Of a DNA stretch of 64,000 nt, positions 1 to 64,000 are shown piece by piece. The translations under genes were made by a program, and so were the position numbers. The notes below the pieces were generated by a model that saw nothing but the letters and a program-made list of their open reading frames with translations, did no database searches and was not told the DNA's origin. The DNA is taken from assembly GCF_902459465.1 (NCBI RefSeq), contig NC_047069.1, positions 9,548,001-9,612,000 of the forward strand, in the 5' to 3' direction. Within the stretch, counting starts at the first letter, position 1. Each line of letters begins with the position of its first letter. Source of the DNA: Asterias rubens (taxonomy: Eukaryota).

Positions 1-79
1 GATTCCTCATATGACTCAGACATCAGATTGCGAGTCCGTGAGGTCAGTGCCGAGATGAGTTAAGTGCCATGATAACTTG

Positions 80-3060
80 ACCACTTTCAATTGACTATGC
101 TGAGTAATAAAGTTCACCACAGGCTTAACATTCTATATGTGAATCTGCAATAGGAACTTGAGCCAAGATACCTAAGCCATTTACAATGAATATTATCTAC
201 AAATAAAACTTTTAGGACAGGGAGTTTCACTCCAACCTCCTCATTACCCACCTAAAAATCTGCAAGTTACTGATAAAAACAACAGAAACACCAATTGCTC
301 AATTTCATATAGCTGCTGAAGCATTAAAATACTGCTTAACACATTTAAGGAAAGGCAAATGATTATGACCAAGTTCCAGTTCCACATGATTCAAATGTTT
401 TTTGCTGGTACCCTAAGTTTGGTAAGCATAATTTCATTGTGCTTATAAACACTTCTGCATGCTGAAAGCAGATCAATGAAAAGTTAAACAGGTTAAAACA
501 CTTTAAGAATTGAAAATCTACTTCTATTTTCTTTTCTCCAGTAGGATGCTGATTAAGCAAAACATTTGATGCTAGAACACCATATCTAGCAAAAGTACTT
601 AAACAGGTTAGAATTCCAAAGTGAGTTCATGCTAATTTTGTTTGCTTGTTTCTATTTTCATCTTCAATTTATTCTTTAAAAAGAGGGTACTCTTCCCTAC
701 AGTGGAAATGGAAATAGTTGAAACTTATTTGTGAAAGTGTGAGCTCCTTTACAATCCTTTTTCCATTAATAGTAATCTCTTACGACATTGCGTCACACAC
801 ATGCATCTGAGGCAAACCATTGATTTAGCTACTTCCATCAGCTCCAAAGCTGGAAGAAAGCTGGTGACAATTTACAATCAAATCATCTAAAGCACTCAAG
901 TTCACCACTTGCTTATAACATTGGATTTTGACCCACAATCTATGACACAGCCATCAGAACTTGAGCCAGAGAATTTTGGTCAAGATCCATAGTCATAGTT
1001 AAGCATGTGGTGAATTTTAATGCTTCAAAGAGTTAATTTTATACGGTCAAGTTTTCTTGGCTCAAGTTCTAGTGGCTGAATTGTAGAATGCGGGCCAAGA
1101 TCCATAGTCATAGCTAAGCCTGTGGTGAACTTTAATCTTAGTAGAAGCGTCAATTGCAAATTGTGTGGATCTTGACCCACATCCTAAGATTCGGCCATCA
1201 GAACTTGAGCCAAGATGACCATTTACAATCAACACTTCTATTAACATTAAAGTTTACCACAGGCTTAACTATGACTATGGATTGACCAACATTCTACGAT
1301 TCAACCATCAGAACTTGAGCCATAATAACTTGACCATACAATTAACCCTTCTAAGCATTAAAGTTCAGCACAGTCTAAACTATGACTATGGATCTTGACC
1401 CACATTCTATGAATCTGCCATTACAACTTGTGAGCTAAGATAACTTGTCTATTTACAATCAACGCTTCTTAGCATTAAAGTTCACCACAGGCTTAACATT
1501 TCTTTATCTGAATCTGCCCAACATCAGAACTTGAGCCAAGATAATTTTGCCATTTACAATGAAGATTATTTACAATTTAAACTTTTAAGACAAGAAGTTC
1601 CACTCCAACCTCCTCATGACCCATCCCAAAATCTTACAAATTACTGACAAAAAAAAACACAGAAACACCAGTTGCCAAACTTCATAAAGCTGCTTAAGCA
1701 TTAAAATGTTGATTAACCCATTTTTAGGAAAGGCAAAATGACAGCACACCAGTGACATAGTCCAAGTGACATGCCTATACAGCTACTATCCTTAGTCTGG
1801 TAAGCACCATTTCATTGTGCTTAGCTACTTGAGAACAAAATGCCGCTAAACATTAGTTATTTCATATTTTTCTATGAGCAATACACACCAGTCACATGTT
1901 CCATGTGATATGAATGTTTTGCTTGGTACCCTTAGTCTGGTAAGCATAAATTCATTTAAGTACTTTTGCTGCTGAAAGCAGATCAACAAAATTTGAACAT
2001 TTGAAAAAGTTAAAAGGTTAAAAATATTAAAAATTTTAAAATCTACTATATTGTTCTCTACTCCAGTAGGATGCTGATTAAGCAAAATATCTTATATTAG
2101 AACAAAATACACATCGTGTGTTTGATCTAATGTGTGTTCAGGCTAAATTTTGTTTGATTGTTTTCTATTTTTCAAATTCAATTATTGTTTAAAGGGGGTA
2201 CCCTTCTCTGCAGTTGAAATGGGAACAGTTGTTTACTTTTTGTTTGTTAATAGTACTCCCTTAAGACATTGCGGCACCCACGTGCATCTGAGGGACACCC
2301 AACGATTTAGCTACTTCCAGCTTCAAAGCTGGAAGATAATTTGAAAACAACGCTTTCAGCAAATTACAATTTGTTTAGATGATTAGTTTTTAAAAATTGT
2401 CAATGAAGCATATCATGTATGGTGGTAAAATTTGTGCAACATCTAGAGAGAATGTGGGTCAAGATCCATAGTGAAAATTAAACCTGGAGTAAACTTTAAT
2501 GCTTAGAAGCGTTGATTGTTAATGGTGAAGTTTTCTTGCCTCAAATTCTGATGGCTGAATCGTAGAATGCGGGTCAGGATCCATAGTCATAGTTAAGCCT
2601 GTGGTGAACTTTAAGTTAATATAGAAGCGTTCATTGTAAATTGTGTGGATCTTGACCCACATCCTAAGATTCGGCCATCAGAACTTGAGCCAAGATGACC
2701 ATTTACAATCAACACTTCTATTAACATTAAAGTTCACCATAGGCTTAACTATGACTATGGATCCTGACCCGCATTCTACGATTCAGCCATCAGAGTTTGA
2801 GGCAAGAAAACTTCACCATTAACAATCAACACTTCTAAGCATTAAAGTTTACCCCAGGTTTAATTTTCACTATGGATCTTGACCCACATTCTCTCTAGGT
2901 GTTGCACAAGTTGTACCACCATACATGGTATGCTTCATGGACAATTTTTAAAAGTTAATCATTTAAAAAATTGTGATATGCTTAAAGCAGATTTGTAACA
3001 TTGGGCCCAGATTGAACATTTTCAAAAGTGTAACAGTTAAAAATAGTTTAAAAAGTTAAA
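80..3060. repeat. Degenerate ~115-bp satellite in both orientations, within a ~1.5-kb higher-order duplicated unit
   Basis: The unit (GGTCAAGATCCATAGTCATAGTTAAGCCTGTGGTGAACTTTAATG...) recurs at 984/1099 and 2463/2578, a period of 115. Shared non-satellite blocks recur at ~177/1550, ~410/1925, ~530/2055 and ~783/2265. The same family continues at 4985-7280. Confidence 0.85.
2350..2990. repeat. Long near-perfect inverted repeat (arms ~290 bp, spacer 2642-2700)
   Basis: 2381-2641 is the reverse complement of 2701-2960 with few mismatches, e.g. GATTAGTTTTTAAAAATTGT vs ACAATTTTTAAAAGTTAATC. Weaker similarity extends to ~2350/2990. Confidence 0.9.
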
Positions 3061-3109
3061 AAGTTTTTCAAAAAAGTTAAAAAGTTTAAAAAAAATAATT
3101 TAACACTTA

Positions 3110-4290
3110 TTGGTGTCTTGGTCGCTCATTATTGCTCTTGAACTACATTAGATATGACAGTCCTCCATCAGTATCAAACATGACATACAATCCACTCTGT
3201 GACTGGACTTCATGAAATAAACAACCCATGTAGGTGTCCACTATGCAGTTCTTGCATCTATACTTCAGTCTGCAGTCTCCACTTATACATGTTTCCCTTG
3301 ACTATTTCACCATTAACTCTTATTGGTATCCTGGTTGCTCATTATTGCTCTTGAGCTACATTAAATAAGACAGTCCTCCATCGGTATCAAACATGACATA
3401 CAGACCACTCTGTGACTGGACTTCATGAAATAAACAACCGACAATTGGTGGCAAATATGCATTCTTGCATCTATAATTTTCCTTGACTATGTCACTATCA
3501 ACAATAATTGGTATCCTTGTTGCTCTGAAACTACATAATTTGTTCCTCCATGATATGACAGTCCTCCACCAGTATCAAACATGACATACAGACCACTCTG
3601 TGACTGGACTTCATGAAATAAACAACCGACAATGGTGGCAAATATGCAGTTCTTGCATCTATAATTTTCCTTGACTATGTCACTATCAACAATAATTGGT
3701 ATCCTTGTTGCTCTGAAACTACATAATTTATTCCTCCATGATATGACAGTCCTCCACCAGTATCAAACATGACATACAGACCACTCTGTGACTGGACTTC
3801 ATGAAATAAACAACGTCGTTGATGGCAAATATCCAGTTCTTGCATCTACATCTATAATTGTTTCCTATGTGTCTCCAATGTAAATGTTTCCCTTGACTGT
3901 TTCATCATCAACATTGGTGTCCTTGTTGCTCTGAAACTACATTAGATATGACTGTCCTCCATCAGCACGAAACATGGTACATGACACACAATCCACTCTG
4001 TGATTGGACTTCATGAAATAAACAACTGATGTTGGTATCAATGATAAAGTTCGTGCGTATATACTTGAGTCTGTAGTCTCAAATTACTTTCGTTTCCAAT
4101 GGTTATTTCATCATCAACACATACTGGTATCCTGGTTGTTCATTGCTGTTTTTATTAGATATAACAGTCCTCCATCAGTATCAAACATGACATACAATCC
4201 ACTCTGTGACTGGACTTCATGAAATAAACAACCGATTTCGGTGGAAATTTTGTGCAGTTCTTGCATCTACTTCCATCTGGAGTCTCCACT
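3110..4290. repeat. Tandem array of six ~185-220-bp units
   Basis: The core GACAGTCCTCCA..CAGTATCAAACATGACATACA.ACCACTCTGTGACTGGACTTCATGAAATAAACAAC repeats. Unit starts are near 3112, 3325, 3510, 3698, 3916 and 4126. Confidence 0.9.
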
Positions 4291-5042
4291 TATTAGATGC
4301 ATTGTGATTAGCACCCTGTCATACCAAAGATACAACTTTTGAGAACAAGAAACTTCTGGAATGTCTTCACATGATATGAAGTAACTTCAAACAAATGCCC
4401 TCTCTGATGGTAGCATCTTCTGACTATCTATGGTTAAGGTGTGGATACTGATGCCTCAGTAGTTCAAGCAGGTTTGATTACAATGAAGATGAGACAGTTC
4501 CCAGGGTATGATGGACTGTGCTTGAAATCTGATTGCCTTCATCTGGCTGAGATTCCGAATGTAACATACGATGAGGACAAAAGCTGGCATGCCATTTTGC
4601 TACATTTCCTTGAATGTTTCTCAGGTTATACATACTTTCATCAGTCCGTGTCTTGCAGAGATATCTTCCATTTGACTAACATCCTGAAGAAGATGGAGAA
4701 GATGTCCAGATGCCTTGTCTGACATAAAACAGTCTTATTGATGGTTAAATGCAGCAGAAGATATTGCAGTATCAATATATGCAGGTTTCTTATAGCAGGC
4801 TATTTTCATTGATGGATCAGTAGGGGTTAACTTAACATATCATAACAATTAAAACTTATAAGGTGCTATTCCATCAAGATCATAGCGCAATAGAAAAAAA
4901 GCAATCTCCTCACTTGGCTAAAAAGACGTGAACATTCTGGGGTTAACTTTGCCAAGACCAAAAAATGTCATGCTAAACTAACACCATGGATCTTGACCCA
5001 TATTCTATGACTCTGCCATCAGAAATTGGGCCAAGATAATGA

Positions 5043-6336
5043 TTAGCCATTTACAATGAAAATTATTTACAAATAAAACTTCTAAGACAGGAGGTACGTT
5101 TCATTACTCATGTAAAGATCTTTAAAATTTCTGATAAAAACTACAAAAACACCAATTGCCCTATTTCATAAAGCTGCTGAAGCAGTAAAATACTGCTTAA
5201 CACATTTTAAGGAGAGGCAAAAACGGTAGTGTTTTAGTCACATGGTCCATGTGACATGATTGTTTTAGCTGGTACCCTTAGACTGGTAAGCATAATTTCA
5301 TTGTGCTTAATTACTTTTAAGCACACTATGTTTGTCTTTGAGGTACAAATTGTGCTTTTGAATTTTCATTTTACTTGGATTTAATCAATTCAATTTTGTG
5401 GAAAGTTTTGTACTTCAGGAACCTAGCTATGCTTATATAATACCTTAGAGCATTTATAGACAAATTGGGTGGGACTCGAACCCACAACAATCTGCATGGT
5501 TGAGCAGATGTCATACCTTACACCAACAACATTGCCTATCAATACTGAAAGGTATTGCAGTAGCTTCACATAGGGAAGTCGCTGAAGCACAAAATATAAA
5601 AACTGAAAAACATATAAAGATTTTTTACCAAGTAAAATTAGGAAACTTCAGCATAAGTTGAACCCAGAACCATCCAAGTGAGATCAATGGAAGTACAAAA
5701 TGCATACAAGTCGATGGTGTACAAAAAAGGCTTTTGGGAAAAGACTTTGGCATGGCATTCCAATCCTTTTAATGTGTTAAAGAAAAATTTTCTATGGGAT
5801 TTGAGACATTGCATGGTGAGGTATCGATATTTATTTGGTTTGTGGTAACACCATGTGTTTTGTCTACTTGCAAGGTAGATTTTGTTCTTGCTATTTATTG
5901 TACTATCACAGAGTAGATTTTCAGGAGACTTCTCTGTTCTGAAAAGAACTGTCCTGCCTTTTAACTACTACCTGGGCGGAAGGTAGAAAATCTGCCGGTA
6001 ATACTACTTAGGCTAATAGATCGCTATATTAACTTCACTAAAATAAAGTGAGTGCTTAATTGGTCTTAGCCATTTACAATGAAAATGATTTACTATTTAA
6101 ACTTCTAAGACAGGAAGTACGTTTCATTACTCATGTAAAGATCTTTAAAATTTCTGATAAAAACTACAAAAACACCAATTGCCCAATTTCATAAAGCTGC
6201 TGAAGCAGTAAAATACTGAATAACACATTTAAAGGAGAGGCAAAAACGATAGTGTTTTAGTCACATGGTCCATGTGACATGATTGTTTTAGCTGGTACCC
6301 TTAGACTGGTAAGCATAATTTCATTGTGCTTAATTA
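5043..6336. repeat. 271-bp direct repeats (5043-5313, 6066-6336) flanking a 752-bp insert
   Basis: Both copies run TTAGCCATTTACAATG...GTGCTTAATTA, are the same length and are near-identical. Insert 5323-6065 matches 12107-12710 plus ~13530-13683. Confidence 0.9.
5455..5545 (-). mobile_element. Degenerate tRNA-derived SINE head (further copies at ~12245-12330, ~13995-14085 and ~14420-14490)
   Basis: The minus strand has B box GTGGGTTCGAGTCCCACCC and aligns by eye to the tRNA-like head at 44631-44707. Confidence 0.6.
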
Positions 6337-7296
6337 TATTTGCGTGCTGAAAGCAGATCAATGAAATTTGAACATTATTTGTTAAAAAAGTTAACTTACA
6401 TTTAAAAATTTTAATTTAAAAAAGTTTAAAACGTTTAAAATTAAAAATAAATTTTAAAAGTTAAAAACGTTAAAAATTCTAAAATTTACTACTATCTCTT
6501 TTCTCAGTGGGATGTCGATTAAGCAAAACATCTGATGCAAGAACAAAATATCTAGAAAGTACCAGTACTTTAAAAAGTTGGAAACTCCAAATTGTGTTCA
6601 GGCTAATTTTGTTTGTTTGTTTTCACTGCTTATAAAAGAGGGTACCCTTCCCTGCAGTTGAAATGGAAATAGTTTAAACTTGACGCACACCCAACGATTT
6701 AGCTTTATTTCCAGCACGAAAGCTGGAGGATAATTTAAAAATTTACAACCAACACTTCTAACATTCAAGTTTACCACTTGCTTATAACATTTGATTTTGA
6801 CCCACATTCTATGACTCAGCCTTTAGAACTTGAGCCAGAGAATGTGGGTCAAGATCCATAGTCATAGTTAAGCCTTTGCTGATTGTTAATACTTAGAGGC
6901 AGTGATTGTAAATGGTCAAGTTTTCTTGCCTCAAATTCTGATGGCTGAATCGTAGAATGCGGGTCAAGATCCATAGTCATAGTCATGCCTTTGATAAACT
7001 TAATTCATAATAGAAGTGTTCATTGTAAATAGTGTGAATCTTGATCCACATCCTAAGATTCGGCCATCAGAACTTGAGCCAAGATGACCATTTACAATCA
7101 ATGCTTCTAATTAACATTAAAGTTCACCGCAGGCATAACATATGACTATGGATCTTGACCCGAATTCTGCGACTCTCCCATCAGAAATTGTGCCAAGATA
7201 ACTTGACCCTTAACAATCAATGCTTCTAAGCATTAAAGTTCACCACAGGCTAAACAATGACTATGGATCTTGACCCACATGCACTATAGTCTATGC

Positions 7297-7797
7297 ACTA
7301 TAGCCGGCTAACTTGAGACAAGCTTAGACAGTCTTTAGTTTTAGATCGATTGCAATAGTGCGGTCTATAATTATAGCCATTCTTAAATCTTAAATGTTAA
7401 GCCCGCTCTTAGCTTGCTATATAATCAGTCTATATTAATATATAGACTTGATAATGATTTGATAATGGTTTTTAAAGATGGCGCTGCATTTGTTAGTTTT
7501 AGATTGTTTGATGCAAAGATCTCTACGCAAATTTCTCTTCAGTGCCAACTTCTGTGCTTGGATAAAGGCTGGTCGCCTCATATTCTTACTTTGGTGTTTT
7601 TCCAGGCCATCACTAATTGTTGTTACGGATGGTTTGGCATTATTGGATAATGCCGACCAGTTGTAATCAAAGCTAAAGTAATGGGTGTTTGTTCGTATTT
7701 CATTACTTTTCGCCGACTTATCTAAGAATGGCTCATTGCAATCAGGCTTGATGACTGACTAAGCTAAGACTGTCTAAGACAGATAGGTGACTATAAC
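7297..7797. mobile_element. Putative non-autonomous DNA transposon with imperfect TIRs
   Basis: The left end TATAGCCGGCTA..CTTAGACAGTCT..GATTGCAAT is mirrored at the right end by ATTGCAATC..AGACTGTCTAAG..TAGGTGACTATA. There is no transposase ORF. Confidence 0.45.
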
Positions 7798-8946
7798 TGA
7801 CTGGTGAAAACACATGAATATTCTGGGGCTTTTTTTGTTTAGCACGAAAACTGTCAAAGTATGATCTAGGTCTAGCTTCATGGAACTGCATAAGCAGATT
7901 CATTATCTACGTAACAAAAATGAGTATTGCACATGTGTCATAGCGTCTTTACTGGTAATGTTTATTCTGGTAAGCATAATGTTGTTGTGCTCAGCTGCTC
8001 TTTGTGCTTAAGCAGCTCAGTTTTTGAAAGAGCTGCAGAATTTCAATTTCATTAAATTTCTTTGAGCAGAAAAGTTAGCAGAAAACCAGTCAAAATCAGT
8101 ACATGTGGATTGGTACTTTGCCTGGTTACTCTGGTAAGCTGGTAGTTTTGGCTAAGCTGCTTTTTGTTTAAGCTGCTCTTTGTTTAAGCAGCTCTATGAA
8201 ATTGGGTCCTGAAATGAATCATCGGCTGCTGATCCATTTTGATCCACTTTGGGTCAGGTCTCATTTCAAGTTGTTAAGCAGCAATTGCTAATAAGAATAT
8301 AAACCTGCTAACCATTTTTTTCAAATGTGTTTGTGAAATTGAACTCTTTGTAATGTGTAGTAACGGATGACCCCAAACATCAGGTTTGGTGTTACATACA
8401 TGTAAAAACAACTATTGGATGAAAGAAGTTTTCAACTTATTGTTCACTAATAAACACATCCCTTCATGCATACCTCCTTGAAATAGATCAGATGGAGAAA
8501 TCTGGACTGAAAACAAATTTTTCAACCTCCTGTTTTTCTGTAAAGTTTGACAATAATTGTGGTTTACTCCCATAACAAGGGGTCACACTTAGCAAATAAC
8601 TGGTTGGAATGTGTTTTAACATTGAAAACTCACAGCATTATCAAGTGGTAATGCCTTCAAGAGTTTTTGTAACAACATCTACACAGACTTTGCATAAATA
8701 AGGAAGATTTTAAAAGCAAAATGATTGAACCTTTTGTCTTTCTGTTACTTTGGGTAACTTTGGTAAAAACTTCCAATTAGTCTGATCAGAGGATATTCCA
8801 TTAATTGTGTCTATTACTAGTAAATAGTATATACCCTACACACAGATCTTTGTCAATATTGATTGCTGTAAATATGCATCATGTGTCATCCTTTTTTTTT
8901 ACCATGTATACTGCCAAAGTGCTCCAAAAACTTAATATAGAAGTCC

Positions 8947-9098
8947 TGGGGCCAATTTCACAAGGAGTTAAGTTTGATCTTAACTGCAAATCAATCAAAG
9001 TTGTTAAGTAAAGTTGTGATGTCGGAGTAGAAATCACGTTCATGATTAAACTGACAAATTGTCTTGGGATGAATTTTATTGCTTTGTGAAATCGATCC
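8947..9098. mobile_element. Short MITE (PIF/Harbinger-like termini)
   Basis: TIRs GGGGCCAATTTCACAAG ... TTGTGAAATCGATCCCC. Related half-termini (ATGAAATTGGG.CCTG) occur at ~8195 and ~17300. Confidence 0.5.
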
Positions 9099-12000
9099 CC
9101 GATTATAGGACACTTCTGATTGGTAAATTAAGTCTTAACGAGGGTTGTGCCACTGCAGACATGGTTAGTGTCTACATAGAGTCTTCCACATTATTTAGAT
9201 TTTTTTTTTTAATTATCAGAGAGTGTGGATGGACAAGATCCCTGTCTATATTGAGTTTATTTGTGACCAATGACAAGGATCAGTGGGTGATGAGTAAAAC
9301 AAATATTAAATCATTGGTTGTCTCAGAAGACCCCCTGTGAAATCTGTTTTGTTTATTTCAATATTTGACAACTGTTGTTCTGTCAAATGACATGTTTGTT
9401 TGCAAAGTTATGATTGCAAAACACACATTTCCTTAAACCAATGTCTCACATTCCCTCCATTACTTTGCAACTTAACAAACACAATTATAAAATAAAAATG
9501 TGCTGTAATCGCTGAACAATTTCACCAAATGCTACACAAAAGGTATTGGTCGCTACTCATCAAAAATCATCATTCAATACTCAATAATAGTTTTTAGATG
9601 AAATCGCTCCCTGATATTAGTTTCACATTACATTTGGTAATATTATCAAAGATTCTCACTTGGTGATCCGCACATTTTGCATAAAAATACAAATCTGTGA
9701 ACAATTGTTTCTGAAGTTTAATACTATAAACAGTTATCCAGAGCTCGTTAAATTACCAAGAAATTTTGATACTAACAATTACCAGAAGTAACAACGAATA
9801 GTGTCCAATGACTTTAAGGAGTCAAATTTTAAAGTCTGATAATTTAACAAAATTGAGAATATTGATACAGCACCCAGTATTTTATGTACAAAGTATTCAG
9901 TTCTCCAATTACACAAAGTCAACATATTGCTAACATGCCATTCACACAGTCACATTGTTTCCCTCGTCCTTTGGTTTAGTCCAATAAATATTGAAAGTAA
10001 TCACAATGGAAAAGGCATTGTGATTGTTAAAATGATGCCTGCTACACACATGGTAAAATGCTGCTATTTGCCAGACCCGTTGGTCCAGCACGCGATGTCC
10101 ATATTGAGGGAAATTCTCAAACAAATCTGGTTTTGGTCGGAGACATGGTCTGACCAATGGCAGTGAAAGAGGGTCCTTATAATATCATATCCTGACCTCG
10201 GGAGTCATTACATATTTGAATCATGCCGACCTATATGCAAAGGGTAAGATGGGAAACTTGTCCGGCAGCGCAATATGTAACCGTTTCGATTCACTAGCGC
10301 ATTCATTACACAAAGCTGCTGCTCCTGCCCGATGCAATAGTGGTTTAAAGACAACAAAGATTTGTGGGTATAGGGAATACAGCCAAATCAAGATCCACTG
10401 TCAACTTTTATTTAGCAAAGTCAAAAGTTAAAAACCACTACAATTGTTTACTCAGGAAAGAAGCTTAATTTCCCTAGAGTAATGCCTCATTGAGTAAAGT
10501 CTCAATGAGTTATACGAGTATTGCCTCGATGCCTAATTGAGTAATTACTCAATAAGTGAGATTGATATGATAGTACTGTTACAAGAAGTCATATTCGATT
10601 ATACAAATTACACACTTGCAATGGGGAACAAAAATGGGTTAAACTCAGATGTTTATAAACAAATTGTTCTGTACCTTCACAGAAGAAACTGTGCTTTACT
10701 CTTCAGCAATCACTTGAGGTGTCCTGCTCAGTCTTGTTCTTGAAAATGTTCACCAGTGGCAGGATCCAGGTCCAGGGGGAGCTGTGGCCACTAAGCCCCC
10801 ACCAGCATCCAACATCCATCCAAAGTGACACTTTTGAAACTCCTTCTGATTTTCTTCCCTTCATCAACATCAGTCAATGAAGGCTACTGCCCGGTGACGT
10901 AGTAACAACCGTCTACTTCTCCTGGGTTGTGTGGTTGTGTAGCTACCGTTAGTTCAGAGATCCAGCTGAGTTTTGGTCTTCCAACCCTGTGTCCATGTGT
11001 GGTTCCATTAAGCACTGCTACTGCAAGACCACTCTAGCGTACTGCATGGCAATTCAATAGCAACTCTATAGAAATGAAAATCAGATACACAATATTGAAT
11101 TGTTTTCAGAACAGGCTTAATAGCAAAAGCAGGCACCATGAAGCCAATGATAGCACAGTTGGTGTCTGTTACTCCAGAATCCTTAACAGTAAACAGGTTT
11201 TCTTATAGTTCAGTTTAAAAAGATGGAATGTCACTGAAATTTAGAAAAGTGATTGTTAAAAACTGAGTTTGATGTTTTGACTGGGATTTTAAATGATGTG
11301 AAAATAGATTTCGCTGTTGGAAAATTTGTCACAGCAAAAAGAATTGGTATAGTGACTGCTTCTGTTGTTTATGTGTGTTGTGTTGTGTTGTCATTTGTCA
11401 GCCTTTGTCAAGCCGTTTACAAACAATAACTTGCATTTTTGTTGGGGTGATTTGTTTTTGTTCTTTGTTTTGTCTGTTTGTTTTTTTTGGCAGGGGGGGG
11501 GGGTTGGGTATTAGTTTATCAGATGGAAATATTTCTTTGGAGAATTGGAACTGGTTATGAGTTTTATAACAGAGAGTGAGCCTTTGGACTCAACTAGTAA
11601 AAGTTGTTTGGGTATAATTACTAATTGTGAAAATGGACTTTTTGTCAAAAGAATGATGAACTTGCACAATGATTTTTTAGCTGATACAGCTATTGCTGGC
11701 AAAAGAAAATAATTAAAATTGTTGGACCACTATAGGTTTCTAATCAATTGAGCAACACTGGAGGAATTTCATGTTTATGAATATTAACTTCCAAAAGGAT
11801 TTTAATTGTCAAAATCTAATAGTTACCTCAAAGGTCACTCATGTTTTTAATGACATAACTAAAGTGATTTGCTTGGTTGGTAAAGCTGGCAATGCTCAAA
11901 AGGTTCAGCTGGAAAGGCTTGTTAGCATGCAATTGTTAACAATGTACAATCAACGTTAACATTTATTTCTAGCAAATTCTACCCCTGCACATGCAAACAC

Positions 12001-12860
12001 AAAGTTGCTATTTGTTCTTCACCAACTAAATAATGAAAACTGCCTGAGCATATTTTCTCTAACTCATTTGCATAAGTTTTGGTGAAAAAAATACTGAAAA
12101 GGAAGTACACTATGTTTGTCTTTTGGGTACAAATTATGCTTTTGAATTTTCATTTTACTTGGATTCAATCAATTCAATTTTGTGGAAAGTTTTGTACTTC
12201 AGGAACCTAGCTATGCTTATATAATACCTTAGAGCATTTATAGACAAATTGGGTGGGACTCGAACCCACAACAATCTGCATGGTTGAGCAGATGTCATAC
12301 CTTACACCAACAAGATTGCCTATCAATGCTGAAAGGTATTGCAGTAGCTTCACATAGGGAAGTCGCTGAAGCACAAAATATAAAAACTGAAAAACATATA
12401 AAGATTTTTTACCAAGTAAAATTAGGAAATTTCAGCATAAGTTGAACCCAGAATCATCCAAGTGAGATTAATGGAAGTACATAATGCATACAAGTCGATG
12501 GTGTACAAAAAAGGCTTTGGGAAAAGACTTTGGCATGGCATTTCAATCCTTTTAATGTGTTCAAGAAAAAATTTCTATGGGATTTGAGACATTGCATGGT
12601 GAGGTATCGATATTTATTTGGTTTGTGGTAAAACCATGTGTTTTGTCTACTTGCAAGGTAGATTTTGTTCTTGCTATTTATTCTACTATCACAGAGTAGA
12701 TTTTCAGGATATCCAAGAAGATATGCAGAGTTTTTCCTTAAAGTAAACATGGGAAACTAAGACAGAAATTGAACCCAGAACCGTCTCATAAGTTGAACCA
12801 GGAATGGAAGCACACGTACAAAGCTGGTTTACAAATATACAAAGTTTTTTAACCAAGTAA

Positions 12861-13301
12861 AAGTAGGAAACTTCAGCATAAGTTGCAACCAAGAACAACC
12901 AAGTGAGATCAATGGAAGTAGGAAACTTCAGCATAAGTTGCAAACAAGAACAACCAAGTGAGATCAATGGAAGTAGGAAACTTCAGCATAAGTTGCAAAG
13001 AAGAACAACCAAGTGAGATCAATGGAAGTAGGCAACTTCAGCATAAGTTGCAACCAAGAACAACCAAGTGAGATTAATGGAAGTAGGAAACTTCAGCATA
13101 AGTTGCAACCAAGAACAACCAAGTGAGATCAATGGAAGTAGGAAACTTCAGCAGAAGTTGCAACAAAGAACAACCAAGTGAGATCAATGGAAGTAGGAAA
13201 CTTCAGCATAAGTTGCAACCAAGAACAACCAAGTGAGATCAATGGAAGTAGGAAACTTCAGCATAAGTTGCAACCAAGAAACATCCAAGTAAGATCAATG
13301 G
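12861..13301. repeat. Minisatellite, 8 x 55 bp
   Basis: The unit AAGTAGGAAACTTCAGCATAAGTTGCAACCAAGAACAACCAAGTGAGATCAATGG starts at 12861, 12916, 12971, 13026, 13081, 13136, 13191 and 13246. Confidence 0.97.
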
Positions 13302-13679
13302 AAGAACATGCAAACAAAGTTGCTGGTGTACAAAAAGGATTTTGTGAAAATACTTTGGCGAGACATGTCAATCATTTTAATGTGTTTAAGAAATTGTTTC
13401 TATGGGATTTGAGGGATTGCATGGTGAGGTATTGATATATATTTAGTTTGTGGCAACACCATGTGTGTAGATACTTGCCAGGTTGAGTTATTGCTATAAT
13501 CTATATTCTACTACCACAGAGAAGATTTTCAGGAGACTTCTCTCAAGTCCTCTGTTCTGAAAAGAACTGCCAAGCTTTTTAATTACTACCTGGGCGGAAG
13601 GTAGAAAATCGGCCGGGAATACTACTTAAGCTAATAGGATAGTTTTTAACTTCACTACCTCGAAGTAAGTTCTTAATTG

Positions 13680-13716
13680 GTCTCAACCTTTCGACTAAAG
13701 CTAATCGTCAGGAGAC
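13680..13716 (-). ncRNA. Degenerate minimal type-I hammerhead ribozyme motif
   Basis: The minus strand reads GUCUC-CUGACGA-UUAGCUUUAGUC-GAAA-GGU-U-GAGAC: a perfect 5-bp stem I and intact CUGANGA and GAAA. Stem II looks shortened (inferred ~3-nt deletion) and the palindromic stem III ACGU is mutated to AGGU. Confidence 0.65.
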
Positions 13717-16532
13717 TGAAGAAATATGAAAGAAGTGGGAGTATAGGAGGTCGGAGGTTTCAGTGTAGAATCAGTCACTACTCTGATTGGTTCTATGGGG
13801 AGCATATTGTTGAACCCAGAATAATCTAGAGTGCATTCAATGGAAGTACATAATGTGACTGTAAAAGTTGCTGGTGTAAAAAAAAGGCTTTTGTGAAAAT
13901 GGTTGGCATGGCATCTCAATTATATTTGTTGATGTTGTAACATTTTGATCTTCAGCAATCTAACTCTATGCATATTTGATGCCCTTCAATCACCTATAGG
14001 CAAATTGGGTGGGACTCGAACCCACAACAATCTGCATGGTAGTGCAGATGTCATACCTTACACCAATAAGATTGCATATAAATGCTCAAAAGTATATGCA
14101 TCTACTTTGCTGAAACATCAAAACCATTATGATATAAAAAATATATACAGAGTTGTTCCTTCAAGTAAACATGGGAAACTAAGTCAGAAATTGAACCCAG
14201 AACCATGTTATACAGAATGGAAGCACATGTACAAAGCTTTTACAAATAGAGCTGTTGTGAAAATACTTGGTGTGGCATTCAAATATTTCTGAATGCTTTG
14301 ATGATTTCACTCACCCTACGGCTATAATGCCTTAGGGCCATTACATGGCATACTTTAATGACCATTTCCAAGGGTTATGCTGGAAAAAAAGTGCAGCTAG
14401 ATTGATCAGATCTGGGAATGAGATTTGGGTTGGAATTGAACCCATTACAATCTGAACGGTAGTCCAGATGTCTTACATCAGCTTACCAAGATTGTATGTC
14501 AATGATTAATTGAAACAAGGTTTTATATGTAGTTTGCTGAAGCACAAAAATTAAAAAAAAACAGTTATGATTTGAAAAGATGTTGAGAGTTTTTCCCTTC
14601 AATACACTTTAGGACACTATGAGAGGAGTTGAACCCAGAACTATCTCAATACACTCAATTACCCACTCAGTTAGACAGGGGTGGTCAAGGTTAAAACAAA
14701 AGTAGCAAAAATGTAAACAGGATGTGTAAAACCAGACCCCTGCCAACGATATAATCTATTAATATATATATACAATATAAAAAAAATACATATGTACAAT
14801 GTAAAAAATATATCTATATACAAAATTTAAAAAATATATATATAAAAAGGAGATTGCACTAAGATATTTCAATGATATATATACAATATAAAAAGGAGAT
14901 TGCACTAAAATATTTCAATGATATATATATACAATATAAAAAGGAGATTGCACTGAAACCTTATAAAAATCAAACAAACGAAAGCGTTAAAACACAAGCA
15001 CACCCAGCTGGAAGCCCTGGATAAATTGGGTAGCATTATCAGATGAACTTGTTATTTGCTTTGCAAATTCTTCGCCTTCATTCAAATGAAATACCATACA
15101 TTTTGCCAAATTCATTAAAGACTTGCTGGAATTTACTGTACAATTCTCTGTTCTTTTCCCCATAAGATTAATTTATTTTAAATAAATCAGATTAGAGTGA
15201 ACCATTAGCTATACATGTATTGTAGACCATGAGTTTCACCACACCATAAATAATTGAACTAATGTGGATAAAAAGGTACAAAATCACAGAGGGATCTCGA
15301 CCCAAACAGATAAGGTTATACAAGATGCATAGATGAATATCTGCATCATGTCATCCTGCTGGACTGAACAGTGAGCCTAGGACTAGAAAAGTTGGTATAG
15401 GAGCATTGTGTTAGAGCAGGGTGTACTTTGGTAGATACTCCAAGGTAAAGAACTATACACATTTATGACATCAGGTAAATAGCACTGAAGAGCTGTAAGT
15501 TAGAAACACTGCTAGAAATGACCCACTTTGAAGAATGCAGTTTTAGAGAAAAAGGTAATTTTTCACAAACAGTTTTGAATCTGTGAAAGGCTTTACACAT
15601 GAAGCCTCTTTGAGGCATGTGAAAGCATTTAGTTCTATGCAATTATTTCTTTCAGTATTTTCTTGCAACTTTGTTGGCTGATGATGGAGGGCCAAATTTG
15701 TACAGATTTGTTATTTTATGCTTATGTTGTGATACACAAGTGAGGATAATGTATTACCAAAAGTATACCCTGCCGCTTTAAAGATGCGATGTAAAAAGAC
15801 TTCTGTAAAATACCCACAGAAACTTGTCAGAAACAGAGTGGCACTAGCATAATTCTGATTCCATTCAACTATAGTCCAAACGTACATCAATATATTGTTT
15901 GACATTCAACATGCATGTGTGTACAAATATTTGGATTTTTTTTCCCTTAAAATGTCCCCGCTCTCTCACACTTGAGATTCACCCATTCAATTTATCACGT
16001 CTCACACATTAAAACAAAAATTGTAAACTCAAAACCTGTAGCCGTATACTTCAGAATGAAATTTTGTTAAAACACTTTTTCTGAGCACAAAAGAAGTTTG
16101 ATTTATCCCGTAAAATAAAATTGTCTGTCTGTGAACCTCTTTTCAGTGAAACACTAAACTTAAGTAATGACATCCAAATAAATTTTTTTTGGGAATACTT
16201 TTTGGGCAAATAATGCCAAATGTGCTAACTTTAGATTATTCTAAATAAGAGTGTTCTTTTTGTCTCACTTTAGTACTGTATACTACTTGAATATGACAAA
16301 AATGTAGCTGGTAGATGGAACATGCAGGTGAAGTGGAAGATGGGAGGTGTTGTTACTACAGGCCCGTAGCTTGGGGGACACTATTATTGTTAGAGCTGAC
16401 TAATGGCTAGTAAGATTCCAAATCCCTGCTGGGCCTAAAAATGGTGCCACTGGTGACAGCCTGCTCTATTAATTGTTCTGCAAAGTGATTGTGTCTACTT
16501 TGAGCAGGCTAGGCAAGCCCCGCCCACCTTCT

Positions 16533-16605
16533 CTGTGACAGGTTGTAACGGGCTACAGAATACCGTTAGCGATGCAAGCTGATATAAGCACCTGACCTGA
16601 CAATG
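16533..16605 (+). mobile_element. Dispersed ~70-bp hairpin element ending in (ACCTG)2; probable LINE/SINE 3' end
   Basis: CTCTGTGACAGGTTGTAACGGGCTACAG.TTACCGTTAGC.GATGC...CACCTGACCTGAC occurs at ~16533, ~17418, ~21502, ~22835 and ~24112. Confidence 0.55.
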
Positions 16606-19600
16606 TGTGATGAGAAAATTTGCTATAAGCGATCGATTTGTTTTTGATGATGAGAATTGAGAAGAACAAATGTTTTTTGCAAAAAAATTGTTCTTCTCTT
16701 TTTACATTATTTATTCAGAAGTTTCCTGAAGAGAGTATATAGGGGACAGGGGGTGGCCCTCGGGCCCAAGGGCCACCACCTGGATCCACTGCTAAAGATA
16801 GTATGTACCTCATCCCCAGGAAAGTACTTAAGTAAGTGAGTCAATAATAAGATATAATGTGAATTGAAATGTGAACTAAGATTTTCTTGAGATGTAATTT
16901 AAGGAGTAGTGTCGCTACGGGCCTGTTGGACCCAATTTCAAGCTGAAGCTTGAGACTGATCAACCATTGAAATTAACTGTACAAATGATTGCTTTGTAAG
17001 TACAAAGTATGTACAAGACATGTAAAAGTAGACCCAAGTGTCATATGCATCTGACACTTGGGTCTTTTATCTACAAATAAAGTACTGCCACAACCAATGA
17101 AATGCATTCATGGGTTCTGTTAATTGTTTTGATATACACATTTTTGCTTCCAGGATGGATTTTTAATTAGTTCTAATTTGCAAAGCACAAGCAGACAAAT
17201 TAGTCAAGCGGATGGACTGTTTATAAATAGTTCCACAGTATTTTCTGGCTCGTCAAATAATTTTGAAAGACATTAAAACCAGTCTGCTTCACAGCTTTAT
17301 GAAATTGGGCCCTGCTGTTAACTTTTGAAGAAACCAGTCCTCACCACCATGATGTTTGGATGGTGGCATCATGCTATACAATGCAGTGGTGTTTTGTAGC
17401 AGGGTGAGGAGGGCCCTCTCTGTGGCAGGTTGTAACGGGCTACAGGTTTACCGTTAGCAGATGCAAGCTAATATAAGCACCTGACCTGACCGATGTAATG
17501 TAATGGTGTGCCTTATGCAATAGGAAGTAGCTATATGCCCTATAAATGTAGCCTTAGTATTTCTGGCTAACCATAACGACACCTAAATGCCATCACAATC
17601 CCACCACCCCCTCCATAAACTCATACTTGTACTCATTATGTTGTACATTTTGTCCTTTGTTTCTGTAAAATTTTTGTTCCTGAGTAGACATACCAATGTT
17701 CTTAACAAGTATATAAACAAACATGACATAATGATCCAAAGTCACTCGAAAAGTATGTATCAATATACCAAAAAATCTATGCAAAATAAATTTATCTTTT
17801 TTACCAAACAAAAGCCTTGAGTACCACTTTTAATCAGTAAACTCCAAGAGCTCCAAAATATGCAACAGTAATTTGATGAAACCCATAAATTGCACTAATG
17901 ATCGTATAGTCCTGAGCAGATGAAATAATATTTCCAAACAATTAGACCCTGATGAGTATTCAATGAAATGTGCATTCTTGTTCTATTCCATTCCATAATG
18001 AGTAAAGCATTTATTGCAAATGGCGGGGGTGGTTGAGACTAATAAACACACAGATTGACAAAACTGACTGGAGTGCGTTTATAAGCCCTGCCTGTTTCCT
18101 CAATGCAGGGACCCTAGCTCACACTCCAGTCACTGGGCAACCATCATCATAGCTACTTCCTTTTAGAGTACCCACATCACCAGCAATCCTAACACAGTCC
18201 AGGAGCATAAATGGCTGCACTACACGCTGATGCTGCACCACTTGCTGTCAATGTCTCTTTTTTACTTTTTAATGACAAACCCATATTGCTAGGTTGTCAT
18301 TAAAATTTTGGTTTATAAACAAATAGGTGTACAAGTTTTGATGGCTTTTTTTTAAGCAGCTCATCTACATTGGTGTCTGCAACTGGTACTGCAATTTTAT
18401 CAAAATAAGAAGAAACAAAAATGTTTTCGAGGAAAATTGCAGCCACTTAGTTAAAATATGCAGCATGGAGGATTGTTCTTGTTAAAAATACTCTTTTTAG
18501 CACACACAAAAAGAACATATGTGAATAATTTGTTTATTTTGAAATTTGTTTCCTCCCCAAAGCCAACTTGTGTTTGTGTTTTTCTCTTTCGATTTTACAG
18601 TAGACCCCAGAGATTTGCAACAAAAGCAATGGGGTCAAGTATTCACACAGCTGAAAAGGCTGCATCAAGTTTCTTTTAAAAACACATGCCATTTTTCCTG
18701 GTTGTATTTGTTGATACAAGAATAGACTGTACACAAAAAGGAAATGTTTTAGTGGTTATTCAATCACTCATTAGCTAATAAGTGATTTTAAGTGGTCAGG
18801 TGCAAGTGTGTCGATGCGCAGGGTTTTAAGTGTGCAGCTCGCATGCAAGATGATTATGCACTACTTTGTTATAAGGATTGGTGGTGATAATGCATTATAT
18901 ATGAGGACAGTTGGTTTGACATCACTAGTTATTTCCCTAAGGGGGGAGAGAGAAGTGGTAATGTCAAGGACTTACCCCCCAATTGATGAAATCTCAATGC
19001 CTGGGCTCCTGATCAAGACACCAAGGCCCTAGTCAGAGACTTGACCTTCTTGGTGCCCACCTGTACAAGCTGTAAGGTGTGATCATCAGGCATTCCTTTG
19101 GCACCTGTGAATAATGAACAGAGCAGAAGCCACTGGAATGGCCGAAGTTCCAAGCCCCGTCTGCATGCCATGCCAACCTTGCAGCATCAAGTTAGGCAAC
19201 TGATGGATAAGAGCTATGTTGATCGTCTGTGCAGCAGCCGGCTCTCTGGCCTCCAGAAAATGTGTTCCTCTGAATGTGTGCTTATCGATGGTTCAGTGGG
19301 AAGAATGTATGTAACTAACAATGCCTGTAAGACTGCAATAAACTTCATTACCGGGGCTCCAACGAGCAAGATGTGAGCCTACAGAGTTGAGCTTGGCATC
19401 TCCCGAGATCCACACAAGTTTCGCCCAGCTCCCTCGTACTAATTTAACCCATCTAGGTACCATTGATGGATTAAATCAGTAGTTATCATCACCGGACTAA
19501 CTTGTGCTGGCGCCATGGACCCCGTTCAATGCCAGCCTCAAGTCTGGACTACATATGCACCTTACGAGTCTACACCCTGTAATGAAGCGCCTTACATTCA

Positions 19601-21309
19601 CTATTAGCCACATACATCCTCCTCATAGAACTATCGACAACCACCCACCCAGATTAACACAGATTCAAGAAGCACTTACGAAGACCCGTCTGACAACACA
19701 GGCAACCACAATAACCCCTATTCCATCAGCTGCTATCCTTAATGGTGCAACATTCGCATACCATACAGCCAGGACCTGATACCCCAGCAAACATCCCAGC
19801 GAACTCCCACCCTGCCATTACCCACAGGAACCGCCGAAATGCCCAACAACCACAGGTCACAGCTTGAGGAGGACATCAGGAAGTGCAAGTGTCTGCCCAG
19901 GGTCTCAGATCTGGATCAGAAGTCCAAACATCAAGAAACCACCAACCAGAAAGCTCCTCCTTGCCAAAACCACTATATTCTCTCTCGGAAACTCCCTGAA
20001 ATAACTAGGTGTCTTTGTCCTCATATGCAACTGGGGTACCCTACTGATGGTGCACACCAAGGACCCCTGGTTTCTTCAAAAGTCTTCCACCTTCACCTGC
20101 ACCATCTCATGTTTTATGGTAGGCTTGGGCAATTTCTATTGGCCTTGGTAACCCATGAATTACCAACATTTATTTGTAATTGCACCCAAGCCTACCTTCC
20201 AAGCTACAGTACTTTTTGTGAGACAAAAAAAAGGCCACAGGTTTTGTTTTAATGCACACACACACATCTCATCACACGTCAGTCTCTCATCATGTAATAC
20301 CAACTCTGTTTCTGACATTAGGTTCTTTCAATTACCCACCAATGATCATGATTTTGGTAGTAGTATTTACACACACCCTCATCAGGTTCATAGTTAGAAA
20401 TTGTTCCAGTTAAAAAGTGTTCCAGTGGTTTTTTTTTTAATGCTGTCTTTTAAACACAATGCTCCTTTTCATTATCAAAGGTAGGTTACAAATGTAAAGT
20501 TAGAATTTAACTTTGAAGTAAGTTTCGTTCAAACAATGGTAGCACCTACGTTCATGCATGGTTTAATTTTAAGTATCTGCAGAGGATGGCCTCTAGAAAA
20601 CCACCCCTTGCCTCCACCATGCACTAATATAGGAAACTGCCTCTGTTTATAAGAAGTTTGACAGATATGAGGCTAATTGGAATCTAATAAATCTCACTGG
20701 TCCAGTCAGCAGGTGAAATTGAGACCTTAATGTTTGGGCCAACTTTAGTGACTTCATGCCCCCAATGAAAAAGGGTGTGACATGGACATAAAATTGTAAC
20801 CATGAGTTGTAAAGTACCAAGGGTGGTGTCACAATTATGTATAAACAAAATTTGTTCGGCCAAAGATAATTTTTCACACTGTTATGTTTTCGCTTTTATA
20901 AAACTAAACTAATGACAATTCTAACTGAACACATCCTGCAGTATGTACTCAATCAAAATACTGTGTGTTTCTACAAGTGGTAAAACTTTACAAATTTCAA
21001 TCCCTATGGTGTGGTGATAGCCAGTACATGTATGGAGCTGTATTGCCCCCCCCCCTCCCAAGTTATTATTTCAATATAATAAAAGTTTCAGAATTGTTAT
21101 TATTTGCCCAATGTTCTGTATTCACATGTAGGCTAAACTTCAAAGTTGAAGACACAAAAACCCAACCTTATTATTGGTATGCATTGGTGTCAAGAAACAA
21201 ACCCTTCAATGTGAAATGAGTGCCAAGTTTTCAAGAATTTGTTCATGGAGATACCAAATTATGGTATTGCTCGAGTGGAAAATCAAACCCTCATTGCCTT
21301 TATGTTCTA

Positions 21310-21374
21310 TAGTTGCGACAAGCGTAACCCTCCTCTCGACGGCTGAAGGGAGGTGGGTTAGGTTATCGCAACTA
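21310..21374. mobile_element. ~65-bp palindromic mini-element (also 22646-22709, 23921-23984; a relative at 51511-51575)
   Basis: TAGTTGCGA(TAACGTAACCCTCC)...(GGAGG.GGGTTAGGTTA)TCGCAACTA; the terminal and inner arms are self-complementary. Confidence 0.7.
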
Positions 21375-21744
21375 AATGTACCAGGGATGTATTCCTGCCA
21401 AGACCACCAAGCAAGGTGGAAGCATAAGAAGTCTTCTGGGTTCTTTTACGTGCACTACCTATCCTATTTTTTGATGAAGCCCCCCACGAACCCCTTCCCC
21501 CTACTCTGTGACAGGTTGTAACGTGCTACAGGTTAACGTTAGCAGGATGCACCTGACCTGACAGGTTGTGATGTGATGATATGAGGTCATAAGAAATAGT
21601 GTAACATTGGTGTACAGAAGTGGGATTTGGATTTACTATAATTTAGAATAATTTAATATAACAACGATTGAACGCTTTCTGCAAGAGTTGCACAGCCAGC
21701 TAAAATATAACAGAAAAGAAACCCCTAATCACATGTGCTGGGGT

Positions 21745-23760
21745 TTCACATGTGCCGTGTCGATCGGACCAACGCCGAAAAGAAGAGTATTTTGCTAGAG
21801 GAGGATCCCCGGATCCAACAACAGCCGAATGGAAGGGAAGGATGCAATGCCAAAATAAAGAGGGTAGTGGATCATTGGAAACCCCACTATTACATGTGCC
21901 GGGTCAGTCACCAACGTCGAAAAGAAGAGTATTTTGCTAGAGGAGGATCCCTGGATCCAACCATAGCCGAATGGAAGGGAAGGAGGCAATGCCAAAATAA
22001 AGAGGGTAGTGGATCAATGGAAACCCTACTAATATGTGTGCCGGGTCAGTCAGACCAACGCCTGACAAAAGAGTATTTCGCTACAGGAGGATCCCCGGAT
22101 CCAACAACAGCCGAATGGAAGGGAAGGAGGCAACGCCCCCCCAAAAAAGGGTAGTGGATCAATGGAAACCCCACTATCACATGTGCCAGATTGGTCGGAC
22201 CAACGCCGAAAAGAAGAGTATTTCGCTATGGGAGGATCCCCGGATCCAACCATAGCTGAATGGAAGGGAAGGAGGGAACGCCAAAATAAAGAGGGTAGTG
22301 GATCAAACCCATCTATCACCTGTGCCGGGTTGGTCGTACCAATGCCGAAAAGAAGAGTATTTCTCTAGGTCCGTCAGACTAACGACAGACAGAAGAGTAT
22401 TTTGCTAGAGGAGGATCCAACCATAGCCGAATGGAAGGGAAGGAGGGAACGCCAAAATAAAGAGGGTAGTTGGGCAATGGAAACTCCTCACATGCGCTGG
22501 GTCCAACTAACGTGGGGCAATGGAAACCCTTTCATACCTATTCTTCCATGATTGGTGTTCCCAGTTCTTTTATGTGCAGTGACAGAATCCACTTGGTATT
22601 GTTTGGGTGAGAAATTACATCCACAACATTTGCCTTTATGTTCTATAGTTGCGATAACGTAACCCTCCTCTCGACGGCCGAAGGGAGGTGGGTTAGGTTA
22701 TCGCAACTACTTTTCCAGGGCTGTATTCCTGCCTAGACCACCAAGCAAGGTGGAAGCATAAGAAGTCTTTTGGGTTCTTTTACGTGCACTACCTATCATA
22801 TTTTTGAAGCCCCCCACGAACCCCTTCCCCCTACTCTGTGACAGGTTGTAACGTGCTACAGGTTAACGCTAGCAGGATGCACCTGACCTGACAGGTTGTG
22901 ATGGGATGATGTGAGCTGGTCATGAGAAATAATGTAACATTGGTGTACAGAAGTGGGATTTGGATCTACTATAATTTAGAAGAATTTAATATAACAACGA
23001 TTGAACGCCGGGTCGGTCAGACCAACGCCGAAAAGAGGAGTATTTCGCTAGAGGAGGATCCCTGGATCCAACCATAGCCGAATGGAAGGGAAGATTCGGC
23101 AATGCCAAAATAAAGAGGGTAGTGGATCAATGGAAACTCCACTATCACATGTGCCAGGTCAGTCAGACCAACACCGGAAATAAAAGTATTTCGCTAGAGG
23201 TGGATCCCCGGATCCAACCATAGCCGAATGGAATGGAAGGAGGGAACGCCAAAATAAAGAGGGTAGTGGATCCATGCAAACCCCACTATGTGCCGGGTTG
23301 GTCGGACCAACGCCGAAAAGAAGAGTATTTCACTAGGTCCGTCAGACTAACGACGGACAGAAGAGTATTTCGCCTGAGGAGGATACTCAGGATCCAACCA
23401 TAGCCGAATGGAAGGGAAGGAGGCAATGCAAAAAATAGAGAGGGTAGTGGATCAATGGAAACCCTACTATCACATGTGCCGGGTTGGTCGGACCAACGCC
23501 GAAAAGAAGAGTATTTCGCTAGAGGAGGATCCCCAGATCCAACAACAACTGAATGGAAGGGAAGGAGGCAACGCCGAAATAAAGAGGGTAGTGAATCAAT
23601 GGAAACCACACTATTACATGTGCCGGGTCAGTCACCAACGCCGAAAAGATGAGTGTTTCGCTAGAGGAGGATCCCAGGATCCAACCATAGCCGAATGGAA
23701 GGGAAAGAGGCAATGCCAAAATAAAGAGGCTCGTGGACCAATGGAAACCCCACGGTCATC
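21745..23760 (+). repeat. Two arrays of ~139-145-bp purine-rich tandem repeats (~21745-22500, ~23005-23760)
   Basis: TGTGCC unit starts at 21751, 21895, 22037, 22182 and 22321. Core: GAAAAGAAGAGTATTTCGCTAGAGGAGGATCCCCGGATCCAACCATAGCCGAATGGAAGGGAAGGAGG. Confidence 0.92.
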
Positions 23761-24748
23761 ACATGTGCTGGGTCCAACTGACTAACGTGGGGCAATGGAA
23801 ACCCTTTGGGTTTATACCTATTCTTCCATGATTGGTGTTCCCAATTCTTTTAAGTGCAGTGACAGAATCCACTTGGTATTGTTTGGGTGAGAAATTCCCC
23901 CTATTTGCCTTTATGTTCTATAGTTGCGATAACGTAACCCTCCTCTCGACGGCCGAAGGGAGGAGGGTTAGGTTATCGCAACCACTTTTTCCAGGGGTGT
24001 ATTCCTACCTAGACCACCAAGCAAGGTGGAAGCATAAGAAGTCTTCTGGGTTCTTTTACATGCATGACCTATCTTATTTTTTGATGAAGCCCCCCACCAA
24101 CCTCTTCCCTCTACTCTGTGACAGGTTGTAACGGGCTACAGGTTACCGTTAGCAGATGCACCTGACCTGACAGGTAGTGATGTGATGATGTGCCTTAAAT
24201 AATTGCATTATGAAATAGCTGTATGCAAACTTAAGTTATTCCTCTTAAAGTGGATGTACACGCGTACATGTACTTATATAGCTTACAAGGTACCAAGAAG
24301 TCAACAACTTCCCATGAAATAATATTGCTTGAAATCATGTATGTTTTTGAAAATGAGCAAAACAAATAGTTTTGATCTTGTGAGTTGCTTGATCAAAAGT
24401 AGCGTGTGATTAAAATTAAGACATTAATCAAGATATTTGCATTTTAAAACAAATAGTTCTGAAAAAAGTAATGCGATTGGTTTTGATCTTGTGAGTTGCT
24501 TGATCAATAACAAAATATTAAAATTAATAACTTAATCAAGTTATTTGCCTTATATACTTTTATTCATCGTACTTCCACAAATACTATACATTTTCACATG
24601 ACGGTACATAGATGGTATTGGTCAACAAATTCTCATGGAATAGTAGTATTGATTGAAATCCTATATGTATTGGAAAAAGAGCAAAACAATAGGTTTTGAT
24701 CCTGTGAGTTTATTGAAAATAAACACAAATTAGCCAAAGTTAATTTGA

Positions 24749-24880
24749 ACACTTCAGAGGGAGCCGTTTCTCACTAGCCAAAGTTTTATACCATCCACCT
24801 CTCCCCATTACTCGTCACCAAGAAAGGTTTTATGCTAATAATTATTTTGAGTAATTACCAATAGTGTCCACTGCCTTTAA
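24749..24880. mobile_element. Right end of a TTAA-flanked MITE (Kolobok-type termini)
   Basis: It ends in GTAATTACCAATAGTGTCCACTGCCT|TTAA, the same TIR family as 42017-42293 and 63161-63195. Confidence 0.7.
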
Positions 24881-25162
24881 ACGTATATCCTTTATGTGTA
24901 TGTGTATGTCTTTGCTCGTTTGCCTTTTATAGTTGTTCAGTGATTTGTATTATCTTCTGAGCTTTTTTATATGTCCTCTCTTGCCTTAATGTATTTTGGG
25001 GGATTTAGGAGACATACGCCTTTAGGTGATAGTTATTTTTTTTACTTTTATGCTCTCCCGGGCACCCCACCGTTGTTTTACTTTGTTTTCTTAAATATTT
25101 TTAATGTGTGCATGTGCTTGTATTAAAATGTGTTTGCCCGAATAAATATTATACAAATTAAA

Positions 25163-25375
25163 AACAGAATTATCATTTTGGGTGACTTCAATGCAAAAGT
25201 GGGACTGAAGATTTGGAAGAGAAAGGACTAGGCCCATTTGGAACCGGAGAGCGGAATGAGAGAGGAAAAAGACTACTGGATTTTGTTTCAAGCAGGAACC
25301 TCTTTATTGGTAACACCCTATTCAAGAAATCACCTAAAAATACTGGACATGGGAGAGCCCAAATGCAAGAGTAGA
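25163..25375 (+). mobile_element. RTE-clade LINE fragment, AP-endonuclease region (frameshifted)
   Basis: Manual translation across frameshifts gives IIILGDFNAKVG..GPFGTGERNERGKRLLDFVSSRNLFIGNTLFKK..YWTWESPN, typical of RTE endonucleases. Confidence 0.85.
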
Positions 25376-25487
25376 CAAGAAATTTGAGCGACTGAAGATG
25401 TTGAAAATACCTAAGAAAAGAAGAATTGACGTTAAAACTGTTTTTTATATGTATTCACTTGTATCAAAACCTCTATTAAATGTATGG

Positions 25488-26544
25488 TGTACCGGGCAGT
25501 GGTACTATCGTCTCTTCTCTACTCAACTGAAACATACACAGTATACCAAAAACACACATCCGGAAACTTATTCAAGTTCAACTCCGCCATCTTCATACCT
25601 GTCACGGAGTGATTTAAGTTTTTTAAAGAATTACTTAAGTTTCCTCAGTTTGCTGGCCGTTATGTATAATACAGGAAGAAACAAGGTTTTAAATAGTTAT
25701 GGCCAAATCGCCGCAATCATGACTTGGCATTTTCTTGTCATTGTGTTGAAGTTCTGTAAAGGTTAGTAAACTTTTGGGGTAGTTTAAAGGTTCTGATTGG
25801 CCAAGAAGGCATCGGACCAATAGTTTTTTTATGTTAAAGGTTTGGAATGCGTGCAAGTCACGAGATCTTACAGCGGGAAGGTATTTTGTGTTAATTTAAG
25901 GGGAACAGAAATTTAGGTGTGTCACTTTGCATTTTGAGATTCCCGAGGAGAGGACTCTGTCAGCCTCGGCGATCGAGTTATTGAGAACTCCTGTATTTTG
26001 CTTATGGGTTATTGAGAGCCCTAAGTATACAGTCATCCAGCCTTAGTTGCATAGTTTTTGCAAACGCAGTTTATTCTGGTGAATGAGACACACAATTTTG
26101 TTGAAGAGACCCGCCACTGTAGAAACCAGGATCGACAAATCGACCTGGTTTTTCCCGCAAGGGTTAAAACGCCACACTTGAGTTGATGTGCTAAACTGAG
26201 GGCTAACAGAAGGCCGGGCAGAGATACGACCCAGTGCCAAAGACTAATTTAAACTTAAAGAAGACTCGGAAGACGTGATGGGAGTGATGTTAAGCTAAAA
26301 CCGAAAGAGACACACACAGAGAGAAAGAGAAGATTGTAATAACCGGCAACCATTATTGAAAGTCATTGATAGGACAACGTTTATTTTATTAATTTTGTGA
26401 AGACACACTCTAATGTAAATTGTAATAAATCGGTATATTTTCTTGTAAATACAAACTTGTTTCCTTTGCCTTCAATTCTCTGTTTGTCCAACAACTACCG
26501 AAGGTCATGGCCACCGAGGTCGGGGAAAGACTCGGGGCGTGACA
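25488..26544 (+). mobile_element. Probable solo LTR (~1.06 kb)
   Basis: It starts TGTACC and ends GGGGCGTGACA, with AATAAA at 26424-26429 in a U5-like T-rich tail. No TSD was found, so the 5' boundary is uncertain. Confidence 0.5.
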
Positions 26545-27090
26545 ATACCATCCTGAACATCAAGTGGTCTGACCATATCACTAACAAAGAGGTTCTTCGC
26601 AGAGCTGGTATGGCCAGTGTCGGGTCCATGTTGCTTGCCAGACAGCTATGTTGGAGTGGACACCTTGTACGTATGGATGACTCTGCCGACTACCAAAGCA
26701 GATATTCTATGGAGAACTGGTGGAGGGGGTTCGTCATAGAGGCCGCCCTCAACTCTGTTTCAAGGACTGTCTGAAACGTCATCTCCAAGCAGCTGGCATT
26801 CCAACCAACACCTGGGGAGACATGGCCAAGAAGAGGCCCTAATGGCGTTCACTAATCATGAGTGGGGCTGCGTCAGCTGAGGATGCCAGGGCAGAAGCTG
26901 CAGAGATTAGGAGGATGCGGCGTCACGAGAGAGCGGTTTATCCAGAGGAAGCATCCCTCCAATGAAGATACTGTGGCCGTCTAACATCTGCCAGGATTGG
27001 CCTATACTCTCATAAGAAGGCTTGTCAACTCAAACTCTGAAACTCAACTTCCGATAGTTTTACTCGTTAGCAAGTGACAGCCTGTATATA
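26545..27090 (+). mobile_element. RTE-clade LINE 3' end (RT C-terminus, 3' UTR, (TA)n)
   Basis: Translation ILNIKWSDHITNKEVLRRAG..RQLCWSGHLVRMDDS.LPKQIFYGEL..G.RHRGRPQLCFKDCLKRHL..RIGLYSH, with a frameshift and a stop. Confidence 0.85.
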
Positions 27091-27259
27091 TATATACTTG
27101 TATATAATTGCTGTGGTTTCAACCATTTGTACATTATCTGCTTTGTCATAGTTTTAAATCATTGTACATTGTATATTTCTCTTAATATTTTTATATGGAG
27201 CTGATCTACTGTTGTAATTGCCTGTAACGGATGATTAAATTTTTTTTAAATTGAATTGA

Positions 27260-27575
27260 ATTGATGTCAAAACATCAGACAGAGTACAGCATTGAACTGA
27301 CGAATAGGTTCTCACCATTAATTGATCAAGTGAATGATCAGGCGGTTAGTGACACCTACAACCAAGTTGATCAGGCCATACTGGATACTGCAGAGAAACT
27401 GGGAAAGTGTGACTCAGCACAGACCAAAACAAACAAAGATACAGGTATGGATGGAATCCAGCAGATGAACAAAAGGAGGAAAGCACCAAAAGCACACAGA
27501 CAAGACTCAGCTCTGCACCAAGTAGAATATACAGAACTAAACAAGACAATACGCAAGAAAAGACAAAAACTTTAA
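27260..27575 (+). mobile_element. RTE-clade LINE fragment, EN-RT linker
   Basis: The ORF track reads YSIELTNRFSPL..QAILDTAEKLG..EYTELNKTIRKK, matching the RTE linker pattern. Confidence 0.7.
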
Positions 27576-27577
27576 GC

Positions 27578-29769
27578 GTTGTCAACTTGTTTCCATTTTC
27601 AGTTCTTGGAGAGTTGGTCAAGCAGCCCAGTCTTGTTTAAGGTGTCGCGCGTAGTAAAAGTTTGCTTATTGTTCTGGGGTCGAGGTTCAGAGAATTCCTT
27701 ATTTGGTCATGATATTTGATTCGGGTATTGTGAATGGGCACATTATGATTATGGTATGTGGAATGTAGGTGTGGCAATCGTGGGAAGGTTTTGTGGGTAG
27801 GGACATTGATGATGACTCCGACCGAGCAGGGTCGCATGTAGTGGGAGAGATAAAGAGAGTGAGAGAGTGGGTCGACCGTAACCACCCAGCGAGTGTGTTC
27901 AGCCCACGCAGATTATAGGGCAGACTCAACCGTATTAAGAAGTTCCGTGAGACAGAAAGTCCAGGGCGAAATGTTGTGATTTTGGAAATTCTTCAGTGAC
28001 TGATTTCCTCCGTGCGCCCACAGCCTGAAACCGTGCCCTCCTACATCGAGAATATCATGACCACCCAACCCCAGTTTTAATTAGACGCATGATGCCCAAC
28101 CCTTGATAGTGACGAAGAGTTTGAGTCAACCACTGACCGACTTCATGGGGCTAGGCCTAAGGCCATACTTGAAGGACGGATTGTCGAAGTCGCCAAGCAG
28201 GCAAGAGACAAGAGTCAGGGCGACCAGAGCAACCGAAAAAACAGGTTTCATTTTAGATTAATTTGTTATATGTTTTAATAAGAACTAGCCAAAGATGTGC
28301 TCTAAATTATTGATTTAGTAGTGGACGAACCCTTGAGTTCAATCTAAGGACGTTGTAAATAATTTGTACTTGAGGTCGAAAGCAGAACCTTTGAGTTAAA
28401 CATTAACAAGAAAAAGTTGTGATTTGTATATTGTTTCAACCGAGGCTTGAAAGAAGTACATTTAAGTTATCTTAGAAGAAAGTTGTATATTTAAATTGGT
28501 TTAATTGATTTATTGGTTTATTTAGCCAAACCAGGGCATAGGAAAATACCCCTTGAGGTTACAAAATAACAAACTGTACTACATTTTCTGTAAATTTCTG
28601 TAAATAATAAATCCCCTTATATTATTAAAGAATTTTTTTTATTTCAAGCTGAAGAATTGTGTTCATCACAAAGTATGCAGCATGCAGCTTTTTGTTACTT
28701 TTAGATTTGCGCTGCTTTTACTTTTAGATTTCAATGTATGGTTAGTCAGCAAATTTGCTTTTGGGAGTTGTCATGCTTGAGAAAGAAATCACTTTGTATA
28801 ATAAAAGGGAAGTTTAAAATTCACAATAGTTGCCAGGGTCTGGCATTGACAACAGTAGTGAACTAGTGGATCAAGTTAGAGTATAGTCAGAGTTAGAGCT
28901 GGAAAGTGGGCAGATGATTTTCGAATCAAGATTGAGAAGACGTGAGTTTGATCGTGCCTCTAGAATATAGTCATCGGGCGTAGCTACAGCTACAGCAGAC
29001 ATATTTTAGGCAGCGACTTTTTGAAGACATTACTTTTGTAGTGGGCTATTTATTGAAGGCATTGCCGAGTGCAATCGTCTATTTGTGAGAACCGTCAGGG
29101 GCAGTGTTGCCGCTGTACAGATAAGATACACCATGATGTAGAAATCATGGTTCTGAGGTCTGAGCTAAGAGTTTCTAAGTTCCGAGTTCCGAGCTAAGAG
29201 TTCCGAGCCAAGAGTATTACTGAGTGTTGTTCTGGAAATTCATCCTGAGAAAGGCTTGAAAGAGAGAGAGAGAGACGAGAAGGCCAAACCGATTAAAGAA
29301 GCCAAGGGCGTGGCAAGTGAGCGGCCTTGACTACCCATACCCACACTTAAAGGCAGTGTTAGGAGCCAGCACCCAACTTGGTGAACCAAGATTGCTGTTA
29401 TTAACTTTGATGGCTTACATGTTTATGTATGGCTACTGTAGCCACTGAACTGGTTGGAAGTACTCAACTAATAATTATATTGTGATTGTATGTAAATTTG
29501 TGACAACTTGAAAGTATTTATCAACTGAATTGAAAGAAAGTCTTCATTGGAAAGTAGTCTTGAAATTGTGTATATACTTGTGTGAAGACTCCACTGAATT
29601 TGATACTAAGAATGTTTGTAAATAAAAATGATTGTAAATAATGATGTGCACAGAATTGTAAATAAGAATACAGTGAAACTGAATTGGAATGTCTAGTTTA
29701 TTTTCTTTCGTTGTTGTGAGAAAAACAGTGTAATATTAATAAGACACACATGTCCGGGTATTAGGCAAC
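27578..29769 (+). mobile_element. ~2.2-kb non-coding LTR-like insertion
   Basis: It interrupts RTE coding sequence. The ends GTTGTCAA...TAGGCAAC are imperfectly inverted, and AATAAA plus a T-rich tail lie near the 3' end. No long ORF. Confidence 0.4.
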
Positions 29770-29779
29770 GCTATAATCA

Positions 29780-30000
29780 GTAAAACTGAGAAATATCTTG
29801 ACAGTGACGAACCAGGAGCTAAGAAAGAAATCGAGAGTGCAGGATATTATCAAGACGATCAAATCAAAGAAGTGGAGATGGGCAGGCCACCTAGCAAGGA
29901 GGCATGACAAGAGGAGGGCATGTAAAACAACCAACTGGACTCCAAGAATGTGGACAAGAAAAAGAGGGTGACAAATCAGAAGATGAAGAGATGAACTAAG
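29780..30000 (+). mobile_element. RTE-clade LINE fragment, RT C-terminus
   Basis: Translation VTNQELRKKSRVQDIIKTIKSKKWRWAGHLARRHDKR..NWTPR..RKRG, containing stops. Confidence 0.8.
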
Positions 30001-30336
30001 TTCACACAGGGGCATTGCTTGGCAACAACAGCGCAGAATAGAGTGAGATGGAGATTTGGTGAAAAGGCTTTCCTCCTGTAGTGGAGTGAAACACTCTCAA
30101 CGATACCACTGATTATACGTGTATTCTTTAAAGTTTCATGACTCTGCTTAAAAATTGCAACCAGCAAGCTATGTACTTCCACTAAGAGAATTTCTGAAGT
30201 TCAATTCTGCTTTAATCCAGGGTGTACAGCAAACTATGTACATTTATCACTTTTCAAGCTTTAAATGACAACCATGCATAGGAATATATCTGCATACAAA
30301 TCCGGGGGTGCACAGTAACAGCAAACTATGTACATG

Positions 30337-31751
30337 TGTAGAGATGGCAAAACTGATACACCTTCCAAGTGTAGAGAGGTGTGTGGATTATCAGTGTTAA
30401 TTGCCCCCCCCCCCCTTTTAATTTTGTAATAGAACTTTGACCCTACCTTTAGAATTAATGGATCAGTCCAAGATTGCCACATCAGCAGAGATACTCTGGA
30501 CAGGATGTTGGTCTGGTCATTCTTATACCAGTGATGACCAGTAACAGACATTAAAGGAGTTTCTTCTAGATATATATCGTGACAGTGGTTTTTCATTATT
30601 CTTTACAGGTATGTTGATTTTATTTTCTTTATTAATTCCATTGTGCTTTTTAATAGAACTATCTAGATTATTGAAGTTCATTATTTGATTTGTGTTATGA
30701 ACTTGATCAAAACAATGTAACTTGAAGACAGTTGGGAGTTTTCACTCCAAGGTTACAAGATCAAGAAAGGATTTGTTTCAGACTTGGAAGACAGTTGAAA
30801 TGAAGTTTAGAGTTTCCTTTGTTAAGTCATAATGGACAGTGATAATGATTTGATTTAGATGAAGTGAAATTGCTTTCTTTAAATACTGCTTGGACTTTAT
30901 TTAGTATTTAAAGGTTACTTTTATTTGCTAAGGTATCACTTTTCTAAGTTTGCTTTCAAGTGTTAAAGAGTACTTTATTCGTAATATAGACATTCATTAC
31001 TAGTTTCTGTTTGAAGTATTTGTTGGAAAGAACTGTAATGTTCTTTCAGATATATTTTAGTTTGGAAGTATTGTTAACCAGTACTTTGACCGAACTCCAT
31101 GTATAGAGAATATTGGTAGCCAAAGACCATTGTTTATTGGAGGTTCAAGATCTTCCTATACTAGACCACACAGTGTGAGCCCAGTGGCTCTGAAGTTGTT
31201 TATTGGGTGGTGTTGCAGTAGGGCAGGAAGTGAGATCAGAAGGCAAGAACACCTATTTTCTTGTGAATACTTAAGTAGCTGTAGGCAAGAACACCTATTT
31301 TTCTTGTGAATATTTAATTATCTATGCCTTGATCATTTACTGCAGGGACAAGATTGTAATGATTATAGGTTGAACCCCTGTTGAAATGAGTTATTGTGTA
31401 TGCATTTAAAGGTGTTTGTTTTATGAAGTTTATTCTTTGAACCATTTTTGAACCGGATTTAGAGATCAGTACATTTAATTTAGTTATTTGTTAGAAGTAA
31501 GTTTGAGTTTTATGCATTACATCTTCAGTAAAGTAAGTACATAGTTTTAAGATTGACAAGTACTTAATGTTTTGATAATAGTTGATGTAACGTCATTCTT
31601 ATACCAGTGATGACCAGTAACAGACATTAAAGGAGTTTCTTCTAGATATATATCGTGACAGTGGTTTTTCATTATTCTTTACAGTGGTCATCAACCCGAT
31701 TTTAATGTGCTCCGTTTAGATTGCCAGTTTGGTAATTTGGCGGGTGCAACA
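30337..31751 (+). repeat. 5' LTR (1415 bp)
   Basis: TGTAGAGATGG...GGGTGCAACA. It differs from the 3' LTR by one C in the poly-C run, GG/AA at 30786-87 and T/C at 31100. Confidence 0.98.
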
Positions 31752-31753
31752 TT

Positions 31754-31771
31754 TGGAGGCACGAGAGGGAT
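31754..31771 (+). promoter_or_regulatory. Primer-binding site, 18 nt, tRNA-Thr-like
   Basis: TGGAGGCACGAGAGGGAT lies 2 nt after the LTR. Its complement ATCCCTCTCGTGCCTCCA has exact tRNA 59-76 geometry. The ...GTGCC-U73-CCA end resembles eukaryotic tRNA-Thr. Confidence 0.8.
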
Positions 31772-32044
31772 GAGCGTATTCTTCAACGCACCTGACCTGG
31801 CGTAGAAGGATGACAACGCTCGTCCAGAGATACGAACCTGATCATCAGTGACTTGCTGACGACTTCCATGACAAGATGAGCAGACAGTAGCGGGAAGGTC
31901 AACGTGAGTCAACTGGACGTGCCATAGTCAGGGTGTACCATCGGCCAGTGGGAGGATCGCCGTACAACGGGATTGCTGCCACACCGAACACGAAGGGCAG
32001 TCGCAGACACAGAAAGGACCAGCAAGCTATAATAATCATTTAGC

Positions 32045-33367
32045 ATGGAAGACCTCATCAAGACTTTGGAGAGAGTAATCCTTGGACTCAGCAGCCTGTC
32101 CATCGACCAACTCATCCAAGTATGCACACATCTAGATCTTGAGGCAGAGGACGTGGAGAAAACACCAAAGGGCCGTCTTCGGATACAACGGCGACTACTG
32201 GCTCACATTAACAGTGAGGAAGTGGAAGACAGTGACGACGGGGGAGTGGAGCTACTCCAGACATTAGACAGCTTCATGAAAGACCTCAAGCAAGAGTCCG
32301 AAGATGAACCAGTCTCCATTGACCCAGCTGAGAAGAAAGACGACCCAAGCAGCCCACCTAAGCTTGAGAGTACAGAGCCCTCAACGACACAGCCGTCTGC
32401 AACACCGACCGATGTGGCCCACTTGCTGAGACGGGAGTTCAGAATATCCGGTCAGATAGGAGAGCCAGGCCAAAAGGATCGTCTTTCCTTCACCAGTCTT
32501 GCCAACCAAATCGAGGCTGGATTGGAGAAAAGCTACCCAGACAGAGATATCGTTCAAGGAGTGATCCGAGCTATAGCACCAGGATCATCACTCCGAAGCT
32601 ACCTGGAAGGACGAAGTAAGATCTCTCTGCCCAGCCTTCGCCGAATTATAAGAGCACACTACCAGGAGAGAGATGCGACAGATCTCTATAAACAACTCTC
32701 CCAACTGACCCAAGGAGCCAAGGAGTCGGCCCAGGCTTTCCTGTTAAAGGCATTTGACATTCGTCAAAAGGTCCTTTTTGCTAGCCAGGAAAGTGATTCC
32801 AGACTCCGCTATGACCCACACCTAGTGCAGGAGATGTTTCGCCATACGATATTGACTGGCTTGAGGAGCGATGCCATCAAGACAGAACTCCGGCCCTACC
32901 TGGATGAACCAAAGACGTCGGACGAATTGCTCTTCGAAAAGATAAATGTGTTCTCCAGCCTAGAAGAAGAAAGACGGCAGAAACTCACCCAAAACAAAGC
33001 AACCACAGTGAACGAGATCTGTGAAGTAAAGGACAAACAGACCATGCCAGCGAAACCAGGGCTACTGATGACAGAGATTGCAGAGCTGAAAGCAGGGATT
33101 GCAGAGCTGAGTTCATTGAAGGGCCAAGTAGCAGCACTCCAAGAATCTTTCCAGAGGACACCACAACAGCAACCAGCACAATTTGATACATCCTCATCCC
33201 GAGTTCGTCGAGGATGCCACAAGTGTCAAGAAGCGGGAACCGGTTCTGACTGTGACCACTGCTTCAAGTGTGGGTCATCAGAACACTTTGCTCGTGGATG
33301 TCGGAGAAGCAGAGACCGTACACACCAGGGAAACGGTTCAGGGTTACGTCCGCGGGACAGGGAGTAG
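32045..33367 (+). CDS. gag: Gag (440 aa) with C-terminal zinc knuckle
   Basis: Intact ORF with CX2CX4HX4C ([14 protein letters not shown]) preceded by a Cys-rich CHKC...CDH motif. The [20 protein letters not shown] capsid region is typical of aquatic-animal Gypsy Gags. Confidence 0.95.
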
Positions 33368-36300
33368 CCAGGAGAGAAAGACAGTCCCAACCACACCAGC
33401 AGGATCGAGACCCCCGACCCATAACTTCAATATGCCACATCACACCCAGACAGCATCGGAAGGTGACAAACCTCATCGGACCAAGATGTACTGTAGATTG
33501 CTACCTCAATAATGCATCTACCACTGTGTTATGGGATACCGGAGCCCAGGTTTCCTTAATCAGTTCACAGTGGCTTCACCAAAACCTACCAAATGAACCA
33601 ATCCGCCCCCTTTGTGATCTTCTTCAGTCCGAGAGGAACTTGGATCTCCGAGCTGCTAACGACACACCAATCCCCTTTGAAGGCTGGATTGAACTCGAGT
33701 TAAGAATGAAGACGCCTCGGACGTGCACACCAGTAGTGTTTCCAGCATTGATCACTCAAAATAGGATCCAACAACCGATTATTGGATACAATGTGATCGA
33801 GACCCTTGTACATCACTCAGGTGAAGACGCCAGCAGTATTCTTGGAGGAGCAATGAAGAACTTGGAACCCACTAGAGCTGTAAAGTTGGTTCACTTGATT
33901 CAGGCTAATGATCCAGAAGAAGTCTGCAGTGTCATATCAGGGAGGCAGAACATTATGATACCCAAACACAGCAACTTTGGTATTCGATGTTTGGCACGAG
34001 CTGGCTTGACAAACGGCAAGATAGAAGGACTGTTCGTGCCAGACGTTGAACAGCAATGGCCGGAAGGTCTTCAGGTAGAGGAATCAGTGGTGAATCTCCA
34101 AACAGGTACGGCGACCCCAGTCGTAATCCGAGTGACGAACTCCACAGACCGAGACATCATGTTGAAACGACGTAGTCTGTTGGGCCACATACAGCTTGTC
34201 AATTCAGTATGCCCCATGGAACCCTCTATGCTGAAGACATGGACACCATCACCCAAGCAAGGAGAAACCACTGTTTCCAGTATCTCCACCGAGAAGGAAT
34301 GGATTCCCCCTGTTAACCTGAGTCATCTGACAACCTCACAGAGGTCTGCTGCTGAGAAGCTTCTTCGAGAGGAGTCAGCCGCTTTTGCCAAAGATGACTC
34401 GGATCTGGGACGTGTCCCCGACTTGAAGATGGAGATTCGGCTACGTGATGAGGAACCCGTCAGAAAAACGTACATGTCAATGCCCCGCCCACTGTACCAG
34501 GAAGTCCGGACGTACCTAGCAGACCTAATCAGCCGTGACTGGATCAGGAAGTCTTCTTCTCCGTACTCATCACCAGTAGTGTGTGTTCGGAAAAAGGATG
34601 GAAGTCTCAGACTCTGTGTTGACTACCGAGAGTTAAACCAGAAAACCATTCCTGATCGTCAGCCAATCCCTCGAATCAAGGACGTGTTGGACAGCCTAGG
34701 CGGCAACCAATGGTTTTCAACCCTCGACCAAGGTAAAGCATATCACCAGGGTTTTATGTCAGAGCAAAGTTGTCCACTCACAGCTTTCATCACACCTTGG
34801 GGACTTTACGAATGGGTCAGGATTCCATTTGGGTTGACAAATGCACCAGCAGTTTTCCAGCGATTTATGGAGACTTGCCTTGATGGACTCAATGGTGAAA
34901 TTGCCATGACCTACCTTGACGATGTTTTGGTGTTTAGCGACAACTTTCAAGCCCACCTTGATCATCTACGGCAGGTCCTGAAGCGTTTACAGAAGCATGG
35001 TGTAAAGTTAAGACCCAACAAGTGCGAGTTCTTTCAAAGTGAAGTACGCTACCTGGGTCGACTGGTATCAGCAGAAGGTCATCGACTTGATCCATCCGAC
35101 ATATCTGCTGTTCGGTCCCTCAGCGAAAAGCGACCAGAGACTGTTGGAGATGTCAGGAAGTTACTTGGACTACTGGGCTACTACCGCAGTTACATCCAGG
35201 ACTTTTCTCGCATCGCACGACCATTATATGACCTACTGAAAGTGACACCGAGTGAGGAGCAAACGACCCAGAAACCCAAAGCCAAGGGAAAAGCAAGCTC
35301 AAAGATGAAGTCTGCGCAAAAGCTTTCGAAACAGAAAGTGGAGTGGAAGGATCATCATCAAAAGACACTTGAGGAGATTCTTGGGTTTCTTATGGCACCA
35401 CCAATCATGGCCTTTCCAGACTACAATGAGCCGTTTGTAGTTCACACTGATGCATCGAATGATGGACTGGGTGCAGTACTTTACCAACGACAGAAGGGGA
35501 AGATGAGAGTCATCGCATATGGGTCCCGTACCCTCAGCCCGGCGGAGAAAAACTATCATTTCCATTCTGGTAAGCTGGAATTTATGGCACTAAAATGGGC
35601 AGTGACCGATAAATTCAGAGACTACTTGTACTACTCATCCGCTTTCACCGTGTTCACCGACAATAATCCCTTGACATATGTGTTGACTTCTGCCCGGCTG
35701 AATGCAACAGGTCATCGATGGGTGGCGGAGCTAGCAGACTTCAATTTCAACATAAAGTACCGCCCTGGAAAGAGCAATGCAGATGCAGACACCCTCTCGA
35801 GATTACCACTGGACATGGAGAACTACATGAGAACATGTACGACAGAAGTCTCCCAGGCAGAATTGGAGACCACAGTCCATGCCATCGAAGCTCAGAGTCA
35901 AGGAACCGTCACATGGGCTTCTGCGATCACCACTGATCCTGAGACGTTGCTACCTACCACATTACCAGGTAATCAAATGTTCAGTAAACGTGATGTACAG
36001 CGTGCGCAGAAAGAGGACCAGTGCCTAGCCAGAGTTATCTTCTTCCTTCAGAGAGGTCAACGTCCAAGCAAGCGAGAGTTAACAAAGGAGCATCCCGATA
36101 CCATTGCCTTACTGCGTGAATGGGTTAACCTGAGGCTGGAAGAGGACATCTTGTTTCGAGTAAAGGGCAATAGACACCAGATGATCATTCCCTTGACGAT
36201 GCGACAAACCGTCTACAAGGAGCTCCATGACAACATGGGACACATTGGTGCTGGGCGTGTCTTGGACCTTGCCAGAAACCGGTTCTACTGGCCCCACATG

Positions 36301-37992
36301 CAACGAGATGTTGAACATTATTGCTCCAAAGTCTGTCCTTGCCTGAAAGACAGAAAACCCGCACAACACACGAGGGAACCCCTGGGAACAATCATCACGA
36401 CGGCTCCCTTTGAACTGATTTCCATTGATTTTCTGCATTTAGAACGGAGCAAGGGTGGATTTGAATACATCTTGGTGATTGTTGACAATTTCACCAGGTT
36501 TGCCCAGGCATATGCAACCCGAGATAAGTCGGGGAAAACTGTAGCTGATAAAATCTTCAATGATTTTGTTCTTCGCTTCGGGTATCCTCAGCGAATTCAT
36601 CATGACCAAGGAGGAGAATTCGAAAACAAGATGTTCAAACGACTCCAACAACTCTCGGGTATTATACCTTCCAGGACGACCCCATACCATCCGCAGGGGA
36701 ACGGTCAATGCGAAAGACTGAACAGGACTCTCCTCGGTATGTTGCGGACCCTCACTGAAGCCCAGAAATCTAACTGGAAGGAGTCACTCCAGAAAGTGGT
36801 ACATGCATATAATTGTACTACTAGCAGTGCAACAGGGTTCTCACCGTTCTTCTTGTTGTATGGACGCTCCCCTCGTCTACCAATTGATGTTGCATTTGGC
36901 CTGGACCCAAAAGCTGGACCGAAAGAAGAGGACCACAACCAATTTGTGAAACGGTGGAAAACACAGATGGAGGAGGCTTACTTGATTGCAGAATGCCAGG
37001 CAGCCAAGTCGACTGAACGAGGAAAGAAGTATCATGACCAGAAGGCCCACAGTACCGTTCTCCAACCGGGAGACCGTGTCCTGATCCGCAATGTTGGACG
37101 CCATCTTGGACCAGGTAAACTCCGCTCCTACTGGGAGGACAATGTCTACATCGTTGTTGGTAGAAAAGGAGAACACTCTCCAGTCTATGAAGTGAAGCAA
37201 GAAACGGGTAACATGAAGCACCGTGTAGTTCATCGCAATCTCCTTCTCCCCTGCAACAGCATGAGAACAGATGTTGAACCCAAGAAGACGCTTCCCCAAC
37301 CACAGAGACGAATTCCAAAGCCCAACCGTCGACGAATCTCCAATGAATCCAGTCCGGCAACGAGTGACGACAGTTCAGATGAAGAAGTTACCATGGTAAT
37401 GAACACTCCATCTGATCCAAGACCGTTCCGAGCAATGGAGGAAGTGAACCAGCCCACATTGAATCCTGCAGCAGTGCCCTTCCCATGGAATGCACCAGAC
37501 GTGGAGCACACACCTTCTATTGAGCCCCTAGAGCTTATCGATGGTGCTGGGGATAACCAGAACATTGAGGAACCTGATCCTCTGATAACTGCATCCGACA
37601 CACCTGAGACAATTTGTGAGGACACTCCCGCTGAACAGCCCCCACAACCAGCTGTATCCGACGCACCGGAGCCGAGTGATGACACTTCCACAGAACAGTC
37701 CCCACAACCAGAACCGGAACCAGAAGCACCCTCTGAAGGCAGACCAATCAGACAACGACATCCTCCACAACTGTTTGGGTATGCAAGTCTTGGTGAACCT
37801 TCGATGCAGAGCATGGACCCTCGAGTGGCTGCTGTTCAGGGATATCCTGTCCCACCTCAGTGGATGCTGCCTATGCAAATGCCTATGACACCATGGTTGA
37901 ATCCTTATGTTCAGCAGGGTTCACCTATGATGCCACCGGCATGGATGTGGCAGCCAGCTCCACCAGTAGTACGAGATGCACAGAGTTATTAG
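33268..37992 (+). CDS. pol: Pol polyprotein (protease, RT, RNase H, integrase), -1 frame relative to gag
   Basis: WDTGA (33535), YLDD (34912), TDAS (35446), HDNMGH...CPC zinc finger (36226), D,D35E core ([18 protein letters not shown]) and a GPY/F-like SPFFLLYGR. There are no stops over 1574 codons. Confidence 0.98.
33328..33369 (+). promoter_or_regulatory. Programmed -1 ribosomal frameshift signal
   Basis: G GGA AAC (33328-33334) is in the gag frame. After a short spacer comes a stem-loop GGTTAC/GTAGCC enclosing GTCC-GCG-GGAC. Confidence 0.85.
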
Positions 37993-38409
37993 ACGAGGAC
38001 GCAACAGCATGACGAGAATCCAGGCTAGCAACGCAATGAAGTTCCCACAGCAGAGTATGGACGGGACGTAGGAACATCAATCAGTAGCTTCAATGTGAGG
38101 ACTACCCACCGGACTGACTTGATGTTCACTAGCGCTGTTGCATAGCTTTCATCCAGTTCGAATCTATTTCTTTATCTTCTTCACGAGAAGTTCGGAGATG
38201 AGGGGATGTGGAATTAGCTACTCCATTAAACTTTTCTCCAACTAGTTGCCTTGATGAGGAGGAATTGTCAAGTAATTAGTGTGAGTATTTAACTCTAGAA
38301 ATGGACACTCAATGAACTGTTCCTTGGATGATAAGGATTGCCGTTAGAGGTTTTGTTCATAAATTGATCTTAATGTATTATTTGTAATGTTGAGGACAAC
38401 ATTTATTTT

Positions 38410-38420
38410 GAGGGGTAGTA
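38410..38420 (+). promoter_or_regulatory. Polypurine tract
   Basis: GAGGGGTAGTA immediately precedes the 3' LTR TG. Confidence 0.8.
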
Positions 38421-39834
38421 TGTAGAGATGGCAAAACTGATACACCTTCCAAGTGTAGAGAGGTGTGTGGATTATCAGTGTTAATTGCCCCCCCCCCCTT
38501 TTAATTTTGTAATAGAACTTTGACCCTACCTTTAGAATTAATGGATCAGTCCAAGATTGCCACATCAGCAGAGATACTCTGGACAGGATGTTGGTCTGGT
38601 CATTCTTATACCAGTGATGACCAGTAACAGACATTAAAGGAGTTTCTTCTAGATATATATCGTGACAGTGGTTTTTCATTATTCTTTACAGGTATGTTGA
38701 TTTTATTTTCTTTATTAATTCCATTGTGCTTTTTAATAGAACTATCTAGATTATTGAAGTTCATTATTTGATTTGTGTTATGAACTTGATCAAAACAATG
38801 TAACTTGAAGACAGTTGGGAGTTTTCACTCCAAGGTTACAAGATCAAGAAAGGATTTGTTTCAGACTTAAAAGACAGTTGAAATGAAGTTTAGAGTTTCC
38901 TTTGTTAAGTCATAATGGACAGTGATAATGATTTGATTTAGATGAAGTGAAATTGCTTTCTTTAAATACTGCTTGGACTTTATTTAGTATTTAAAGGTTA
39001 CTTTTATTTGCTAAGGTATCACTTTTCTAAGTTTGCTTTCAAGTGTTAAAGAGTACTTTATTCGTAATATAGACATTCATTACTAGTTTCTGTTTGAAGT
39101 ATTTGTTGGAAAGAACTGTAATGTTCTTTCAGATATATTTTAGTTTGGAAGTATTGTTAACCAGTACTTTGACCGAACTCCACGTATAGAGAATATTGGT
39201 AGCCAAAGACCATTGTTTATTGGAGGTTCAAGATCTTCCTATACTAGACCACACAGTGTGAGCCCAGTGGCTCTGAAGTTGTTTATTGGGTGGTGTTGCA
39301 GTAGGGCAGGAAGTGAGATCAGAAGGCAAGAACACCTATTTTCTTGTGAATACTTAAGTAGCTGTAGGCAAGAACACCTATTTTTCTTGTGAATATTTAA
39401 TTATCTATGCCTTGATCATTTACTGCAGGGACAAGATTGTAATGATTATAGGTTGAACCCCTGTTGAAATGAGTTATTGTGTATGCATTTAAAGGTGTTT
39501 GTTTTATGAAGTTTATTCTTTGAACCATTTTTGAACCGGATTTAGAGATCAGTACATTTAATTTAGTTATTTGTTAGAAGTAAGTTTGAGTTTTATGCAT
39601 TACATCTTCAGTAAAGTAAGTACATAGTTTTAAGATTGACAAGTACTTAATGTTTTGATAATAGTTGATGTAACGTCATTCTTATACCAGTGATGACCAG
39701 TAACAGACATTAAAGGAGTTTCTTCTAGATATATATCGTGACAGTGGTTTTTCATTATTCTTTACAGTGGTCATCAACCCGATTTTAATGTGCTCCGTTT
39801 AGATTGCCAGTTTGGTAATTTGGCGGGTGCAACA
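38421..39834 (+). repeat. 3' LTR (1414 bp)
   Basis: Line-by-line comparison to the 5' LTR gives 3 substitutions and one 1-bp indel. Confidence 0.98.
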
Positions 39835-42016
39835 CATGTATAACTTCTCATAGCTTTAAATGATAGACATGCATTAGGAATGATTCTGGTGTCTAATTCT
39901 GCTTACAAATTCAAACCAGGGTGAGCAAACTATTGTAGTTTCAAAGACACCAGTTAGCCACTAGGCAGGGTTTCCAAATTGAAAACCGGATCCCATGAAA
40001 GAGCCAGACACCTCCAGAATGATTTACCATGGTGTGTTTATTTTCAGCATTATGATAACCAACCCAACAATTTTGTTTCTGCATGTTACAGTGTACGTCC
40101 ACAAATATTTATAGATTTACACAGGACTTATATGGTGTTAATATGGTAATGGTCAACAACTTTCTTTTGACTAGTATTGCTTGAACAAAATAGTTTTGAT
40201 CTTATGAGTTGTTTGATCATAACTTTAATCAAGTTATTTGCCTCATTATACAACTACAACAGTTTTGAAAAATTAGTATAACAACTAGTTTTGATCTTGT
40301 GAGTTGCTTGTTCAAAATTAACATTAAAATTAATAACTTTAATCAAGTTATTTGCCTTATAAAACAACAAGTTTTTCAGGTCATGGAAATTACAAATTAC
40401 CAATATCGTCCTTGTGCTCTAAGTTTGTACATTGAAGTTGACAAATTTTCATTAAAAAAATGAACTCCTCCAAGTTCGTGTTTTGTTCATGGCTTATTTT
40501 TCTTCTATTAGTTTTTGTGAACAGTATTTCAATCACTTGTATTGTGCACTACTGTTTCATAAGGAAATTTATTCCATTGTTCCAATTCTCCAAACAACTG
40601 TAGCTATTTATAATTTTGGTTGTAGCTTAGTTTGGGACATTTTCTTAAAACTGATTTGATGATGATAAACTGAAGTTAAATAACTTTTTTGCCAGGGAAG
40701 AAAAAGAGTAACTTGGTGGTGTCTTTTCTAGTCTAGATGGCAACATGCATTCCTCGTTATGAAAAAGGCTCAAGTAGAGGGCCTTTAAAGCATCAACACT
40801 GTACTAGTTCATGTTTTTTGGTTGTATGTGTGTTGAGAAAACATGTTTTAAATGATTTATATTATCAAGAACATAAAAAAATAATTAACATCAACAAACA
40901 AATGAAATGGTTACATTCCTCACCTAAAAAAATATCATAATAATCAACATCACGGTGATAACACCCACACGATATTGCTTGGGTGGGAATCAAATTCAAA
41001 ACCTTTCCTACATAATTGTTTCAGATTACAAATAGAACAGTTTAATTATACATCTTCAAAAACTTCATCAATAGTAAGCAGGTATGTAAAATTAATTTTC
41101 ATAAAGGATACATTATGATGTGAGACAATGGAAAATGGTGTCATCATATCCTCATTCTGCTGTAAACTGCAGTCTTGATAAAACGGCAACGGCAACCATG
41201 GCAATTGTCATTAATCATAATGTGTGTCACTGTCAATCAGACTGTCAACGGGCCCAGGTCCTAACCATTTCTGACTGCCACCCCTTAAGAAGTAAAATTA
41301 CATCCTTAAATGTTCAGAGAGATCAAAAGAACACATGAAAAAGACTCTTTGAACTCTTAAAAGTGTCGAAGTCGCGAAAAGTAAACATTTTTGTCCGGGC
41401 TGACTCCATTGTTTACCTAAACGCCGTGGTTACTACATGCAACTTGCACGGCAAGTCCGGAGCTCCCGTGCGAGAGTTCCGGACTTGCCTCAAATTAATG
41501 TCCTCTTGAAGTTTCTCGATCTATTTTTACAACATTCAGTAAAAAGTGTTTTCAGCTACTAATTCCCTGACATGGGTATTTAAAAAAAAACTAAAGCCAA
41601 ACCCTTAAAAAGTGGCAGTCAAATGGAGACGGTCATCGCAGGGCAGTGTTGTCGTTCAATCTTGAAGGACCCCGGCCATTTTGTCACTGATTTCTAATCT
41701 GTACACAGCGCCCCGTTGCTGATTGGTTTCCAAGACCGAATCTGCGTATCAATAGTAAATGGCTTTTGTGTTTTTGGGTGGACCCCGGATTGAAATTGTA
41801 TGCCCATGTCCGAATTAGTGGAAGTATTATAGGATGGCCTTACCGTGCAAAAGTTAATATCAGTGGTTTACGGCAACTTCAAAATGAAACTCAATGGTTT
41901 TTACTTTTTATTTTTCAGGGAGCTGAGACTAGAAGTTGAATGGTCCCTGAAAAAAGCAAACATCCCCTAAATTGCACAGTCCATGTTTTTTATTACGCTT
42001 TTATTCATTTGTTTAA

Positions 42017-42293
42017 AGGCAGTGGACACATACGGTAATTAGTCAAAATATAATTATTATCCAGAACAATTTCTTAATTACGAGTAACGGGGAGAGGTTG
42101 ACGTTATAAAACATGGTGCGACAATGAGTGTTTTTCTTTCATTAGTATCTCGCAACTTTTCTTTCGTTAATATCTCGCAACTTCGACGACCAATTGAGCT
42201 CCAATTTTCACAGGTTTGCTATTTTATGCATTTGTTGAGATGCACCAACTGTCAAGACTAGTCTTTGAAAATTACCAATAGTGTCTAGTGTCT
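42017..42293. mobile_element. TTAA-flanked MITE, Kolobok-type (AG...CT termini)
   Basis: TTAA|AGGCAGTGGACAC..GGTAATT ... AATTACCAATAGTGTCTAGTGTCT|TTAA. Older relatives lie at ~43527-43878, ~52465-52633 and ~53090-53260. Confidence 0.75.
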
Positions 42294-44496
42294 TTAATTG
42301 TATATCGCAAACAACTACAAATTACGGAGGGTTTTGTTTTCTGTACATCAAAATTGCCGCTGTCGTAGTGCTTTTCAAGTTCTAATCCCTGGGGCGAGTT
42401 ATTCAAATAAGTGAACCAAAATTACAAGTAAAAAAATATTGGTTAAATTTATGGTTTTGTATTTCTCACAGTAAATTTTATGACATAATGTTAAACGTGT
42501 AACTCGCACTTAGCCTCGGTATTTGCGGCTCATTTTCAAACAATTTCTTAATTAATTATCCTTTGTTTGTTTGCTTTCCAATCATTTATAGCTATAAAAT
42601 GTTAATATTACCAAATAAAAATGTTTAGGTTACTGCTTAAATTTCAGTATTCGTTGGAATAAAATAACAAATTCACCTTCAGAAATGAGCAAAATTTAAT
42701 TGACTTTATTGTCACCACTCGAGCGCCCTCACTTGCCAGGTGTGTGCCAATCAAGTTATCGATCAGGGAGGGGCTTGACTTTTTTTTTTTGGGGGGGGGG
42801 TGAGAACTAGTCTTTTGTGACCAAGCCTTCAGCAGCATTTTCTGCTACACAGCTTCTGGGTTTTTTTTTTTGGGGGGGGGGGGTGAGAACTAGTCTTTTG
42901 TGACCAAGCCTTCAGCAGCATTTTCTGCTACACAGCTTTATGAAATTGATTCCAAATACATTTGGGATCCTGTGTGTTGTTCAGCTATTTTTCCCATAGA
43001 ACTTCCTTGTGGGATCAATTGTTCCTATTGAGATTGCCTTGTGGGATCCTTTGTTCTGTTGTTGGGATCCATTGTAATTAGGACCTACATTCAATGTAAG
43101 GACAGGCACACACATACTGCCTAGTCGCATACACTACGTTAACATCTTTTGCACTTACACTTTTACACATTCTTTAATACTGTAAAAAGCACTGCGCGGA
43201 CTTTGTGTAGGCTTAAGTCCCCAAATAAAGTGGAAACTTCGTATTAACACACCCTCACATATGGCAGTTAAGAGGAAACTTTTGTTGCTTAATTATTCCA
43301 TTTCCTAAAGAAATCCTCTGTGGGGTTGTATAGTAGAACAAAGACAACTTATAGGTTGCATTTCTTCCGTTGCAAAAATTACCCCGTAGATGCACACAGA
43401 GATGATGGAACACCTAAAGTACAATGGAAGCTTTTGTTAAATCTTTGTTCAAATGATTATCACAGCCAGGCACTTTTACTCTATACTTAATGCTTAGTCG
43501 GTGACGTAGAAGTCTTGAAAAACATGTTAATGGCACAGAGGGACACCTTTGGTAATTGTCAAAGACCAGTATTCTCACTTGGTGTATCCAAACATAATAA
43601 GAATAAAAACAACTACGTGAGTTTTTTCACTCAGTTGGTCATCCAAGTTGCAAGAGAATAATGAAAACAAAAAACAAAAAAATTTTTTTTTGTATGCCTA
43701 ATAAATGGCGACAAGCCATAAGTCTTTTAGTATACGAGTGAGAAATTGCCTCTCTCAAAAACCTTGTTACTTTAAAAAGAGCCATCTCTCACAATAATTT
43801 ATACTATCAACAGCCAAGTAAGTTTTATATTGACAATTAATTTTTAATTGAGTAATTACCAGCGTTCAGTGCCTTTAGGCATTGAATTACAACATGCCAG
43901 GACAGGGTCATTGGGAGTAAAACCACGTTAATACAAACTCAAATCCCGACAAGAAACACCTTATTTTGATAACAGTTGTCATAAGTTTTGTTTATTATTT
44001 TGCTCTGCTGCAAAACACATGAAAATGTCAATTCATTGATTCACACTTCTTATGAAATATATGTTGAATGAATGGCTAGAACCTTCACACAGTCATATTG
44101 TGCAGTTTAATGTCTATCATCAATATTACATTAAAATCTTAAAACATGACAACACTGCAATTAATATTGTTAAAAAACACTATCTTAATTTTGTTTTTAT
44201 CCATACACCGATGTGTACTCAGTACTTTCCCCGAGTCCTGTAAAAAAAATATGACAGGCATCACTGTACAGGACTCGGGAAAGTACTGAGTATACAGTGC
44301 TAACACACATCCGTGTATGGGTAAAAACCAAAAATTAATATTCTTTATCCCCGATGCAAATTTAACATCTATTATATAGTTGCGGTACCTGCTATATACA
44401 GTGCTAACACACATCCGTGTATGGGTAAAAACCAACATTAATATTCTTTATCCCGATGCAAATTTAACATCTATTATATAGTTGCGGTACCTGCTA

Positions 44497-44828
44497 TACA
44501 GTGCTAACACACATCGGTGTATGGGTAAAAACCAACATTAATATTCTTTATCCCGATGCAAATTTAACATCTATTATATAGTTGCGGTACCTGCTGCCAA
44601 AACATAGGATTCAAACTGCCTCTAGCTACCGGGCAACCTCGGTAGTCTAGATGGTAAGACACTGCTCTAGAATTGCAAGGGTCGTGGGTTCGAATCCCAC
44701 CCGAGTAACATGCCTGTGATATTTTTTCACAGGACTCGGGAAAGTACTGAGTATATACAGTGCTAACACACATCGGTGTATGGGTAAACCAACATTAATA
44801 TTCTTTATCCCCGATGCAAATTTAACAT
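44497..44828 (+). mobile_element. tRNA-derived SINE-like element with ~75-bp terminal direct repeats; extra tail copies at 44293-44496
   Basis: 44636-44707 has 72-nt tRNA geometry (D stem GTCT/AGAC, T arm GTGGG-TTCGAAT-CCCAC) with mismatched acceptor and anticodon stems, and a T6 run at 44722-44727. A minus-strand copy lies at ~53270-53395. Confidence 0.8.
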
Positions 44829-45175
44829 ATATTAAATATTTCAAAGTCACTCAAAGGATCAATATGAAAAGAATATTCCTGTGGGACTTGGGGTCCAGTG
44901 TATACGGTCAATGACAAATCATTTTTCAAATGTGTGTGTCTTCTTTATTGACCACAATTGTTAATTTGTTTTCATCACGCGTGGGATAACTGAAAACCAA
45001 AATATTGTTTTTAAAAAACCAGTCTTCAAGTCTTAAGTTTTCATTTTAAATGATGCATTCACGAGAAGTTCAGTAATAAACCCACAAACCAAGACAAAAT
45101 ATCAAGAGCAGTTAGAAATTGTTGTATTTTTTATATTTTTTTATTAAATATGTCTGTAATAAATTTGATTTATTA

Positions 45176-45369
45176 TTATGTAATTGGGTTTATGCGCATT
45201 TCTAAATTGACCCATTTGGCAGGCAACTTCTGCTTGAGGCTCTCTAGCATCTCTGGTGGTGGTGGGCGGGGCAGACGGAAGTACACCTTAACCGAGTCAT
45301 AGATGAACCATTGTAGAGCAGTCAGGGTACCAATCATAACGATACGTGGGACCAGACCCTTCCACAAAC
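45176..45369 (-). pseudogene. SLC25A3: Mitochondrial phosphate carrier, last exon
   Basis: ttttaag|GT TTG TGG... encodes [48 protein letters not shown], near-identical to the PiC C-terminus, with an aberrant C-terminal extension. Confidence 0.95.
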
Positions 45370-46477
45370 CTTAAAAGGACAAGAAAAGAGATCAAGTAGA
45401 GACTGGATTAATTGAATTATTAACATCTGGATTATTAATACAAGTCTGGATACTAACCGAGACAATACATGTGAGGATTTTCAAATGAATCCCATCATGA
45501 ATGATAAGTAAAAAGCCCAGTGTCACAATTAGCCTTTATGAGGTTTGGTGGCCACTACAGCAGTGCACTGTGTGGTTTGGGTGCATACAGACAGATTTAC
45601 ACAAACCATACAGTGCTTGTAGTAGTGTGTCCACCATATCTCAAAATGGCTTTTGAAACCCCTTGCTACATTTAAAAAAAACAAACGTCCCCATCACAAG
45701 CATGACACCATGTGTACAAAGTTGACCAAATGCCTTGACACCTTCACTTGAATCTAACATCAACAAAGAACATGTTGATGAAGATTGGTGGTGAACGTCG
45801 AGCCTTAAAAAGGTCACCACAATATGTACTATTTTGCTCATAGCGGAGGTATTCTACTCTTACACACCAATGACTCAAGCACTCCCCATGGAACATCAAC
45901 ATAGAACAGGTTGATGCAGATGGGTGGCGAACGTCGAGCCATAAAAAGGTCATCACAATATGTACTATTTTGCTCATAGCGGAGGTATGACACACCAATG
46001 ACTCAAGCACTCCCCATGGAACATAACATTAACAGTGTTGCTGAATGGCTCTACAGAAAGTCACCCATTACATGATAACTAAACTGTAATACCAACCCAA
46101 GGGCGGATCTAAGGAAGTGTGTGAGGTACATTCATGCAATAAAAACCATGTCGCACTGTAGAAAGTACCTGATACTGAGAGTAAAATGCATCTTGCGCCA
46201 CCCTTCCCTCCCCTCCTTAGACTCTGACACGGTACATGTTCACGATGCGAGTAAGAACAAAGTGTGGTGCAGGATTGCGGACTCTGTGCAATACACAGCC
46301 AATAGCTGGTGAAAATAAAAACATGCAGGCGACTCAAACTTTTGCTTGATTTGTCCAACCCTATGTGCATAAATACTCTTCTCTGCACAATTTTATATAA
46401 GTTTAGAGTTGTCAGCTAGTACAACATATGTTAATAAAAATTTCAGGATAACGAAAAGAAGAAAAAAAATCACTTAC

Positions 46478-46650
46478 CAATGTAACCTACTAAGAAGGTG
46501 ACCACAAGCTGTTCTGATTTGGTGCATTCGGAGCGTGGCTTCGGTACTACATTTTTGTATAAGAACTCTACAGGTCTCTCAAAGCAAGCAAACTTCATCA
46601 TTGTGTATGGGATTTGCCTCAACCAGAGTGGAGGAAGACCTTAGTAGAAT
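46478..46650 (-). pseudogene. SLC25A3: Mitochondrial phosphate carrier internal exon with in-frame stop
   Basis: cccatag|A TTC TAC TAA GGT... reads FY*GLPPLWLRQIPYTMMKFACFERPVEFLYKNVVPKPRSECTKSEQLVVTFLVGYI|gtaagt. TAA at 46641-46643 replaces the conserved Lys. Confidence 0.95.
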
Positions 46651-47018
46651 CTATGGGAGAAAGGTTTAGAAATGTTCTATAAACTCGCATATAAGTTTTG
46701 AAATAAACTATATACACCAAAAAGTCAAAACAACCGAGGTAGTAAACAATGCACAGAACTAAACAAAACAAATCAAGTCTTCTTGCCTATGGGCCTGGAA
46801 TGGTATGACCATTGCCCAATTTTATGAAGCACAAAAAACCCGCTAAGCGTAAGAACAGAATGCTAAGCAAAAACAGGTTACCAGCCAACATTTCATGATG
46901 TTCCAGTGGTGCCACTGGTTCCACCCATATCTATTGCTTTGCAAAGAAACTACTTAAGCAGAATTTTGGCCCTGGTCCAATATAAAAAATAACTATTATA
47001 AAATTGTAAATGACCTAC

Positions 47019-47227
47019 CCTCTAATACCTTCCACGGCCCAAAGCTTTGGTGCACCCTCCCTTAATGTCTTTGCGTTTCCTGGCATTGTTTGAATGTGCA
47101 CCTTGACTGCTTCCATCATTGACAGTTCAATGTCAGCAAAGAACTCTGCACTTGCAGAGGCTGTTAGGTACAATGATGTTCCATACACAAAAGTACGTTC
47201 CTCACCCAATAAGTTGCTGTAAAGCAT
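47019..47227 (-). pseudogene. SLC25A3: Mitochondrial phosphate carrier internal exon
   Basis: cacag|MLYSNLLGEERTFVYGTSLYLTASASAEFFADIELSMMEAVKVHIQTMPG...EGIRG|gtaggt. It is phase-compatible with the next exon, and the carrier signature PxExxKxR is degraded to MMEAVKVH. Confidence 0.93.
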
Positions 47228-47859
47228 CTGTGATGAGAAGAAACAAAAAGTTAAATCTAGTTTACCTTTAATCATTTTGATGACACAAAAATGATCCATA
47301 GTGTACTAGAAGTTCAAAAGTATTATTTTTATTATTAAAACATAGTTAGAATATAGGCCTACACTAAAAATAACCTACAGAAAAGTTATATTTGTAATTA
47401 AGTAACAGTATTTTTATAACATAATTAGACATTAGGCCTTTTCACACTATCGAACTTCGATCCGTGTCAAACCTTATCCGGATAGGGTTGGTTTTAAAAT
47501 TTCAACACGGATATACACTAGCTTTTACGCTAGCTCTATAGGAAATCAGCTTTTTGGTTACTTGTGTGACTTCTGTTGTAATACGGCTTGTTATTAGAAG
47601 AGCGCCCTCACGAGGCCGTGTGTAACAAGTAAATGTTGTATGCAGGCGGCCATGTTTTAAGGGATACACACTTAACTGTATTAAATGAGCTACAGCAATA
47701 AAAGCATTAAATCAAGTTCAATCTTCAGCCATCTGGCCTCCTGAATTATTACAACTTCCAATCCGGATATTGTGCGACCGTTTCACACTGCAAACAGGGA
47801 TCAAAGCAGGACAGGGCTACTTTTTAAGAACGCAGCACCTCTTGAAAAAAGAGGCGTTT

Positions 47860-50790
47860 TTAAAATACGTGAATATTCATGCTGCATGTACGTAGGTTCA
47901 GTGCATGCACGCTCACTTACGGGCGCACATACATGTAGTACAGTCATGTACATATCCGCCGAAAGGTTTTTGCATAGCCCCGGAAAAGATTGCATGTGCA
48001 AAAGTATCCAGAGCGGACAGTATTGCATGGCGAACACAAATGCATCTGTCACAGGTATGGTCAAATTTCAGATTTGGGGTCAACAAATATTATATGATTT
48101 TAAGGTTCCAATTGATGCAGAACGGACTACTGAAGACATGTTATCAGTCTAGACTGGGCATAAAACCAAAATATTCAGATTTATTGAGAAATTTGTGAGT
48201 TTGGATTTTTAGTCCAAAATGAAATAATTTGACCATGCCGGTATAGTCAAATGTTCAGATTTGGGGTCAACAAATTTCCGATTATTTAATGATTCCCAAT
48301 GATACAGAACAGACTACTAAAGACATTTTATCAGTCGAGACAAGGTATACAACCAAAATGGTCTGATTTATTGTGAATTTTGTATGTATGGATTTTTGGT
48401 TCGAAATAAAATAATTCGACCATGTGCCAGTATGGTAAAATATTCAGATTTGGGGTCAACAAAGTGCCGATGATTTCATGGTTCCCAAAGATACAGACCA
48501 GACTACGGACGACATTTATCAGTCCAGACTGGGTATATAACCAAAACGATTTAGATTTATTGAGGAATTTGGGAGTTTTGATTTTTGGTCAGAAATGAAA
48601 AAATCTACCATGCCGATATGGTCAAAATTTCAGATTTGGGGTCATCAAATTTCTGATGATTTCATGGTTCCCAATGATACAGAACAGACTACTGAAGACA
48701 TTTTATCAGTCGAGACTGGGTATACAACCAAAATATTCAGATATATTGAGAAACTTGTGAGTTTGGATTTTTATTGCATATGCACAAAAATCCCCTGAAC
48801 GGTTTTGCATATATGCAATAGTGTCCGCCCAGACGCTGCTGCATAATGAAATTGTGTCCTCCCGGACACATTTGCGTATGCAGTTGTGTAGCTCAGAGCA
48901 AAACTGTCCCTGCAGTAAATTAAATGCCCTTGGTCGACGGTACACGTTCGCCATTTTTTTTTTACAAGCTGTATGTAAGAGCATGTCATGAATGACATGA
49001 GAAATACTCATGCTGCATAAACGGAGGTTCAGTGCATGCACGCTTGCTTACGCGCGCACATACATGTAGTACAGTCAAGTACATGTCCGCCAGAAGGTTT
49101 TTGCATAGCCCCATACACGATTGCATGTGCAATTGTATCAGAAGCGGACAGTATTGCATGGCGAACACAATTGCATCTGGCAACGGTATGGTCAAATTTC
49201 AGATTTGAGGTCAACAAATTTCCAATGATTTCATGGTTCCCAATAATACAGAACAGACTACTGAAGACATTTTATCAGTGCTGACTGGGTTAATGAGTAA
49301 AAGTTCAAGATATATTTGGATTTTTGTGAAGTTCTCAATTAAACTTCCTCTATAGTAGGTTCCAGTTAAATATTGGAAGACAAAATCAACCAAGTGTTGT
49401 CCCATTGGTTGCCATTGTTGAAAGTATTTGCAGAGACTTCTGCTTTTTATGGGGAAAAAGAGTTATTACATGTGCATATATAATCAAGATTACTAGCAGA
49501 AAAGCAAACAGTAAGCATGGATTACCTTAAGGCTATATGCTGTATGCATCATCAGAGGCGCAGAGACTCTTGGACTATATGGAAAGCAGCAAGTAGTACA
49601 AGTGGAATGGTGCAGGTAAGATTGCAGGGCGGGAAGAAGAGGCGTAGGGTGTAGAGGTGGCAACTGTCTTGTCTCAGCTTTTCCCTGCAGTTTGGAGGGA
49701 AAATGACCTAACACAGTGTTATTAAAACAGTTCAGAATAAATTCTTAAACTGATTTTTGACCAAGCTTTATTAAAAAACCAATGATTTTGTTTAGGAAAG
49801 ATCAAATAATTTGTTTAAAGGATGAATTATATCCTGTATATTTCAATAATGCAATCAGGAAGTAGCTACGATATCTCAAAGTGAGTTCAATGTGTGAAGA
49901 TTTTGATAATACAGATTGTCCTAAATGTTGGTACAATGGACCCTTCCCATGAAATATGCTAATTACATTCACGCATGCGTACAGACCCTGTTGGTTGGCA
50001 AACGCCATAGAGTTGTGCACTAAGCAGACGCGCAATCGTGTCTGCGTCACGCACCCATTAGCTGTGTACAAAACAGCGCGATGTTCCCTCATTTTGCCAA
50101 CCAAAACGTTAGTGCGCACGCGCTACGTGCAATTTACATATTTCATGGCAAGGGTCTATTACATTTCAAGTGTAACAGTCCAAAGTGTGCGGTGCTAGTA
50201 TTTCAAGTCTGTATCTAGTATACAATACTTCTTGTACCAATTTAATTTCACTTTTCAGTTCACACAGTTTCACGAGTCATCTAAATGTTATTGTTGTGAA
50301 CCATTTTGATGGTTGAGAGGGTGGGCTAACACTTTACCAAAATCTCCAACAACAAAAAAGCTGAAAATTGCCTGCTATTGAGAGTTGGCTGACCAAATTG
50401 TCCAACGCTGAAAATGTTTCCAGTGAAACAGAGAGAGTGTTTGTCTCTTAAAGGTTGACTCGCTGATGAGATCAGGGGAAGTCGGAAGGCATGAAGACAG
50501 ACAAACATTTGAGAAGCACCCAGTGAAATTCAGTCACCCATCAGTGGCACAGGGATGAAGTGTTCAAATGATACAGAACGGAATACTGAACACATTTTAT
50601 CTCTGTGGAAAGGGTATATGAGAAACAATTTGAGATTTATTGAGAACTTTGTGAAGTTGAATTTTTAGTCAAAAATATAAAAACATCTGTGATGCCGGCA
50701 TCAAAACATTTTCAGATTTTGGGTCAAAAATGTTCATTGATTTTATCAAAATGATACAGAATGGACTACTGAAAACATTTTATCAAGGCA
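47860..50790. repeat. ~185-bp satellite (four tandem copies 48055-48775, more at ~49185 and ~50560-50785) with a duplicated ~200-bp leader (47860-48060, 49000-49190)
   Basis: The core GGTCAAATTTCAGATTTGGGGTCAACAAAT..GATACAGAACAGACTACTGAAGACATTTTATCAGTC repeats. An inverted copy lies at 52271-52420. Confidence 0.85.
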
Positions 50791-51576
50791 GATAATTTTC
50801 TCCATTACTTCACAGTGTAACGTTTCTCTAGATCTTTTTTTTTCACAAACACTGATAAAGGCTTCTAACCAAGGGTTTAATCGCAATTAACTTTAGAGTG
50901 ATTACTAACTGTACACTTTCCCTTGAACAACCTCTGGCATACAAGAGCACTTTTATTCCAAGGGGTGCTGGGTTTTGCCAGAGCCAATACGGCGTGGGGT
51001 CCGCAGCCCGTTTAAGGGCCCGGATTTTTTCGGGCTCCTAGATGCTCAGCTGTCGTGCATTCTGAGCCATTATTTGGCACTTAAATGAACCTTTTGGAGG
51101 TGGGATATTATCGGCAATTTAAAAAAATAATAACCCCATAATGTTCCAATGTTGCAGTGCTGCAGTGCGTGTGCGCCATTATGAGTGAACGGCGTGTAAT
51201 GCAAACGGACAGCGCGCACACGCACTGCAACATTGTAACACCCCTTTGACAGAATAGCCCAACAACAAAAGCAATGCGACAGGTTCAAAATATAAACCTG
51301 GGAATTTGCTCCGGGATCTGGTAAGTTTTTGTCCTTTTTCTTTAAAAATATATTCTCAATGGTGTTTTGAGGGTTCATTTGACATTGAGGATTAAGTTCG
51401 TGCCCTTAGAATTTGTGTCATGATTTTTGAAAGTGGTAAAATGCGGCAAATCTGGTGACTAGCTGTTGAAATTGTACGTGTTGGACCAGATTTACCGTTG
51501 TCGCTTGAACTGATCTCGTAACCCTAGCCCTCCGGCCTGGCGGCCGTCGGAAGGAGGGTTACGTTATTGCAACTAA

Positions 51577-51820
51577 CCATCAAGGTGAGAGAGTGGGCTG
51601 TCGACTATCACAATGCACCGTCTGGGGTAGCCCCACTTGTGTAGGCTGCTGCAGCATGGCTCTGCATCGGTACGGAACCAGTTGAAGAGGTACCAATTGC
51701 TGCGAGAGTGGTCCATTCCCGGCAGCTTGATGGTGGGGTTGGTGACCAAGAGTTTATGCGGGACGGCGGTATGGTCTTGCCACCCAATGTGCCATGGTTC
51801 TAGGCGAAACTTGGCCTAGA
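51577..51820 (-). mobile_element. Non-LTR retrotransposon ORF2 C-terminal remnant
   Basis: The minus strand gives PHKLLVTNPTIKLPGMDHSRSNWYLFNWFRTDAEPCCSSLHKWGY..PQTVH..PLSHLDG, a decayed version of the PGFDLPR..LNRFRT..LHKWG..C.CG..QT..HIV..CP motif. Confidence 0.7.
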
Positions 51821-52633
51821 AATTCAAAGGAAGGGAGACTTTGATATTTTTGTGAGAATCTATTACAGGTCCAGAAAGGCATTAATACTTCTGGAGAGAT
51901 GCCATGGCTGCTCAACATAAATCAAATCAAATAGGCAAATTGACCGAACTATTGTTAAGGCCCATCTGAAATCTGCCATGAATTGATGGATGGCTGAACG
52001 GCACATGGATTATCCCTGTTGTTAGGCGATTGTTGGTGAAGCAAAAAGTCACCTAGATCTACTTTTAAAGTATAATTTAGCCAGTTTGGCATCAACCTAT
52101 AAAGTAGCTTACATGTACCTTATCTTTAAATCAATATTATGTTACTATCAAGATCTCATACAGTCAAAGTGGATGCCCAGTCGATGATCCATATTCCTGC
52201 TGCGGCACATGCTGCAGGACACATCTTGAAGTAGTGGTAAGCTTTAGATCCAAGGCAGCAACGGTCCGAGTGTGATGCCGGCATCACAGATTTTTTTGAT
52301 TTTTGACCAAAAATCCAAACTTACAAAATTCTCAATAAATCTCAAACTTTTGCTTGTTTACCCATCCCACACGGATAAAATGTGTTCAGTAGTCCTTTCT
52401 GTATCATTTGAAACCATAACTGTAGCGCCCTCAACCTCTGCTTCATGTTATCTAACCCTGGTAAGTGGATGAAACGCGCGGATACACGGGTGGGTTTTCC
52501 CGTTATTTTCTCCAGACTCCGATGACCGATTGAGCCTAAATTTTCACTGGTTTGTTATTTGATTTAGAAATTGTGATACACGAAGTGTGGGCCTTGGACA
52601 ATAGTGTTTACTGAAAGTGTCCTATGGCTTTAA

Positions 52634-53085
52634 AGGAGAAGAGCAGCCCGCTTCGTCTGCAGAGACTACAACCGCACAAGCAGTGTTACAACTATGCTAA
52701 AATCTCTCCAGTGGGACACCCTGGAAAGCAGACGGAAAGTGGCACGAATTTCAATGCTCCACAAAATCCACCATGGTCAGGCTGCCGTCCCGGCAGGAAA
52801 GTTCTTACAGCCGGTCACTCGCCAATCCAGACACAATCACAACAAGGCCTACCAACTGTTCTCCGCAAACAAAGACTGTTTCAAATATTCATACTTCCCC
52901 CAAACAGTAAAAGACTGGAACACATTACCACCAGACATCATAGCCATCACGGACAATAAGATCTTTAAAAGAGCCGTCATATCTCACCTAAGAAGTAACT
53001 AAAAACTGCACCGCGCACACTCACTCTTCTCGTTTTGCTCTAGTAAGAGCGTTGAGAATATTGATCCAGATCCAGATCCAGATCC
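52634..53085 (+). mobile_element. 5'-truncated CR1-group LINE 3' end with (GATCCA)n tail
   Basis: RRAARFVCRDYNRTSSVTTMLKSLQWDTLESRRK..YSYFPQTVKDWNTLP, stop at 53002, microsatellite tail at 53063-53085. Confidence 0.88.
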
Positions 53086-53861
53086 GGAAGGTATTCCTTT
53101 GGTAAATACTCAAAAAATTTAAAACTAACTTAGTAAGAAGCACTGCAGCTGTTGATAATTAATGTGTAACATTACGAGAAAGATTCCCTTCTAAGGATTG
53201 TGGTTTTAGAAAGGGGATTCTAAAAAAAAATTAAATCTGTAAAGCGTTTCTGCATGACGCTGATTGGTGTTAGCACTGTACACTCAGTACTTTCCCTGTG
53301 AACAAAATCACAGACGTATTACTCGGGTTGGATTCGAACCCATGACCTTTGCAATTCTAGAGTGTCTTACCAACTAGACCACCGAGATTGCCCGGTTTGT
53401 TTCTGTAGTTTATTGTTTTAGGAGATATTGTCTGGCTTGATGGAAATGGGTAAACATTTTGGGTGTCTGAAGGACCACTTGGTGTCTGTGGGTGTTTGGA
53501 AATGGTTGTAGAATTCATTGAGGTGTATTGGCTGAACCAAAGGAGATGGTATTCGCAGGTGGGTTGAGATGGGTTAATTGCTGATGGGTTTGGGTGGGCG
53601 TTCATTGTCGAGTTCCTGGCTTGTAGGCTGCAGTGCACCCTGTTTGATTTAGGATATAATGGGTTGAATCTATTGATTGCCTCTTGGTATTGGTGTGGGA
53701 GTTTGTAAAGGTTAAATTGATGGAGTTGTTTTTGTAATTAACGAGTAGATATGCCTGGCTGTAACTCATGATTCATTTCCCTGTCATTATTATGTCTTAT
53801 AATAGAATAACCACTGTAGCTCGCAAGCCTGAGGAAATGTGTAAAAAAGGGTGCCTATATA

Positions 53862-54083
53862 CTTTGTGAACCAGACACACCAGGGTTACCCCTACTCTAA
53901 GTGTTCTACGTTCTTTTACACGCAATACAAATCTTTATAGAGTAATGTCACAGCCAAAGGACAAAGCATTTATGGTAAAGTGTCTCGCTCAAGTGCCAAA
54001 ACTGGGCATCGAATCCACACTCTGCTGATCAGAAACACCAGAGCTCAAGTCCAGTGCTCTTAACTGCTCGACCACAACACCCC
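53862..54083 (-). mobile_element. tRNA-derived SINE, family 2 (another fragment at ~54935-55065)
   Basis: Reverse complement of the head at 60221-60300 (GTGGTCGAGCAGTTAAGAGC..TGTTTCTGATCAGCAGAGTGTGG.TTCGA). Confidence 0.75.
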
Positions 54084-54518
54084 ACAATAAATACCACAAA
54101 AACTGGTGTGTGTAAAAACAAGCCTGGTATAACAAATGAATAGATTGAAACCAATTTATGTAAAAGGTTCAAAATTACTGATCCTGCAATAATTTGTATT
54201 TATTTGGTTGTTATCAATGATCAATTTTGAAATTCTGTTTTCCCCATGAAGGTGCCTGCAGGAATCAAAGATAGTGTTTTCAGGATTGCCTACGTAACAT
54301 CCTGGAAGCCGTGGACCATCTTCTGACAAAGAGGGCAGTAACACTCGGGTAAGAACCATTGTCATGCACAGAGCTCAATGCAAAGCACACACAATTGTAA
54401 AGGACGGACAAAATCTGTCTGAGCAGATTCGTCTCAATGCCATATTATGTATTTGTTATCACTTCGTGCACCACTCAGCCAAGTACTTGGGCAGCATCCA
54501 GCAACAAAGTCCAGCTTT

Positions 54519-54558
54519 CTCATGAAGAGGATCAGAGCATACTAATTCAAACATTGAG
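54519..54558 (+). ncRNA. Heavily decayed hammerhead-like motif
   Basis: CTC-aTGAAGA-G-GATCAG-AGCATA-CTAATT-cAAA-CAT-T-GAG: hammerhead spacing is retained and stem II has 5/6 pairs, but core C3 and G12 are mutated. Confidence 0.4.
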
Positions 54559-55403
54559 TCATTAACCACTGGGTTTTTTCAGATATTTGTACATAGTGTT
54601 ACCGCAAACCTCTCTTAGTATTTGCTTATGAAAGTTTCCTGAAAATATTATCTGTTGCTGAAATTATTATCTTCTTAAAAAAAGCTTTGAGGGAGGGTTT
54701 ACCTTTGGTAATTATTCCTCCAAAAATTAATGCCATAAAAACTTACTTGGTTCCGTCTGAGAAATGTATCTGTATGGAATGTTCCCCAGAACTTGTGTAT
54801 TCCAATTACGGACTATTCTGACCACACGGGCATTAGTAGCAATATCTAAAACAAAACGCTACCACCTTTTGAAATGAAATTTTCTTGTACGTACATTGCC
54901 AATCCTTGTACAGTGTCCTATCTGAAGAACAAAGCAACTAAGGTAAAGTACACAAGGACACAAAGGACACAAGTGTCATGTCTGGGACTCAAACCCACAC
55001 TCTGCTGACCAGAAACACTGTCACTTGAGTTGGTTACTCTTAACCACTTGGCCACAACATGTCACAACAACTCTGTTGAAGCTGTCACTGATAGCTCTTT
55101 TCAGGGTCAAGAAAACTGCTAAAAGACCAATTTCATTGAGTAACCACAGCCTACAGGTTTGATTGATTTATAGTAGTAAGGCTTGCAGTAACACCATGAT
55201 TGAATAGTGATAATGGCTGACGGGTTTGACTTATGCTCAATAAAAGTAGCATAGTTTTAAATCAATGCTTGCTTTTTGAGTCCTGCAGAAAGGTGTGAAA
55301 CTGATGTTCAGAGCGACACTTTTAGGAAAGAGTTTTGATATTGGATGGCATTTCAGTTTTATTGTGTACGCCCTGTTACAGATTCAGAAAAAAGAGGATA
55401 TAC

Positions 55404-55548
55404 TAAAGCCTGGTTCATACTTCCTGCGAATGCGAATGCGATACCTATTTGGATGTTACAAATTCGCAACTAATAATTTGAAAACAGCCCTATGACATCA
55501 AAATTTCGCTTTGCATTTGCATTGGCAAGAAGTAAAATCAGGGCTTTA
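55404..55548. mobile_element. Palindromic MITE (second copy at 59702-59869)
   Basis: TAAAGCCTGGTTCATACTTCCTGCGAATGCGAATGCG ... GCATTTGCATTGGCAAGAAGTA..CAGGGCTTTA. Confidence 0.7.
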
Positions 55549-57194
55549 CGTACTGTGGTAAACAACCCTTACTGATTATCTTTTGTATTCCTACCACACC
55601 AGGTGTATTGAGCCAGGTGAGATGGAGTCCAGCTTCGTTGATGATGGGGGCTCCCATAGCTCCTCACCCCCATGCACACCAGAGGAAATCCTCATTCCAT
55701 TCCATGCCCTCCATGGACATGAACAACGACTCTTCAGCTCTCCAGATGATCTCTACACATGCCGGAATAAGTCATCAGAGTTCAACGAGGAACCAAGTCA
55801 AATGAGCAGGGAACAGATGCTGCAGTCCAAACAAAAGTCTAAAGGAGTCGGTAAAAGATCCAATGCATGCTTACAAACCGTTCTAGGACTCCTCGACTGA
55901 TAGGAAAGATCTAAATTCGGGGAAAGGGTTCCGCCACCTCCCTCCATGTTTGCCAGCGAGCTGAATTGTCTCTCGGGTGGGTGGCCGACGAGGGGGGAAA
56001 CCGGGCCGGATATCTACGAGACGGGTGCGGGGACAGCAGGGAGAACACCTGTTTCTCATTGGAGATTCCGCGAGTGAGTCTCGTCGGTGGGGATATCGTT
56101 GACGAAGATGAGGAGTCCGTCCCCCACTGTGAGTTCTCGTCTAGATTCTCGCTGCTGTGTCGCCCGCGTTTGTTCTTTGCACCAGCTGTAACGACAACGC
56201 TGCCCCGGTCTGGCTGCGACGACACTGGAGTGCTCAGCCGGTCCTCACAACCTGTCCTTGCAATAATTTGGGGCTGCTCGGGAAGCGGCTGTCGATGATG
56301 GGTGCCGCTCGAGGCAAAGACATAGACCTTGCCAGGAATTGAATATCATAACGCGCACAAATTCACTAAGCAGAACTGGGCAACTGAGTCGTACTGCATT
56401 TGTACTGCTTTACGACCAGATTCCCAGATAGCTTATTGCTTAGCAGAGAAAGTTGTCCAGAGGCAGCTTCATCACCTGAAACATCTTTGTACCTGATTTT
56501 TGCTGTTTTATAGTAACCATCGTTGATGTTGTAAAAAATGGGAAGCAGTCGCCACCACTGCTGATGCCAAATCTTCAAAATTTAAATTATTGTGTAATTA
56601 TAAATGGCCAAGCGAGGGAGACATTTCTAGGAAATTTTGTGAGCTTCATTATGAAAAAGAGAAAACAGTTGGAAAAATGAAAATGGTTGTCCAGAAATAA
56701 GCGGTCCTCTTACACAAACGAAGGTTTTAGGCCGCAACAAATTTGAGTTGTCGAAATAGTCTACCTCTTTTTGAAGTCTCCAGTGACTTGGAGTGTGAAC
56801 TCAACTTGAGATTTGTTTCTCCAATATAATTCTTGAATCCAATATTGGCAACCACTAAATTTTCCCTAAAAAGGAATGTAAAAACCTGTTATTTCACACA
56901 CTTGAACCCTGTTTTTTACTGTTTTTTGACCATCAGTCAACATGTGTATTAGCCAAGGCATGGAGTGAGCAAAATGTGTAATTGACTGAACAGAGGTGCA
57001 AGAACTTGTAACTTGTCTGCCTTTTAATACACTTAGTTTGGGTTCATTGGGCCAGTGTGCAACCTATCAAGCTGCTATCAGCAATTTTGGTGATGAGTTG
57101 AATTTATTTGTAATGTCTGGTACCTGGTAGATTACAAATGAACACTCGGTTTGAAATTCCTCAGAATATTGCTGCATAATGTAGAGCAAGTTTT

Positions 57195-58160
57195 GAAATA
57201 CCCAAAACACGAGGGTACTGAAGTACATGTATGACCAATTTGAAGGTTGCAAAACACTACTGAATATGTGTCTGTAATATTAGGACCAATGGGAGACTTA
57301 AGATTGCTAGGTGGCAGCAAACACGAGGGTACCGAAGTACATGTATGACCAATTTGAAGGTTGCAAAACACTACTGAATATGTGTCTGTAATATTAGGAC
57401 CAATGGGAGACTTAAGATTGCTAGGTGGCAGCAAACACGAGGGTACCGAAGTACATAGACCTTATCGCAAATACCAATGCACACGCGCAGACTGTTGAAT
57501 GAGGTGCATTGTGGGATATATATGGATCAAATTTGGATACCAGCAAGACCACAATGCACCTAATTCCTAGCTTTACGCGCGCGCCCCTGTATTTGCGAAA
57601 AGGTCTATGTATGACCAATTTAAAGGTTGCAAAACACTACTGAATATGTGTCTGTAATATTAGGACCAATGGGAGACTTAAGATTGCTAGGTGGCAGCAA
57701 ACACGAGGGTACCGAAGTACATGTATGACCAATTTGAAGGTTGCAAAACACTACTGAATATGTGTCTGTAATATTAGGACCAATGGGAGACTTAAGATTG
57801 CTAGGTGGCAGCAAACACGAGGGTACCGAAGTACATGTATGACCAATTTGAAGGTTGCAAAACACTACTGAATATGTGTCTGTAATATTAGGACCAATGG
57901 GAGACTTAAGATTGCTAGGTGGCAGCAAACACGAGGGTACCGAAGTACATGTATGACCAATTTGAAGGTTGCAAAACACTACTGAATATGTGTCTGTAAT
58001 AATATTAGGACCAATGGGAGACTTAAGATTGCTAGGTGGCAGCAAACACGAGGGTACCGAAGTACATGTATGACCAATTTGAAGGTTGCAAAACACTACT
58101 GAATATGTGTCTGTAATATTAGGACCAATGGGAGACTTAAGATTGCTAGGTGGCAGCAGA
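57195..58160. repeat. 114-bp minisatellite (~7 near-identical units, one with a 3-bp insertion)
   Basis: CTAGGTGGCAGCA occurs at 57307, 57421, 57687, 57801, 57915, 58032 and 58146. Confidence 0.97.
57457..57606. mobile_element. 150-bp MITE inserted in the minisatellite, AT target duplication
   Basis: TIR AGACCTTATCGCAAATAC...GTATTTGCGAAAAGGTCT. The empty site GTAC-AT-GTATG is visible in neighbouring units. Confidence 0.85.
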
Positions 58161-58914
58161 CTAACCAGGTAAATGTCCATTGTTTATGTAGTTCTGAGCA
58201 TGTGCCCATTACCAAGAATAATGAGTTTACAATACTCCTAAGTGATCTTTTTATTTTGGTTGTGAAACCCTGCGCTGAAGTGTCCTAAGCACTGTATTCT
58301 TGGTACTTTCTGATTCTTTGCTGAAAAAGAACTCTACAGGCAAACTTGTTTATTATTGATACCCACTTATTTTTGCTTAGCAGTGTACATGAGGCCAGCG
58401 GCTCTATGTGATCACTCCCAGGTCATACATAGTTATTAGGTCGGAAGTTTTATCAATCAAAGTTAAACTGCCATGATATGAAAGAACAGATGTTCACTCT
58501 CAAAAGAAAATGCCTAGTTTGGGGGATTTCTGTTTGTTTTTTGTTTTCACTGTTGAGCTGGAAAGTTTGGGACAAAAAAGTAATATGAGTTGAATGTGAG
58601 TATGTGACCAATTGGAGATGTTTGGACGGTCCTTTTGTAACAGCTCTTGCGTGTCATCAGCGTCTTTAAAGTCTTTGGAAGGCAACTGTCTTAAACTTAG
58701 TGTTGTATACTGCATGGCTCTCATCGAATAACTGGTTCTGTATGTGATATATTTGCTTTGGCCCACTTGGTTACACCCAGCTCATAAATATTAAGTACTG
58801 TCTACTTTGCATACAGCTCATGTCAAAGGTCACACCATGACCTGCATTCCCAGGTATAGTTAATAAAACGTTTTTCCAGTATGGCAGCTCCTTTGCACAG
58901 TGTGTGGATTATTG

Positions 58915-59450
58915 TCTATTATATAACACCCAAGCCGATCCTTGCCATTTGATTGGAGGATTGTCCGTCACGTGATAGCAAATAAAAGTACCATTGCACG
59001 CTGAGTCACTCACCGTGCTTTTTCGTTCCATCCGAAAAGTACCATTGCACGCTGCCAGCATGCAATGGTACTTTTCGGATGGAACGAAAAAGCTGAGTAA
59101 AAACATCACTGCGTGCGCGTCTTTGTAACGCAGCAGTGTTACTGCAAGGAATAATATTAGTAAAATTACTAATACTACTAGCATTCGGATTATACTATCA
59201 AAAATTGTAGGCCTACGCTTTGTTTGTTTTGAAAGTTGTGTCTTTCAATCAAAATGACAAAGATCTACTTGGATGTTATATAAAACAAATAATGAATGTT
59301 TTTCATTCGTGCAATGGTGCGAATATGTTCATTCGTTGAAAGCTGGAATGTTCCATTCAACTCGGCTCCGCCTCGTTGAATAGAACATTCCATCTTTCAA
59401 CTCATGAACATATTCGCACCATTGCACTCATAAACATTCATTATGTGTAT
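58915..59450. mobile_element. Non-autonomous element built of nested palindromes
   Basis: Perfect 33-bp-arm hairpin at 59017-59093 and a ~70-bp-arm imperfect palindrome at ~59292-59445 with a central CTCGGCTCCGCCTCG loop. Confidence 0.6.
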
Positions 59451-60220
59451 ACCATCCCACGCGAAATACACTACACTGTAGAAATGTACTGCAGTATCAT
59501 TTCCATGGTTTTATTTTTACTGATTTCCTTGGTACTGTTTAGGAGAAAATCTGACCAAGGACCTCATTCAATCAGAGAGTCCCTGATCAGATAGTTTTCT
59601 ACTCAAGAGTAAAACTGTATATCTCACCAATATGTACACAGACATCTTATTAAAACCCAACAAATGGCAATACCAAATAATCAGCATTTTCTGAAAGAAA
59701 TTAGCCTGGATGGTTCTGAATTCCTGCGAATGCGAATGCACTAAGAATTTTGACAGTGAATAGTTCGCAACACTTGAGCTGTGTTCAACTCTTGCGGTAT
59801 ATTCACTGCGAAAACAGCCCTGTGGTGTCAAAATTTGCTTCGCATTGGCAGGAAGTATGAACTAGGCTGTAGCCATGCCCATCAGCCCCATCAGGAGGCG
59901 TTTAATGAGATTATTTATGAATATCTAAATATCATAACATGTCAACTTGTACATTCTTGGTGTTTAAGGTCTAATACCGAGTTATATTGCAGCACTGGAG
60001 CTTGTGAAAATTAGTAGCTGTGACTTGTCTGTACAGCAGTTAAGAAGTCATAATAAATTAATGTCATCTCATATCTAAAAGAAAGACAAACTGACTTTTC
60101 TTCTTTATTTTTGTTTTAGATTGCGGGGATCCGGACGGGGCCCCTGGGGTGGGGGCAGTGACAAGATGGTAGAACCCAGATGTGGGGGAGATTTTTTATT
60201 TGATGCATATGTTGGGATTT

Positions 60221-60591
60221 GGAGTGACGTGGCCGAGCGATTAAGAGCGTTGGATTTGAACTCTTGTGTTTCTGATCAGCAGAGGGTTCGAATCTCAGTC
60301 GTGACACTTGTGTCCTTATAAGCAAGACACTGAACCATTACTTCGTCCCGTGTGTTGTGTAACGCACATTAACGAACCCAGTGCACTTATCGAAAAGAGA
60401 AGAGGTTCGCCCCGGTGTTCCTGGTTTGATTGGCAGCATATTGCGTCAACACACCACCTTGTGAACCATGTGCTTTAAAGGAATAGTCTCATACTTCAAT
60501 TACTTTTCTTACAGGACAAAATATTGACCACCTTGATATGCCCCTAGGGATGTAATAAAGCACTAAGAACCTAATATTATTATTATTATTA
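60221..60591 (+). mobile_element. Full-length tRNA-derived SINE, family 2, with (TTA)n tail
   Basis: A box TGGCCGAGCGA, B box GGTTCGAATC (60285-60294), central GTGTCCTT..GCAAGACACT..AACC motif, tail at 60575-60591. Confidence 0.8.
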
Positions 60592-62523
60592 GATGGGGAG
60601 GGGAAGGAAAATTAATCAATTAATTTAACATTCCCCTGCCAACAAATTTACAGTGCCCCCCCCCCCCCCCCACTACAGATATTTTGGACTAAATGTACTT
60701 GATAGGTTTCCCTCCTGAAAATTCCACGGGGGAACTTGACAAGGGGGTCAAGTAATGTATGGCCCATCAAACAAAACAAATATTCCCCCCTGAAGTGCCC
60801 ATTCTAAAACATAGTCTAATTATAAGCATAATTATCCGCCATGAAAAAAGACGGCGCTTAAAGTAATAAGTTGTAATTTATTACTATTACTAATTTATTA
60901 ATAAACTTTTTTCTTCTAAATGATTGATGTTTCACCTTCTGCTAGTGTTATCAGTATCAAGCTAAGTTTTGAAAAATGTAGAAGTTGTTTCAGCACAGGA
61001 AATCACACCATACTGATTCGTTCACACTTGACAGGTCGGACACGTGACAATCACAACAATCACTCTCGTTCCCAGCTGTACTACCTCATAGTTCAGTCGT
61101 ACCCACCATTAGTAAAGGAAAGGACGATGTCACACGGTTCCCGTGAAAACGAGGTTATTTGTTTACCTTTTAGCATTGCAGATCTAGACTTAGTTCCCTT
61201 TGAATTGAAGTTTGATCTGGCGTTATTCACGAGCCCCGAAATGTCACGTCATCAGATGTTCAGGCTTCTTAAAATGGGGAATTTTACTAATATTTCACAA
61301 GTATTAATGTTTGTTTACACATAAGTCTTCTAAACCCATCTGCACTAACGAAGTAGTCGCTCGTAAAGGAGTTTGATTTTTTATTTCGAGCGAGTGGGTA
61401 ATTGGTCTTCTTATACGCGCTACTGCTAGGTTCAATTTTTGAGAGACCATCTACACAGCAGGAAGACAACATGGGCGCCACCCCAGCTGTTTTTGTCTTG
61501 CCAATTTTGGGGTTCATCTAGCAAAGGAAGCATCCACATTCTTCGTCAAGGACAATGTATGTATGAGTGATATTCATTTTATGTATAAACTGTGTGTTAA
61601 CTGGTGCCATGTTTCCATGTGATGTTCGTTGAACCATGGAGGAAGGAATCTCCATGGTTGAACTAGAGTTGTTAATTCCCAATCAACAAACGTCTTCAAA
61701 AATGGCATTGACGACTACTTCACCAAAAACATTGACATGTATAGCTTTGCAGGATGCTCACCTCAAGATATATGGAAATATATCATCCACTTCAGCTGCT
61801 CTAGACTTTGTTACTTCCCATTTAGTACTTTTGCAGTAAGTTTTTGTGTGAATAATGGGTGTTTTATAAGGCTTCATTTAGCTTTCATTATGCAGAGCCC
61901 GAATCTACAGGTATAAAGAGTAAAATGTGTATTGTAAATTATACTGTGCATGTCGTAGATTTATGCCACACTGACGTCATGTGTTAGTACGATTACTCAC
62001 ACATGTGAACAAAGCTAGCCCCATAAATCCTCGGTCCAATACACTTCATATCCTTGGCCCCATAACGTCTGATTTCATGAAACCTTATTCAACTGCGTAA
62101 GTTCACTTGCACAACATTTATTGCACAACCTACGCCATTAACGTTGCGCAAGTGGTCCTACGCAGTTGTGTTAAGTTTCGTGAAAGCTGCTGAAGTTGTA
62201 GATAGCCCTATCACTTGGAATTGGTCAAACATACATCACTGGTTTGGGTAGAAATCAAATGAATTTTTAATGCGAATGATTTGCCTGATGCATGTATTAT
62301 GTCGGTTGCTTATAACACAATGGATTGTAGACTGGATCCTTATGCTGCGTTATAGTAAAACATTTATATGAACAAAGCACCAGTCTACTTACATCACTTG
62401 TGCTACAATGTCATGAAGATTTGACAGCTGCAACGGCTGGAAACGCGTATACCCTGATCTTTCACCGCTTTTTTATGTATTTATTTTAATTTTTTGACAA
62501 TTAGGCCTACATGATATTTTTAT

Positions 62524-62900
62524 GATTTTTATGCCCTTCAGAGGCAAAGACATGATTTTTATGCCCTGCAGAGGCGAAGCCACTAAAGGGGCATACTGTT
62601 TCTGACATGTCCTTCCGTGTGTGCGTGTGTGTGTGTTTGTATGGCCTATTCTCCGGGGAAATTTTTCAATAGGGACAATAGGTCCTCACTAGACGGTTCT
62701 TTGTTTTCAGATGTCCTCTGTAGTCATTTGTGTACAAAACCAATGGCGATTGCTTCAATACAGGAACAACAGAAAGTACAATAGGTTTCCTCTAACATAT
62801 AATGGGGCACTGTATATGTCTGCGTGCGTGTGTATAAATAATTTATAACTCAGAAGGACTCAAACTTTTTTTGTTGATTGGTCCTGTCCTGTGATCCCAC
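62524..62900 (+). mobile_element. Helentron-associated (HINE/DINE-1-like) non-autonomous element
   Basis: TTTTTATGCCC...GGGGCATA subterminal palindrome (start duplicated), followed by GTCC/GTGT microsatellite; this is the DINE-1-type layout. Confidence 0.5.
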
Positions 62901-63420
62901 AACCCCCAGTGGTCTGTCCTTTTTGGACTATAGGCAAACAAATTTGTCATTATGGCTAAAACAAAGCAAATGTTGTCGGAGCAATATCTTGCGAAGAACT
63001 TGTCATATCAACTCCTAACTTGGTTTGTTGACTGGTCTATATCAACTCCTAACTTGGTTTGTTGACTGGTCTTTGTTTGTGGATTGGTTTTGGGATTCCC
63101 CCCCCCTCCCCCAGAGTCCCTGTTTGACTATAGGCAGGAAAAATTGTCATTATGGCTTAAAGGCAGTGGACACTATTGGTAATTACTCAGAAGTACTTGT
63201 CATATCAACTCCAAACTTGGTTTTTGGATTACATGTAGTCTTTGTTTGTGGATTGGTTTTGGGATCACCAAGAAGCATATTGGTTTTGAACCCAAGGCCA
63301 AACCTTTAGGCCATTATGACTATAAAACAAAGAAATTGTTGTCTGAGCAGTATTTGAAGAAGTACTTGTCATATCAAGTCCGAACTTGGTTTGTGGATTG
63401 GTCCACGAGGACCATGCACA
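62860..63420. repeat. Degenerate ~170-bp repeats with an embedded Kolobok-type TIR fragment (63157-63195)
   Basis: GTCATATCAACTCC.AACTTGGTTT and TTGACTATAGGCA..AAATTGTCATTATGGCT recur. Confidence 0.65.
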
Positions 63421-64000
63421 ATAGTGAAAAATCAACAAGGTGGGGGATAGGCAAATTAAGTTCAAATCTTGGCTATTTGGTCTCCACCTGGGACGATAAC
63501 ATTTGCCGAAGCAGCTCGAAAAAATATCTCACCATGGCTGAGTACGGGGCACCAACTCTCTTCAGCGAAAAATTTGACTTTCGGGGTATTTTTGGTTAAA
63601 TGGCTGTTAATTTCCTTAAACTTCATCAATAAGTGTTGACTTATACATCAAAAGAAAGAGTGGGTGGGGGGGGGGGGTTGGTGGGGGGGCACATCCCCTC
63701 ATTTACACAGTGGGGGACACTATCAAAAGTGCCTATATTGCACCAGGAGCACTTACGACCTGAAATTGTCCTCCGGGCCCTAATGCTGGCCCTGAACCAT
63801 ACAGCGTAAATGACATAACTCCCGTTATCTCCCCACCCTACATTTCAAGATGAATTGACGCCCATGATTTCCTCATAGGGTAATAAGAGGTTTGTTTCAT
63901 GTCCAATTCATAGGTACTGCTGTAAAGCAAGGCATTAAGGGTTCATATTTGAACACCAAACTGCTAAATAAACATAATAAGGCAAACATTGGCTACTGCT

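Follow-up and report, generated by a model that had tools for sequence, protein, structure and literature searches.

The 64,000-nt stretch of Asterias rubens DNA that we analysed (NC_047069.1, positions 9,548,001 to 9,612,000 of the forward strand in assembly GCF_902459465.1; hereafter the window) contains one complete Ty3/gypsy (Metaviridae-type) LTR retrotransposon. The 5' LTR (30337-31751, 1415 bp) and the 3' LTR (38421-39834, 1414 bp) are 99.7% identical, differing by 3 substitutions and one indel in a run of C residues; both start with TG and end with CA, and the element is flanked by a 4-bp target duplication, CATG, at 30333-30336 and 39835-39838. A primer-binding site (PBS) region lies at 31752-31771, next to the 5' LTR, and a polypurine-rich tract at 38406-38420, next to the 3' LTR. 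Between them are an intact gag gene (32045-33367, 440 aa) with a CCHC knuckle and an intact pol ORF (33268-37992), which lies in the -1 frame relative to gag with a 100-nt overlap. Pol has the PR-RT-RNase H-IN order of gypsy elements, with Pfam matches to RVT_1 (residues 440-597), RT_RNaseH (718-825), Integrase_H2C2 (974-1027) and rve (1045-1142). An Rfam scan of the element found nothing relevant, only a sub-threshold miRNA-like hit in gag.

The window is repeat-rich and has no long host ORF. It contains satellite-like tandem arrays at 57205-58158, 21746-23774, 48054-48773, 3365-3848 and 44291-44595 (units of 114, 142, 187, 188 and 100 bp), as well as a 608-bp direct repeat (5319-5926 and 12103-12709), 97% identical and 6784 bp apart, with no long ORF between the copies and a 55-bp tandem array (12861-13304) after the second. 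This pair is possibly the LTR pair of an old or non-autonomous element.

Each LTR of the Ty3/gypsy element is built as P(179)-A(93)-X(983)-A(93)-Q(67), in which the 93-nt repeat A occurs twice, as A1 and A2. The four copies of A (30516-30608 and 31592-31684 in the 5' LTR, 38599-38691 and 39675-39767 in the 3' LTR) are 100% identical, with spacings of 1076, 7007 and 1076 nt; an exact repeat of 93 nt is far beyond chance. A BLAST search with the LTR found no other copy of any LTR piece within the window. A1 is followed by GTATGT at 30609, and A ends in a pyrimidine tract plus CAG (TTTTTCATTATTCTTTACAG). The sequence CAGGTATGT occurs three times in the 64 kb, and two of those occurrences are these LTR sites. 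ATTAAA is found at 30550 and 31626, and TATATAT at 30571 and 31647. Removal of the 1076-nt segment from the first GT to the end of A2 (30609-31684) would leave a 339-bp LTR. The observation in the initial annotation, an exact 93-bp repeat bracketing a GT...AG intron-like segment with these motifs, is thus confirmed in every detail.

The remaining parts of the LTR have their own landmarks. P (30337-30515) is presumed to be the promoter or U3 core, and contains a C-run (30405-30416; 12 C in one LTR and 11 in the other) that is shared by most carrier lineages examined (L011-L013, L019, L021, L022 and L027; L numbers designate the related contigs, described below) but is lacking in the outgroup L020. 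Judged by eye, there was no consistent TATA-like box upstream of A1 across lineages. Q (31685-31751), the U5 end, carries a conserved ATTTTAATGTG-type motif. X (30609-31591) is unique sequence with 31% GC and no ORF over 59 aa, and X plus A2 together hold 18 ATG. A hairpin within X (stem 31059-31097) folds well above shuffled sequences (z = -3.5 for 31030-31110); all 18 pairs are kept in the window, L014, L015 and L016, mostly invariant, with two one-sided U-G/U-A/C-G changes, and it could be a protein binding site or an RNA signal. X also contains a 38-nt motif duplicated in tandem (31243-31280 and 31285-31323), which includes a short inverted repeat and is 92-95% conserved in L015, although the elements are only about 65-70% identical overall. 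By contrast, A has no excess secondary structure (z from -1.05 to +1.29), and is therefore not a TAR-like hairpin. To ask if X arose by read-through of tandem LTRs (X = Q...P), we aligned the ends of X locally against P and Q in four lineages; the alignments were no better than those of shuffled sequences, so that this origin is neither shown nor excluded.

To determine if this design is a one-off, we collected related copies by three routes. First, the exact gag protein of the window is encoded on 15 metagenome contigs, which are 99% identical in DNA, and every one that resolves the LTR carries the long form (L001 and L007 whole, L002-L004 in part). Second, Pol relatives from a word search were traced to their contigs; this search also showed relatives of 47-52% Pol identity in fish and frog genomes. 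Third, a scan for the 20-nt PBS found four more contigs, while the PBS pattern had no hits in collections of viral and prokaryote genomes. Most relatives come from metagenome assemblies of unknown hosts, from marine plankton series to judge by the record names, and such contigs can be chimeras of family members. However, the window and L027 are contiguous genomic copies with both LTRs, and L026 confirms L019 from another sample.

The P-A-X-A-Q design occurs in about a dozen related lineages, down to ∼50% Pol identity. In L014 (93% DNA identity to the window), the last 43 nt of A1 are on the contig and 43/43 equal A2. In L016 (about 71% DNA identity), the repeat is 68 nt, with 67/68 identical and a spacing of 1082; in L011 (68% Pol identity), the copies are identical at 73/73. 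In L012/L024 (67% Pol identity), they match at 117/117, although the two copies lie on two contigs of one family. L019 and L026 (52% Pol identity) have a repeat of 96 nt, and L026, an independent sample with both LTRs, has four identical copies with a spacing of 1079. L021 (51% Pol identity) has 97/97 with a spacing of 984, and L022 (49% Pol identity) has 64/64. L027 (47-50% Pol identity) has a 72-nt repeat in four identical copies with a spacing of 1900, on one contig that holds both 2136-bp LTRs and flanking DNA and whose record name suggests a long-read assembly. Its much longer X (1828 nt) contains tandem repeats of its own, of about 70-105 nt (L027 4200-4391 and 13191-13361); the intron-like segment can thus grow without loss of the flanking design. 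L015 and L017 show X plus A2, the rest being off the contig or missing from that copy. Only L020 (49% Pol identity) has a plain LTR, of about 195 bp. There are always two copies of A, 984-1900 nt apart, rather than head-to-tail units of variable number.

In a neighbour-joining tree of Pol, the carriers fall in both halves of the clade and L027 is basal; the design is therefore old. The PBS region is identical in L011-L017, but the design as a whole goes with four different PBS types (L019/L026, L021, L022 and L027 versus the window), so the primer was switched several times without changing the LTR plan. X is alignable over about its first 500 nt between the window, L014, L015 and L016, and short blocks are shared among L011, L016, L019 and L021; X was therefore inherited, not inserted repeatedly. 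Its length is near constant (887-1014 nt) in five lineages.

Two apparent exceptions are likely to result from assembly. L012, a circular-looking contig of 7071 bp that closes on itself through A, and L023, whose 3' LTR reads P-A-Q plus flank, first looked like families without X, but L024, from the same family, shows A1 followed by GTATGT and X. The contig ends of L012 and L013 fall at the borders of A (L013 starts 54 nt before the CAG and ends 54 nt after the start of A), at distances that would fit the assemblers' word sizes, although for L013 that size was assumed. We infer that the assemblers skipped a loop: the A-X-A unit is a self-loop in de Bruijn graphs, so short-read assemblies silently drop it and this architecture will be under-reported.

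The donor-like sequence after A1 is CAG|GTATGT in seven lineages and CAG|GTAAGA in two, with positions -3 to +3 and +5 invariant in 9 of 9. The two variants differ from each other, yet both fit the metazoan 5' splice-site consensus of U2-type GT-AG introns, a pattern that selection on a splice site predicts. In 12 of 12 lineages, A ends in CAG, preceded by a pyrimidine fraction of 0.71-0.88 compared to an LTR mean of 0.52. A TGAC-type, branch-point-like motif lies about 25-35 nt upstream in most lineages of the window's subclade (the window, L012, L013, L014, L015 and L017, but not L011 or L016), with CTCA/CTAA-type motifs in others. Identity between A1 and A2 stops at CAG in every lineage, with 0-3 chance matches beyond it. 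It starts 0-3 nt before the A of a pyrimidine-C-A in the A1 context (GTCA, TCA or CCA, or exactly at the A in L021, L022 and L027; TCA at 30517-30519 in the window), which is where an initiator would place the first transcribed base. ATTAAA or AATAAA lies inside A at position 26-50, 52-63 nt before the AG, in the window, L012, L013, L014, L015, L017, L019 and L021. In L011, L016, L022 and L027, A has no canonical poly(A) hexamer; instead, one sits in the last ∼10 nt of X, directly upstream of A2 and not of A1, which would place the RNA 3' end inside A2. These assignments of start and poly(A) sites rest on motifs and conservation only. The TATATAT motif is absent from all relatives.

While A is 98.5-100% identical within an element wherever both copies are visible, it is barely alignable between lineages. 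Between the window and L014 (minus strand), the two closest lineages, A (30516-30608 in the window) differs at 17 of 96 aligned columns, about twice as much as X (89 of 996) and Q (6 of 69). In the 43 nt where A1 of L014 can be seen there are 10 differences from the window, and all 10 are shared by its A1 and A2. Similarly, L011 and L016 differ at 21-22 of 77 columns, but the copies within each element differ at 0/73 and 1/68, respectively. More distant lineages share only about half of the aligned columns of A. Since X is homologous across these lineages, the duplication predates their split, and A1 and A2 must be recopied from one another at a rate far above the substitution rate. Selection for function alone would not make every lineage-specific change appear in both copies.

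The explanation that uses every feature, and which we consider about as likely as not, is that X plus A2 (30609-31684) is a real, anciently conserved GT-AG intron inside the LTR of a clade of Ty3/gypsy elements, and that A is its exon 1 plus a copy of that exon at the intron's 3' end. The architecture, its conservation, the motif positions and the concerted evolution of A are shown by our analysis, but transcription start, splicing, poly(A) cleavage and the replication cycle itself are inferred from sequence, without support from RNA. In this view, transcription would start at the initiator-like CA of A1 in the 5' LTR, and the donor after A1 would be spliced to the acceptor at the end of A2. 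This would remove about 1 kb of AT-rich leader with its 18 ATG and yield a leader of A, Q, PBS and gag whose A-Q part has the same sequence as 31592-31751. In the 3' LTR, the poly(A) signal of A1 would be either absent or masked by U1 bound to the adjacent donor, about 55 nt away, so that the RNA runs through X and is cleaved inside A2, upstream of the acceptor AG; that copy of the intron cannot be spliced and is kept. Suppression of a nearby LTR poly(A) site by U1 at a donor, independently of splicing, is documented for foamy viruses (PMC3694450; reviewed in PMC5071671). R would then be the first part of A. Minus-strand strong-stop DNA made on the spliced 5' end, carrying Q and all of A1, would jump to the terminal partial A2 and continue through X, A1 and P, and the plus strand would then copy the whole unit. 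Both new LTRs would again be P-A-X-A-Q, with the new A2 a fresh copy of the old A1. This would explain the identity within elements, the free divergence between lineages, the retention of X and the two fixed ends of the repeat.

There are several difficulties with this model. The same competition between poly(A) site and acceptor exists in both LTRs, and the differential outcome is assumed; the argument is that A1 is a capped first exon in the 5' LTR, whereas in the 3' LTR the donor follows about 7 kb without an upstream acceptor. Strong-stop DNA from spliced RNA has longer homology to the internal A1 of the 3' LTR than to the truncated terminal A2, and thus we expected 339-bp LTR progeny; none was seen, but short-read assemblies cannot show them reliably. 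Occasional jumps of the reverse transcriptase (RT) between the repeats could also homogenise A without the spliceosome. If the model is correct, a natural retroelement uses spliced RNA as a replication template, at least some of the time, and still transmits its intron, because poly(A) cleavage within the copy of exon 1 preserves an unspliced intron that the first strand transfer pastes back in front of the spliced leader. Such a self-regenerating intron, conserved across a wide clade of aquatic Ty3/gypsy elements, remains a tentative proposal that we rate slightly less likely than not. Reverse transcription of spliced RNA normally erases introns, which is why retrocopies and retroviral vectors lose them (PMC2266726). 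The design would be a new solution to this erasure and to the old question of how identical LTRs make opposite poly(A) decisions, and it gives a concrete, testable case of concerted evolution inferred to be driven by strand transfer.

The interpretation in the initial annotation is partly supported. It held that copy 1 acts as promoter and copy 2 as poly(A) signal, giving an R of about 1 kb, that the donor or splicing masks or deletes the 5' LTR poly(A) site, and that spliced RNA is the mRNA and unspliced RNA the genome. It had set as a test whether related families keep the repeat with donor and acceptor while the interior diverges, and they do. Similarly, the ATTAAA is conserved at the aligned place in most lineages, and a donor about 55 nt downstream fits the masking of the poly(A) site by U1. 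TATATAT as promoter is not supported. The long-R cycle itself, with A kept identical by selection or by occasional RT jumps that delete and re-expand the A-X unit, we regard as unlikely. It is compatible with the conserved donor, acceptor and hexamer, with the inheritance of X in all lineages and with the conserved blocks in X, and a long R would replicate faithfully. However, nothing in this cycle recopies A1 into A2, it gives no reason for the repeat to run exactly from the initiator-like CA to the predicted splice junction, and homogenisation by jumps predicts copies with zero or two X units, none of which was seen among the resolved LTRs. The concerted evolution of A and the exact ends of the repeat fit a short R (the first part of A) and reverse transcription of the spliced RNA, at least some of the time.

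More doubtful is a scheme without splicing, in which the working start site is at A2 with its promoter in the end of X, A1 sits in U3, and the donor serves only as a U1 binding site that silences the A1 poly(A) signal so that transcripts reach A2. U1 suppression works without splicing in foamy viruses (PMC3694450), RNA started at A2 would have the same sequence as the spliced RNA, and A, being identical at both places, has the same core-promoter motifs at both. However, A1 would then be a passive U3 segment with no way to stay identical to A2, the pyrimidine tract plus CAG would be unexplained, and in L011, L016, L022 and L027 A1 has no canonical hexamer to silence, yet the donor is kept. A neutral accident, an insertion or RT template-switch duplication in an ancestral LTR, is very unlikely: direct repeats flanking an insert are a classic template-switch scar, but direct repeats are normally deletion-prone during reverse transcription, so retention in about a dozen lineages implies selection, and the donor is invariant, X has conserved blocks and a near-constant length, and A evolves in concert. 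A nested mini-element or solo LTR, which the initial annotation had raised because TG...CA ends can be read at 31586 and 31751, is all but dismissed, since it has no target duplication of its own and no other copy in the window, the X|A2 border is not a terminus in any relative, and the whole design is inherited.

We found no published description of this architecture in literature searches on LTR introns, split-intron vectors and U1/poly(A) control, although the literature covered was partial. Among the closest known cases is the foamy virus LTR, in which the major splice donor lies in R near the poly(A) signal, is therefore present at both ends, and binds U1 to suppress the nearby poly(A) site (PMC3694450); there, however, only the donor is in the LTR and the acceptors lie far downstream, with no acceptor, whole intron or exon-1 duplicate inside the LTR, and we claim no sequence relation. 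In HIV-1-type occlusion of the 5' LTR poly(A) site by the downstream major donor, the analogy drawn in the initial annotation (reviewed in PMC5071671), the logic of a donor masking a duplicated poly(A) site is the same, but that donor lies outside the LTR, so the 3' LTR copy is naturally unmasked; here the donor is in both LTRs, and a second, unmasked copy of the signal (A2) would be supplied instead. Engineered split-intron retroviral vectors (Ismail et al. 2000, as described in PMC3182074) use LTR duplication during reverse transcription to place splice signals so that an intron exists in the integrated copy although the template RNA lacked it; those vectors are man-made, with the donor in the 3' LTR and the acceptor outside the LTR, whereas the present case is natural, with the whole proposed intron within the LTR and a repeat of exon 1 as the proposed transfer homology. 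Penelope-like elements that keep spliceosomal introns (PMC4209133, PMC11167929) also transmit an intron, but are a different class, with no LTR formed by strand transfer and no integrase, and a different retention mechanism is proposed for them. None of these four has a whole intron inside the LTR with exon 1 duplicated at the intron's end. Finally, ordinary Ty3/gypsy LTRs with tandem enhancer repeats also have direct repeats inside an LTR, but those are head to tail and vary in copy number, whereas here there are two copies about 1 kb apart, with ends fixed at a start-site motif and a predicted splice junction.
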